Notes under the pieces: generated by a model | Database searches by the model: none | Seen by the model: the letters and a program-made list of their open reading frames with translations, nothing else | What the model was told of the DNA's origin: nothing | DNA from: Macrostomum lignano | Taxonomy: Eukaryota | Assembly (NCBI GenBank): GCA_002269645.1 | Contig: NIVC01001105.1 | Coordinates: forward strand, 24,334 to 88,333 | Length of the DNA stretch: 64,000 bases | Direction of reading: 5' to 3' | Position numbers and translations under genes: made by a program | Shown here: piece by piece, positions 1 through 64,000 of the stretch | Position numbering within the stretch: position 1 is the stretch's first letter | How the letters are laid out: each line of letters begins with the position of its first letter

Positions 1-223
1 TGACAAATAGGCAAAATTGGCTTGCTATCATGCTCCAGATAATAACTTTTTAATAAATAGCGTTTATACTGAGCCAGTAATAATTATGTTAGCCTTTAAT
101 AAACTAATAATGACTGATTTAACTTATCATTAATGAAGTCTATCAGTCAGTCGGAACAGTCTCAGTCAGCCTCAAAGCAGCAATCTCAGGCACTATTATT
201 ATCACAGCACCAAAAACACTCAC

Positions 224-460
224 CGTCCGTCGTTCGTTGGGCTCAGCTTCAAACGAGTTGCGGATCTTTTTTAGATTTCCGGCAACATCGTTGCGCACGG
301 GCTTGAAAGCGAAGCCGAGCAAATCAAAGAATTCAATTAGCAAAGCGCCGACGTCGCACATTTTCTCAACATTAATGTCGCGACCGTGATCCTTACTGAA
401 GACTATGCTCCAATCAACGGCGTGAAAGAAACTTATCGGCTTGGCTCCCGCTGCTGTCAT
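224..460 (-). CDS. GLTP: Glycolipid transfer protein family, first coding exon (gene continues off the left edge)
   Basis: FFDLLGFAFKPVRNDVAGNLKKIR resembles the GLTP/FAPP2 N-terminal motif (FFDCLGSPVFTPIKADISGNITKIK). ATG at 460, phase-0 donor ACG|GTGAGT at 224/223. Confidence 0.75.
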
Positions 461-575
461 GGCTGGCCGTGGTGCTGCAGATAATTGATAGTGAGCAAAA
501 TTGCTGAGATGTGGTGGGGGAATTACTGAAATGCTTTGGCTGTTGGGGGGATTGATGAAATGTCAAAGCTCACAT

Positions 576-805
576 TTTAGTGTCTGTTATACTGTCTTTC
601 TGTCTGTCTTAGTGTCTTTCTGTCCCTCTGTCTGTCTTAGTGTCTTTCTGTCTCTGTCTGTCTGTCAGTATCTGTCTCTCACTGTCTGACTCTCACTAAT
701 CTGTCTTAGTGTTTTTCGTCTGATGTCTCTCTTTCTGCCTGTCTTAGTGTCTGTCTGTCTGTCTGTCTGTCACTCTCTCTCTCTCTGTGTCACCCTCTCT
801 CTCTC

Positions 806-896
<91 letters not shown>

Positions 897-1050
897 GACT
901 ATCTTAGTGTCTATCTGTCTGACTGTCTCTCTGTCTGCCTGTCTTAGTGTCTGTCTATCTGTGTTAGTGTCTATCTGTCTTAGTGTCTGTCTATCTGTCT
1001 TAGTGTCTGTCTATCTGTCTCAGTGTCTGACTGTTTCTCTGTCTGTGTTT
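576..1050. repeat. Compound (TCTG)n/(CT)n microsatellite with TCTTAGTG variant units
   Basis: Directly visible; pure (CT)n at about 800-893. Produces the SLSL/VCLS ORFs. Confidence 0.95.
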
Positions 1051-1404
1051 ACTTGGACATTTCGTCAGTATTTTTCCCTCCTTACATGGATCACCAATGT
1101 TATCTGGACCCCCCTTACATGGTCCACTCTATATTTCTTCGACATAAAAAGCTAAAACTTTTTAAATAGACCTAAAATGGAGTCTAACAAATTTTAAATA
1201 GACCTAAAAATGGAGTCTAACAAAGGTGGTCCTCAAAGTTGCTCATTCAAAGTGCTGTTGGTTCCAAGTTACAAGAGTTTCAGTTTACTTGGATCCTTCA
1301 CGCGGTCCATCTAAACCGAGGTCCACGAAAATCAAAATTTCCCACAACCCATTTTCAAAAAATGGTGTCTGTTTTGTATCTGTTAGGCAAATTGGTAGCT
1401 AAAT

Positions 1405-1700
1405 TTCCCGAATGACTGGCCTCTACTTATCTGAAAAAATATGTTGCAACTGTGTCTTAAATACTAGAACTACGAGATAATAAACTTGAATGTGCTGTCC
1501 AACCAATCTGGCATAGCTTAAAGGTACAAAACACCTTTTTATCGGCTTCATTAAGACGCTATTGAGTTGGCAAAGGTTGGAAAACTAATGCTCACTATCG
1601 AAGCCGGCCAATTTGACAAGCTGAAAGGGAAAACCATCGATCAAATCCATCTGGAAGACATTGATGCTACAGTTGAGGAAAAGGAAAATAACCTATGCGA
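1405..1700 (+). pseudogene. Decayed tyrosine-recombinase (Crypton-like DNA transposon) C-terminal fragment
   Basis: Across two frames it reads PE*LASTYLKKYVATVS*ILELRDNKLE ... FYRLH*DAIELAKVGKLMLTIEAGQFDKLKGKTIDQI. This resembles the recalled animal YR motif STKLRKHVAT..ILNL..GH...YYRL...LAK.SK.L..E.G....KGK.LDEI. Multiple stops and a frameshift. Confidence 0.55.
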
Positions 1701-1974
1701 AGAACCATTGCAAAGTGCTGCAAGATCTTATTACTAGGACATTTCTGCCAACAAAGAGGCGTCAAAATGACACATCAAATAATGCAAAGCAAGCTAGAAC
1801 TTCGGGCCGCCCCAATGAAGCCAGGTTGTTAGGTGCAACAGGAAACTCCTGTTGACTTTTGCAGTGCTCTGCTATTTATCAAGCAAATTGGAAAACAGAA
1901 ACGTAAAGAAGTAAGGAGTATGGACAGTGACAATGGCAATAATAACAATGGCTCTAATAGAAGGGTGAATAGCT

Positions 1975-2240
1975 GAAAACCAGAGCTCATTGGGAACTGC
2001 TGAGATGTCAAAACTCATGAGGGGATTAATGAAATGCTGTGGCTCATGGGGGATTGCTAAGATATAAAGGCTCATTTTGAAAATTGCTGAGATAGCAAGA
2101 CTCACAGGTGGAGTCACTACTCACTAAGGTAGAAAAACTCACAGGTGGAGTTGCTAAAATGTCAATGCTCACTGAGGAACTGCTAAGATGCCAATACTCG
2201 TGAGGGGATTGCTGAAATGGTGTGGCTTATGGGAGGTTGT
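1975..2240. repeat. Old degenerate minisatellite (GGGGATTGCTGAAATG-like), related to 490-570
   Basis: Recurrent GGA(A/T)TGCTGA(A/G)ATG and CTCACAGGTGGAG motifs. Confidence 0.55.
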
Positions 2241-3238
2241 TAACATGAAGTTGTTGGTAGGCCAAGCCAAAGGTATATCAAATGGAGTTAGGGTTAAGCC
2301 ATGGCTTAAAGAGAAGCTTTGATCTCAAAGCTCACAGAGGATTCCGATATAATAGGCTAGACAGCTAGCTTTTAGGTTTCTTGCTTTAAATATATATTTT
2401 CTTATAGGATGCCAACAATAGTGGATGTACAAGGTCAAAATACCTATACCTAGCTCATTCAAGAAAATATTCTTTTCTTATCCAACAAATGCAGTGCAGA
2501 TTGCTAGTATATAGCTAAAAATGCAGCGCTATGTTATGTAAAAGAATTATTACTATATAGGTGTATGCAAGTCATAGAAAAGGAATAGAATCAATGTTAC
2601 TAAATTTTTAGACTTTTTAGCAAGTATTGCCCTTTTCTTTTATCTTTGTTCTTATCTCTATCTTATTCATCTTCCCATTTATCACAAATTGAGCTGATGC
2701 ATAGAAGTGGGAATTTTTTTATGAATTTTGGTTTTTATAAAAAGTATAGCTTAATCAATTCATATAAAAATCTTTTAGTGTAGTAAATAAGCAGTTTCTT
2801 AATTTAATCTATACTGATGCATCCTAATGGACAAGGTGCCCAAACACTAATAAGCCTTGGTATTGCTCTGCCATAGCTACTAGATCCTTGAGTGTTATAA
2901 ATTCAGCCTTTGATATGCACATAGCTTTTTATCACATACTTTAATTCTTACCAATTTTTATCTTATCATTGAGAGTTTTGAAGGCTAGACTTTTAGATTT
3001 TTATCTAGCACTAACTCTGAATTAAATCAAGACTTTTTTAAAGTACTTAGCTATTATAAAATAATTCATATACTAATACTATGTGCATATCTTTTTTAAT
3101 CACTTTAGACCCTCTGGCAATTTTGATTATTCATGTCAGCTTCCTATGAAAAAGTAACTTTATTTGCCATTTTGCAAATATAAATCTTTAGTCTGTGTGG
3201 CTATGGTTTTTAATATATTTGCATTTTTTGAATAAGAG

Positions 3239-3770
3239 CAGTGGTGTGATTGGAAAGTTTGCCAAATTTCGCGCCGACTGAAATTTTTTGCGCCATGCCA
3301 ATAATATTCTATTGACAGCCAAATAAGTCAATTGATGACACTTTTGAAGATGCGTCTGGCTACCAATTAGCATGTCTCTTAAGTCACAGCCGTGTCCCCC
3401 CCTGAACTTCTTGTTGGCGATGTCTGCAGGCAGACGACTGCTCGTGCTGGTGATTGACGACGTTGACAGCAGCTCAGCAGCCTTGCGCTTCAAGACGAGC
3501 TCAGCTAGCTTCTCTGCCTCCTTCTGCTTCTTCTTCTGCACATTCTGCTGCTGACGCCTGAGATTGAACTCAGTTTGTTAGATTAATCTCCTAAGCTATG
3601 ACATTCTTGTATTTCATACTGTCTGACAAGAGAATAAGTGTAAAAAGCAGAAAATAAGAATGCAATTTTCCCGCCCATGGTTCCACAAAATTTCGCGCCA
3701 GACCCCCAGGATTCGCGCATTCGCGCCATTTTCGTGCCTGGCGCGAATTCGCGCCTGAATCACACCACTG
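3239..3770. mobile_element. Non-autonomous hAT element (MITE), 532 bp
   Basis: Perfect 13-bp TIRs CAGTGGTGTGATT / AATCACACCACTG; perfect 8-bp TSD AATAAGAG (3231-3238, 3771-3778); subterminal TTCGCGCC motifs at both ends. Confidence 0.9.
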
Positions 3771-5573
3771 AATAAGAGATATACTTCTCTCTTTTCTTTT
3801 TTCCTTTGACCTAGAGTCTTAATAATATAGATTTTTATCTAGCTGTTAAAGAAAGTTTGTCAACCCCTAATAACCTATTAAGCTTAAGCCTATGCTAGAT
3901 TAGTATATTTAATAGTTAAACACAAAGCTTACATTAACAAAGTCCTAAGATATTCCTGGGCCAAGATAATAGGCCCTATAGGCTATAGGTCATAATAAAA
4001 AACATTGCCTTTGTCAAAAAAACAAAACAGAACAAAAACAAAAAAGTTCTTAGGCCTTACTTTCCTATGTGCAAACAAGTAAATCAGACCTAAGAATGTT
4101 GCAAAGAGGGTAGTTACACTAATATATTGCTATGGATAGATGCAAGAGTATTTACAAAATTCTTCACTTTTATAGAATTGACAAGTAGTCCAACTTAATT
4201 AGGCCTAATGTTAGTTTTGTATTGAATATAACTTTTTTCATATATCCCAGAATTAATTTAGGGAATTTTAAGAATTTATAGACACATTTCAGTTGGCTAT
4301 TGATTAGACCAATTATGTGAGCATGTTGCAGTTCTATTATAATCAAAATTCAATAACTAGTATCTTTGCTTTTACAGAAGCAGATGCCTTTAATTTTTTT
4401 GTACTCTTATATACTTAGTTTACTCATTCACTTTCATATATTTCTCTTCACGCCACCCCTTTCAACTCTGTCTAATGTCCACTATTCTCTCAAAACTTAA
4501 AAAGATTCTCTCTATTATACTCTCTTCACATGCTACATATATTGTATGACAGGCCTTGCAAGCCATCTTCCCTATAGTCAGGCTTCAAGGCTGCCTTTTT
4601 CACTATGCATAGGTAATATTTTGTTGCATTTAGTATCTAGGAGTATAACAGGCCTACCTGATAGAGATAGACCCATGTACAAAAAAAATCACTAGGATAC
4701 CCATGGGCCTGCTATATTTACCATACTAGCATATGAACAATAACCTGGTACAAGTTATCACTAGAGTATAATATAAGCACCACTTTTACTGGACCTGGCT
4801 AAGTACATCAATAGTATTTGACTGACCAACCCTATACATTGCATTGATGAAAAAAAAAACATTTTTATGGCCATTGGCCAGTTTATCTAGACAAACAAGG
4901 TGGAAGGTTAGCATTAGTGACTAAAGCAGTAGGCTGAGAGTGCAACTCACCCTATACCCTCTCATTCAGCTGCTCTACAGGGAGATGCTACTAGTATCTA
5001 TGCATGCCATACTAATGCAACAAGGACTATAAGAATAACATTGGGTATGGTAAAAGCAGCTGCAAGTACAAATGGAGCAGTAGAAGAAATAGTACTACAG
5101 CAGATATTTTTTATTTGTATATTCTTGCTCGGCTATATAATACTTAGTAACTTAGCCATATTCTGTATTTTGTGAACAAAGCAGAACAATAGCAATAGCA
5201 ATACTAATAGTAATACCTAAATTGCAGCTAAGTGCAAGACTTTTAAATGACTTGTATACATATACTTTCTAATATGAATGACTTCTGGTAACCACATGGC
5301 TTATATCCACTTGCACTTATTGCTTATATGCATTGTTTTGACAAAACTTAATGATTTGTAAAGTTCTTATAAAATTTATAATTCATTAAATTTCAAAACA
5401 TTGCATTTTACATTTGGTTTATAATAAACCTGATTATAATGTAAACATTCACTGTGTGGCATGCATGTATGTATACTACATGTACAATATATATGTATAC
5501 AGATCATGCTTGGGTGCAACCTAGGGATTCACCTGGGAATAGGCCCTATCACTTAGGGATAGGCCCTATCTTC

Positions 5574-5689
5574 CTATTTCAATACTTGACCACAATTACA
5601 AGGACTTTTCGACTTGATATGTATAAAAGTATATAAGTATATAAATATTATATCAAGGCTTTGTCATTATGGTCAAGTATTGAAATAAG
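5574..5689. repeat. Small imperfect palindrome (mini foldback)
   Basis: TTTCAATACTTGACCA near 5577 pairs with TGGTCAAGTATTGAAA near 5670; inner arms CTTGATAT/ATATCAAG. Confidence 0.6.
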
Positions 5690-5700
5690 ATTATTTGTTA

Positions 5701-6292
5701 GGCAGTGCTTATCCCCACGGTACCGTAGGAATAATTTCTGTCTTATTCCAACGGTACCGTGGGGATAATTTTCTGCTTATCCGCACGGCACATTGACGAG
5801 ATAGCTGCCCCATCTTCTACATATGCCGTGGGAATAATTTTCTGCTTATCCGCACGGGTGAATTGTTGAAGCAATGCAATAATCTATACAAACAAATTGA
5901 GAATTTACATGTCTAGTAAGAAGTCTACAGAAGCAGCGGCAATGGACTTTTCGGGGATGTCGGGATTAGACTAGTTGCTAAAAGTTCTTAAATTGTAAAC
6001 AATTACTAGAGCAATTCATCTTAAATCATACGTCATAAATACAAAAAAGTGTTTTTTTGCGTAAAAAGGCCATTAAATCTTTACTTCTATCAAAATAATA
6101 GCCAAGCAAAGTTATGTTGTTATATTGCACTCAAACCGTAAGTACTAAACTAAATTATGAACCCACGGCATATGTAGAAGATAGGCAGCTATCTCGTCAG
6201 TGTGCCGTGCGGATAAGCAGAAAATTATCCCCACGGTACCGTTGGAATAAGACAGAAATTATTCCTACGGTACCGTGGGGATAAGCACTGCC
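5701..6292. mobile_element. MITE with about 130-bp TIRs, PIF/Harbinger-like
   Basis: Near-perfect long inverted repeats starting GGCAGTGCTTATCCCCACGGTACCG; flanks TTA / ATA (imperfect 3-bp TWA-type TSD). Confidence 0.8.
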
Positions 6293-6947
6293 ATAAGAAA
6301 AATATTAACAAATCGAAAACTGATATCGGCCTAGTAGGAAATTGTTTAGTAGGACTATAATAGGATAGAAATAGGCCCTAGGGCGTAGGGCCTGGCCTAA
6401 TAAAGTTAAGCTAAGCAGACTGCAGTAAGCTCCCAATTCTATTCTAAAACCTGGTCAAAGTAAAAAACAAACTTGCGCCATTTTATTACGGATGTTTCTT
6501 GACGTAGAGCTGTATAGCCTGCAATACTAGTAGGTTTGCACCGGCTGCATGCATTTGTTGGGCTAAAAAGCCCCGTATATCTCGTGTACACAAGATTAGA
6601 GTCTTTGGACTATATATAGTCCATATGGACGCGGTTGAACTGCCAGTCAAATAATAAGATCGTCACCATTTATCCAGTTATTGTTATTAATTTTAGATTT
6701 TCAAGTTTTTTATAATTGTAAATGTGAATCATCAATACAAATTATAATACATTAGTGCGGTAAAATCACATTACTTGTCATTTAGTTTGTTTTACTGTAT
6801 TTAGATTTCTTTAATACTCCGGAAGTACAACCTGCTGCCTTCGCTCAACAACCTTCGACTCCAACAACTCTATCTTTGCACGGCCGTACGTTAATTTCAA
6901 TTTTTAAGCTTAATTACAATATAAGCTTGCATTGTTTTAACTTTTTA

Positions 6948-7106
<159 letters not shown>

Positions 7107-8997
7107 TAGTCAGCCAGTCAGTCAGCCAGGGTTGCTTAGTAGGTTAGCGTTAGGGCCTCTAAAAATACACTGCTCAGGTGGGTGTCACAATAAATATTGC
7201 AGTCGGCTCGCCACTCATTCTAATGCCTCGAGGGAGCTCTAACGGCAAATTAGGGTGTAGACAGGTGAGCCACTCATGCTGGCTGTGAGTGATTGGGTAT
7301 ATGCGACGCAGGTTTTGAATATCAAGTTTTGAAGAATATAGCTTGTGCGGAGTTGCCAGCTGCAGCAAATTTAACAGTTCGGAAGGAGACTCTCTCTTAA
7401 TTAGATTCTCTTCAAGGCTGACAGTAATTGTATTTTTTATGGTCAGCTATAATTTAGATAGCTCACTCATTTAAAGTGCATGCGATACCTCAAGCTTTAT
7501 TTTTTAAACTAAAGATGCATTCAGCGTATCTTTTTCTGTCTTAAACTTTGCTTATAGTATCTTCCTGATCTACTCCTATTCTAATTAAATTTCATTTCAT
7601 AATCGCCATTCCAAAACAGAAGCTCATGCAGGTCATAGATGCGGGGGTGTTTCGTATTATAGGACTTGTATTTGTGGCCTCACAGGTGCGACGTGCGAAA
7701 ATTTACGCATGATTTTTGTTTCATAAATTTTAACAAAAGCTACTACATGTAAATGTAAGTTCCTACAAGCTGCAAGAGAGTGGTTACAAGTTCGCGTAGT
7801 GCAAGCCTTTTGTTTCATATACATTTAGCGTCTATGTTTACAAAGCCCCAACGCTTTGCACAAGCTTGTAAATTTGTTTTAAAAGCACACATTCTTCCAC
7901 AACTTTCTTAGCATTGTTATCACCGAGATGAACTGGCTAAACAAAAGGTCCTTTGACTTGCGTATCTTCTCTACGATCGCCTTTCTTTAGGCTTTAAAAG
8001 TTTTAATAGCAGGCCGTTTGGGGGCCATGACTGCTTGTATCGATTAATTTTTCCATATAGCTTTTGTTGACAGCTAGCAGCCCTTTAGCCATTCGTGTAG
8101 TACATTGCAGTCTTCGTGGCATGCTTAGCACCAATGGCATCGGCTTCAACCCAACGATGTCAGTGCGTACACAACGAGCTGGCCACTCGGGTATAAAAGC
8201 CACTATAATGACTGTATTCCGATGCAAGCTATATATGTCTATCCAAGCTCCCATTGCAGTTCGCTATAATTGTCTAGAGTTGGCAAAGCGAGAGAACAAT
8301 TCCAGCTCAGCTTCTCTGCTCATTTATCTTTCTTGAATTGGCGATGTCCCAACAGTGTTTTGCATACAGCATATTGGAGCTATATATATGTATATAATGA
8401 AGAATGAAGCTGGGATGGGTCAGAAAATGGGCAAGCAGAGTAAACTGCTGCTAGAGTCGTACGGACTCCACACCAGCGAGTGCTACAGTACCTTGCCGTT
8501 CAGCCATGCCAGCTAGCTAAGAACGGTGACAGCGGGAAAGGCTTGGGGCGGTTCAAGTTGCCACTGCCTCGTTATAGTTTGGCCTCTCAGAAACTTCGTT
8601 CCTGGCAGCCTACTCTTTCGATATTGTAGCTCATTTTTTCGACTCCATCTTTCGCTCTTATCTCTATCTTTTTCATTGTGCCCAACTCTGCCGCACTGCA
8701 TCAAAGAGGTGATAGTCTAGAGAAGAAAAAAGCAACGCAGACAGACGAAAGACGCAACACAAGCGAGCCAGTTTTAAGCGAAAGAATTAGCGGGTTAGAT
8801 AGAGACACGGTACGCAGGACCAGTCTCGAAGACTTAGCATAAAAGTGGGAAAATTTGCACAGAATAAAATCATCAACGAATCCCGCCGAACAGAAAAGCT
8901 GGTCATATTGTCTGAGCAGGTTCCCTAATAGCAGGAAAAATTTATTCTGGCCTCATCAGTCTGGCAAAATATCGCCAAATACCTGCGCCAATAGTGA

Positions 8998-9792
<795 letters not shown>

Positions 9793-10071
9793 TGAGGTTC
9801 GGCACATGCATGTATTCGTAGATAGAGTTGGTACTTTTAATTAAAATTACGAGAACAAACTAGGAGACGCAGAGAATAAATCTAGTAATTATATTAGGAG
9901 TTAAGTGCATTGTGGTATAAAAGTCAAACTCAAACACCTTCACGATGCTACAACTATTAAAAAACCTACAATATACGAGTTAGTCATTGGTATTATATGT
10001 CAATGGCCTCTTAATATACCCTATCGTATTCGGATGCAGTTTACGAGCGTGACGTCGGGTTCAAATTTTAG

Positions 10072-10542
10072 GTGTTTCACGATATCACGGCTGTGATTTT
10101 TGTCTCCGCCTGCTCTGGCTACGATTCAAGACTGCGCGAGGACCCAACCCAGAATCGGCTGCAAGAGTCCATCGATCTGTTCCGCACCATCTGGAATAAC
10201 CGCTACCTGCGACAGAATTCCGTTATTCTGTTCCTAAACAAGCAGGACACATTCCAGGACAAGATTCTTAAAGGAAAGACCAAACTAGAAGACTACTTCG
10301 AAGCATTCAAGAGCTACCCGCAGCCGGCGCCTGATCCGCATTGTCCTGATGAGCAACCAGAACTGACGCGAGCCAAGAGTTTCGTACGCGACCAATTCCA
10401 GGCTATCGCTCAGGGCGACGGACAGCGGCGATGCTATCCGCACTATACGACTGCGGTGGACACAGAGAACATACGCCGCGTGTTCTCGGACTGTCAGAAC
10501 ATCCTTCGTCGGGTTTATATGACGCAGCTGAACCTGCTGTGA
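10072..10542 (+). CDS. GNAS: G protein alpha subunit, Gs family, exon 2 (spliced protein 410 aa)
   Basis: Acceptor TTTTAG at 10071, phase-0 join WIQ|VFHDITAVIFV; ILFLNKQD; YPHYTTAVDTENIRRVF; stop at 10540-10542. Confidence 0.93.
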   Translation: MFHDITAVIFVSACSGYDSRLREDPTQNRLQESIDLFRTIWNNRYLRQNSVILFLNKQDTFQDKILKGKTKLEDYFEAFKSYPQPAPDPHCPDEQPELTRAKSFVRDQFQAIAQGDGQRRCYPHYTTAVDTENIRRVFSDCQNILRRVYMTQLNLL

Positions 10543-12219
10543 TCAAGCAGCTGCATCACAAATTCATACGAGTAATTTGCGTTTGCGGCCTTCAATAACA
10601 ACGGTCGCTTCATAGAATCACCATGCACGCACACTTATAGGCTTCGTACAGGACATTGCGCGCTGTGCGGTGATGATGCTCGGCCGAGGTCTGTTTAGTC
10701 AGCTGCCTCTCTCGGATTCATCCCTATTTAGTCCTGTTGCTTCATCGTCTTAAATAATTTGAATTTTGTTTCTCCCACCAGAGGTTTAATTAATAAGTAC
10801 ACATGCACATTCGATTACTTTTTTTCCTTTCTGTGTTTTTGTTTTTCGTTTAATTGAAAAAATCCCAACCTGTGGATGCGGAAGCTTAATTAATGAGTGT
10901 TTTTACGTACAGTCAATTGTAGAAGATGGGATTCTATGAGTACTGAATACGCGGCATGTACTGTACTTGCAACTTAATTAAATTAACCAAGGGCCGCATG
11001 TTTAAGAAAGTTGTGATTGACAGTTGTCAGTTGAACGGCAGCAAAAGAGCTAGGAGACACGTACGAAGCTACTGTAAGAGTGTATCAATTTCTATTGAGC
11101 CATGGACACGCGCACAGATCCAGATTCCAGATTGTTATTTAGTTCCTAACATTTATAAAGATATAATAATTTTTATGAGGACGCACTTTTTTCCAAATCC
11201 CGCGCTAGCACATGGGCTCTACACTTATTGGCCTACTATAACAGTGGGCAATGGGCATTTTTCGGTCACTGTGGATTACCTGGTCTCCGGCTGTTGAGTT
11301 TCTGATTGGTTGCATGGGTGAGAGGCTACCTAGACTTGCTTGATTGGATGATCCCTTATCTGCCCCCTGTTTCAGTAGCTGGATTAGGCGCACACTTTTG
11401 CTCATTTTGTTCAGTAGTGCTGTTGCTGAGGCAGAAGTCATTCAATAATACTGCTAGTAGTCTAAACTCCAATTCAATCTGAAGTGTGAAGTGATCTAAG
11501 GAGAAGGTTAAATCTAACAGTTATTTTTATCGGTTTTATTTCTTTGTTCGCCGATGGCTCAGATGAGTAGCTAAGCTAGTAGGCGCCGGTCACAGTGGAC
11601 CAATGGCAAGGCAGTTCTCAGTCGATCAAACTACCAAATCAGTGAGCAAAACTGCCAGAAGTGCAGAATCGGCGCCAGAGATGTACTTTGTGCACTCTAG
11701 GTTAGCCAAGCGGCTCGGGTAAAGAATCATGCGGTCTCTGAAGTTCAAGTTAGTCTATCATCAGCGCTATGAGAGGCTAGTTGGCGCGTTGAAGGCCAAA
11801 AGTACATATCTTCATATTTAGCAATGTAATAGTACATGTAGCTACCCCATAGACTCGCCACTGCAAGAATCCCCTGCACAAGTCCCCTCTGTACAGCTGC
11901 TGCATGGCCAATGCGATCTAGTCCCAGCAGTGTCCCTTATATCATCGGCTATGACTTCGAGATAGACAGCAAAAAGACACTAGTTGGCAGGTAAGTGCAA
12001 AGCCCCTTCTAGTCGGAAGCCCGATTTCGAGAGTCCCGGTGTGGTGAGCCAGGGCGCACGGGCTGGTGGCAGCAAGTTAGTTGATCTGCGGATTGGCTAA
12101 TTTCTACTTTCAAAATTCTCCCTGCTCGTCTCTCGCTGTCCCTCTCTTAGCTATAGGACCTAGACTGCTCGCCACACGATCAAGCTACCATGGGGCTGAC
12201 CATCTGACAGGAGTGGGGG

Positions 12220-12300
12220 GCCAGGTCTCTAATTGATTTATTTCTGAGACCTGAGGCCCGAAGGCTTCCCCACAAGGGGCCGAAAGGTCGAAACCCATCT
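12220..12300 (+). other. Compact multi-hairpin element with hammerhead-like motifs (non-canonical core)
   Basis: CTGA-GACC...GGTC-GAAAC enclosing hairpins GCCCGAAGGC, CCCCACAAGGGG and CCGAAAGG; upstream stem CAGGTCTC/GAGACCTG. Confidence 0.3.
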
Positions 12301-14968
12301 ATTTATTTACTATAAACTAGCTTGCACAATCCTACAAACTTTTCCATGGCATATACATTAATATACCTGTCGGTATTATTGTACGTTATACCTGTACATT
12401 GCAATGTGTACATTCACCAGTTTCAAACGCACGTACATGTAACGTAGGCATCAAATTTGACCAACTCCTTATACATGTACGAATACAGCTTTTTAATTTC
12501 TTGAATTTTTTCTCACCAGGCATTATATTTGTGGTTTGGTCCTCATTTAAGGCGTACCCTATTCGCAACCAGTTGTTGCAAGATAATCTGACGACCTACT
12601 GTAAAAGTGCGAGGATCACTAGGAGGTTAGACTTTAACTCCGATAGTGTTCCCAAAGGAGTATACTTAAGTAGAAGAACGGGAAACTACTTTTCTTTCAA
12701 AAAAATTAAGGGGCTGCTGGTTTTCACTGAAGAATACGCTGCGGAGATTAGCTTTTCAATGTTTTTCAAATTAAAATTGTTTGACAGCACTTAACAGCAT
12801 TGACAGCATTTTCAAATGGTCATTTTTTGGAAATTCCGTTGCGCGCACGCACGAACTTGTTGACAAGTTGACTGGCATCATTTTTTAATTTTACAGTAGT
12901 TGTACTGTTTAAAACTTGAACAATAAGTAACAAGCACCACAAATAATAGTGATAGCTTGGCTTTTGCAAGTAATTTTAGAAATCTCTAAACGCATTTTTT
13001 GCAAAGCTTTATCACTTAGTTAGCCCCTATTAGCTATTATTTCTTGTTCGATTAGGCCTACTAATTTTCGCTATTGTACCCCCTACCGACACAATGGCTT
13101 ACTTTTATGTAATTGTAAAGTTAAGTGTCATATTGTATTGTCAGACATATATTGTCTCACTGTCTGTATTGTTTAAAAATCGACCTACATATATAGACCA
13201 CACCACCAGTAGGCCTAATATTATCTAAAATGACAAGACAACTTGCATCTAGTAATTTATTATGGATTATAATTTTGAAATATGAATAGGTCTATAAAGT
13301 AGGCCCTATTGCTGAATGACATCATAAGTAATGAAATGGCATTGTTAAAACACTCTTCAAACAGTCAAACTCAAGAAATCTTATAAGTTATACTCAAAAT
13401 AGATATGTTTATATAAAGTGTTTTATACCCTACATATAAATCTCCTATGCCATGGGCATGGCTAAGGCCACTAGGCCATCTATAGGCCTAGGCCTAGTCC
13501 AAACTATAAGGTGGCTTTTATGCCAAAAATTATGTTTTTAGCCCTTCACTTAGAATACCATAGGCCTAGAATCTTGGCATACACTTAGCTGATTTAGGGT
13601 ATAGAATTTTCAGGTATTGTTATATATAAATATCATGTTTTGTTTGTTATTGGCCCTAGAGACTTTAGTGAGTTTATTGCATTAGGCTAGTTAGTTTAAA
13701 ATAACAAAACACAAAATATATTAAACTTAAAAATTTAAATTAAAAATATTAAACATTGATATAGTTTTGTAAAAAACTAACTAGTTAGGCTAGCCTATGA
13801 GCTATGTAAATCTTAGAAATACCTAATATAATAGATATAGAGCTCTTACAATTCAAAATTTGTATTTGTAATAAAAAGAATTGCCAAAGACCATAATTTG
13901 AATTTTCAATCAATAGGTGCTGAATCAAAGTGGCAAACCCTTATGACAAATCTGATGATGCGACAATTTATTATACATGTATATTAGTTAATATTGAGAA
14001 ATAAAACAAAGAGTATGTTATAAACCAGTTATACAAACTTTAAATTATAAATATATATAGTAAAAAGTATAGTAAAATATAAATAGAATACAAATACAAA
14101 TAATGCATACTGTGAAGTAAGTACAAAATAGGATTACTTTTAAAATAGATATAAAGTCTTTATATATACATTACATATATTTTATATATACATTTTATTT
14201 AGTATTATAAAGCACAATTTAAAATAGTTTCATTTTGGCATTGCTTATAAATAAAAGAGGTAAGTAGGCCCTATATAGAAATACATATATTTTACTTTTG
14301 AATAGCTATATTATTTAGAGAATTGAATATTGTTATATTGATAATTATTCTATTTTTTAATTATATAATTATATAAAACAATACATAATTAAGTAAATTC
14401 TAAAAAGTTTATGCCTTACAATCTATATTAACATGTTATTTATTATATTGTGTATATACAAAAAGTAATAAAAGTATTGCAAAGCTATAATATGCCATTT
14501 ATGCAACTTCTATTTAAATAAGTAAATTAGGTTTGTTTGATTTCACTTAGTTCTATATGAATATATGATGCAATATTATATGGTAATAGTTGAATCTGAC
14601 TGCCTTATTTCTATATCAACTAGGACTCACATTGCAACCTATTTGTCTGCCAGATAACAAATAAATAATTTGCCAACAGACAACTAGAAATTTAGTAAAG
14701 AAAGAGGGGGCAGATCCAAAATGTGAAGACCTAAACGGAGGGCAGAGGGTTAGGCCTGTTGGTCCTACTTGCATTTTTTCTGGGTCTCTATCAAAGTGGG
14801 GGCAGGTACCCCTCCCCTCCCTAGTTGCACCATGGGTCTTAGGGTTCAAGTCTACTTTCCACAGAACTCATATTAATGTGTCTTTTTTCATGTACAGTGC
14901 CTGAAGAGTTCTTACAGATTTGATCAATCTGAATCAGAACAACAAATACTTCATGACTAGACTAGGCG

Positions 14969-15508
14969 ATGCAGTCTGCAAACGCTATACAGCAAATTGA
15001 ATCAATGCGCCAAGAGTACATTAGGGACACGCTGCAGCTGGTGCCCAGACAGCAGGACTCTGTGCTGCAGGACTGCCAGCTGCTGTTAGCCAGGTATTAC
15101 GAAGCGGCTGACAAAGAGGAGCGACGCCAGTCCCGACTGCCAGACTCTGACGGCTGGGTGACAGTCAGTTATAAGAAAAGTGGCTCAACGGCCAAGCCTG
15201 ATGCTGCTGAGGCTCAAGCTGAAGGGACTAAGGCTAAACCCGAGGACACGCCGGCTGCAGAGACAGAGGACGCCGCCAGAGCGCTGGTGTTTGGCCGGGG
15301 TCAATCGCGCGCCAGGCGCCAATTAGAGCGCCAGCGTAGGCGCGAGAAGCTCGCCGCAGCCGAGTTGCAATTGGCTCTGGGCGGCGCCAAAGCGCCAAAA
15401 GCGACGCGAGCGGAGGAGCAGCGAAACCGGCTGGGCGCGCTGCGGGCCAGCTTCGCCGAGAAGCTGCGGGCCATCGCTGAGCAGCGCAAATTCCGGCCGG
15501 AAGGCTGA
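14969..15508 (+). CDS. RRP7A: RRP7-like ribosome biogenesis protein (C-terminal domain)
   Basis: LPDSDGWVTV and terminal AEQRKFRP match RRP7A (VPDEEGWVKV ... AQRKFRPY). In-frame TAG 6 nt before the ATG; acceptor TTTTTTCATGTACAG at 14897. Confidence 0.8.
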   Translation: MQSANAIQQIESMRQEYIRDTLQLVPRQQDSVLQDCQLLLARYYEAADKEERRQSRLPDSDGWVTVSYKKSGSTAKPDAAEAQAEGTKAKPEDTPAAETEDAARALVFGRGQSRARRQLERQRRREKLAAAELQLALGGAKAPKATRAEEQRNRLGALRASFAEKLRAIAEQRKFRPEG

Positions 15509-16369
15509 ATTTCAGTTTTGGAACTGCTTTTATCTCTGCTGCTGGGGGATCTTTTATAAGCTCGAATTGTTTATTAGAGGTAAGGGGTTGTGTGCACCCT
15601 GGTGCACTTTAAGCGACATTGCCCCATTCTGCCCGATGAGAACGTTACCTAGGCTAAGAAGCGTCCCATTGTCACTTGCGTCGTTTTGACTTTAGACGAC
15701 TTTATTATAAAACAAGATGTCGCCGTACAAGTTGCCAAAAAGTCGTCAAAGAGTCGCCTAAGTGTCAATTTGGGGCGTTTTATTGTCTAAAAATTTGAAA
15801 CCACTTTGGAACTGTAAAGTCGTATCTGTAGAAGCACTGAGTTGCGACTAAAGTGCGTATCTGCATCAGCTATTGAATTTGATTTCCACCTTTATTCCCA
15901 GATACTTTCCACCTTAGACTAAATCCTCGCTTTGAATGCTTATCAAGTTGAGTGGTTTATTGGTAATTAACGTTTAATTACGGCTCGTTTATAACAAAGG
16001 TGGTAAGATATCTACGAGTATTGACAGTTAGTCAAATCCATTTTATTTACCGGTAATTCAAATTTGTGCCAAGCGATAGGTCTAGTTTCTAATATGCGTC
16101 AATGCTGGCGTCTATTTGAATTGGATTTAATGCATGCAAGTTTTCAAGAAATAAAAAAACTGTCTGTTTTCCAGCTGTCAGTTTACACTTTGTATATGCG
16201 TTAATAAATGCTCTTGCCATGCATTTCTCTGTTACCTGATTAACTGTTCTAATTTTTCTGCTTTCATTTTTTTATTTTTAGCCTTAGAATTGGTCAGGAG
16301 TCTGACATGAAGGGTGGCTATTGAGTAGGTTTTCTTGTGTAGTGTGTCTTTAAGTGTCTTGTGTAGATT

Positions 16370-17412
16370 CAGGTGACTCTTTTGTAGTTTCAGGTGACTC
16401 TTTTGTAGTTTCAGGTGACTCTTGTAGTTTCAGGTGACTCGTGTGTAGTTTCAGGTGACTCTTTTGTAGTTTCAGGTGACTCTTTTGTAGTTTCAGGTGA
16501 CTCTTTTGTAGTTTCAGGTGACTCTTTTGTAGTTTCAGGTGACTCGTGTGTAGTTTCAGGTGACTCTTTTGTAGTTTCAGGTGACTCGTGTGTAGTTTCA
16601 GGTGACTCTTTTGTAGTTTCAGGTGACTCGTGTGTAGTTTCAGGTGACTCTTGTGTAGTTTCAGGTGACTCTTGTGTAGTTTCAGGTGACTCTTGTGTAG
16701 TTTCAGGTGACTCTTGTGTAGTTTCGGGTGACTCTTGTGTAGTTTCGGCTGACTCTTGTGTAGTTTCGGCTGACTTTTGTGTAGTTTCATGTGACTCTTG
16801 TGTAGTTTCAGGTGACTCTTGTGTAGTTTCAGGTGACTCGTGTGTAGTTTCGGGGGACTCTTGTGTAGTTTCGGCTGACTTTTGTGTAGTTTCATGTGAC
16901 TCTTGTGTAGTTTCGGGTGACTCTTGTGTAGTTTCGGGTGACTCTTGTGTAGTTTCGGGTGACTCTTGTGTAGTTTCGGGTGACTCTTGTGTAGTTTCGG
17001 GTGACTCTTGTGTAGCTTCGGGTGACTCTTGTGTAGCTTCGGCTGACTTTTGTGTAGCTTCAGGTGACTCTTGTGTAGTTTCGGGTGACTCTTGTGTAGT
17101 TTCGGGGGACTCTTGTGTAGCTTCGGGTGACTCTTGTGTAGCTTCGGGTGACTCTTGTGTAGCTTCAGGTGACTCTTGTGTAGTTTCGGGTGACTCTTGT
17201 GTAGCTTCAGGTGACTCTTGTGTAGTTTCGAGTGACTTGTGTAGTTTCGGATGACTCTTGTGTAGCTTCGGGTGACTCTTGTGTAGTTTCGGGTGACTCT
17301 TGTGTAGTTTTGGGTGACTTGTGTAGTTTTGAGTGACTCTTGTGTAGTTTCGGGTGACTCTTGTGTAGTTTGGGGTGACTCTTGTGTAGTTTTGGGTGAC
17401 TTGTGTAGTTTC
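16370..17412. repeat. 21-bp minisatellite GTAGTTTCAGGTGACTCTTGT
   Basis: About 50 tandem units; source of the VVSGDSC and KLHKSHL ORFs. Confidence 0.97.
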
Positions 17413-17594
17413 CTTCTCGATTTTCAGTTGACTTAAAAAATCATTAAAACGCTAGTTTTGCTACTGAAAGTAGCATTACTCTCGTCTACTGTACAGGTTT
17501 GTGATTCCAGTTTTTATGCTACTTTAATTTCAGTAGTATTGTAAGCTTATTATGACTATCTATTGGATTTATTGCAGCTCAAAATCAGCTTGAA

Positions 17595-18404
17595 ATGTCC
17601 CGGCCAGTGTCGCAGGACACCTACAACAGTCTGGTACGCGAGAATATTGACGAATTCGACATGCCGCCAGATGAAGCAATCGAAGATGCTGTTAAACAGC
17701 TGGAGGCTCAGAAAGCTTCTATTGGTTTGATAGTGCAGGACTTGCCGCTTTATCCGGAGGGTCGGCATCCTCTTGTGCTGGCTGTTAACGCTGTCGTGTT
17801 GTCAGCTGACTCTGTGGCTACTCAAACCAAGGACCAGCTACTCAGCCAGATTGGCGAGCTGTCCCATCAGCTAGCTGCCGGCTTGCCTCATCGGGTTCTG
17901 GCTGCCCAGCTTCGCGTCGCGCCCGCACTGCTGAGCCTGGCTTCTGAGCCGTCGGATTCCTCCGTAGCCTGCGCCGCGCTGCGCTGTCTCCGACGCCTAT
18001 TGAAACAGCAATCGGATGCGCTGAATTCTGATCAGCTGATCGGCCTGCTGGCTAGGGCTAAGCTATTGGCTGGAGTGGCTGATACTACTGCTGATGGAGA
18101 AGTAGTAGTAGCGGAAAATGCTGTGGCCGAGACTGGCGATGCGTGTGTTGAAGCCGAAGAGGAGGAGGCGGCTGACGAAGGCACGCCTGAATCGGCTGCT
18201 GAGCTCACCGCCCTGCTAGGCGTCCTTGGCAGCTCGTGTGTGCTGAACGAGGCCAACCGTCAGCTGTTGGTGCTCAACGGCCTGGTGCCAATGCTGGCTC
18301 GACTGATGAGAACTCAGCCAGGAAGGGAAGCTTTGATCTGTCAGGCCTGTCGGCTGTTTCGCCTGCTCACTCTGGACGATGATGTTCGGGCGGTTGTTGG
18401 CCAG
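17595..18404 (+). CDS. ARMC6: Armadillo repeat protein ARMC6, exon 1
   Basis: VSQDTYNSLVRENIDEFDMPPDEAIEDAVKQLEAQ matches the ARMC6 N-terminus; ends LDDDVRAVVGQ at donor CAG|GTGAGT. Confidence 0.88.
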
Positions 18405-18493
18405 GTGAGTATGGGATGTCCGTGATATCAGCTGTCTTGGGAGCTCCTAACTGGGAGTGCCTGTTTGGTAATGCGAGCTCTTGAGCACTGTGT

Positions 18494-19472
18494 AGATTTT
18501 TGAGTAGGTTTGTGTGATTATTGAGTAGTTTTGTGTGATTATTGAGTAGGTTTGTGTGGTATTTGAGTAGGTTTGTGTGATTATTGAGTAGTTTTGTGTG
18601 ATTATTGAGTAGTTTTGTGTGATTATTGAGTAGGTTTGTGTGATATTTGAGTAGGTTTGTGTGATTATTGAGTAGTTTTGTGTGATTATTGAGTAGTTTT
18701 GTGTGATTATTGAGTAGGTTGATGTGATTATTGAGTAGTTTTGTGTGATTATTGAGTAGTTTTGTGTGATTATTGAGTAGGTTTGTGTGATTATTGAGTA
18801 GTTTTGTGTGATTATTGAGTAGTTTTGTGTGATTATTGAGTAGTTTTGTGTGATTATTGAGTAGGTTTGTGTGATTATTGAGTAGTTTTGTGTGATTATT
18901 GAGTAGTTTTGTGTGATTATTGAGTAGGTTGATGTGATTATTGAGTAGTTTTGTGTGATTATTGAGTAGGTTGATGTGATTATTGAGTAGTTTTGTGTGA
19001 TTATTGAGTAGTTTTGTGTGATTATTGAGTAGTTTTGTGTGATTATTGAGTAGTTTTGTGTGATTATTGAGTAGGTTTGTGTGGTATTTGAGTAGGTTTG
19101 TGTGATTATTGAGTAGTTTTGTGTGATTATTGAGTAGTTTTGTGTGATTATTGAGTAGGTTGATGTGATTATTGAGTAGTTTTGTGTGATTATTGAGTAG
19201 TTTTGTGTGATTATTGAGTAGTTTTGTGTGATTATTGAGTAGTTTTGTGTGATTATTGAGTAGTTTTGTGTGATTATTGAGTAGTTTTGTGTGATTATTG
19301 AGTAGGTTTGTGTGATTATTGAGTAGGTTTGTGTGATTATTGAGTAGGTTTGTGTGATTATTGAGTAGGTTTGTGTGATTATTGAGTAGGTTTGTGTGAT
19401 TATTGAGTAGGTTTGTGTGATTATTGAGTAGGTTTGTGTGATTATGGAGTAGTTTTGTGTGATTATTGAGTG
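18494..19472. repeat. 21-bp minisatellite GTGATTATTGAGTAGTTTTGT in ARMC6 intron 1
   Basis: Directly visible tandem array. Confidence 0.97.
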
Positions 19473-19475
19473 GGG

Positions 19476-19694
19476 ATCAGTGATCATTGGTTAGGGTTCA
19501 GTGATCATTGGTAGGGTTCAGTGATCATTGGTTAGGGCTCAGTGATCATTGGTTAGGGTTCAGTGATCATTGGTTAGGGTTCAGTGATCATTGGTTAGGG
19601 TTCAGTGATCATTGGTTAGGGTTCAGTGATCATTGGTTAGGGTTCAGTGATCATTGGTTAGGGTTCAGTGATCATTGGTTAGGGTTCAGTGATC
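19476..19694. repeat. 21-bp minisatellite GTTCAGTGATCATTGGTTAGG (contains TTAGGG) in ARMC6 intron 1
   Basis: About 10 near-identical units. Confidence 0.95.
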
Positions 19695-19734
19695 CAATGG
19701 GTAAACTTATACCACTAACCAATGCTCTGGCCAG

Positions 19735-20063
19735 GCTCACGAACGAGCTCGCCAAGTGATGTCGGAGACCCCGGCTCTCGCCCTACTGCTGCGCCTGTGC
19801 CGCCGCTACAATCGGCCAGAGTCGGCCCGCACAGTGGCCCGAGTGTTCGACACCTTAGCCTGTCTGGCCGTGCGCGACGAATTCTGTCAGCGAGCTTTAG
19901 AACTGGGCGCCTGCGATTTCATTGTTGGCGCAATTTACGCGCACAGCCAGGAGCCTCAGCTGGCCGCCTCCGGCATGGGATTATTGCGCAATCTGGCCCG
20001 CAACGATCAGGTTAAACGGGCGGCCGCTGAGCACCTGCCCGTGCTGCTGGATGTGGCTACCAA
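19735..20063 (+). CDS. ARMC6: ARMC6 exon 2
   Basis: Acceptor CCAG at 19734; AHERARQV..LAVRDEFCQ..LARNDQVK matches ARMC6 AHNHAK..LAIRNEFCQ..IAGNDDVK; phase-2 donor AA|GTGAGT. Confidence 0.85.
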
Positions 20064-20091
20064 GTGAGTTCTACTGCAGCTGGTAGCCCGC

Positions 20092-20712
20092 CAGCTTTTG
20101 AGTCCTCCAGTTTTCCGCCCCCTTCACCCCCAGTTTCCGCCCCCTTCACCCCCAGTTTTCCGCCCCCTTCAACCCCCAGTTTTCTGCCCCCTTCACCCCC
20201 CAGTTTTCCGCCCCCTTCACCCCCAGTTATCCGCGCCATTCGGTCCCCAGTTATCCGCCCTATTCAGTCTCCAGTTATCCGCCCCATTCACTCCCCAGTT
20301 ATCTGCCCTATTCAGTCTCCAGTTATCCGCCCCATTCACTCCCCAGTTATCCGCCCCCTTCACCCTCAGTTTCCACCCCCTTCAACCTCCAGTTTTCCGC
20401 CCCCTTTACCCCCAGTTATCCGCCCCATTCACTCCCCAGTTATCCGCCCTATTCAGTCTCCAGTTATCTGCCCTATTCAGTCTCCAGTTATCCGCCCCAT
20501 TCACTCCCCAGTTATCCGCCCCCTTCACCCTCAGTTTCCACCCCCTTCAACCTCCAGTTTTCCGCCCCCTTTACCCCCAGTTATCCGCCCCATTCACTCC
20601 CCAGTTATCCACCCCATTCAGTCCCCAGTTATCCGCCCCATTCAGTCCCCAGTTATCCGCCCCATTCAGTCCCCAGTTATCCGCCCCATTCAGTCCCCAG
20701 TTATCCGCCCCA
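20092..20712. repeat. C-rich 23-24-bp minisatellite CCCCAGTTATCCGCCCCATTCAGT in ARMC6 intron 2
   Basis: Tandem array; G-run-rich on the minus strand. Confidence 0.95.
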
Positions 20713-20723
20713 AAATTGCGCAG

Positions 20724-21114
20724 ATTCGCCAAGCAGGCCCCGGTGGCGCACCAGTTCCTAGGCCTGGCCGCCAACCTGTGCCTCCGTCAGCCGGCCACGG
20801 CCCGCCGATTTGCCGCCGAGCTGCCCGGCCCGGCGCTGCTGTCCCTGCTGGCCGCTCTTCACCGGCCAGACTCCGCCCTGATGCGCCAGCTCTGCCTGTG
20901 CGTTCGCAATGTGGCCGCTCGCGACGACTCAGCGGATTCTGGCGGCCTGGTTCGGCCCGCGCTGCTGGCGCACGGCATGGAGTCGCTGATGAACGGCCTG
21001 CTTGCCGTCTGCAAAGACGAGGCCAAAGCGGCTCTGCTGGCGATGGGCTGCGATGTCAAATTTGAGCCAATGCTCTGGACCGGGAAAAATGGCCAACTAC
21101 CTAGGGGCGATTGA
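20724..21114 (+). CDS. ARMC6: ARMC6 exon 3 (spliced protein 509 aa)
   Basis: Acceptor GCAG at 20723 restores the frame; AKAALLAMGCDVKFEPMLWTG matches ARMC6 [20 protein letters not shown]. Confidence 0.85.
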
Positions 21115-21115
21115 C

Positions 21116-21378
21116 AGCGTTGAGACAGGCTCATGATGGTTTAGAGTGATGAGACAGGCTCATGATGGTTTAGAGTGAATAGGGAATCAATTATGGTTTT
21201 GAGTGAATAGGGAATCAATTATGGTTTTGAGTGAATAGGAAGAGTCCATGATGGTTTTGAGTGAATAGGGAGAGTCCATGATGGTTTTGAGTGAATAGGG
21301 AGAGTCTATGATGGTTTTGAGTGAATAGGGGGAGTCCATGATGGTTTTGAGTGAATAGGGGGAGTCCTTGATGGTTCT
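21116..21378. repeat. 30-bp minisatellite ATGATGGTTTTGAGTGAATAGGGAGAGTCC
   Basis: About 8 units directly after the ARMC6 stop codon. Confidence 0.9.
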
Positions 21379-21937
21379 TAGGAACTTGTGAAACCTCTGT
21401 CGTTAGTTTAAACTCGTAAAAACTTAATAGACATTAAAATTTCGATTTTAGTTAGAAATCCAGGTACCTGAATGTTGAAATTTTATGTTAAAATCGTCAG
21501 AATCGAGATGAGGTGAGCAGTGGGCTTCAGTTTTACAAATATTCAGCTAAGGTGAAACGTGATTCTTTCGTATTCGTAACATGTTTTTATGCCTTTTTGC
21601 AAATGAACTTAAATTCAGAAATTAATGAAAACTTTTCTCTCGCAAAACGCTACTAGCACTACTGAAATCCGCTGTACGCTTTTTATTGACTTTCTTTCTT
21701 TATTGTCTGATACTTTCATTTTTTATATGCTATTGTCTGCCTAGCCAGGTTAGTGCTTGACTCAAATGCTCCCCGAACACATTCTGTGACAAACTTCGTA
21801 ATGTTGAGTTGTCAGATTTAAAGGTTTTGAATTGGTCCCACCTTTTTTTGACTTCCCTCCACTTACGATTCTGCAAAATTTTCATTATTTACTTTTTGTA
21901 TATTTTCATGTAGATGTAGAGTTGACTGTAGAGGACT

Positions 21938-23218
21938 TAAGATGGGATATTGGGAATAAAGGATGGGATTATGGAGATAAAGGATGGGATATTAAGGATA
22001 AAGGATGGCATATTGAGGATAAAGGATGGGATATTAAGGATAAAGGATGGAATATTAAGGATAAAGGATGGAATATTGAGGATAAAGGATGGAATATTGA
22101 GGATAAAGGATGGCATATTGAGGATAAAGGATGGGATATTGAGGATAAAGGATATGATATTAAGGATAAAGGATGGGATATTAAGGATAAAGGATGGCAT
22201 ATTGAGGATAAAGGATGGGATATCGAGGATAAAGGATGGCTATTAAGGATAAAGGATGGGATATAAAGGTTAAAGGATGGGATATCGAGGATAAAGGATG
22301 GGATATCGAGGATAAAGGATGGCATATTGAGGATAAAGGATGGGATATCGAGGATAAAGGATGGGATATTGAGGATAAAGGATGGGATATTGAGGATAAA
22401 GGATGGGATATAAAGGTTAAAGGATGGGATATCGAGGATAAAGGATGGGATATTGAGGATAAAGGATATGATATTAATGATAAAGGATGGGACATCGAGG
22501 ATAAAGGATGGCATATTGAGGATAAAGGATGGGATATTGAGGATAAAGGATGGCATATTGAGGATAAAGGGTGGGATATTAAGGATAAAGGATGGCATAT
22601 TGAGGATAAAGGATGTGATATCAAGGATAAAGGATAGATATTGCGGATGAAGGATGGGATATTAAGGATAAAGGATGGGATATTGAGGATAAAGGATATG
22701 ATATTAAGGATAAAGGATGGGATATTGAGGATAAAGGATGGGATATTGAGGATAAAGGATGGGATATTGAGGATAAAGGATATTAAGGATAAAGGATGGG
22801 ATATCGAGGATAAAGGATGGCATATTGAGGATAAAGGATGGGATATCGAGGATAAAGGATGGCATATTGAGGATAAAGGATGGGATATTGAGGATAAAGG
22901 ATGGGATATTAAGGATAAAGGATGGGATATCGAGGATAAAGGATATGATATTAAGGATAAAGGATGGCATATTGAGGATAAAGGATGGGATATTAAGGAT
23001 AAAGGATGGCATATTGAGGATAAAGGATGGGATATTAAGGATAAAGGATGGGATATTAAGGATAAAGGATGGGATATTGAGGATAAAGGATAGATATTGC
23101 GGATGAAGAATGGGATATTAAGGATAAAGGATGGGATATTGAGGATAAGGGATGGGATATTAAGGATAAAGGATGGCATATTGAGGATAAAGGATGGGAT
23201 ATCAAGGATAAAGGATAG
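21938..23218. repeat. 21-bp minisatellite GATAAAGGATGGGATATTGAG
   Basis: About 60 units; source of the IEDKGWD and ILRIKDG ORFs. Confidence 0.97.
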
Positions 23219-23280
23219 GAGGCTCAAAAGTTCCCTGACCTGACTGTTCAGGATTTCGTGTATCTCCTGTCACTCCGCAG

Positions 23281-24231
23281 TCGGCGACTGTGGCAGACCG
23301 CGACGGCGCGACCGCCCTGACCTCGGCAGCAATCGGGGGCCTCGAGACGGGCTCACCTGAGTGGCACCTGCTGGTCACCTACCTGGAGGACGTGCTGGAC
23401 TGTTGCGAATCGCTGCCAGGCGATCTGCAGGCCTGCCTATCCCAGTACCGAGAGCTCGACGCTCGCTGCCACGCCTCGGTGGCCGATTTAGAACGTCTAG
23501 CAGCTTCGTCGAATTCGTCAGAGTCGTCAGCTGCTGTCGGCGTCTCAGTGCAGCGCGCCGTAGCGCGGCTACAGGAGCTCGGCGAGGAGAAAATGCGCCT
23601 AGCCGGCCTCGTCCAGGAGCTGCTCGACGGCCGCCGCACTCGGCTGGATGATGGCAAGAGAAACCTGCTGGCTAGGATTGAAGCTGCGGCCGCCGCGGCG
23701 AGGGCTGCCAGTCCGGCCTCGTCGACACAGCAGCAGCAGCGGCGCCAGCATCATCAGAAGCGAGCCTCGGCCGGTGAGAGACGACGCTCGGCCGCCGCCG
23801 CCGCTGCCGCAGCATCCGACAAAGATGAAGCGGCATCTTCAAATGCCAGTAGCAGTAGTCGGGATCTGCTGACTTCAGTCGGTGGCGGCGCGGCGGCAGC
23901 AACGGCAACTGCGGCGACATCGTCGAAGCGTCGGCGAGTCCGTCAGCAGCAGCAGCAGACGCCAGCCAGCGCACCGAAGAAGCGCCAGCAGCAGCAGTCG
24001 CAGCAGAAGGCGTCAAAGAGCCAGCAACAGCAGCAGCAAGGCGGATCAACTAATGAGGAGTCCCGACGCTACTGCATCTGCAACAAAGTCTCATTCGGCG
24101 AGATGATCGCCTGCGACAATGCCCGCTGCGCCATCGAGTGGTTCCATTTCCGCTGCGTGAAGCTCACCTCTGAGCCCAAAGGCAAATGGTACTGCCCGGA
24201 CTGTCGCAAGGACAAGCAGAAGAAAGCTTAA
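23281..24231 (+). CDS. ING1: Inhibitor of growth (ING1/2-like) PHD-finger protein; exon has no initiating ATG
   Basis: [20 protein letters not shown] and LQELGEEK match the ING N-domain; [48 protein letters not shown]; acceptor TCCTGTCACTCCGCAG at 23280. Confidence 0.9.
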
Positions 24232-24663
24232 ATTGAACTCTGATTAGCTTTTTTTTCTAATTGTAATTATTTATAAATATATACCGAGTACCGGTCTGCG
24301 CCGGTGTTGGGAGGTCGTGTAAAAAAGTAATAACTGAATTACGCAATCCGAACCATTTAAACAAAAAAATCGTGCGCCGTGTACTCTTTGTCTCTCTCTC
24401 TCCAAACTGGATCGCAATAAATGCTCTCGGGTGTCGAGCAATCTCTCAGGGGGGGGGGGGGGAACACTGGTTGCATAAATTAACAAAACAACTCATTTTT
24501 CCTGTGCTTGCCTAACAGTCAGTGGTCATAAAAAATCTCGCAAGCAAGTCATGCGCGCAAATCACTGAGCAATCCAACTAATTACCGCCGGCTATTTAAG
24601 CTTGCCGGAACGCAAAAGCAAACAGTGGAGAGTGGCGCTTTTAGCTGAAGGCTAAGCAGAAAA

Positions 24664-24987
24664 ATGGCCATGCCAGTTTTTGATCGCCTTCGAATTGGCA
24701 GCCGGCTTTGCCGGGTAGCCTTGGCCGAACTGGCCGCCACCTTCTTGCTGGTGTCCCTGTGCCTGTCCGCCTCAGCCAACTGCCTGGTCTCGCGGCACTC
24801 CAGCAGCAGTTCAGGCGGCGGGGCAGAGGACGCCTCCGTCTTGATGGCCACCATCGGGTCCGGCCTGGCGCTGGCGTTGGCTGTGTACGCCAGCTTCGGC
24901 GTGTCTGGCGGCCACGTCAATCCGGCCGTGTCGCTGGCTTTGCTGGCCGTGGGCCGGATGACCCTGCTCGACTTCCTGGTCTATCAG
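24664..24987 (+). CDS. Aquaglyceroporin (AQP3/7/9/10 group), exon 1
   Basis: AELAATFLL helix 1 and GVSGGHVNPAVS (NPA 1); phase-0 donor CAG|GTGGGT. Confidence 0.9.
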
Positions 24988-25094
24988 GTGGGTTCTACCA
25001 GCGGAATGCGTCAGTCTGTAGAATTCCTTGAAACTTCTGGTTTAGAGCTAGCACTGAAAATGTGCTGACTGTCTTTAGTACCGTTAGATTACCG

Positions 25095-26172
25095 GTTTTA
25101 CTGGGTGTCTCACCTGTTCTACTGAGTGTCTTACCTGTTCTACTGAGTGTCTCACCTGTTCTACTGAGTGTCTCACCAGTTCCGCTGAGTGCCTTACCTG
25201 TTCTACTGAGTGTCTTACCTGTTCTACTGAGTGTCTCACCTGTTCTAATGAGTGTCTTACCTGTTCTACTGAGTGTCTCACCTGTTCTACTGAGTGTCTT
25301 ACCTGTTCTACTGAGTGTCTCACCTGTTCTACTGAGTGTCTTCCTGAGTGTCTCACCTGTTCTACTGAGTGTCTCACCTGTTCTACTGAGTGTCTCACCT
25401 ATTCTACTGAGTGTCTTACCTGTTCTACTGAGTGTCTCACCTGTTCTAATGAGTGTCTTACCTGTTCTACTGAGTGTCTCACCTGTTCTACTGAGTGTCT
25501 TACCTGTTCTACTGAGTGTCTCACCTGTTCTACTGAGTGTCTCACCTGTTCTACTGAGTGTCTTCCTGAGTGTCTCACCTGTTCTACTGAGTGTCTCACC
25601 AGTTCCGCTGAGTGTCTCACCTGTTCTACTGAGTGTCTCACCGGTTCCGCTGAGTGTCTCACCTGTTCTACTGAATGTCTCACCGGTTCTACTCAACGTC
25701 TCACCTGTTCTACTCAATGTCTCACCTGTTATACTGAGTGTCTCACCTGTTCTACTTAATGTCTCACCTGTTCTACTCAATGTCCAACCTGTTCTACTGA
25801 GTGTCTCACCTGTTCTACCGGGTGTCTTACCTGTTCTACCGGGTGTCTCACCTGTTCTACCGGGTGTCACCTGTTCCGCTGAGTCTCAACAGTTCTACTG
25901 AGTGTCTCACCTGTTCTACTCAATGTCTCACCTGTTCTACTCAATGTCTCACCTGTTCGACTGAGTGTTTCACCTGTTCTACTAAGTGTCTCAACAGTTC
26001 AACTGAGTGTCTCACCTGTTCTACGGGGTGTCTCACCAGTTCTCTTGAGTGTCTCACCAGTTCTCTTGAGTGTCTCACCGGTTCTACTGAATGTCTCAAC
26101 AGTTCAACTGAGTGTCTCACCTGTTTTACTGAATTTCTCACCTGTTCTACCGGATGTCTTTCCTGTTCTACT
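25095..26172. repeat. 21-bp minisatellite CTCACCTGTTCTACTGAGTGT filling the aquaporin intron
   Basis: About 50 units. Confidence 0.97.
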
Positions 26173-26210
26173 GTCGCCGGTTGTACTGCACTTTAATATT
26201 TCGTCGATAG

Positions 26211-26843
26211 GCCGCCCAATACCTTGGCGCGTTCGCTGGCGCTGGCGCAGTGTACACATTCTACGCCCCGATGCTGGACGCCATTGACGGCGGCCGCCGT
26301 GTCGCTTTCGGCGCCAACGGCACCGCCGGAGTGTTTGTCACTCTGCCGCACCCGAGTGCCAGTCTGTCCATTGTTCTGGCCAATCAGCTGTTCACCTCCG
26401 CCGCCTTCATGCTGGCCGTTCGCGCCGTGACCGACGGCGCCAACGCAAATCCGGCCACCGGTCTGCAGCCGCTGCTGGTCGGCCTGTCGGCCACCTGCCT
26501 GCTGCAGTGCACCCTGCCCGTGTCCGGCTGCACCCTCAACCCGGCCAGGGACTTTGCGCCTCGCCTGTTCGCCAGCCTGGCCGCTGGCTACGGCCTGCCG
26601 CTCCTGCCGGCCGTCGGGCCGCGCGCCTTCTGGGCGCCGCTAGTCGGGCCCTATCTGGGCTGCGCGCTGGGCTCGCTGGTTTACGAGCTGTGCTTCCACC
26701 GGCAGTTGAAAGTATTCGGCAAGTCGGCCGGAGTCAACGAAGTCGCCGATGACGAAGCTGCAGACGGTAGAGGCGATGGCGAGCTCAAGAAGCTGATGAT
26801 GGTTGACAGGGCCACCTCAAAAATGCAGATTTCGGATGAGTGA
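26211..26843 (+). CDS. Aquaglyceroporin, exon 2 (spliced protein 318 aa)
   Basis: Acceptor GATAG at 26210; AAQYLGAFAG, NGTAGVFVTLP and SGCTLNPARDFAPRLF (Asp after NPAR is the glyceroporin signature). Confidence 0.9.
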   Translation, partial: AAQYLGAFAGAGAVYTFYAPMLDAIDGGRRVAFGANGTAGVFVTLPHPSASLSIVLANQLFTSAAFMLAVRAVTDGANANPATGLQPLLVGLSATCLLQCTLPVSGCTLNPARDFAPRLFASLAAGYGLPLLPAVGPRAFWAPLVGPYLGCALGSLVYELCFHRQLKVFGKSAGVNEVADDEAADGRGDGELKKLMMVDRATSKMQISDE

Positions 26844-27047
26844 TAAACTACTCTGATGAAGAACAAATTTACTCGCTAATTAAACTGAAAACTTTATTAC
26901 AATAATATCAGTATAGTGTGGAATTCTTTTAGTGCTTTACGGTTATGGTGATCGGTTTTTTACCATCAAAATTTGTGTTACTATTAGGAGCTATGTAACA
27001 TCCTTTGTTGAAATGGCCATGGGCTTGTTGTGTCTTTTTAATGACTT

Positions 27048-27593
27048 CAGTGGGAGCAGTGTGAAGGGAGCGGGGGCTTCGTGAAGGCAGTGGTGAGTGA
27101 GCAGGAGCAGTGTGAAGGGAGCGGGGGCGGTGTGAAAGGGGTGTGAAGAGAGCGGGAGCAGTGTGAAGAGAGCGGGGGCAGTGTGAAGGGAGCGGGGGCA
27201 GTGTGAAGGGAGCGGGGGCAGTGTGAAGGGAGCGGGAGCAGTGTGAAGAGAACGGGGGCAGTGTGAAGTGAGCAGAAGCAGTGTGAAGGGAGCGGGGGCG
27301 GTGTGAAAGGGGTGTGAAGTGAGCGGGAGCAGTGTGAAAGGAGCGGGAGCAGTGTGAAGAGAGCGGGGGCGGCGTGAAGGCAGTGTGAAGAGAGCGGGAG
27401 CAGTGTGAAGAGAGCGGAGGCAGTGTGAAGTGAGCGGGAGCAGTGTGAAGGGATCGGGGGCGGCGTGAAGGCAGTGGTGAGTGAGCGGGAGCAGTGTGAA
27501 GGGATCGGGGGCGGCGTGAAGGCAGTGGTGAGTGAGCGGGAGCAGTGTGAAGGGATCGGGGGCGGCGTGAAGGCAGTGGTGAGTGAGCGGGAG
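27048..27593. repeat. About 20-bp G-rich minisatellite GCAGTGTGAAGGGAGCGGGG
   Basis: Tandem array between aquaporin and globin. Confidence 0.93.
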
Positions 27594-27948
27594 CTTTCAA
27601 CTTCTATTTTATAAAAAGGCAAAGCACAGCCGCTGTGAAAAGCAGAAGTCATGCCAGGAACGAAAGCTGAACAGATCGTCGCCGCTCATGCATGACATCT
27701 TAGCTTAGCCTGCCTTAGCGTCCGCAGTTTCCGTTCGTGCCGCATCTCTTTCAGGATGTCTCTCTAAGTCTAATGTGCCTGCCTGAATGAAAAACAGGCT
27801 TCTCATGCCAGGGTTACCTGTAATTACAGCCGGGGCACCGTCTGCATTAGCGAGTTTCCCTTTCATCAAACCAGGAAGCCATCAAAGCTCCATCAGCAGT
27901 CAGTGCTGTCATGCTTGATGCCTTCCGGCCCAGCTCAGTCCGCTGTTC

Positions 27949-27956
27949 TATATAAA
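27949..27956 (+). promoter_or_regulatory. Putative TATA box of the globin gene
   Basis: TATATAAA about 85 nt upstream of the globin ATG. Confidence 0.5.
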
Positions 27957-28039
27957 CAAATTTTCAAATAATAGACTTTGTCTACTTTCTTTTCCGTTGC
28001 AATATCAAATATCTACGAGCATAGCTAGCATTTTCCGTA

Positions 28040-28143
28040 ATGGAGAAAATCAGTCTGACAGAGCAGGAGCAGCGAGTCATCAAGGCCGACTGGTTGGCAG
28101 CTACCAGGGACAAAACCGCTCTGGGTGTGGCCGTGTTTCTCAA
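28040..28143 (+). CDS. Globin exon 1 (missing from the ORF track)
   Basis: MEKISLTEQEQRVIKADWLAATRDKTALGVAVFL (A and B helices, Trp in helix A); phase-2 donor AA|GTGAGT at the B12.2 position. Confidence 0.88.
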
Positions 28144-28304
28144 GTGAGTAGCGAGTGAGATTGTACTCGCTAGCTGCTGGATGCTACATGAATTCTTCAG
28201 GAATTGTCTCAGTTTTGGTGTGTCAGTAGGTCTCAATCATCGTGTGACTATCAGGGCTGCCACTTTTCGAGCTAAGTTAAGGCACAAATTCAAGTGCCAG
28301 GGGC

Positions 28305-28945
28305 ACCAACTCAAGTGTGTCAGGGGAAACAAGTCAAGTGTGTCAGGGGAAACAAGTCAAGTGTGTCAGGGGAAACAAGTCAAGTGTGTCAGGAGCGACA
28401 AGTCAAGTGTGTCAGGGGAAACAAGTCAAGTGTGTCAGGGGAAACAAGTCAAGTGTGTCAGGGGAAACAAGTCAAGTGTGTCAGTGGAAACAAGTCAAGT
28501 GTGTCAGTGGAAACAAGTCAAGTGTGTCAGGGGAAACAAGTCAAGTGTGTCAGGGGAAACAAGTCAAGTGTGTCAGTGGAAACAAGTCAAGTGTGTCAGG
28601 GGAAACAAGTCAAGTGTGTCAGGGGAAACAAGTCAAGTGTGTCAGGGGAAACAAGTCAAGTGTGTCAGGGGAAACAAGTCAAGTGTGTCAGGGGAAACAA
28701 GTCAAGTGTGTCAGGGGAAACAAGTCAAGTGTGTCAGTGGAAACAAGTCAAGTGTGTCAGGGGAAACAAGTCAAGTGTGTCAGTGGAAACAAGTCAAGTG
28801 TGTCAGGGGAAACAAGTCAAGTGTGTCAGGGGAAACAAGTCAAGTGCGTCAGTGGAAACAAGTCAAGTGTGTCAGTGGAAACAAGTCAAGTGTGTCAGTG
28901 GAAACAACTCAAGTGTGTCAGTGGAAACAACTCAAGTGTGTCAGG
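28305..28945. repeat. 23-bp minisatellite CAAGTCAAGTGTGTCAGGGGAAA in globin intron 1
   Basis: About 28 units. Confidence 0.97.
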
Positions 28946-29006
28946 GGCGACAATTTAAGTGTCATCAAGCGCATCTGCTTTATCAGCGGCCGCCCGCATC
29001 CCTCAG

Positions 29007-29238
29007 GCTGTTCCAGCTGTACCCGGAGGTGCAGGTGAAGTTTTCGAACTTCCGCGACCGGCCCCTGTCTGAGCTGGCCGGGCTGCCCGCCCTGCGCGCC
29101 CACGGCCTCCGCGTGGTGAACTCGATGGACTCGGTGATCGCTTCGTTGGGCAGCTCCCATCCGGAGGCCTCAGCGGAGACCTTGCGGCTCATCGGCGAGT
29201 CGCACCTCAATCGAGGAGTTAACGTTGATCACTTCCTG
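29007..29238 (+). CDS. Globin exon 2
   Basis: LFQLYPEVQVKF (CD1 Phe), LRAHGLRVV (distal His E7), IGESHLNRGV (proximal His F8); phase-0 donor at G7.0. Confidence 0.9.
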
Positions 29239-29801
29239 GTGCGGCGGGGACTTCTGTGTGCACAATGTACCTGCAGTTTCCTAGAATTTTATTTGATTGA
29301 ACAACAGTTTTGCATTGTTTCTAAGAATTCTGCAAGGTTTCCAGGAATCTATTGACGCAGCAAAACGCGCAGATTGAATTTCGTATTAGGTTTCCTGGAA
29401 TTTCATATCTTTTTCTTAGAATTATAAGATTTGATTAAGTTTCTTGGAATCTGACACGGTTCCCGAGTTTTTAATTGCGTTTCTTGGAATTTCACATGGT
29501 TTTTTGGAAGCTAGTTTTTGCTAAAATTCTACTGTTTTTTCCTAGAATTAATTGTTTTTATTTACCTGGGTTTCTTAGAATTTCACGGAGTTTCCTGGAA
29601 GGCTTTTTAGTTTCCAGTGAATTTTATAGCTTTCTTAGAATTAGAATACTATTTGTCTTCAGGATATTAGAATTGGCTTCGGGTATCTTTTATTGGTTTC
29701 TAGGAATTCTAGTTTTCTTAAATGTCTGATATAAAATAAGTTAACAATATATACATATTTAAGTATCAGGAAACACCCCCAACGTCAATTCATTGATTCA
29801 G

Positions 29802-29945
29802 GCTCTCAACAACGTCCTTGACGCGGTGTTCCAGGACAGACTGGGCAGTCAGTACGCCGCTAACCGCCCCATCTGGCTAAAATTTCTGCAATCGATTGTG
29901 CCGCTGATCGTTGAGGGTCTCAATAGGGCCCAGTTTCTGGCCTAG
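29802..29945 (+). CDS. Globin exon 3 (spliced protein 159 aa)
   Basis: Acceptor GATTCAG at 29801; ALNNVLDAVFQDRLG...IWLKFLQSI (G and H helices); TAG at 29943-29945. Confidence 0.85.
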   Translation, partial: ALNNVLDAVFQDRLGSQYAANRPIWLKFLQSIVPLIVEGLNRAQFLA

Positions 29946-30076
29946 CGATTCTGTCGATTTTATTTACTGCTGTTGCTAAAAATAGAAACTTTGACGCCCC
30001 ACCTCACTCCCGTGAAATCTGATTGGCTGCAGTAAATATGCTTTTTTTAACGCTCAGATATTGTGTGCGGAGGACA

Positions 30077-30152
30077 TGAGGGTAGCCCCGTCAGAGGTTA
30101 ACGCATCTTAATATCAAGTTATAGGACCCGAGTTCGAATCCGAATGCGGTCA
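30077..30152 (+). mobile_element. Degenerate tRNA-derived SINE head
   Basis: A-box-like TAGCCCCGTCAGAGG and B-box GTTCGAATCC (30132-30141) at tRNA-like spacing; no intact cloverleaf. Confidence 0.55.
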
Positions 30153-30974
30153 TAGTAATTTGAAGCTTGATTTGCCATGGAAATTTACCTTGCTCTGCAA
30201 TTCACGCCCCGATGGCCGACCCCCCCCCCTAAGGCACAGAGAGTGTACATGCAAGGATCAGCGGGTCTGCTTAACTGCTTGCTGAATAACTGACTATACA
30301 TAGAAAATCATCATTTTTGCTATTGATACTACTGAAAACAGTAATACTATAGATTTTTTCTTAATTTCTAATTAATAAATCGAAACACGAGCTGCACATT
30401 TTTGCTGTATTAAAAATTTATTGCAAAGCTACTACTAACTTTACGACCTGATTACGAGCTATGATTATGTGTTGTGTTAGTGTACTTTCCTTGACCTTGA
30501 TTGCGTGCTGTGGCACATTTTCTCCAGCTAATGATTGCTCATCCCTAATTAGTCACTGCGCAGCTCCGATCGAGTCAAGAAATAAAAAAGCACAAGTTAA
30601 CGAACAAGATTTTGAGCACATGTGAGTGCAATGCTTTTTCACGAGCTTGCTTTGTATATAATTATTGTATGTGCAAACACAGTCTGTGTGTGTGTGCAAG
30701 CCACTTTCTCAATGAAAAAATAACAGGCAGACAAAGTTGGTAAAAGTTGGTCAACTTTGCTTTTAGCAAGCAAATGCCGAGGCTAAATATTCTGGCATAG
30801 AATTGATTAAAAACTCTGCTGAAAAAATCTTATGATAACAAAATTCACAAAGTGGAGGGATAGAAAGTCATGTGTGAGGGTTATTGTGACAGGGGAATGA
30901 ATTTAGTTTAAACCTTGTAGGCAACTAACGGAAGGTGAAGGCTTATAACAATATTTGCCATTTTAAAACATTGT

Positions 30975-31745
30975 CAGACGGTCAAGGCGAGGGAGAGAGG
31001 AACAGGGACTCAGCACGGTCAGATAAGAGAGGAACAGGGACTCAGCACGGTCAGGTGAGAAAGAGATGAACAGGGACTCAGCACGGTCAGGTGAGAAAGA
31101 GATGAACAGGGACTCAGCACAGTCAGGTGAGAGAGAGATGAACAGGGACTCAGCACAGTCAGGTGAGAGAGAGATGAACAGGGACTCAGCACAGTCAGGT
31201 GAGAGAGAGATGAACAGGGACTCAGCACAGTCAGGTGAGAGAGAGATGAACAGGGACTCAGCACAGTCAGGTGAGAGAGAGGGGAACAGGGACTCAGCAC
31301 GGTCAGGTGAGAGAGAGAGGAACAGGGACTCAGCACGGTCAGATAAGAGAGGAACGGGGACTCAGCACAGTCAGGTGAGAGAGAGAGGAACAGGACTCAG
31401 CACAGTCAGGTGAGAGAGAGAGAGGAACAGGACTCAGCACGGTCAGGTGAGAGAGAGAGAGGAACAGGGACTCAGCACGGTCAGGTGAGAGAGAAGAACA
31501 GGGACTCAGCACGGTCAGGTGAGAGAGAAGAACAGGGACTCAGCACGGTCAGGTGAGAGAGAAGAACAGGGACTCAGCACGGTCAGGTGAGAGAGAGAGG
31601 AACAGGACTCAGCACGGTCAGGTGAGAGAGAGAGGGGAACAGGGACTCAGCACGGTCAGGTGAGAGAGAAGAACAGGGACTCAGCACGGTCAGGTGAGAG
31701 AGAGAGGGGAACAGGGACTCAGCACGGTCAGGTGAGAGAGAGGAG
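30975..31745. repeat. About 36-bp minisatellite GAACAGGGACTCAGCACGGTCAGGTGAGAGAGA with variable (GA)n
   Basis: Tandem array directly downstream of the HS3ST stop codon. Confidence 0.95.
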
Positions 31746-31814
31746 GAGCAGGGGATCGGGGTCAGGACTCGCTTGATCATCGGAGGTGAATCCGGTTAAA
31801 TTCGCTGCCATTCA

Positions 31815-32774
31815 TCACAGGACAGGATTTGAACCCGCGCCCAGCTGCTCCGCCCGCCCCATCCAGGCAAAGCGCCGGCCCGTCAGCTCCGCCAGTCGGA
31901 GGTTGTGCGGTTCAAAGTAGGCGCGCAGCTTGGCCAGAGTCACCGGCGACACCGGCGGATGCTGGCGGCCCTTCTCGCTGCCCAGACAGCGCTGCCGCTG
32001 CCGCCGGCCCCGAACGCAGTAGAATCCCTTGGTAGAGTTGAACACGAACTGCTCCGGCCGATTGAGGAAGCTGGGCAGGCTGAGGAACTGCTCAACCAGG
32101 CGGAGCTCTTCGTGCGGCTCGCCGATCAACCGGTCGCCGTCGACAATGTGCAGCCGGTCGGCGGGAAAGTGGCGCAGCCAGCGGCGCAGATGCCGATGAT
32201 AGACGGAAGTTTGAATCATCCGGGAGCGCGGGTTCACCCGGCCGGAGCCGGACAGTACAAGCCGTTCCAATGGACGGGCCGGCCGTCCCGCTTTGGCCCG
32301 ACGGTGCAGGTGCTGGGCGTAGTCGCTGACAACCCGGGTCACGGGGTCGCGCAAAATCAGCAGCAGGCGCAGATTGGCGCCAAGCTGACGGCGCGCCAGC
32401 CGCGGCGCCGCCTCGGTAACAAAATAGGCGGGCGTCTTCTCGATCGTGAACTGGCCGGGCCGGCTGCGGGGCATCTGGCCGCGGTACCAGCTGAGGCCCC
32501 GCCGCAGCCTGTCCGTCTTGTCGAAGTAGTGAATCTCGCTTCTGGCCGCGGCCACGTTCGGATGAGCGTCTAGAAAGTCCAGGAGGGCGCGGGTGCCGCA
32601 CTTCCTGGCGCCGATAATGATGCAGTGTGGCAGCTGCTGCTGCGGCGGCGGTGGGGGCGACGGCGGCGGCGTCCGGTGACCGCGGAGGAGGACAGCGACG
32701 GTCAGGAGTGCCGCGGTGGCCAGCAGGGCTGCCAGGCCGATCCGCAGCAGCAGCCGCCCGCCATGGCCGGACAT
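31815..32774 (-). CDS. HS3ST: Heparan sulfate glucosamine 3-O-sulfotransferase (HS3ST1/5-like), single coding exon
   Basis: N-terminal TM helix; 5'-PSB IIIGARKCGTRALL; EIHYFD; IEKTPAYF; 3'-PB ILRDPVTRVVSDY; FNSTKGFYC; CLGSEKGRQHP. Confidence 0.92.
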   Translation of the reverse strand: MSGHGGRLLLRIGLAALLATAALLTVAVLLRGHRTPPPSPPPPPQQQLPHCIIIGARKCGTRALLDFLDAHPNVAAARSEIHYFDKTDRLRRGLSWYRGQMPRSRPGQFTIEKTPAYFVTEAAPRLARRQLGANLRLLLILRDPVTRVVSDYAQHLHRRAKAGRPARPLERLVLSGSGRVNPRSRMIQTSVYHRHLRRWLRHFPADRLHIVDGDRLIGEPHEELRLVEQFLSLPSFLNRPEQFVFNSTKGFYCVRGRRQRQRCLGSEKGRQHPPVSPVTLAKLRAYFEPHNLRLAELTGRRFAWMGRAEQLGAGSNPVL

Positions 32775-33044
32775 CCTCGTGTCGCACTGCTCGCTGATCG
32801 TCTGCTCGCAGCTGCTGTCCGCCTTTTTTCTGCTCCTGCAATTGTTGAGAACGCTGGCGAGCTTGCTGCACCGAGTTGCATAAACTCCTCCTCTCTTTGT
32901 CTGGCTCTCTCCATTCCTCTCATTCCATTGAGCTCACTCGCTTTCTTATTATGCGTGTCTGCGCGACCTCGCGCACTTCAGGCCGAGTGGGTTAGAGGGG
33001 TACCCGGTGCAAGGACCTCTAGATATAAATCTTTAGACTGGAGG

Positions 33045-34550
33045 CCTAAACTTCATCAATCCTTAACTTCACCAATCCTAAACTTCACTAATACTAAACT
33101 TCACTAATCCTAAACTTCACTAATCCTAAACTTCACTAATCCTAAACTTCACTAATCCTAAGCTTCACTAATCCTAAACTTCACTAATCCTAAACTTCAC
33201 TAATCCTAAACTTCACTAATCCTTAACTTCACTAATCTTAAACTTCATCAATCCTTAACTTCACTAATCATAAACTTCACCAATCCTAAACTTCACTAAT
33301 CTTAAACTTCACCAATCCTTAACTTCACTAATCATAAACTTCACCAATCCTAAACTTCACTAATCCTAAACTTCACCAATCCTAAACTTCACTAATCTTA
33401 AACTTCATCAATCCTTAACTTCACTAATCCTTAACTTCACTAATCTTAAACTTCACCAATCCTAAACTTTACTAATCCTAAACTTCACTAATCCTAAACT
33501 TCACTAATCCTAAACTTCACTAATCCTTAACTTCACTAATCTTAAACTTCACTAATCTTAAACTTCATCAATCCTTAACTTCACTAATCCTTAACTTTAC
33601 TAATCCTAAACTTTACTAATCCTTAACTTCACCAATCCTAAACTTCACTAATCCTTAACTTTACTAATCCTAAACTTTACTAATCCTTAACTTCACTAAT
33701 CCTAAACTTCACCAATCCTAAACTTCACTAATCCTAAACTTCAGTAATCCTTTACTTCACTAATCTTAAACTTCATCAATCCTTAACTTCACTAATCCTT
33801 AACTTCACTAATCTTAAACTTCACCAATCCTAAACTTTACTAATCCTAAACTTCACTAATCCTAAACTTCACTGATCCTAAACTTCACTAATCCTAAACT
33901 TCACCAATCCTTAACTTCACTAATCTTAAACTTCACCAATACTAAACTTCACTAATCCTAAACTTCACTAATCCTTAACTTCACCAATCCTAAACTTCAC
34001 TAATCCTTAACTTTACTAATCCTAAACTTTACTAATCCTTAACTTCACTAATCCTAAACTTCACCAATCCTAAACTTCACTAATCCTAAACTTCAGTAAT
34101 CCTTTACTTCACTAATCTTAAACTTCATCAATCCTTAACTTCACTAATCCTTAACTTCACTAATCTTAAACTTCACCAATCCTAAACTTTACTAATCCTA
34201 AACTTCACTAATCCTAAACTTCACTGATCCTAAACTTCACTAATCCTAAACTTCACCAATCCTTAACTTCACTAATCTTAAACTTCACCAATACTAAACT
34301 TCACTAATCCTAAACTTCACTAATACTTTACTTCACTAATCTTAAACTTCATCAATCCTTAACTTCACTAATCCTTAACTTCACTAATCTTAAACTTCAC
34401 CAATCCTAAACTTTACTAATCCTAAACTTCACTAATCCTAAACTTCACTAATCCTAAACTTCATCAATCCTTAACTTCACTAATCCTAGACTTCACTAAT
34501 CCTTAACTTCACTAATACCAAAATTCACTAATCCGAAACTTTATTAATCC
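33045..34550. repeat. 16-bp minisatellite TAAACTTCACTAATCC
   Basis: About 94 units with higher-order duplication. Confidence 0.97.
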
Positions 34551-35059
34551 GCCCTTAGTGATTATAAAATCGACCAGTCAAGTTTCTAGTCCAAGTGTCA
34601 AACGCTCCCTGGATGGTGTTGAGGCCAAGTGGACTGAGAAGAGCTTTTCCAATTTTCTATCGTAGGGGGTGGGGTGGGTGGGGTGGGTGGCAGCAGGCAG
34701 CCCAGAAAAAATTCTCACGCAGGCAATTATGGGGGGGAGTCTTTGGCAGCCAGCAGTAGCAATATCTATTGCGCTAGTTATGCAAATTTCGGATACAGCT
34801 GCTAATAAAGCTTTTAATAAACTTTCATTTTGAAGATGAGTGAACGGGGAGTCAAAGGGTCAGCTACCCCCCCCCCCCAATTCAAGAACAATATTGGCAT
34901 TAAAATATTATGGTCAGCGGGACTCTCACTGCTCCTGCCGTTCGGTTGACTCATTTCATTAATTACAACCCAGGTGGACCGCTTTCTTCATCAGCTTCTA
35001 ACGCTTGGTAGGTTGTAAAGTGGCTAACAGAAAAGGTGTACTCCTTATTAGTGAGTACT

Positions 35060-35405
35060 CATGACCCCTGAGTCCTGACTCACTGAGTCCTGACCCACTG
35101 AGCCCTGACCCACTGAGTCCTGACCCCACTGAGTCCTGACCCCGGAGTCCTGACCCCCTGAGTCCTGACCCCCTGAGTCCTGACCCACTGAGTCCTGACC
35201 CCACTGAGTCCTGACCCCCTGAGTCCTGACCCACTGAGTCCTGAGTCCTGACCCCCTGAGTCCTGACCCACTGAGTCCTGAGTCCTGACCCCCTGAGTCC
35301 TGACCCCCTGAGCCCTTACCGCCAGAGCCCTGATCGTCCTGACCCCCTGAGCCCTGACCTCCTGAGCCCTGACCCCCTGAGCCCTAACCCCTGAGTCGTG
35401 ACTCC
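35060..35405. repeat. 15-16-bp minisatellite CTGAGTCCTGACCCC(A)
   Basis: Directly visible. Confidence 0.93.
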
Positions 35406-36454
35406 GGAGTCCTCCAGTTTAGCGCCCTAAGTTGGCGCCTCAAATTAGGCATAACCAGTGTGGCGCCCCCCCCCCGAGAAACTTCAAGCTTATTATGGTG
35501 CACCTATGCATTTCTATAGTAAAAGAAAGAAGCCTATGCTGTCTCTTTCCTTGCTATTTTCTTTATCGATTGATGCCGTCCTTCGAGAGGCTGGGAGGGT
35601 CGCCAGATTGCAGTTAATATGTTGGGGAGCGGTTGCTATGCGGTAGGGGGGGGGGGGTGCTGCCTGCTGGGATAATCGAGCGGACAGCGCCGGTGGACCG
35701 TGGGTTGGCACACGGAGCCCGAGCAAAGGACACGAGCTGCTGCTCATTCGTTCTGTTTCTCACTTTTTAAAGCAGACACACAAGCGCGCCAATGCAGTAC
35801 GCGGGCACGCGCTCATGTACACCGCCCACACAGGGTGTACGGGACAAGACCCGACTAATGTGCCAGCGCACGGAAAATCGAACCAAGGGGTCGCGTAGCG
35901 CGAGAGGCGGCGTTTACCTTAGCAACAGAAACTGAGAGCTGGGAAACGCAGCCAGGTGAAAACTAAAAACTAAGTGCCGGAGTAAAACAGTGTGCAGAGA
36001 GCCCAGAGCAGAAGACACTCAGGAAATAGGATGCCAGCAATTGCTCTCATACTGTTCCCTTCTCTCGCTCTCTCTCTCTCCCGTTTCTGGCGCATTCCTG
36101 CAGTGTCCGTCTCTAGCCCCATCCTTTTTTTCCCAGTTGCCATCGATACAGCCGTGCCGTTCCCTTTCCCACTGGGACACTGGCCATTTTGTCAGCGAGT
36201 AAAACAGTTCAACTTTTGCCAACCACTGAGGAACTGAGCTGTGTTTAACTCAATAGATGTCTCAAATCCAGCAGTAAATAAAGACTTCTTGTGCAGTAGA
36301 AGCTCTTGCCAACCTGATATGCGTTTATTCTTACGAGTAGAATTGAATGCTTTCAAAACTTAACAGCACACTTGTGCGAAAGTTTTCTTGAGAAGAGAAA
36401 TCAAAAAGGGTAAAAGTGCAGCCAAAATTATTTAGATTAAGTCGCTGTACAAAC

Positions 36455-37412
36455 GAGAAGAGAGGGAGAGGGGAGAGAAGGAAGAGAGGGGAGAGGGGGA
36501 GAGAGTGAGAGGGGGAGAGGGGAGAGAGAGGGGAAAGGTGAGAGGTGGAGAGGGGAAAGGGGAGAGGGGGAGAGAGGGAAGAGAGGGGAGAGGGTGAGAG
36601 GGGGAGAGAGTGAGAGAGGGTAGAGAATCAAAGAGGGAGAGAGGGGAGAGAGGGGAGAGAGTGAGAGGGGGAGACGGGAGAGAGGGGAGAGAGGGGAGAG
36701 AGTGAGAGGGGGAGATGGGAGAGAGGGGAGAGAGGGGAGAGAATGAGAGGGGGAGAGGGGAGAGAGAGTGAGAGAGGGTAGAGAATCAAAGAGGGAGAGA
36801 GGGGAGAGAGGGGAGAGAGTGAGAGGGGGAGAGGAGAGAGGGGAGAGAGGGGAGAGAGTGAGAGGGGGAGATGGGAGAGAGGGGAGAGGGGGAGAGAGTG
36901 AGAGGGGAGAGGGGAGAGAGAGGAGAAAGGTGAGAGGTGGAGAGGGGAGAGGGGAGAGGGGGAGAGAGGGAAGAGAGGGGAGAGGGTGAGAGGGGAGAGA
37001 GTGAGAGAGGGTAGAGAATCAAAGAGGGAGAGAGGGAAGAAAGGGGAGAGAGTGAGAGGGGGAGAGGGGAGAGAGGGGAGAGAGGGAAAAAAGGGGAGAG
37101 AGTGAGAGGGGGAGAGGGGAGAGAGGGGAGAGAGGGAAAAAAGGGGAGAGAGTGAGAGGGGGAGAGGGAGAGAGGGGAGAGAGTGAGAGGGGAGAGGGAG
37201 AGAGGGGAGAGAGGGGAGAGAGGGGAGAGAGTGAGAGGGGAGAGGGGAGAGAGGGGAGAGGGAAGAAAGGGGAAAGAGTGAGAGGGGGAGAGGGAGAGAG
37301 GGGAGAGAGGGGAGAGAGTGAGAGGGGGAGAGGGGAGAGAGGGGAGAGAGGGGAGAAAGTGAGACGGGAAGATGAGAGAGAGGGGGAAGAAAGGGAGAGA
37401 GAAGGTGAGAAA
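36455..37412. repeat. Polypurine GA-rich degenerate satellite
   Basis: GGGGAGAGA-based units. Confidence 0.93.
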
Positions 37413-37964
37413 ATGAGAAGTCAGCAATCGCGCTACTCCAAATGGTTGGAGATTTTTCTATTTCTAAAAAGGGTTTGAATTCTCGCTTGAGTTCAAAGTT
37501 CTCAATTCAGCCTATTCAGATACTCAATACTCAACACCAGCCGACAAATGGAAGATTCAGCCTCACCTCCTTGACTTGCTGCTCCTAAAAGAGTGCATGC
37601 GTCTCTTATTTAAAAAAGGGCCAATTAGTGAAGACGACCGTTTTTTGTTCCGAGAGCCAGAGCAGAGGAGTCTTGAGCACAGGTCGATAGATTTGACAGA
37701 ATTCAGCTACTTTCAACTCATCTCCCCTCTCTTCTGCTTCTTGTATTGCTTCTGCCTCTGCCTGCTGCTTCTGCTAAATTCTTGCCCTATTGGAATCGCT
37801 GGCTTCTTTGATTGGCTTCTCGCGTCCTGCTTCTGTTTTGGCCTCAGCCATTGGCATTGGCAGTGGATGGAATTGTCAATGCGATGCCTCAACTTGCATC
37901 TGGAAATGAAATGTACTTTTATTAGTTTACACACTTTTTAGTTCGTTTCGGCCCAGGAAATCAA

Positions 37965-38475
37965 GTGGGAGAATGAGAGGGCTGGAGAGAGGGAGGGAAG
38001 GACGGAGAGGTGGAGCAGTGAGGAGAGGAGAGAGGAGAAAGAGGAGAGGAAAGATGAAAGAATAGAGAGGATAGACGAGAGAGGGAGAGCAAGGGAGGAG
38101 AGGGAGAGCAAGGGAGGAGAGGGAGAGCAAGGGAGGAGAGGGAGAGCAAGGGAGGAGAGGGAGAGCAAGGGAGGAGAGGGAGAGCAAGGGAGGAGAGGGA
38201 GGGAAAGGGAGGAGAGGGAGGGAAAGGGAGGAGAGGGAGGGAAAGGGAGGAGAGGGAGGGAAAGGGAGGAGAGGGAGGGAAAGGGAGGAGAGGGAGGGAA
38301 AGGGAGGAGAGGGAGGGAAAGGGAGAAGAGGGAGGGAAAGGGAGGAGAGGGAGGGAAAGGGAGGAGAGGGAGGGAAAGGGAGGAGAGGGAGGGAAAGGGA
38401 GGAGAGGGAGGGAAAGGAGGAGAGGAGGGAAAGGGAGGAGAGGGAGGGAAAGGGAGGAGAGGGAGGGAAAGGGAG
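37965..38475. repeat. 19-bp polypurine minisatellite GGGAAAGGGAGGAGAGGGA
   Basis: Directly visible. Confidence 0.93.
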
Positions 38476-39024
38476 AACACTGGATCGAACAGAGTCCAAG
38501 TGTCTGAGCTCAGCGGGAATTGATGAATTCAGTTAAAATGGATTCAAATCTGCGCCAGAATCGGTACACGCTCCGGCCGCAAGTCCTCGGGCTGTTTAGA
38601 AAAAGTCTTTTAGCTTTATATTTTAGCTTTAAACAGCCTTGCCGTTCCCATTGAAGCCCTGCAGGCTTGCGCTATTGCAGTTCGCTTGTGAGCTTGTAGC
38701 ATGCAGTACGGGATGGACATCAAAGCTGCCCATTGATGTCTTTATCTAGCAAAATAACTGTCTGAATTGTCTTCTCCTCCAGTTTCTTGTCGCCCAAAAC
38801 TGTCTTGATTTAGTATTTCTGATTTTTTTCTCTACCTTTGCTACCTTTTGTTAGAACACTCTGGTCTCTGTGGCAACCGCTGGGCGACTTCAAATTGAGT
38901 TTTTGCTTTATTACAGCTCGCATTATGAATGAGTCTCCATTTCTTCCCTGCACTTTTCTTTCCTCTCTGGCTCCATCATTCTTATCATCATCCTTTCCCT
39001 ACAACACCTACTCTCTCTATCCTT

Positions 39025-39605
39025 ATCTTCTCTCCTCTCCCCTCTTTCCTCTCTCTCCTTGCCTATCTCCTCTCTCCTCTCTCCTCTCTCTCTACTCTCT
39101 CCTCTCTCCTCTCTCCTCTCTCTCCTCTCTCTCCTCTCTCCTCTCTCCTCTCTCTCCTCTCTCTCCTCTCTCTCCTCTCTCCTCTCTCCTCTCTCTCCTC
39201 TCTCCTCTCTCCTCTCTCCTCTCTCCTCCGGTCTCTCCTCTCTCCTCTCTCTCCTCTCTCCTCTCTCCTCCGCTCTCTCCTCTCTCCTCCCCTCTCCTCT
39301 CTCCTCTCTCCATTCTCCTCCCCTCTCTCCTCTCTCCTCTCTCCTCCGCTCTCTCCTCTCTCCTCCCCTCTCCTCTCTCCTCTCTCCATTCTCCTCCCCT
39401 CTCTCCTCTCTCCTCTCTCCTCCCCTCTCTCCTCTCTCCTCCCCTCTCTCCCCTCTCCTCTCTCTCCTCTCTCTCCTCTCCCTTCTCTCCTCTCTCCTCT
39501 CCTCTCTCCTCCCCTCTCTCCTCTCTCGTCCCACCTCTCTTTTTCTCCCCTCTCCTCTCCTCCCCTCCCCTCACTTCTCCCTTTCTCCTCTGTCTTTTCT
39601 CTTCT
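39025..39605. repeat. Polypyrimidine CTCTCCT satellite
   Basis: Directly visible; ends about 30 bp before the LINE target site. Confidence 0.93.
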
Positions 39606-39648
39606 CTCCCCTTAATCTCCCATCCTTGTCTATACTGCCCACCCACTC

Positions 39649-39891
39649 GCACGCGAAGGCGTATTCAGCATGCCAGTGAAGTATGAGACAGACTAGGCCC
39701 ATGGGCTAAGGTCTGCGATGCTTCACGCCTGCCCCTATCTTCAGCAGGTCAAGGCTGGTGGGAGGTCTGCACCCTCTATTTGCCTCTGGCAGCCGCAGAC
39801 CCCCCCCCACGCTGTCTCGCAAGTCGACCCAGGGTACTCGTCCCCGCGTGTGTTCAAGGCAGTCCCTAGGGCTGCTGGACAGACTGGGCTC
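39649..39891 (+). ncRNA. HDV-like self-cleaving ribozyme at the LINE 5' end
   Basis: P1 GCACGCG (39649-55) / CGCGTGT (39845-51) with first G.U wobble; P2 GACCCA / TGGG(C)TC; P3 GGG/CCC; L3 TACTCGT; P1.1 AC/GT; P4 hairpin 39854-39879; J4/2 CAGAC with candidate catalytic C39880. Confidence 0.8.
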
Positions 39892-40166
39892 CGGCGCTGG
39901 CGACCCTATCCAGTGGCTTCGGCCGAATTTGGGTATGCGGGTCTGGCTCGCCAACCTGCAGGCCGTGGTACTGCTCAACGTACTCTCTAATGCCTAAGGT
40001 GTTGACCGTGCCGATGGGCTGGAAGGCCGGGGAGTAGTCCGGTCGCAAGCGGTCCCCCTCCTGGTGTCGGGCCAGCCTTGAGGGTGCTATTGGCCTACTG
40101 CCCGGTCAGGTGGAGCGGCCGGGTGGGTACCGCGCCCCTTTGAGGGTAGCCCACCAACCTTTTATC

Positions 40167-41687
40167 ATGGCCTTCGAGCCGACTATGGATAAACAAGCTA
40201 TTTCTAGGGACGGGGACCCTTCTAAACCCCAACCTCAGTCCGAAGGACCGGCCGGCCCTGCTGGCAGATCCCAACCGACTGATTCAACTGTGGCAAAGGA
40301 AGGACCGGCTGGCTCTGCTGGCAGATCCGACCAGAGCTACCAAACTCAAAATACCCTAAGACCTGCCAGCTCCGCTGGTGGATCTAAGGGAACCGCGAGC
40401 TCTGAGCCTAAAGGACCGGCCAAATCTGGCAGATCCGATGAAGCTCAGCGGGCTCGGCTTGAGCGCAAACGCGCTAAACAACGCGCCAAAAGGCAGGCCA
40501 AGAAGGGAGCTGCGGGGGCCAAAGCGGCGGCGTCCACCATGGATGCTGAAGCGACTGGAGTCCCAAGGCAACCAGGCGGGCCGGCCGGTGGAAGCTCCAG
40601 TAGTTCAGCGGCGGCGCTCCCTGGAGCTGCTGCCGCGGCTGCTGAGGCCGAAACCACGGCGCAACAAATGGCCACTGCCAACAAGGAGGTTCCTTCGGGA
40701 GCTACCTTTGCGGCGAAGGCCAAGGCCAAAATCCCGGGAGTGATCATCCAAGGTCGCGACCAGGACTGGACCACTGATCAGCTTCAAAAAGTGTGGAGTG
40801 CTGTTGACTCCTATCTGATTGAGCTGACTGTCGAGGAGGGAATCTCCATCGGCGTTGAGCGGATGGTGCTGCGAAGCACATTCGTTCTTATTGCTCCTAG
40901 CAGCGAGGAGGACGCTCGGCGGCTGCTCCAGCGGCTACCGACGGTCTCCTTGGATGCTGACCTTGGCGGAGCTCTTTTTCTTCGCGAGGGCCAGCGTCCA
41001 AAGACGATACCCTATGTGGTTTTCGTCCCTGCTAAGAGCACCGCAGCTGGACCAGACGTTATTCGCCGGGTCCTACTGCGTCTGAACCCCGACCTCCCTG
41101 CTAGTGGACTGGTGTATCACCGTAAAGTCCGCAGGGGGGAGACGGGCAACTCAATTGTCCTCGGCCTTTCCAGCACTTGGGCGAGTCGGTACCCTAATGG
41201 ATCCTCTTTCCAGCTGGGTGCCCTCAAGCTCAAGTTGCGCCGAGGAAAGTCTGCCAAAGGGAAGGCTACTGCCAACCCCGGCATCTCCGGCAAGAGCGGG
41301 GCGCAGTCTAAGGCCCAAGGAAAGGCGCAAGCCGATCCCAAAGCCAAAGCTGCATCTCGCCCCTCTGCTAGCAGCAGTTCGGCGACCGCGGTAACGGCTC
41401 CGGCCAAGCCCCGGGAACCAAACCTGCCAGTCGGAGAAGGAGTTGAGGACGAGGCCGGGTCTTCGGAATCCGAGCTCTCCTCGGCCACCTTGGTGGGGTC
41501 TGAAGGTAAAGATGCAGGTGAGGAAGCTTCCTCCATCCTGTCATCGGAGCCTGAGGACTCTGCTGGGGGGCCGGTGGGGGTGAGGAGGCCATGGACGTCG
41601 ACCAACTCCCATCTCCCAGTCAAGCCCCAGCGGCCTGGGACGAGGACGATCTGTTGTCCAAGTCTCCTTGATGGCCCTGGGCTCTAG
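40167..41687 (+). CDS. LINE ORF1 (nucleic-acid-binding/chaperone protein); probable frameshift near 41575
   Basis: ATG at 40167; basic and low-complexity N-terminus, globular middle, acidic tail; position upstream of ORF2; no CCHC knuckle seen. Confidence 0.75.
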   Translation: MAFEPTMDKQAISRDGDPSKPQPQSEGPAGPAGRSQPTDSTVAKEGPAGSAGRSDQSYQTQNTLRPASSAGGSKGTASSEPKGPAKSGRSDEAQRARLERKRAKQRAKRQAKKGAAGAKAAASTMDAEATGVPRQPGGPAGGSSSSSAAALPGAAAAAAEAETTAQQMATANKEVPSGATFAAKAKAKIPGVIIQGRDQDWTTDQLQKVWSAVDSYLIELTVEEGISIGVERMVLRSTFVLIAPSSEEDARRLLQRLPTVSLDADLGGALFLREGQRPKTIPYVVFVPAKSTAAGPDVIRRVLLRLNPDLPASGLVYHRKVRRGETGNSIVLGLSSTWASRYPNGSSFQLGALKLKLRRGKSAKGKATANPGISGKSGAQSKAQGKAQADPKAKAASRPSASSSSATAVTAPAKPREPNLPVGEGVEDEAGSSESELSSATLVGSEGKDAGEEASSILSSEPEDSAGGPVGVRRPWTSTNSHLPVKPQRPGTRTICCPSLLDGPGL

Positions 41688-41710
41688 CCAGATATTGCAT
41701 TTAATACAGT

Positions 41711-44700
41711 ATGACTAAGCTCCACGCTGCCAAAGGAGCGACATTCTGTCTGCAAATAAATTTACAGCATTGCGTATCTGCGTCAGTAAATCTGATGAAG
41801 ATTGCTGAGCTGTACAGGCCAGGCCTCATCCTGATCCAGGAACCCTGGATGCGCAACGGTAAGTTGCCCAACATTCCCTCTGGCTACTCTGATTTTTATG
41901 TGTGTGGCCCGGGGAACAGCCGCCCTAGAGCGGCTATCCTCGCTGCTAGCCATCTCCAGGCTTGGCTGAGGACTGATCTCTCTGATGGAGACCTTTGCGT
42001 CATCCAATCTAATCATTTCTCTCCGCGTACGTGTCTTGTTGCCTCGGTTTATATCCCAGGCGACAGAGACCCTGCTCCGAGAGTTTACTGCGCCTTGCGC
42101 AGTACTGCGAGTCCCAGAACGCTGAGCTGTGCTTAGGGGGCGACCTCAACGCGCACCACAAGCACTGGGGCAGCAAAGATACCAACACTAGAGGAGAGGA
42201 GCTTCTGGCCCTCATCTCTAACACAAACCTCATGCTCTGCAACCGCGGCAGCACTCCTACCTTTAATAATGGCAGATGGACCGAGGTCCTCGACGCCACA
42301 CTCGTTACCCCAAGACTCTTTGACAGAGTCAAGGAGTGGAGAGTCTGGTCTGAGGAGCCCTCCCTGTCTGACCACTGCTTTATCGCCTTTAATATCGCGG
42401 ACACTAAAACCCAGTCTCCGATCACTTGGAGACGCAATATCCGCAACACTGATTGGGCGGCCTACAAGGCTGCCCTTGATCTGCACCTGCAGGAACTCAC
42501 GGACTTACGTCCGATTGAGACCTGCGAGGATGTGGATCATATGGCTGAGACGCTGACAGGTTGCATTATTGCAGCCTACGAAGCGGCTTGTCCTGCTCGC
42601 GCCTACAGAGGCAAGACCTCGGCGCCGTGGTGGAACCCGGAGCTGGGGAAACTCAGGCGGAAGGCCAAAAGCCTTCATCGCCGTGCCATGAAGACCGGAA
42701 ACCCGGAGGACATGGAGCTTTTCCGGCAAGCCTCCCGCAATTTCAAATCTGAAGTGCGCAAGGCCAAGGAATGTAAGTGGCGCCAATTCTGCAATGAATT
42801 GGATCAAGACAGACCTACTTCTAGGCTTGTCAAGGCCCTTACAATGGACAAAATGTCCAAATTAGCCATGATCAAAAAAGATGATGGCTCTCTTACTAAA
42901 GACCCTGAAGAAGTGCTTCAGCATATGCTTAGCACATTCTTCCCGAGGGTACCTACTGCTAGACCGGAGCCCAACCATTCGATGGATGGAGCCACCCTAG
43001 CGGCGGGCATTGTCACTGAAGACCTAATCGCTCGTGCGGTCAGAACCTTCAAACCCTTCAAATCTCCTGGACCTGATGGTATCTACCCTGTTCTCCTTCG
43101 TGAAGCAGCCAAGATACCCTCGTTCCTGAGACTCACCCGCAATCTTATGCGGGCCTCTATCCAGCTGGGATACGTTCCCAAAAGCTGGACTGAAGCTCGA
43201 GTAGTCTTTATTCCCAAACCTGGGAAGGGTGACTACCAAAGCGTCAAGGCCTTCCGGCCAATTAGCTTAACGTCAGCAATGCTTAAGCTCACTGAGAGGC
43301 TTATTCTCTGGCGGCTGCTCTCCTGCGAGCTGACAGCGATGCCCCTCAGCAATAATCAGCACGCCTTCCGTACCGGGAGGTCGACTGACAGCGCCCTGCA
43401 TGCGATTGTCGAAAAGATTGAACGGGCGGTACTGGGTGACGGTTACGCCCTGGCTCTCTTTCTTGACATTGTTGGCGCCTTCGACAACGTTATCTTTGAA
43501 GCGTTTCAGAGGGCCCTTCAAAATCGCAAAGCTCATGCTACCCTCATACGGTGGATCATGTACATGATCTCCAACCGTACGGTCACTGCCCAACTTCTTG
43601 GGCAAACTGCCTCCACCAGAGTCTGTAAGGGTGGACCCCAAGGCGGAGTCCTCACCCCGACGCTCTGGAACCTGGTCATGGACGCTCTTCTGAGTGACTC
43701 CCGACCTGACCCCGTCTTCAAAGTCGGGTATGCTGATGACGTCACGGCCATTGTGGCAGGACCGTCTCCCAGCACGCTCAGGGATCTGATGCAGAGCTTT
43801 ATCCGCAAAGCAGAATCCTGGGCCAATGACAATGGTTTGGAACTCTCTGAGCCCAAAACCGTTGCCATTATGTTTACCAGCAGACTACGCTGGAACATAC
43901 GTCCTCTGCAGCTCTACGGCAGAGATATTGCCTTCGCGCACCAGACCAGATGTCTCGGGGTCACACTTGACCACCGGCTCAACTGGTCCTTCCACGTGAA
44001 AGCAAAAGCTAAGCGTGCCTCAGCCATCCTGGCCCAGCTCCGACGAGCACTTGGCACTTCTTGGGGTCTATCCCCAAAGCGGCTTTGGTGGATCTATACT
44101 TCCGTAGTTAGACCTGCCATTACGTACGCCTCTGTTGTCTGGGTTAGCGCTACCCAGGTCAAAAGCCATGCAGACCTGCTCAACACGATCCAAGGCAGAG
44201 CGTGTAGGCTCATCTGCAACGCCACCAGGTCCACGCCCTTTGCTGGCATGGGGGCCTTTCTTAATCTTCCGCCTCTTGACCTCTTCATCAGGGGTGAGGC
44301 GGCTAGAACGACGCGGCGTCTAATTGATGCCGGCGTCAAATTCATTTACATGAGAGCACCTGCTAAGCGGAACCTTGTCCCGCATAGCGATCTGTGCCTC
44401 AACTTTCTCAACGAGTGTCAGGCCAATCGCGTCTTCACCGATGGCATTGCCTCAACGCTCAACCTGAGACAGCGCTACTCCGTAGCTATCGACTCGCGCG
44501 ATAACATCAATGACCATTGGAACCCTGGTGAGCTTCATTGCTACACCGACGGTTCTAAGCAGTCAGCCAACACCGGCTTTGGTGTTGGAATCTTTCTGAA
44601 CGGGAGGGTCATCGCTACCCACGCTCAATACACTGGGGTCAACTCCAGTGTTTTCCAAAATGAAGTTCTGGCCATCAGCTCCTGCACTGCAGAGCTTCTC

Positions 44701-45447
44701 GCCACTGGCGTTACTGGTAAGAACATCATTTTCCATTCGGACAGCCAAGCTGCCTTGCACGCCATCAGTGGCTGCAGCACCAACTCTGCTACAGTCCTTG
44801 ACTGTATCAAACTCCTCAATGTGTTGGGTTCCGCCAACAAAATTACCCTTAAGTGGGTTCCGGGGCATGTGGGGATCCGAGGAAATGAGTTGGCTGACAC
44901 CCTTGCAAAAGTTGGTGCCTCCGGCTCCTCTCTCGGCCCCGAACCTCTTGTCCCGATTCCTGGCTGTGTCATCGACTCGCGCATCAAAGCGTGGATCAGG
45001 ACCAGCACCGCTCGACTTGGGCGAACGCACTACTGCAGGCAATCCAGAGGCGCTGTCCCTCAGCCCTCTCACCAGCTCCGGAAGCTCCTCTTGCGCCTCT
45101 CGCGCAGAGACATCCGGGCTGCCACCATGACCCTCTCTGGTCACGGCTGCTTCTCCAGGCACCAGTACCTGCAGGGCAACGCCACCAACGCCACCTGTAG
45201 TTTCTGCAACTCAGGTGACGAAACCGCTGAGCATTTCGTCAGCATCTGTCCCGCCTTCACGCGGGCCAGACTCACTTACCTCGGGCCACACACATCTATT
45301 ACTGAAGCGTGCAAACCCGAAAACTTTAATCAGCTCATGCGCTACCTTCGGGCCACCCGCAGGGCTGAACTCTCCTTTCCAGAGAGCACCATAGCTGCTG
45401 GCGACACTGGGGGACCTCCCTGGGCGGCGCCAACCCTCCGTCCATAG
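41711..45447 (+). CDS. LINE ORF2 (APE endonuclease, RT, RNase H, CCHC) with a -1 frameshift near 42078
   Basis: QINLQH / IQEPW / GDLNAHH / SDH (APE); GPDG, FRPISL, FLDIVGAFD, PQGGVLTP, YADD (RT); YTDGSK, NEVLAI, SDSQAAL, WVPGHVGIRGNELAD (RNase H); CSFC..ETAEHFVSIC. Confidence 0.93.
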
Positions 45448-46394
45448 CGACGCGTCGGCCGTTCAGGGACTAGCGGAATGGGCGCCCGCGCCTTCCCGCT
45501 GTGTCCCCTCCGGGACAGCCCTGCAGCTAAGTCAAGTCAAGCCCACCCACTCTTATATTTATCCCCTTCATATCTATCCCTCTTCCGCTATGCATTTCGT
45601 GTGGCGATGCTCTAGGTGGTGGGTGCACTTCTTTGAGTTTTGTCACTACTGATAGGGCCAATTAGTTTTTGCCTGTCTAATGTGCATTTTAATTGCTTAT
45701 CATTTCTTGCAGGGTTTAGAAAATCATTAATAATTAATTAGTCAAAACGAAAAGACGGACCAGAAGATCTGCTGTTGTATTTTTCTACAATTTTCGCGAC
45801 AGTTTTTTTGCACTTAACTCTTCCACGCCTTCATCTATCTTATCTCGCAGCCTCCCCTGCCAGGATCTCCCATGGTCACTTCCCAGTTCGCTGACATTTT
45901 CGGGAAATGCACATAAAATATTTTTTTACGAGTGCAAAACTATAGGCGTAGTTGGTCCGGCTGCCAAACTCTCATCCCAATTCTTACCAATCCCGATATG
46001 CTCCCGTAGCAGCAGAATTTGAATCGATCTCCATCCGTGGCTTCATTAGGCAGGGACGGGGGAGCAGTGAGGGACAGAGCATGGCATTAATCAAGGGCAT
46101 CTCGAGATCTGCACTGGCTGCTCAGCTGAGCATTCTGTTCCTCCTCTTCCTCCGGTTATTTTCGGCTTGAAAAAATCCGAGATTCTCCTGGCAGATTTCT
46201 GGGGGAATTTTGAGATTATATTCTATTCAAACGCTTTGAGACGGACGGATCAAGTTTTTTTCTGGGTCGAAGATAAAAAATGAAAATGATACGGGTAGAC
46301 ACTCGACCCATAGCGCTCGGACCATAAAACTGCTTATAGGCCACTGATGAAGAATAAGCACAGCATTGCTCAGCTGCTGCGAAAGTAGTTTCAG

Positions 46395-47254
<860 letters not shown>

Positions 47255-47468
47255 GGGCAAACACTCGGTAGTTCGGGCAGCAATTGATCTGGAACTGGTG
47301 GCGCCTGCGCTATCTTGACTGACAGCTTCATGGCGCCAGTGAAAAAAATTGTGACTTCAGAAACAGAACGTAGACGGGATTTAGAGAAAGATGGCCCAGG
47401 AGATTAAGCAAATAAACCAATGATAACGTCTGCTAAAGGCAAGAAATAAGTTGTGAATAGAACTTCGA

Positions 47469-47765
<297 letters not shown>

Positions 47766-48434
47766 CAGACAAGCAAGCAGGCAGTGAAAAGCTGAATTCC
47801 CGCAGTCATCACGCAGTCTCCAGCGCATCAGTCAGTCCAGGATGCCCAACAAAGCTTTGTTGCGTCCTTCGCCGCCGCCTGGAAGGGCAGCGTTAAAAGC
47901 CTGCCAGGCGGGTCACTTTACTCCACCCCTCAAGCCATCTGTTTCAATTTTAATAGCGGCAACGCTACCTAATGGCCGAGGCCTGTCAAATTTGACTGAT
48001 TTATAAGTCCCCTTTAAGTGGAACCGCAGTTGCTAAGGGTAGCAAATGCCTCCAACCGCTACAAATTGCGCTGCTAAAAGACATTTTCTTTCCTGTCTGA
48101 AATTAACTGACTGCAGAAATTTTCCCGCTTTTGTGACAATAAAATGGCGCAGTTTTTGCTAACTACTTTACTGTCAGTAGGGCACAACGGTTTTCGTAGC
48201 TTGACTTTATTATTGTCCATTACTGGACAATTACTGTCCATTACTGGAATAATAGGGTATTAGTGCCTGAAATTTTGGCAGCACAAAGTGCATGTAACTG
48301 TTCTGTTTGTAAGAAATATTTATTGGCACTCCCTCTGGCCTGTAGTTTGTCTGCCCCCTGAAGCCATTTTGTCTCCCCCTTGAGCCAAGTTTGTCTGCCC
48401 CCTGAACCCGCTTTTCAGCTCAATATTCGGCGCC

Positions 48435-48748
48435 TCACTTCTACTCAAATTTCGGCGCCACTTCTACTCAAGTTTCGGTGCCAATCCTACTCAAATTTCG
48501 GCGCCAATCCTACTCAAGTTTCGGCGCCAATCCTACTCAAGTTTCGGCGCCAATCCTACTTAAGTTTCGGCGCCTCACTCATACTCAGTAATTAGCGCCT
48601 CACGCATACTCAGTAATTGGCGCCTCACTCATACCCAGTAATTGGCGCCTCACTCATACCCAGTAATTGGCGCCTCACTCATACCCAGTAATTGGCGCCT
48701 CACTCATACCCAATAATTGGCGCCTCACTCATACCCAGTAATTGGCAC
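48435..48748. repeat. Adjacent 23-bp and 25-bp GGCGCC-core minisatellites
   Basis: TTTCGGCGCCAATCCTACTCAAG followed by AATTGGCGCCTCACTCATACCCAGT. Confidence 0.9.
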
Positions 48749-49399
48749 CATTCAAGTGTTGATATCAGACTAACTACGGAAGTCTGTATGCTTGCAGTTG
48801 TGACTCATCGATGAGTTTGGGACATTCGAAAACTGAGCTCAGAGAGAGCTGATCAACTGTAGCTGAGTAGGCGAATCGAGCAATGCATTTGGGCGAAATC
48901 TCCTCTTTGTAAGTAATCCTCACTTTTGGCAACTTGACTTTCCCGCGTCTCTTTGCAACATTCTTGTTTTTGCTTTTCTTCTCTTCTTGCCGAAAGCGAC
49001 TTTTTGCTCGCGAGACCAGGAGCCAACAGGAGATTGGATTTCGCTGTTGCTGGGGTGTAGGTTACGGGCTTGATGGCAAGGGCCCGCGGGTCTCCATTAG
49101 TGTGAAAGCATTTGATGGTGCCTCGAGTTGCTCTAAGGGACGGTCCTACTTTTAGACCGCAACAGCGGACAGGGCGGCTATCCATGCACCATGTAGGACT
49201 TTTGATTGAAGAGATCTCACACTTCCGAGGTTGGGGCTTGTTTCTCTGTCCGGTAATCGAGTTAATACCCCATCCCTACGTGTATGTTTGTATCCTTATT
49301 TAATCTCATCCATTGCTGAGCGGTAATCCTTCCTGGCTGTCTCTGGTGCAGAAAATACAGGCACCAGCTTTGGACTTGATAAAGTCTCATGGCAGTCAG

Positions 49400-50520
49400 G
49401 ACTCAGCACTCAGTTCACACACTGTCTATGACACTCGGCACTCAGTTAACACAATGTCTATGGCACTCGGCACTCAGTTAACACACTGTCTATGGCACTC
49501 CGCACTCAGTTAACACACTGTCTATGACACTCGGCACTCAGTTAACACAATGTCTATGGCACTCGGCACTCAGTTAACACACTGTCTATGGCACTCCGCA
49601 CTCAGTTAACACACTGTCTATGACACTCGGCACTCAGTTAACACACTGTCTATGGCACTCGGCACTCAGTTAACACACTGTCTATGACACTCGGCACTCA
49701 GTTCACACACTATCTATGACACTCGGCACTCAGTTAACACACTGTCTATGACACTCGGCACTCAGTTAACACACTGTCTATGACACTCGGCACTCAGTTA
49801 ACACAATGTCTATGGCACTCGGCACTCAGTTAACACACTGTCTATGGCACTCCGCACTCAGTTAACACACTGTCTATGACACTCGGCACTCAGTTAACAC
49901 AATGTCTATGGCACTCGGCACTCAGTTAACACACTGTCTATGGCACTCCGCACTCAGTTAACACACTGTCTATGACACTCGGCACTCAGTTAACACACTG
50001 TCTATGGCACTCGGCACTCAGTTAACACACTGTCTATGACACTCGGCACTCAGTTCACACACTATCTATGACACTCGGCACTCAGTTAACACACTGTCTA
50101 TGACACTCGGCACTCAGTTAACACACTGTCTATGACACTCGGCACTCAGTTAACACACTGTCTATGACACTCGGCACTCAGTTAACACACTGTCTATGAC
50201 ACTCGGCACTCAGTTCACACACTATCTATGACACTCGGCACTCAGTTAACACACTGTCTATGACACTCGGCACTCAGCACTCAGCTCACAAACCATCTAT
50301 GGCACTTCAGCACTCAGCACTCAGCTCACACACTGTCTATGGCACTCGGCACTCAGCACTCAGCTCACACACTGTCTATGGCACCCGGCACTCAGCACTC
50401 AGCTCACACACTGTCTATGGCACCCGGCACTCAGCACTCAGCTCACACACTGTCTATGGCACCCGGCACTCAGCACTCAGCTCACCAACTGTGTATGGCA
50501 CTCGGCACTCAGCACTCAGC
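49400..50520. repeat. 32-bp minisatellite ACACTCGGCACTCAGTTAACACACTGTCTATG grading into a 39-bp variant
   Basis: Tandem array with a 352-bp higher-order duplication. Confidence 0.96.
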
Positions 50521-51182
50521 GAGATTCACAGGTTCATCATTCGCAGTTCCACACGTGTCTGTGGGCAGCAAATCGATTTATTAATAATCATAATAATTCA
50601 TCGTATATGCAATATGAAGCCTGAAAGCCCTGATAAGCCACCGTGGGGGGTGGTTTGAGTGTTGCATCACCTTATCGATATCTAAAGTGTTAAGAAAACT
50701 ATTATTATTTCCAAAGCCGTCCCTCCAACAGTAGTGTCTTTATCTCCTTTGCTTTAGTATATTTTTCATTGCAGATTCTGCAGAGCAGATGAAGACCAAT
50801 ATACAGAGGCCAAGAGCAAGTCAGATAACATATCAGCTTTGAAATTTGAGTGCCTCCGGTTCGGTAATATACCATGAATTAATTGTTTTGCTTTTGCCGG
50901 CTCGAACTCCCATCAGTTCGGCCCAGTTGGTAGTAAACACAGTTCGGTCATTGTTATCATTATTAATCGAGAAGTCACCTTATCAGGTGTCGATTGTTCA
51001 GAGCTCTGGGGGGTTCTCTGGGGGGTTCTTCAGATTCTCCCATGCGAAGCTTTTCTGGGAAATTGTTTTTTCTAGGCTTAGCAAATGAATCTTCTTTGAC
51101 TTGCAAAAGCGTTTAGAACAAGCGAAGTAATGATCCTTTGGATTAGGTTGGATGGATGCAGATAGTGAATATAGCTCGTACA

Positions 51183-51662
51183 AGGAGAGGCGGATAGAGG
51201 GAGAGGGTGGATAGAGGGAGAGGGCGGATAGAGGGAGAGGGCGGATAGAGGGAGAGGGCGGATAGAGGGAGAGGGCGGATAGAGGGAGAGGGCGGATAGA
51301 GGGAGAGGGCGGATAGAGGGAGAGGGCGGATAGAGGGAGAGGGCGGATAGAGGGAGAGGGCGGATAGAGGGAGAGGGCGGATAGAGGGAGAGGGCGGATA
51401 GAGGGAGAGGGCGGATAGAGGGAGAGGGTGGATAGAGGGAGAGGGCGGATAGAGGGAGAGGGCGGATAGAGGGAGAGGGCGGATAGAGGGAGAGGGCGGA
51501 TAGAGGGAGAGGGCGGATAGAGGGAGAGGGCGGATAGAGGGAGAGGGTGGATAGAGGGAGAGGGCGGATAGAGGGAGAGGGTGGATAGAGGGAGAGGGCG
51601 GATAGAGGGAGAGGGCGGATAGAGGGAGAGGGCGGATAGAGGGAGAGGGCGGATAGAGGGAT
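51183..51662. repeat. 17-bp G-rich minisatellite GAGGGAGAGGGCGGATA
   Basis: About 28 units. Confidence 0.96.
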
Positions 51663-54600
51663 GAGGGATACTTCTTGCCCAAAGATGCCCATGAAAATTG
51701 ATGCAACTTTGTATTCAACTCCAGAAACAAAGGAAAAACCGCAAACCCTCGCAGTCCTGTTGAGGTGGGCAGGTGAGGGGGGGAAGTCAACCCTGTCACG
51801 CTGAGTTCCAGGAGGAAGCCCCCCATAGTTCAGGGCCAGGCCCCCCGCCTGTGCGTTCCGTCAGCCACTGTCACCTGACACTGCGTGACTGCCTAATAGG
51901 AGCGTCTGTTAAAAAGGGAACCTACTTTTTATTAGTTGGAGCTCGTATAGGATGCTATGCGCGCTACGAATATCCAATTCGGTCTAATGCCAGCTACCTT
52001 GGCCTGCCAGCAAGCGAAACTTCGGAGTGTGGCTGATGGACGGGTTAGATAAAAGAGTAACCACAGCCGATATAGGCTTGAAAGAATTGCCTTTTTTCAG
52101 TTTTTTGGAAGGAAGTAGGGAGGGGGGAGGTTGTTGCGAAGACGAGGCTGGAGAAAGGTTGGATTAACTTCCCATTTTGGTTGATCAAGATAGCTTGATC
52201 AGCTGTTGCAGGCCCGTCCCAACTTCTCCTGCGCAGTCAGATTTCGTATATGCGATCTGTCTGATTAGGCCTCAGACAAGAAGCCAAAGGTCTGGCACCT
52301 GGCATGCATTATATACACCTTGAAGGGTTCTTCTGCCTGCAACTGCAATAACAATTCTTTTCACACTGGCTATCTCTTTCTTGCCAATTTCATACTTTCA
52401 TCAAGCTGGCAACTGATCCTTCTCCATTCAACTGACCTGCTTCCTTTATCCCTGTGCCAGGGAATGAAGGCTTCTAAATTAATTTGTTTTTCTCTTCCAG
52501 GAAAATTAGTATTTAAATAATAAAAATCTTCACTTTCTAACATATTTTTGTAAATCTATTTTTAGCGTGTTGTTAATTCAAATGTAGTTGCTTTCTTTCT
52601 GATTTTATTTTGGCTATTCAAGTGCCGTTTGTTTTTTTCCTGTGTCATTTATTTATTTATGCGCCATTTTTGTGTCATTCTGTCAAGTGCATGTGCCATT
52701 TGTTTTGTATAGAGTCATTTCGTTTATTTAATTGCCGTCTGTTTTGTATAGTGTCATTTTAGTGATTTAACTGGCGTTTGTTTCTTTGTTTCATTTTGTT
52801 TATTTAATTGCCATTTGTTTATTTAGTTTTATTTTGTTTTTTTAATTGCCATTTGTTTATTTAGTTTCATTTTGTTCATTTAATTGTTGTTTGTTTCTAT
52901 AGTGTCAAGACACAGTTTTAATTTCAATTTTATAGATAGAGCTTATATTATGATTCAATAGGTATTTGTTATTTGTGTCATTTTGATGGTTCAAGTTCCG
53001 GTTTGTTTATTCAAGACTGATTTTGTTTATTTAAAGGCTATTTATTTTATTAATTTGAGTAATGATCAGAGATTCTGGGAGTCAAAATGCCTTTTTCGTA
53101 TTTTTGTGTTCTTTTCGGATATTAGTTAAGTGCCGGTTTCAAAGTTGAAGCACCATTTTGTGTTTGAGTCCCGAGTGCCGTTTTTGGATGTTTGATAATT
53201 TAAAAAACAATGAAGAGAAATTTATAAAATTCTCATTTCCTTTAATCGCTTACTCACGTCATTGTTTAAATTAAAATTTGCCGATTTTGCAGTTAAACTG
53301 CATGCGAATTATAAAAATGAGAGCTCATCATCCGGATTTGCAGGCTCCTTTAATCCCTGTCATGGTTCTGGGATAAAATTTCAATCGTTTCCGAAAATCC
53401 AATTAAAAAATCGAGACTCAAACAAGTGCTCCAATTTGACAAGTGGTTTTGGAGCAATTTCAGAATTGATCATTCATTTTGTTTTGCTTGAAAAAAACCT
53501 GTCTGCATCTGGGGGGCGGGGGCTGACGGATGCTTGAATGCCGCTAGCTGCATGCTGTTCGGCGATTTTGTGCGCAAATTTTCATTGCCAATTTTCTAAT
53601 TGCAGAGGGGGCTTTGGCCTCTGTTAGGCCCGCCTCGCTATGATAGCTGTGAGTATATTTAGAAGGCGGGGCACAGAGCTGTGGCTTATCCAAAATCCTC
53701 ACCACATCCCGAGCAATCACTTCAATTAAATTAACCGTTTCGGAACAATAAGGGGGGATTTATACATTTTAGAGGGGTTTCAACAACACAGTTTTTTGTC
53801 GGCAACTGTTCATCACAATGGGCCTGGGCGGTGAAGCGATGGTGGAACTACGGCTTAAGTATGATTTGCAATCATTCCTTTCTTTTTCCCTCCACCAATG
53901 CCGCTTGCTCTCAATGTGATCTTGCTTTTGAAATAGACTGAAGAGAGAAGATTTTGGGTGGGGATGACTAATGATTTGAGACAGATTGGATAAACAAGAT
54001 CAGATGAGATGTAATGAGATGAGATGAGATGATAGGTGAAATTAGATGAGACGATGAGATGGGACGATAGGTGAGATTAGTTAAAAGATGAGACGAGATG
54101 ACAGATGAGACGAGATGACAGATGCGATGAGATGACAGGTGAGATTAGATGATTTAACAGATAAGATAAGAGATTAGATGACAGATAAGACTATAGATAA
54201 GATGGGATAAGATGATATGACTCCAGAAAAGTGAGAACTGATCTAAGAAATGAGATGAGCTAGGAATTAAGAGATAAAATTAAAGAAAACTAATTCAAAA
54301 ACACTGAGAAACTGAAATCCAGCAGTGTTAGAAACTAAAGAAAGCCTTCCTTCCAGAATCCAGAGACAAAACGCACAGAGCTGCATCACCAAAATCCCGT
54401 GTTTTTTGTTCGCTTTATTAACAGAAGGGATTAAGCTGGCTTTACATAGCTAAGTACCGGATGCGTGGCGTGGAGTCAGCATTTAACTGACTGCAACTGC
54501 TGGCTGGGCGGGCAAAGCATTAATTTCATAGCGTACAAGCAAGCGGTCGACAATGACAACCTCATTTTTTACCTATGCAGTGCATGTGTCAGAAAACTCC

Positions 54601-54814
54601 ACCCACCCTGAACTCTGCCAGCCTGCCAAGGTGGCCGTCAACGAAAAATCTGGATTGCCAATTTTTTTATAAATCTTCAGAAACAACAAGGCCACTTATA
54701 CTGTAGCAGGTGTCCCTGAGCCTGATTATGCTGAATATATTCGTTAATAATTTTTTCCCAGTGTGTTGGGGAGAATGAGGACGCAAGAACGCAAGATTCT
54801 AGCGCCAGTTTAGC

Positions 54815-55708
54815 GCCGCAGTCTAGATTTTAGCGCCACAGTCTAGATTTTAGCGACACAGTCTAGATTTTAGCGACACGGTCTAGATTTTAGCGCCACA
54901 GTCTAGATTTTAGCGCCACAGTCTAGATTTTAGCGCCACAGTCTAGATTTTAGCGACAAAGTCTAGATTTTAGCGCCAAAGTCTAGATTTTAGCGCCACA
55001 GTCTAGATTTTAGCGCCACAGTCTAGATTTTAGCGCCACAGTCTAGATTTTAGCGCCACAGTCTAGATTTTAGCGCCAAAGTCTAGATTTTAGCGCCACA
55101 GTCTAGATTTTAGCGCCACAGTCTAGATTTTAGCGACAAAGTCTAGATTTTAGCGCCAAAGTCTAGATTTTAGCGCCACAGTCTAGATTTTGGCGCCACA
55201 GTCTAGATTTTAGCGCCACAGTCTAGATTTTAGCGCCAAAGTCTAGATTTTAGCGCCACAGTCTAGATTTTAGCGCCACAGTCTGGATTTTAGCACCACA
55301 GTCTGGATTTTAGCGCCACGGTCTAGATTTTAGCGCCACAGTCTAGATTTTAGCGCCACAGTCTAGATTTTAGCGTCACAGTCTAGATTTTAGCGTCACA
55401 GTCTAGATTTTAGCGCCACGGTCTAGATTTTAGCGCCACAGTCTAGATTTTAGCGCCACAGTCTAGATTTTAGCGCCACAGTCTAGATTTTAGCGCCACA
55501 GTCTAGATTTTAGCGCCACAGTCTGGATTTTAGCGCCACAGTCTAGATTTTAGCGCCACGGTCAAGATTTTAGCGCCACAGTCTAGATTTTAGCGCCACA
55601 GTCTAGATTTTAGCGCCACAGTCTAGATTTAAGCGCCAAAGTCTAGATTTTAGCGCCACAGTCTAGATTTTAGCGCCACAGTCTAGATTTTAGCACCACA
55701 GTCTAGAT
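54815..55708. repeat. 20-bp minisatellite AGTCTAGATTTTAGCGCCAC
   Basis: About 45 units. Confidence 0.97.
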
Positions 55709-56387
55709 TTCGTGCGCAATAGAAATTTTTTTTGGATCTGGGGGTCTTTGACCACCTTGACCTCCCCTAGACGGATCCGCCATTGCGGTTATGCATCTTT
55801 GGAGAAGTAACCAAAAGGTACAAGCTGATTCTCTGACTGACTCCAAATTCTGGTTCCAGGCCTTCTTGTGCCTTCTGACTTCAGCAAGCCTCAACCCTCA
55901 TGCTCACGCTACTCACTTAGCTACGGCTGAGGCCGAGCACTTGACATGCATGATGCAGTCTCTCATTGTCCGTCCGTGAGGGTGTGAGACTCAATCGACA
56001 TACCGGCGCCTTTGAGGGGCCTTCGTAATCTATATAGTGACTGCTGCCTGCATCCGCGATGCATGGTTTATGCCATTTCTGCCGCTTCCCATTACCAGCT
56101 TCCAGCACTTCCTGTTTCCTGAGCGCGTCATCAGCATCACTCTATTAAACTGCTGCTTGAGCTGAGTTGAGTTGCTATGGGCGGGAGAGATGGCCCTAAT
56201 TCACTCGCTATTAATCCACTGCATTGGGGAAAATAATTGCATTGTATAAAATGCTCATTTAATTTGGAATATTTATTTGACTACGGATTAAGGCTTTCTG
56301 CTTTCTGCGGGGCTAATCCCGCATCAACTTTGACCCGAGCGCCCAGGTGTTAGGATCCCAAAATGAGCTGCAAAGGCTCACAGTGCT

Positions 56388-57890
56388 TGGGCGCCAAAAT
56401 CAGTGCTTGGGCGCTAAATTAAGTGCTTGGGCGCCAAAATCAGTGCTTGGGCGCCAAAATCAGTGCTTGGGCGCTAAATTAAGTGCTTGGACGCTAAATT
56501 AAGTGCTTGGGCGCCAAAATCAGTGCTTGGGCGCCAAAATCAGTGCTTGGGCGCTAAATTAAGTGCTTGGGCGCCAAAATCAGTGCTTGGGCGCTAAATT
56601 AAGTGCTTGGGCGCCAAAATCAGTGCTTGGGCGCTAAATTAAGTGCTTGGGCGCCAAAATCAGTGCTTGGGCGCCAAAATCAGTGCTTGGGCGCTAAATT
56701 AAGTGCTTGGGCGCCAAAATCAGTGCTTGGGCGCTAAATTAAGTGCTTGGGCGCCAAAATCAGTGCTTGGGCGCTAAATTAAGTGCTTGGGCGCCAAAAT
56801 CAGTGCTTGGGCGCTAAAATCAGTGCTTGGGCGCCAAAATCAGTGCTTGGGCGCCAAAGTCAGTGCTTGGGCGCTAAAATCAGTGCTTGGGCGCTAAAAT
56901 CAGTGCTTGGGCGCTAAAATCAGTGCTTGAGCGCTAAAATCAGTGCTTCGGCGCTAAAATCAGTGCTTGGGCGCTAAAATCAGTGCTTCTGCGCTAAAAT
57001 CAGTGCTTCTGCGCTAAAATCAGTGCTTGGGCGCTAAAATCAGTGCTTGGGCGCCAGAATCAGTGCTTGGGCGCTAAAATCAGTGCTTGGGCGCTAAAAT
57101 CAGATGCTTGGGCGCTAAAATCAGTGCTTGGGCGCCAAAATCAGTGCTTGGGCGCTAAAATCAGTGCTTGGGCGCCAAAATCAGTGCTTGGGCGCTAAAA
57201 TCAGTGCTTGGGCGCTAAAATCAGTGCTTGGGCGCTAAAATCAGTGCTTGGGCGCCAAAATCAGTGCTTGGGCGCTAAAATCAGTGCTTGGGCGCCAAAA
57301 TCAGTGCTTGGGCGCTAAAATCAGTGCTTGGGCTCTAAAATCAGTGCTTGGGCGCTAAAATCAGTGCTTGGGCGCTAAAATCAGTGCTTGGGCGCTAAAA
57401 TCAGTGCTTGGGCGCTAAAATCAGTGCTTGGGCGCCAAAATCAGTGCTTGGGCGCCAAAATCAGTGCTTGGGCGCTAAAATCAGTGCTTGGGCTCTAAAA
57501 TCAGTGCTTGGGCGCTAAAATCAGTGCTTGGGCGCTAAAATCAGTGCTTGGGCGCTAAAATCAGTGCTTGGGCGCTAAAATCAGTGCTTGGGCGCCAAAA
57601 TCAGTGCTTGGGCGCCAAAATCAGTGCTTGGGCGCTAAAATCAGTGCTTGGGCGCCAAAATCAGTGCTGGGGCGCTAAAATCAGTGCTTGGGCTCTAAAA
57701 TCAGTGCTTGGGCTCTAAAATCAGTGCTTTTGAGCTAAAATCAGTGCTTGGGCGCCAAAGTCAGTGCTTGGGCGCCAAAGTCAGTGCTTGGGCGCCAAAG
57801 TCAGTGCTTGGGCGCCAAAGTCAGTGCTTGGGCGCCAAAGTCAGTGCTTGGGCGCTAAAATCAGTGCTTGGGCGCCAAAATCAGTGCTTT
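56388..57890. repeat. 20-bp minisatellite CAGTGCTTGGGCGC(C/T)AAAAT
   Basis: About 75 units. Confidence 0.97.
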
Positions 57891-58317
57891 AGCAGTCAAA
57901 AATGAACTTAAAGTGAAAAATTGAGTCATAAATCAATAGATGGTGACAGTTATCTAAAAGATTTTTTGTGAAGAGGGGTTCTTCCAGGCTACTGATTCTT
58001 GAACGACAAGCAGGTTGCCATTTTACCTGTTAAGAGACTCGTGTAGCGTTGATGAAGTGCCTGCCAAGACTGGGACTGGGGTTGGAGGAGGGGTCCGTGT
58101 TGCAGACAGTCCCCGCCACTCCCCCCCCCTTAGGCCACAGCCAATGGCTCGGCAGGACTGCCTGCCATAGGACTGCTGGCCCGCCACCCGCCTCAGCCGC
58201 CCACTCCCCAACAGTTAAATAATAAAAGTTACTTTAATATACCAACGAATTCCAAATTGACGCCTAGCAGGCAAACTCGTTCAGACAGAACTGGAGTTCA
58301 AGTCATAAATTGCAGAA

Positions 58318-59056
<739 letters not shown>

Positions 59057-59131
59057 TGAGTCAACTCAACCATTTTATAAGGCTCTTTTTTCCTCAACGT
59101 TTGAAGTAAATATTTTAAATGCCCCGTGAGA

Positions 59132-59740
59132 TTCCAAACTCTCAGTTCCTCCAAAACTCTGAGGTGAGATTCCAAACTCTGAGGTGAGATTCCAAACTCT
59201 CAGGTGAGATTCCAAACTCTCAGGTGAGATTCCAAACTCTCAGGTGAGATTCCAAACTCTCAGGTGAGATTCCAAACTCTCAGGTGAGATTCCAAACTCT
59301 CAGGTGAGATTCCAAACTCTCAGGTGAGATTCCAAACTCTCAGGTGAGATTCCAAACTCTCAGGTGAGATTCCAAACTCTCAGGTGAGATTCCAAACTCT
59401 CAGGTGAGATTCCAAACTCTCAGGTGAGATTCCAAACTCTCAGGTGAGATTCCAAACTCTGAGGTGAGATTCCAAACTCTCAGGTGAGATTCCAAACTCT
59501 CAGGTGAGATTCCAAACTCTGAGGTGAGATTCCAAACTCTCAGGTGAGATTCCAAACTCTCAGGTGAGATTCCAAACTCTCAGGTGAGATTCCAAACTCT
59601 CAGGTGAGATTCCAAACTCTCAGGTGAGATTCCAAACTCTCAGGTGAGATTCCAAACTCTCAGGTGAGATTCCAAACTCTCAGGTGAGATTCCAAACTCT
59701 CAGGTGAGATTCCAAACTCTCAGGTGAGATTCCAAACTCT
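59132..59740. repeat. 20-bp minisatellite GTGAGATTCCAAACTCTCAG in the Six3/6 intron
   Basis: About 30 nearly identical units. Confidence 0.97.
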
Positions 59741-60811
59741 CCGCAACGAATCTCCGACCTGGCGTCCACCTCCTTGCATCCCATCATACTGCACCAGTCT
59801 GCTGCCCGGCAGTCAAGTGTTTTTCCTATTTAATTGGTGGGTCTCGAACAGAAGGCGCGTGCCCCCTCCTCTGCTGCGCGTCACCAGGAACGCCAGTCAT
59901 TTCTTCAGCCACTTGAGTTGCTGTGGCTCCCTCTTAACTCTCCCCCTTCATCTGCTCGGCATTAAATGAGTGCTTACATTGTCGCGCCAGCAGGAGAGGC
60001 TGTGTGTTGCTAATTGCACGCATGCCAAAGCCTAATATTCACACCTACCATCCAGCAAATGCCCGCGTCCAATTGGCTTTGACTTCTTTATATTCAAAAT
60101 CCAAAACCGTGTGTTTGTGGCCGCCTCTGGAGCCGTGCTGCGGCAGCCCCCACCCCTTGTGGTCAAGTGGATCCAATGTAGACATAGCGAGTGGCTCAGG
60201 AAAATGGCTTGAATTGAATTTTATGCCCCACGCATCTGGGGGAGCGTGTGCAGTGAGCAGTTCTGACTGCTAAGTGGCCGGGGCAAGTTAATTACTATTC
60301 TTATATTCTGCAGGTATACGTTAATATAAAGGAATTCGCAATGATATATTATAATAATACTCGAAAAATTTTTGCTCTAAATGCGAACGCAGACAATTAC
60401 AGTATAAACGATTGTATTGTGCGAACCATAATATTGTATATATATGAAACCCGAAATCTTAATCATTTCTGTGCGCGAGCAGTATAATACGCTGCGCGCT
60501 AAAACTCGCTCTCAACCGCTTGAGAAGCGAAGTCAAAACACACTTGAGCAGCAAGTGAGACGGCAGATGGGCTGCAAGGGGGGGTGCTAGCTGTCGGGCC
60601 GAGACACAATGATATACACTGTATACAGTATACGACGTATAGCAAAGCAGATAATGCATCTTTTAGAAGAGCAGGCCAGAGAACTGCATGGGGTCTTGTC
60701 TTTACACAGCATGATCTTGTATGCATCTTGCCTTGCTGAAATCCTGTACACCTTGGATTGGGGTGCCGAACTCTCTGCGCATTGTTGGACTCGAGCTGTT
60801 GCAGGATCGGC

Positions 60812-62252
60812 TGTCCCTCAGTGACTCCCACATCATTTCCAGATCCCTCAGTGACTCCCACATCATTTCCAGATCCATCAGTGACTCCTACATCATTTCC
60901 AGATCCCTCAGTGACTCCCACATCATTTCCAGATCCGTCAGTAACTCCCACATCATTTCCAGATCCGTCAGTGACTGCCACATCGTTTCCAGATCCGTCA
61001 GTGACTGCCACATCATTTCCAGATCCATCAGTGATTCCCACATCATTTCCAGATCCGTCAGTGACTCCCACATTGTTTCCAGATTCATCAGTGACTCCCA
61101 CATCATTTCCAGATCCGTCAGTGACTCCCACATCATTTCCAGATCCGTCAGTAACTCCCACATCATTTCCAGATCCATCAGTGATTCCCACATCATTTCC
61201 AGATCCATCAGTGACTCCCACATCATTTCCAGATCCATCAGTGATTCCACATCATTTCCAGATCCATCAGTGATTCCACATCATTTCCAGATCCATCAGT
61301 GATTCCCACATCATTTCCAGATCCATCAGTGATTCCACATCATTTCCAGATCCGTCAGTGACTGCCACATCGTTTCCAGATCCGTCAGTGACTGCCACAT
61401 CATTTCCAGATCCATCAGTGATTCCCACATCATTTCCAGATCCGTCAGTGACTCCCACATTGTTTCCAGATTCATCAGTGACTCCCACATCATTTCCAGA
61501 TCCGTCAGTGACTCCCACATCATTTCCAGATCCATCAGTGATTCCACATCATTTCCAGATCCATCAGTGATTCCACATCATTTCCAGATCCATCAGTGAT
61601 TCCCACATCATTTCCAGATCCATCAGTGATTCCACATCATTTCCAGATCCGTCAGTGACTGCCACATCGTTTCCAGATCCGTCAGTGACTGCCACATCAT
61701 TTCCAGATCCATCAGTGATTCCCACATCATTTCCAGATCCGTCAGTGACTCCCACATTGTTTCCAGATTCATCAGTGACTCCCACATCATTTCCAGATCC
61801 GTCAGTGACTCCCACATCATTTCCAGATCCATCAGTGATTCCACATCATTTCCAGATCCATCAGTGATTCCACATCATTTCCAGATCCATCAGTGATTCC
61901 CACATCATTTCCAGATCCATCAGTGATTCCACATCATTTCCAGATCCGTCAGTGACTGCCACATCGTTTCCAGATCCGTCAGTGACTGCCACATCATTTC
62001 CAGATCCATCAGTGATTCCCACATCATTTCCAGATCCGTCAGTGACTCCCACATTGTTTCCAGATTCATCAGTGACTCCCACATCATTTCCAGATCCGTC
62101 AGTGACTGCCACATCATTTCCAGATCCGTCAGTGACTCCCACATCATTTCCAGATCCGTCAGTGACTCCCACATCATTTCCAGATCCGTCAGTGACTCCC
62201 ACATCATTTCCAGATCCGTCAGTAACTCCCACATCATTTCCAGATCCGTCAC
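60812..62252. repeat. 30-bp minisatellite CAGTGACTCCCACATCATTTCCAGATCCGT with a 297-bp higher-order repeat
   Basis: Identical ORFs recur at 61267, 61564 and 61861. Confidence 0.97.
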
Positions 62253-63139
62253 TGATCCTAATACCCGCTACCCTCCATATTTCAGGCCCGCTCTGGCTGA
62301 CTCAGTTTAAATTTGTGCGCAGTCAGGTATTTTTAAATCACATCATTTTTAATACTAGCCAAATGCCAACGAGAATTAGTGGGTAATTTATTGCCAATCA
62401 GCTCCTATAGAGCTATGACACTGTTACGAGTAAAGCAGATACCAAATGCTACACCGGCGGATCATACGTGGCCGCCACCGCCACTTCCCCTTCCCTCCCC
62501 CCCCCCCCCCCAGACGGCCTGTCACCCTCGCAGACGCACCTGTCCATCAATTCACTAACTCAGCCTTGTGCAGAATGCATCCTATATAACCCAGTTCAAT
62601 ACGTTCGTACGAGGGCTTCCTCCCCATCCTCTTGGATGACGGCAGGTGATGCTGGGGCTTGTATGGGAAGGAGGGGCCAGTTAGCGTTGCCGCAGAACTA
62701 AATTAATAATTATCTGCAGGGCCGCATCAAGTTATCCCTGCGCGTGGAGAGACTGGGCATATTATATAGCAACTCTGCTGTATCGAGAGATTTGGCCGCC
62801 GCAAAGCCTGATACTATAATTGACTCCTCCCCATAGCCTGCAGCTCCTTGACTGCCGCAGCCCGTCACGCTGACCCGCCAACTCCCCTATACCACCCGGC
62901 ACCCATCCGCGTGACAGGTCGTGCATGTTGAAACTGACTTTGATACCCCAGCACACCAACACTATGAGACAGATCTTGTCAATCACATGGGCCACTTTTT
63001 AACACTATCTATCTAGCTATCCGTTTCTGTCTGGCTGCAACAGCACACTTCAGTCTATTGCAGCTGCTGCCTAATCCTTAGGTCTCCGACCTACCTGCGT
63101 CTGTCTGTCGGATATTGTCTGTACAGTGCTTTCTTATCT

Positions 63140-64000
<861 letters not shown>

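Follow-up and report, generated by a model that had tools for sequence, protein, structure and literature searches.

How can a conserved chromatin regulator be made in full when its open reading frame has no start codon ahead of its characteristic N-terminal domain? The question is raised by an inhibitor of growth (ING) gene in a 64,000-nt stretch of DNA (the window, to which all positions below refer unless another locus is named), whose exact source is contig NIVC01001105.1 of the Mlig_3_7 assembly of Macrostomum lignano. An earlier note, written from the letters of the window and in ignorance of the organism, had guessed at a flatworm, rightly as it turns out, and had proposed that translation of this gene depends on a spliced leader (SL) that ends in AUG being trans-spliced to it.

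A reading frame without a genomic start codon

The genomic part of the ING1/2-like coding sequence (CDS) is a single exon at 23281..24231 (+) that comprises 316 codons and a TAA stop (24229-24231) and does not encode an initiator Met. The frame starts with TCG GCG ACT GTG at 23281 and is open from there to the TAA, while on its 5' side it is closed by an in-frame TGA (23236..23238, +), so that unspliced RNA cannot lengthen the ING open reading frame (ORF) in the 5' direction. The TCG lies 15 codons past this TGA and is thus in phase 0. Between the two we observe a pyrimidine-rich tract with a 3' splice acceptor, GATTTCGTGTATCTCCTGTCACTCCGCAG (23252..23280, +), which ends in TCCGCAG with its last base at 23280 and is our proposed SL trans-splice acceptor. 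The TGA, the end of the acceptor and the open frame had all been read in the same way in the earlier note, as had the first in-frame ATG, which follows 104 codons (23593..23595, +) and is codon 105 counted from 23281. This ATG carries an A at -3 and is the first in any frame past the acceptor; a scan of the sequence from 23200 to 23592 found no ATG in any of the frames. When the order of the 104 codons is shuffled, 6% of the shuffles likewise contain zero ATGs, a frequency that is suggestive but not significant.

The acceptor coincides with a change in base composition: the 60 nt before it have a G+C of 0.52 and the next 100 nt one of 0.71, and across the first 33 ING codons GC3 reaches 0.82. 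At the other end of the gene, the likely ING poly(A) signal as read from the sequence is an AATAAA at 24416..24421 (+), ~185 nt past the ING stop and ~225 nt before the acceptor of the next gene. A run of ~14 G residues (24450-24463) lies 3' of this signal, and its length differs among the homeologs.

ING domains and the position of the internal methionine

Preceded by the ATG of the SL, the ORF from 23281 has 317 codons and specifies a 317-aa ING1/2-like protein. Pfam places the ING N-terminal domain (PF12998) at residues 35-128 of this Met-prefixed protein (23380..23661, +), with a score of 47.1 bits against a cut-off of 23.9 and a match to profile positions 1-100 of 102, and a C-terminal PHD finger (PF00628) at residues 266-309 (24073..24204, +), with 24.6 bits versus a cut-off of 24.0. 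The conserved PHD motif YC.C....GEMI.CDN..C..EWFH..CV can be seen in the protein. The top matches outside Macrostomum are animal proteins that bear the name inhibitor of growth protein 1 or 2 and show ~31% identity over ~90% of the query, and by sequence the M. lignano protein appears to be of the ING1/2 type rather than of the ING3/4/5 type.

With respect to the internal methionine, the ATG at 23593 corresponds to residue 106, and 71 of the 94 residues of the ING domain precede it. A start at this codon would therefore cost the protein about three quarters of its ING N-domain, and the boundaries given by Pfam (residues 35-128) agree with the claim of the earlier note that the ATG lies beyond most of that domain. 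Aligned with ING1/2-like homologues, the M. lignano protein has its internal Met at the final L/M position of ELGDEK[L/M], a conserved motif within the ING domain, and the homologues' own Met stands opposite its residue ~12-13. It could be argued that the AUG at 23593 is nonetheless the only one used, in which case the upstream frame would be 5' UTR and the product a 212-aa protein that has the PHD finger but is missing most of its ING domain. In favor of this are its rank as first genomic ATG in any frame, its A at -3, and the fact that an SL added at another AG (23250-51, see below) would place only a 23-codon out-of-frame uORF ahead of it. However, the 104 codons upstream encode an in-frame ING N-domain that spans Pfam profile positions 1-100, these codons have a coding-like GC3, and Met 106 aligns with an internal conserved position of the homologues. 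We thus consider exclusive use of the internal AUG improbable, and an internal-AUG form that coexists as a minor isoform plausible.

Fit of the M. lignano spliced leader to the ING frame

A single SL of 35 nt has been described for M. lignano, CGGTCTCTTACTGCGAAGACTCAATTTATTGCATG, which ends in ATG; in the SL RNA gene, GTAAG comes next (PMC8629364). A longer reconstruction of the SL shares this 3' end (PMC5173321). The SL has no ATG other than the terminal one, whose frame runs through the SL without a stop. When the SL is joined at 23281, its ATG is in phase with the ING ORF with no stop in between, and the phase 0 that the earlier note anticipated for this junction holds with the actual leader of the species, whose 3' end is ATG. 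The window itself contains no SL RNA gene, and Rfam at gathering thresholds returned no matches in it.

The published trans-splice motif of M. lignano is YTNCAG, and GT[G/A]AG is the donor consensus of the species (PMC8629364). The ING acceptor, CCGCAG, departs from YTNCAG by one mismatch, the missing T, and a second AG at 23250-51 (GTTCAG) also shows one mismatch to the motif. The latter is possibly a minor SL site, from which the SL-AUG would be out of frame and would open a uORF of 23 codons. At the 23281 junction, the SL-AUG would have a U at both -3 and +4, a weak context under the vertebrate Kozak rule, which may not reflect the preference of M. lignano.

This context, with neither a purine at -3 nor a G at +4, is one of the points in favor of initiation at near-cognate codons of the open frame, such as CUG 23317 (codon 13, GCC CUG A) or GUG 23290 (codon 4). 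Such codons lie in frame ahead of the ING domain, and codon 13, the CUG, coincides with the place to which the N-termini of homologues align. However, non-AUG initiation is normally inefficient, and on a trans-spliced mRNA the in-frame SL-AUG would be met first by scanning ribosomes. Passages in PMC9851317 furthermore document the flatworm SL AUG as an initiator, and we regard a near-cognate start for ING as very unlikely.

Candidate upstream exons

An unannotated cis-spliced exon upstream, joined at 23280, is a further conceivable source of the ATG, and the earlier note had set an exon of this kind, with an in-frame ATG, against its own reading. Between 21115 and 23280 there are 21 phase-0 ATG...|GT combinations, and the ATG at 21472 (donors TAT|GTTAAA or ATC|GTCAGA, both weak) is kept in all three homeologs and is the sole shared candidate. 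None of the 21 candidates, however, has a GT[G/A]AG donor, and most of them lie within tandem repeats and are not common to the homeologs. The sole GTRAG donor in the intergenic region, at 21513 (ATG 21508-10, followed by AG and GTGAG), is in phase 2 and thus out of frame, as had been noted earlier for the donor near 21510. In addition, two independent gene models begin at 23281 rather than further upstream, and the annotation makes ING an internal member of a transcriptional unit. The enumeration of the intergenic region thus gave no credible cis exon, and the chance that one supplies the start codon is slight.

Gene models and homeologous copies

The deposited CDS (P0121, 316 aa) starts exactly at 23281 with SATVADRDG, without Met, and an older and independent model from the ML2 annotation, UniProt A0A1I8IJB7 (P0266), likewise starts with SATVADRDG. 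The downstream part of A0A1I8IJB7 is an ING-aquaporin chimera. A second UniProt entry, A0A1I8JPQ5 (P0123), was considered as evidence for a cis-spliced fusion and rejected, as it is a model of the older ML2 annotation in which ARMC6, ING and MIP are fused with frameshifts. It is named 'ANK_REP_REGION domain-containing protein' and, together with A0A1I8IJB7, maps to ~20700-26843. These ML2-based fusion models contain frameshifted stretches and invented introns and make for misleading entries.

We compared homeologous loci on three contigs, with the window as L002 (window coordinate = L002 + 13280) and the others as L001 and L003. The two further contigs carry the RRP7-like, ARMC6-like, ING and aquaporin genes in the same order and on one strand. 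All three homeologs (3/3) are identical from the end of the tandem repeat through the ORF start, acceptor included, and with the three contigs in agreement across the junction, an assembly error does not account for the lack of an ATG. Homeolog identity is ~99.6% in the ORF and equally so in unique intergenic DNA, for which reason agreement between homeologs was rejected as a test of selection. Despite the identical DNA, the deposited ING CDS in L001 and L003 starts 6 nt later (their position 10001, equal to window 23287), and public model starts thus carry a boundary noise of a few bases. The start of the ARMC6 CDS in L003 differs by one codon.

GenBank flags the ING CDS as partial, and this flag, like the chimeric and frameshifted older UniProt models at the ING locus, could be taken to mean that the gene is a decaying pseudogene, or an artefact of annotation or assembly, with its first exon lost. 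However, three separate contigs carry the same ORF of 315-316 codons, intact and with both domains, the chimeric models stem from the older ML2 annotation, and 'partial' is a flag that the ORF caller sets for any transcript without an upstream in-frame stop, as with ARMC6 and MIP. Decay or artefact is therefore extremely improbable.

None of the possible products, i.e., the Met-prefixed protein (both alleles), the SL-extended protein and the internal-Met forms, has an exact match in the protein collection. Neither a word-indexed search nor an exhaustive HMMER search found orthologues in other Macrostomum species; the next-best matches were P0122 and P0124, which are unrelated multi-PHD proteins, and the fusion model P0123. 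Mlig015258, the unit to which ING belongs by name (see below), and ING entries are absent from the supplements of PMC8629364, PMC5730564, PMC5816591 and PMC5173321, and a search of open-access full text found no mention of Mlig015258.

Operon context and neighboring genes

Upstream of ING lies an ARMC6-like gene (17580..21114, +) and downstream an aquaporin (MIP) gene (24649..26843, +) with an ATG of its own at 24664. The ARMC6 acceptor, TTATTGCAG, ends at 17577, and the CDS opens 2 nt past it, at the first full codon, with its own ATG at 17595; a CDS start in such a position accords with transcript models whose 5' ends are SL sites. The candidate acceptor of the aquaporin gene, CTTTTAG, ends at 24644, 413 nt past the ING stop and a few bases ahead of the aquaporin CDS.

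Most of the outron, or intercistronic spacer, in front of ING consists of a 21-nt tandem repeat, GATGGGATATTGAGGATAAAG (21941..23220, +; ~61 copies), which ends 60 nt before the acceptor. The ARMC6 stop and the ING acceptor are 2166 nt apart; tandem arrays (21121-21376 and 21941-23220) make up 1536 nt of this stretch and other DNA 630 nt. Tandem repeats are known to inflate intercistronic distances in M. lignano (Ustyantsev and Berezikov, PMC8629364), and the operon criterion used for the species combines the same strand with a repeat-adjusted intergenic distance of <1 kb (PMC8629364). Both the 630 nt between ARMC6 and ING and the 413 nt between ING and MIP lie within this 1-kb limit.

The names of the deposited genes point in the same direction. 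In homeolog L003, BOX15_Mlig015258g1 is the name of the RRP7-like gene and BOX15_Mlig015258g3 that of ING, and from this order we infer that the ARMC6-like gene is g2 of the Mlig015258 unit in that homeolog; MIP stands, by name, in a separate unit (Mlig026851g1). In the published annotation, the TBONE pipeline uses experimentally mapped SL and poly(A) sites to split transcriptional units into genes numbered g1, g2 and onwards (PMC5730564), and a g3 name within a transcriptional unit thus implies that its authors had mapped an SL or poly(A) boundary there. The CDSs of ARMC6 and MIP are flagged as 5'-partial and that of the RRP7-like gene starts at an ATG; the flags of the former two are due to short leaders without an in-frame stop, while the RRP7-like gene has an upstream stop.

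With an SL at the ARMC6 acceptor, the SL-AUG would be out of frame, 17 nt 5' of the genuine AUG, and would open an overlapping uORF of 51 codons. At the aquaporin acceptor, it would again be out of frame, 19 nt 5' of the genuine AUG, with an overlapping uORF of 13 codons. If the SL is added at these two sites, not every ribosome can use the SL-AUG, and much leaky scanning past it, or else reinitiation, would be implied for M. lignano.

Proposed route to full-length ING

SL trans-splicing at 23280/23281 with the SL-AUG as the initiator of ING is the best explanation of this locus, and we give it a probability of roughly 0.8. Its two parts differ in firmness: trans-splicing at 23281 is strongly implied, and initiation by ribosomes at the SL-AUG of the ING mRNA is inferred. 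The dependence on trans-splicing that had been proposed at the outset is supported by the ATG at the 3' end of the SL, by its phase, by the CDS starts at 23281, by the g1/g3 names and by the lack of a plausible cis exon.

According to this model, ING would be expressed as an internal gene of an operon-like cluster in which the RRP7-like, ARMC6-like, ING and aquaporin genes follow one another on the same strand. SL trans-splicing at the CAG that ends at 23280 would discard the repeat-filled upstream RNA, with its 89 ATGs and the in-frame TGA, and the predicted junction would join the end of the SL (...TTATTGCATG; ...CAATTTATTGCATG) to TCGGCGACTGTGGCAG from 23281 onwards. The SL-AUG would then be the first AUG on the mature ING mRNA and, in phase 0 with the TCG at 23281, its initiator codon, and the predicted product would be 317 aa long and would possess the whole ING N-domain as well as a PHD finger. 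Full-length ING would be impossible without trans-splicing. Ribosomes that scan past the weak SL-AUG might produce an N-truncated form of 212 aa from 23593, which would retain the PHD finger and, of the ING domain, only the last quarter; leaky scanning as far as 23593 is conceivable because no AUG in any frame lies in between.

Mammalian ING1 isoforms such as p33ING1b and p24ING1c are generated without trans-splicing, through alternative promoters, exons or internal AUGs. They offer an analogy for the pairing of a full-length form with an N-truncated form that retains the PHD finger, the truncated form of M. lignano being hypothetical. A speculative and on the whole unlikely extension is that obligatory trans-splicing combined with leaky scanning sets a fixed mix of full-length and truncated ING, in which the truncated form could compete, and that an ancestral Met (at ~residue 12-13) was lost after the SL-AUG had taken over, which would have locked the gene into the operon/SL system.

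Precedents and implications

Every reported flatworm SL ends in AUG (PMC12582326). That the SL AUG can serve as initiator Met, and that >40 Schistosoma mansoni cDNAs need it, was shown by Cheng et al. (2006, J Biol Chem 281:733, as cited in passages of PMC9851317 and also of PMC5832876 and PMC12582326); the SL-AUG initiation in Schistosoma on which the earlier note had drawn is found in the relevant passages of PMC9851317 and PMC5832876. For Macrostomum, Wiberg et al. (PMC10468722) label the final ATG of the SL as the translation start codon and keep it in read trimming. As far as those passages describe the S. mansoni SL-AUG mRNAs, they share with ING an SL that ends in AUG, an acceptor whose phase fits a conserved ORF without an AUG of its own, and a dependence of full-protein translation on trans-splicing. 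ING differs from them in that it belongs to a free-living macrostomorph with another SL sequence, is another gene and has a predicted junction and start.

A second group of relatives is formed by the slORFs of nematodes, Oikopleura and trypanosomes (slORFfinder, PMC9851317), in which the SL likewise gives the start codon and annotation misses or truncates the ORF. Most slORFs, however, use a near-cognate NUG within the SL and are often new or short ORFs (PMC9851317), whereas ING would have a canonical AUG that completes a conserved protein. In its same-strand cluster, repeat-inflated spacers, gN names and YTNCAG-like acceptor, the locus resembles the SL-resolved operons of M. lignano (Wudarski 2017, PMC5730564; PMC8629364), and the passages of these two operon papers that were searched do not discuss genes without an AUG of their own. 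In open-access text, we found no paper that names the M. lignano ING gene or counts the SL-AUG-dependent genes of this species. ING is most likely a new example of the SL-AUG mechanism known since 2006 and not a new principle, and knowledge of the mechanism itself is unchanged by it.

What the case adds is a conserved chromatin regulator whose full-length translation should depend wholly on SL trans-splicing, in a flatworm capable of transgenesis, where ING would be a convenient test gene for SL-AUG initiation outside the parasites. Furthermore, other M. lignano CDSs that are listed as 'partial' in GenBank or UniProt may be complete when the SL contributes its ATG, and this start codon is lost in pipelines where the entire SL is trimmed off.

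Other features of the window

The introns and intercistronic spacers of the ING cluster are occupied by tandem arrays with a 21-nt period. There are at least four such arrays, unrelated to each other and 1.0-1.3 kb long each (16357-17412, 18489-19694, 21941-23220 and 25091-26173), and further arrays have periods of 24 (20107-20712) and 23 (28294-28962). Because the period of the 21-nt arrays is a multiple of 3, long spurious ORFs appear on both strands, e.g., one of 348 aa at 22181-23227 (-). Two overlapping ARAGORN calls for tRNA-Pro(agg), of 96-97 nt (19499-19657, +), were set aside as almost certainly false, as they lie within a 21-nt repeat and have no Rfam match.

Elsewhere in the window, we observe a non-LTR retrotransposon (40110-45447, +) with a 1138-aa ORF (42031-45447) that encodes AP-endonuclease, reverse transcriptase and RNase H; its 525-aa ORF at 40110-41687 has no Pfam match and is possibly ORF1. 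The window also holds the first exon of a G-protein alpha subunit gene (9025-9795, +) and a sulfotransferase encoded by a single ORF (31815-32774, -).

What the first reader, a model, noticed from the sequence alone, without database searches (positions are those of the whole stretch)
39649..39891. HDV-like ribozyme defines the exact 5' end of a full-length LINE
Seen: the first base after the 12-bp TSD (G39649) opens a 7-bp P1 with the hallmark G.U wobble. P2, P3, L3 (U..UCGU), P4 and a CNRA-type J4/2 (CAGAC) all fall in the HDV nested-pseudoknot order. P1.1 is an A-U/C-G pair rather than the usual C-G/C-G, which looks like compensatory change. The ~170-nt J1/2 insert folds into two multi-stem domains (GTGAAGTAT/ATGCTTCAC, CAGAC/GTCTG, GGTCTGC/GCAGACC). 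Known: HDV-like ribozymes process the 5' ends of R2, RTE and some Loa/R1-group elements and can aid translation. Inference: this element releases its 5' end from host read-through transcripts by self-cleavage; I know of no description of such a ribozyme in this lineage.
Basis: partly seen in the sequence, partly recalled or inferred. Interest (0 to 1): 0.88.

Follow-up and report, generated by a model that had tools for sequence, protein, structure and literature searches.

The report
Self-cleaving ribozyme heading a flatworm LINE
The first 243 bases of a young jumping gene (a LINE) in the flatworm Macrostomum lignano fold like the hepatitis-delta-type self-cutting RNA, so the element probably trims its own 5' end; this trick is known from other LINEs but is new for flatworms and for this LINE group.

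Summary
A 5,892-bp LINE (39649-45540) lies between perfect 12-bp target-site duplications. Its first base, G39649, opens a 7-bp P1 with a G.U wobble. P2, P3, L3 (UACUCGU), P1.1, P4 and a C39880-AGA J4/2 follow in the HDV nested double-pseudoknot order around a 170-nt structured J1/2.

My descriptor hit only this site in 128 kb, against about 0.05 chance hits per 64 kb.

The main support is comparative. The only near relative I could reach (L001, ORF2 57% identical) starts at the same position. It keeps P1, P2, P1.1 and P4 through compensatory changes.

Five more distant LINE families from metagenomes (ORF2 31-37% identical) carry HDV-like motifs at their 5' ends; four are clear and one is probable. 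In one of them, Rfam's HDV-family models are the three best hits (all below gathering score) and two begin at the predicted cleavage base.

Caveats:
- Cleavage is untested.
- The window's P2 is short and bulged, and its core fold is thermodynamically weak.
- Rfam and a covariance model built from relatives both miss it.
- ORF2 has one frameshift.
- No host gene lies upstream, so read-through is not shown here.

Verdict: a real new member of a known kind, of moderate interest.

The parts
39637..39648 (+). Left target-site duplication, GCCCACCCACTC
   Evidence: Exact 12-mer found only here and at 45541-52.
39649..39891 (+). Whole HDV-like ribozyme candidate; predicted cleavage between C39648 and G39649
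   Evidence: Only descriptor hit in 128 kb. All pairs verified. Helices covary with L001.
39649..39655 (+). P1 5' strand, GCACGCG (G39649 = +1)
   Evidence: Pairs with 39845-51 with a G.U at the first pair. L001 has GCCUGC/GCAGGC at the same place.
39656..39825 (+). J1/2 insert, 170 nt, a closed multi-stem domain
   Evidence: MFE -68.2 kcal/mol, z = -2.3, ends brought together by a closing stem. The first hairpin is conserved with L001; 7 of 34 predicted pairs changed on both sides.
39826..39831 (+). P2 5' strand, GACCCA
   Evidence: Pairs with 39885-91, C39889 bulged. L001 has CUCAGA/UCUGAG; 4 of 6 pairs changed on both sides.
39832..39844 (+). P3 (GGG/CCC) enclosing L3 UACUCGU
   Evidence: U39835 and G39840 occupy the positions of HDV U20 and G25. 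L001 has GGG-UCUCCGU-CCC.
39845..39853 (+). P1 3' strand CGCGUGU, then GU that forms P1.1 with A39836 and C39837
   Evidence: P1.1 covaries across seven elements.
39858..39876 (+). P4 hairpin (GGCAG / CUGCU, loop UCCCUAGGG)
   Evidence: L001 has an unrelated 11-bp hairpin at the same place.
39877..39884 (+). J4/2, GGACAGAC, with the candidate catalytic C39880 (C-A-G-A = CNRA)
   Evidence: Sequence. Relatives have G-C-U-R-R here.
39885..39891 (+). P2 3' strand, UGGG(C)UC
39892..40166 (+). Rest of the 5' UTR
   Evidence: Blocks conserved with L001, for example CCGGGGAGTAnTCCGG and GGTGGGTAC.
40167..41687 (+). ORF1, 506 aa, no Pfam match
   Evidence: It is 87-99% identical, over 36-46% of its length, to parts of M. 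lignano gene models. ORF1 of relatives L003 and L017 carries DUF4780.
41711..45447 (+). ORF2: AP endonuclease, reverse transcriptase, RNase H and C-terminal CCHC; one frameshift at about 42068-42085
   Evidence: Pfam, translations, tblastn against L001 ORF2.
45448..45540 (+). 3' UTR ending in AAGTCAAGTCAA (45529-45540)
   Evidence: TAGCGGAATGGGCG and CCCTGCAGCTAAGTCAA are conserved in L001.
45541..45552 (+). Right target-site duplication

Best explanation
Window 39649-39891 encodes an HDV-like (nested double-pseudoknot) self-cleaving ribozyme. It forms the 5' end of a young APE/RT/RNase H LINE of Macrostomum lignano.

Proposed mechanism. Any transcript that runs into or starts upstream of the element folds into P1-P4 and P1.1. 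C39880 in J4/2, with Mg2+, would catalyse attack of the 2'-OH of C39648 on the 39648/39649 phosphodiester. This would leave an element RNA that starts with a 5'-OH G39649. That RNA would be translated and reverse-transcribed, so full-length copies begin at G+1 immediately after the TSD. By analogy with drz-Agam-2-1, the 170-nt J1/2 folds as a closed domain that holds P1 and P2 together.

Shown: the motif, its exact coincidence with the TSD boundary, covariation with L001, and the same device in related LINE families. Inferred: catalysis, the identity of the catalytic C, the source of the precursor transcript, and any role in translation.
For: - Exact boundary: 12/12 TSD, and G39649 is both the first element base and P1 position 1.
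- Uniqueness: one descriptor hit in 128 kb, against 0.05 expected per 64 kb.
- L001 (ORF2 57% identical, ORF1 33%) begins at the homologous G. It keeps P3 and L3 almost unchanged while P1, P2, P1.1 and P4 differ in sequence and still pair. Pairs changed on both sides: P1 2 of 6, P2 4 of 6, P1.1 2 of 2.
- Relatives with ORF2 31-37% identical have complete HDV-like motifs about 2-2.7 kb upstream of ORF2, all starting with G. These are L003 (= L055), L017, L012 and L005; L022 is probable. In L003 and L017 the motif begins where an A+T-rich flank ends.
- Rfam HDV-F-prausnitzii (E = 0.005), drz-agam-1 and HDV_ribozyme are the three best hits on L012. The first two start at 848, the predicted cleavage base; HDV_ribozyme starts at 846.
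- A covariance model made from L003 alone finds L017 (E = 2e-7) and L005 (E = 9e-6). Their alignment is 98% paired, and 12 of 21 pairs changed on both sides; 0 of 500 shuffles reached this.
- Large structured J1/2 domains and long P2 helices are known to be compatible with, or to activate, HDV-like ribozymes (PMC4908430; PMC3774820).
Against: - There are no cleavage data.
- Rfam gives nothing for the window, even at E <= 10. The 170-nt insert may explain this.
- A covariance model built from L003, L017 and L005 does not find the window core. It aligns L001 in the expected register at only 12.4 bits.
- The window's P2 is 4+2 bp with a bulge, and the nested core is no more stable than shuffles (z = -0.9).
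- P1.1 contains an A-U pair.
- L001's J4/2 is GCUGC, which is not CNRA.
- Only one close relative could be obtained, and no other M. lignano copies.
- L082 (ORF2 44% identical, degenerate) shows no such motif.
- My descriptors were fitted after seeing the candidate.
Confidence: 0.75

Rival explanations
1. The HDV-like fold is real and conserved, but in this copy or subfamily it cleaves poorly or not at all. It would serve mainly another 5' UTR role, such as translation initiation of ORF1 or binding of the element's proteins. The 5' end would then be set by an internal promoter that starts at G39649.
For: - The nested core is weak here (z = -0.9), whereas relatives range from -2.8 to -6.2.
- P2 is short and bulged, and P1.1 has an A-U pair.
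- L001 lacks CNRA.
- The covariance model from relatives misses the window.
- HDV-like ribozymes of R2 and L1Tc are reported to promote translation, and L1Tc's first 77 nt are both promoter and ribozyme (PMC6765202; PMC3383444).
- ORF2 is frameshifted, so this copy is not under selection now.
Against: - L3 U39835 and G39840, the J4/2 C and the G.U at +1 are all in place.
- P1 involves the very first base in all seven elements, which a translation or binding role alone would not require.
- The TSDs are perfect and ORF1 is 87-99% identical, over 36-46% of its length, to other copies, so the copy is young and little mutated.
Confidence: 0.15
2. The match is a chance resemblance. The 5' UTR is simply G+C-rich and structured, and the element starts at G39649 because transcription starts there.
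For: - No curated model hits the window.
- Loosened descriptors give about as many hits on the wrong strand as on the right one.
- The 170-nt gap gives much freedom in finding a P1 partner.
Against: - The strict descriptor hits once, at this base, at a chance rate of about 1e-6 per position.
- L001 keeps five pairings through double changes at homologous positions. My rough estimate for that happening by chance is below 1e-6.
- Relatives have textbook versions, one of which Rfam HDV models recognise.
Confidence: 0.05

Closest known systems
R2 retrotransposon HDV-like ribozymes (Drosophila, silkmoths and others; PMC3774820)
   Same: The ribozyme is the first part of the element RNA. Cleavage defines or nearly defines the 5' end. 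P1 covaries between species while P3, L3 and P1.1 stay conserved. J1/2 can be very long (216-498 nt in silkmoths). J4/2 is poorly conserved apart from the C.
   Different: R2 has a restriction-like endonuclease and a single ORF, inserts only in 28S rDNA, and is co-transcribed by Pol I. The element here has two ORFs with APE, RT and RNase H, makes 12-bp TSDs, and sits in non-rDNA satellite-rich DNA. P1 lies wholly inside the element.
drz-Agam-2 family (mosquito RTE elements; PMC4908430)
   Same: A large structured J1/2 domain (P1.2) pinches P1 and P2 together. The 12-bp P2 is matched by relatives L003 and L017 (12-13 bp).
   Different: The LINE clade differs: RTE has no RNase H and a single ORF. 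The window's own P2 is only 6 bp, and its J1/2 is a multi-branch domain rather than one helix.
L1TcRz / Pr77 of Trypanosoma cruzi L1Tc (ingi clade; PMC3185411, PMC3383444, PMC4035085)
   Same: An HDV-like ribozyme occupies the first bases of an APE/RT/RNase H LINE that is dispersed in the genome. It is shared across a whole clade of related elements.
   Different: L1TcRz is compact (77 nt) and doubles as an internal promoter. The host is a protist with polycistronic transcription. I detected no sequence similarity, and a relationship between the clades was not established.
Baggins (LOA), SART and R6 (R1 clade) and R4 ribozyme-terminated LINEs (Ruminski et al. 2011, J Biol Chem; recalled from memory, paper not held; Baggins and RTE also cited in PMC6765202)
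   Same: HDV-like ribozymes process the 5' ends of arthropod and nematode LINEs, including RNase H-bearing relatives of the I group.
   Different: Those hosts are arthropods, nematodes and chordates. None is a flatworm, and none has the DUF4780-type ORF1 seen in this element's relatives L003 and L017.
Genomic/antigenomic HDV and CPEB3 ribozymes
   Same: Same topology; 7-bp P1 with G.U at +1; 3-bp P3; L3 U..UCG.; 2-bp P1.1; C-N-R-A in J4/2.
   Different: Those are compact, with a J1/2 of a few nucleotides and a P1.1 of two G-C pairs. Rfam models for them do not match the window.

Membership tests
HDV-like self-cleaving ribozymes | Nested double pseudoknot in the order P1-5', (J1/2), P2-5', P3-5', L3, P3-3', P1-3', P1.1, P4, J4/2, P2-3' | tested here: met
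   Descriptor hit at 39649. Every pair verified.
HDV-like self-cleaving ribozymes | Cleavage site at the 5' base of a 6-7-bp P1, usually G+1 in a G.U wobble | tested here: met
   G39649.U39851 closes a 7-bp P1. All seven related elements start with G.
HDV-like self-cleaving ribozymes | 3-bp P3 closing an L3 of 7-8 nt, with the U (U20) and G (G25) that form the reverse wobble | tested here: met
   GGG-UACUCGU-CCC, with U39835 and G39840. The importance of the L3 G is described in PMC3774820.
HDV-like self-cleaving ribozymes | P1.1: one or two pairs between L3 and the bases just 3' of P1 | tested here: met
   A39836-U39853 and C39837-G39852. The composition is unusual, but it covaries: CU:AG in L001 and L003, CC:GG in four others.
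HDV-like self-cleaving ribozymes | Catalytic C in J4/2 (C-N-R-A) a few bases before P2-3' | tested here: met
   C39880-A-G-A, then C, then P2. The close relative L001 has C-U-G-C instead, so the motif is not strict in this group.
HDV-like self-cleaving ribozymes | Helices supported by compensatory changes in relatives | tested here: met
   Window versus L001, by hand and script. Relatives' cores: 12 of 21 pairs changed on both sides. Only one close relative was available.
HDV-like self-cleaving ribozymes | Match to curated covariance models (Rfam RF00094, RF00622, RF01787, RF01788, RF02682) | tested here: not met
   No hit in the window at gathering score or at E <= 10. The models cannot span a 170-nt J1/2. 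Relative L012, with a 3-nt J1/2, is hit by three of them below gathering score. I treat this as a limit of the models rather than as evidence against the fold.
HDV-like self-cleaving ribozymes | Mg2+-dependent self-scission giving 2',3'-cyclic phosphate and 5'-OH, lost on mutating the catalytic C | not testable with these tools
   This needs a bench assay.
Non-LTR retrotransposon (LINE), APE type with RNase H | TSDs, ORF1, an ORF2 with APE + RT (+ RNase H, CCHC), and a 3' simple-repeat tail | tested here: met
   ORF2 has one frameshift.
Named LINE clade (Nimb, Ingi, I, LOA, R1 ...) | RT-domain phylogenetic placement against reference elements | tested here: inconclusive
   No reference set was available. 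The RT is 27% identical to one RTclass1-typed Nimbus RT from PMC11203168. The APE is nearest to TRAS1 among solved structures. The clade is left open.

The most novel reading that the evidence does not exclude
The window's element may belong to a large, so far unrecognised, ribozyme-terminated LINE lineage. Its features would be two ORFs (ORF1 with DUF4780 in the two relatives scanned), an ORF2 with APE, RT, RNase H and CCHC, and short simple-repeat 3' tails. It would be spread across aquatic animals, with the HDV-like ribozyme ancestral. The big J1/2 domain would be a gained or lost functional module, such as an ORF1-translation or protein-binding platform or an internal promoter as in Pr77, and not mere spacer. 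J1/2 is conserved within subgroups, yet it is 3 nt in L012 against 100-187 nt in L017, L003 and L005.
Probability: 0.3. Interest if true: 0.6.

Novelty: new member of a known kind. Interest (0 to 1): 0.5.

Why it matters
HDV-like ribozymes at LINE 5' ends are established for R2, R4, R6, SART, Baggins, RTE and L1Tc, so the principle is not new. Three things are new.

- This would be the first such ribozyme candidate in a flatworm. Macrostomum lignano is a transgenic laboratory model in which cleavage, 5'-OH ends and effects on translation could be tested in vivo.
- At least seven related LINE families, taken from environmental animal DNA, share the device. That points to an additional ribozyme-terminated LINE lineage that current Rfam models mostly miss because of long J1/2 inserts.
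- Closely related elements differ in J1/2 from 3 nt to nearly 190 nt. This is a natural series for testing how peripheral domains tune HDV-like catalysis.

For annotation, such motifs give base-exact 5' ends of LINE families.

Tried and rejected
**Model and descriptor searches**
- Rfam on the whole window at gathering score, and on 39300-40300 at E <= 10, found no ribozyme family.
- Rfam on L001, L003, L005, L017 and L022 found no HDV hit. I attribute this to their long J1/2 inserts.
- MAFFT could not align the cores of the different families, so I could not build one model from all of them. I built R1 from L003 and R2 from L003, L017 and L005.
- R2 did not find the window core even with filters off. 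It found L001 only weakly and L022 only locally.
- Looser home-made descriptors gave as many hits on minus strands as on plus strands, so I dropped them as uninformative. A hit inside ORF1 of L012 at 1074 and one in L052/L053 were rejected as chance.

**Attempts to reach other M. lignano copies**
- There is no second copy in the window.
- The ORF1 search returned only three chimeric gene models without DNA.
- An exact ORF1 look-up found nothing on record.
- A profile of the ORF1 core domain found nothing.
- ORF1-based scans of metagenome and viral contigs found nothing.
- A conserved J1/2 26-mer pattern had no match in genome or viral contigs.
- P0001 (57% identical) has no retrievable DNA.
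- L082 (44%) is degenerate and shows no convincing motif.

**Other**
- TSD searches for L003, L012 and L017 found no repeat of 7 nt or more.
- For clade assignment I tried the literature, solved structures, Pfam and one labelled Nimbus RT (27% identity). The result was inconclusive.
- I considered C39875 (in GCUGGA, which resembles the relatives' GCUGA/GCUAG) as an alternative catalytic C. I rejected it because it lies 9 nt from P2-3', against 3-4 nt in all relatives.

Full report
**What is there**

The window comes from Macrostomum lignano. ORF1 of the element is 87-99% identical, over 36-46% of its length, to parts of three M. lignano gene models, and several of the named ORF2 hits are from the same species.

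An exact 12-bp direct repeat, GCCCACCCACTC, occurs only at 39637-48 and 45541-52. It brackets a 5,892-bp element, 39649-45540, made up as follows:
- a 518-nt 5' UTR;
- ORF1, 40167-41687, with no Pfam domain;
- a 23-nt spacer;
- ORF2, 41711-45447, with AP endonuclease, reverse transcriptase, RNase H and a C-terminal CCHC motif;
- a 93-nt 3' UTR ending in AAGTCAAGTCAA.

ORF2 has one frameshift at about 42068-42085. The copy is full length and young but not intact as assembled. There is no second copy in the window.

**Check of the observation**

- P1: 39649-55 with 39845-51, 7 bp, G39649.U39851.
- P2: 39826-31 with 39885-91, 6 bp, C39889 bulged.
- P3: GGG 39832-34 with CCC 39842-44.
- L3: UACUCGU.
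- P1.1: A39836-U39853 and C39837-G39852.
- P4: 39858-62 with 39872-76.
- J4/2: GGA-C39880-AGA-C.

A closing stem brings its ends, and hence P1 and P2, together (-68.2 kcal/mol, z = -2.3).

A descriptor requiring all core features hit once in both strands of the window, at 39649. The chance rate was 0.05 per 64 kb of element-like sequence. The descriptor was written after seeing the candidate, so I give more weight to the comparative evidence.

**Comparative evidence, close relative**

Only one near relative could be fetched. L001 is a 6.5-kb Logan contig whose ORF2 is 57% and ORF1 33% identical. It begins at the base homologous to G39649.

P3 and L3 are nearly the same: GGG-UCUCCGU-CCC. The helices differ in sequence and still pair:
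- P1: GCCUGC/GCAGGC.
- P2: CUCAGA/UCUGAG.
- P1.1: CU:AG.
- P4: an unrelated 11-bp hairpin.

Against the window, 2 of 6 P1 pairs, 4 of 6 P2 pairs and both P1.1 pairs are changed on both sides. The first J1/2 hairpin is also conserved with compensatory changes. L001's J4/2 is GCUGC, so CNRA is not strict.

**Comparative evidence, distant relatives**

A scan of metagenome contigs with an ORF2 alignment returned 80 loci with 28-40% identity. Complete HDV-like motifs lie about 2-2.7 kb upstream of ORF2, on the coding strand, in these loci:

| Locus | P1 start | P1 | J1/2 | P2 | Other features |
|---|---|---|---|---|---|
| L003 (= L055) | 2666 | 7 bp | 129 nt | 12 bp | L3 UCUACGU, J4/2 GCUGA |
| L017 | 575 | 6 bp | 100 nt | 13 bp, one bulge | J4/2 GCUAA |
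| L012 | 848 | 7 bp, G.U at +1 | 3 nt | 9 bp, one bulge | L3 UCCACGUU, J4/2 GCUAAAU |
| L005 | 157 | 7 bp | 187 nt | 12 positions, one mismatch | J4/2 GCUAG |
| L022 (probable) | 27 | 6 bp | 226 nt if the distal P2 is right | unclear | L3 UCCUCGU |

All of them start with G. In L003 and L017 the motif begins where an A+T-rich flank ends.

On L012, Rfam's HDV-F-prausnitzii (E = 0.005), drz-agam-1 and HDV_ribozyme are the three best hits, all below gathering score. The first two begin at 848; HDV_ribozyme begins at 846.

A covariance model built from L003 alone finds L017 (E = 2e-7) and L005 (E = 9e-6). Their alignment is 98% paired, with 12 of 21 pairs changed on both sides, which none of 500 shuffles reached.

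**Weak points**

- Rfam finds nothing in the window or in the relatives with long J1/2 inserts.
- The three-sequence model does not find the window core. It aligns L001 in my manual register at only 12.4 bits. The Macrostomum-type cores are therefore a divergent subgroup.
- The window's nested P2/P3/P4 part is no more stable than shuffles (z = -0.9). Relatives range from -2.8 to -6.2.
- L082 (44% identical, degenerate) has no convincing motif.
- No other M. lignano copies could be reached, so within-family conservation is untested.

**Mechanism**

The most likely reading is the standard one for ribozyme-terminated LINEs. A precursor transcript folds, C39880 with Mg2+ promotes cleavage 5' of G39649, and the 5'-OH RNA serves as mRNA and template. 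Full-length insertions therefore begin at G+1 next to the TSD. Catalysis and the source of the precursor are inferred.

This copy sits between a CT-rich microsatellite (39029-39591) and a (CTA)n array (46395-47254), in a window full of roughly 20-bp minisatellites with no gene nearby. Read-through from a host gene is therefore not evident here. An internal promoter combined with a ribozyme, as in L1Tc Pr77 (PMC3383444), cannot be excluded.

**Comparison with what is known**

HDV-like ribozymes at LINE 5' ends are described for:
- R2 (PMC3774820);
- L1Tc/ingi (PMC3185411, PMC4035085);
- Baggins and RTE (PMC6765202);
- R4, R6 and SART (Ruminski et al. 2011, recalled from memory).

Long J1/2 loops and activating J1/2 domains are also known (PMC3774820, PMC4908430). 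I found no report for Macrostomum, and my flatworm search, which was poorly targeted, surfaced none. A 2021 paper says that no S. mansoni non-LTR element had been tied to a ribozyme before its twister variants.

The clade of this LINE stays open. It has an RNase H-bearing I-group architecture, relatives whose ORF1 carries DUF4780, and only 27% RT identity to one typed Nimbus element.

**Verdict**

This is a new member of a known kind. Confidence in the main explanation is 0.75. Interest is 0.5.

Noticed in passing
window 16357-34550 and 48441-62255: The window is packed with long minisatellite arrays. Their units are about 15-42 bp and unrelated to each other, for example 16357-17412, 18489-19694, 21941-23220, 25091-26173, 33045-34550, 54809-55710, 56381-57889 and 60814-62255. 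Most 'ORFs' of 220 aa or more listed in the window overlap these arrays.
   Followed up: no
window 39029-39591 and 46395-47254: The LINE is inserted just 3' of a CT-rich microsatellite. It lies about 850 bp upstream of a 286-copy (CTA)n array. No host gene was seen in the roughly 2 kb upstream that I examined.
   Followed up: partly
window 39821-39825, 45529-45540, 28294-28962: The 3' tail unit AAGTC also occurs immediately 5' of P2 in the ribozyme (CGCAAGUCGACC). Relatives L003 and L017 have GGAAGUCC at the same place. A 23-bp minisatellite unit at 28294-28962 contains AAGTCAAGT. The meaning is unknown and it may be coincidence.
   Followed up: no
L017 6082-6101; L012 6229-6252; window 45529-45540: The related LINEs end in short tandem pentanucleotide repeats that differ between families: (AGAAG)4, (GGTAA)4 and (AAGTC)2. 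L082 ends in (GAT)n(GTGA)n.
   Followed up: partly
L012 848-975 versus L017 575-763: These two LINEs are about 72% identical in the distal 5' UTR. Their ribozymes share core motifs (ACC...GGU, GGCUAA), but J1/2 is 3 nt in one and 100 nt in the other. The J1/2 domain appears to be gained or lost as a module.
   Followed up: partly
L003 2673-2696, L017 581-604, L005 164-187: The start of J1/2 is conserved across three distant families (..GCC.TG..GATGCG.AAG..). This suggests the J1/2 domain has a sequence-specific role.
   Followed up: no
window 45460-45540 and L001 5880-5965: The 3' UTR blocks TAGCGGAATGGGCG and CCCTGCAGCTAAGTCAA are conserved between elements whose ORF2 is only 57% identical. 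They are candidates for the RT recognition site.
   Followed up: no
window 42068-42085: A single frameshift splits the AP-endonuclease domain of ORF2. It could be a real mutation or an assembly error.
   Followed up: partly
L001 1: The Logan contig ERR14788467_472973 starts exactly at the predicted cleavage base. It runs past the element's 3' end into a gene on the opposite strand. I could not tell whether this reflects an RNA end or a repeat-boundary break in assembly.
   Followed up: no
window 40000-40094: There is a weak Rfam match to the Mycobacterium sRNA ncrMT1302 (22 bits, E = 0.13) in the 5' UTR downstream of the ribozyme. I take it as chance in G+C-rich structured sequence.
   Followed up: no
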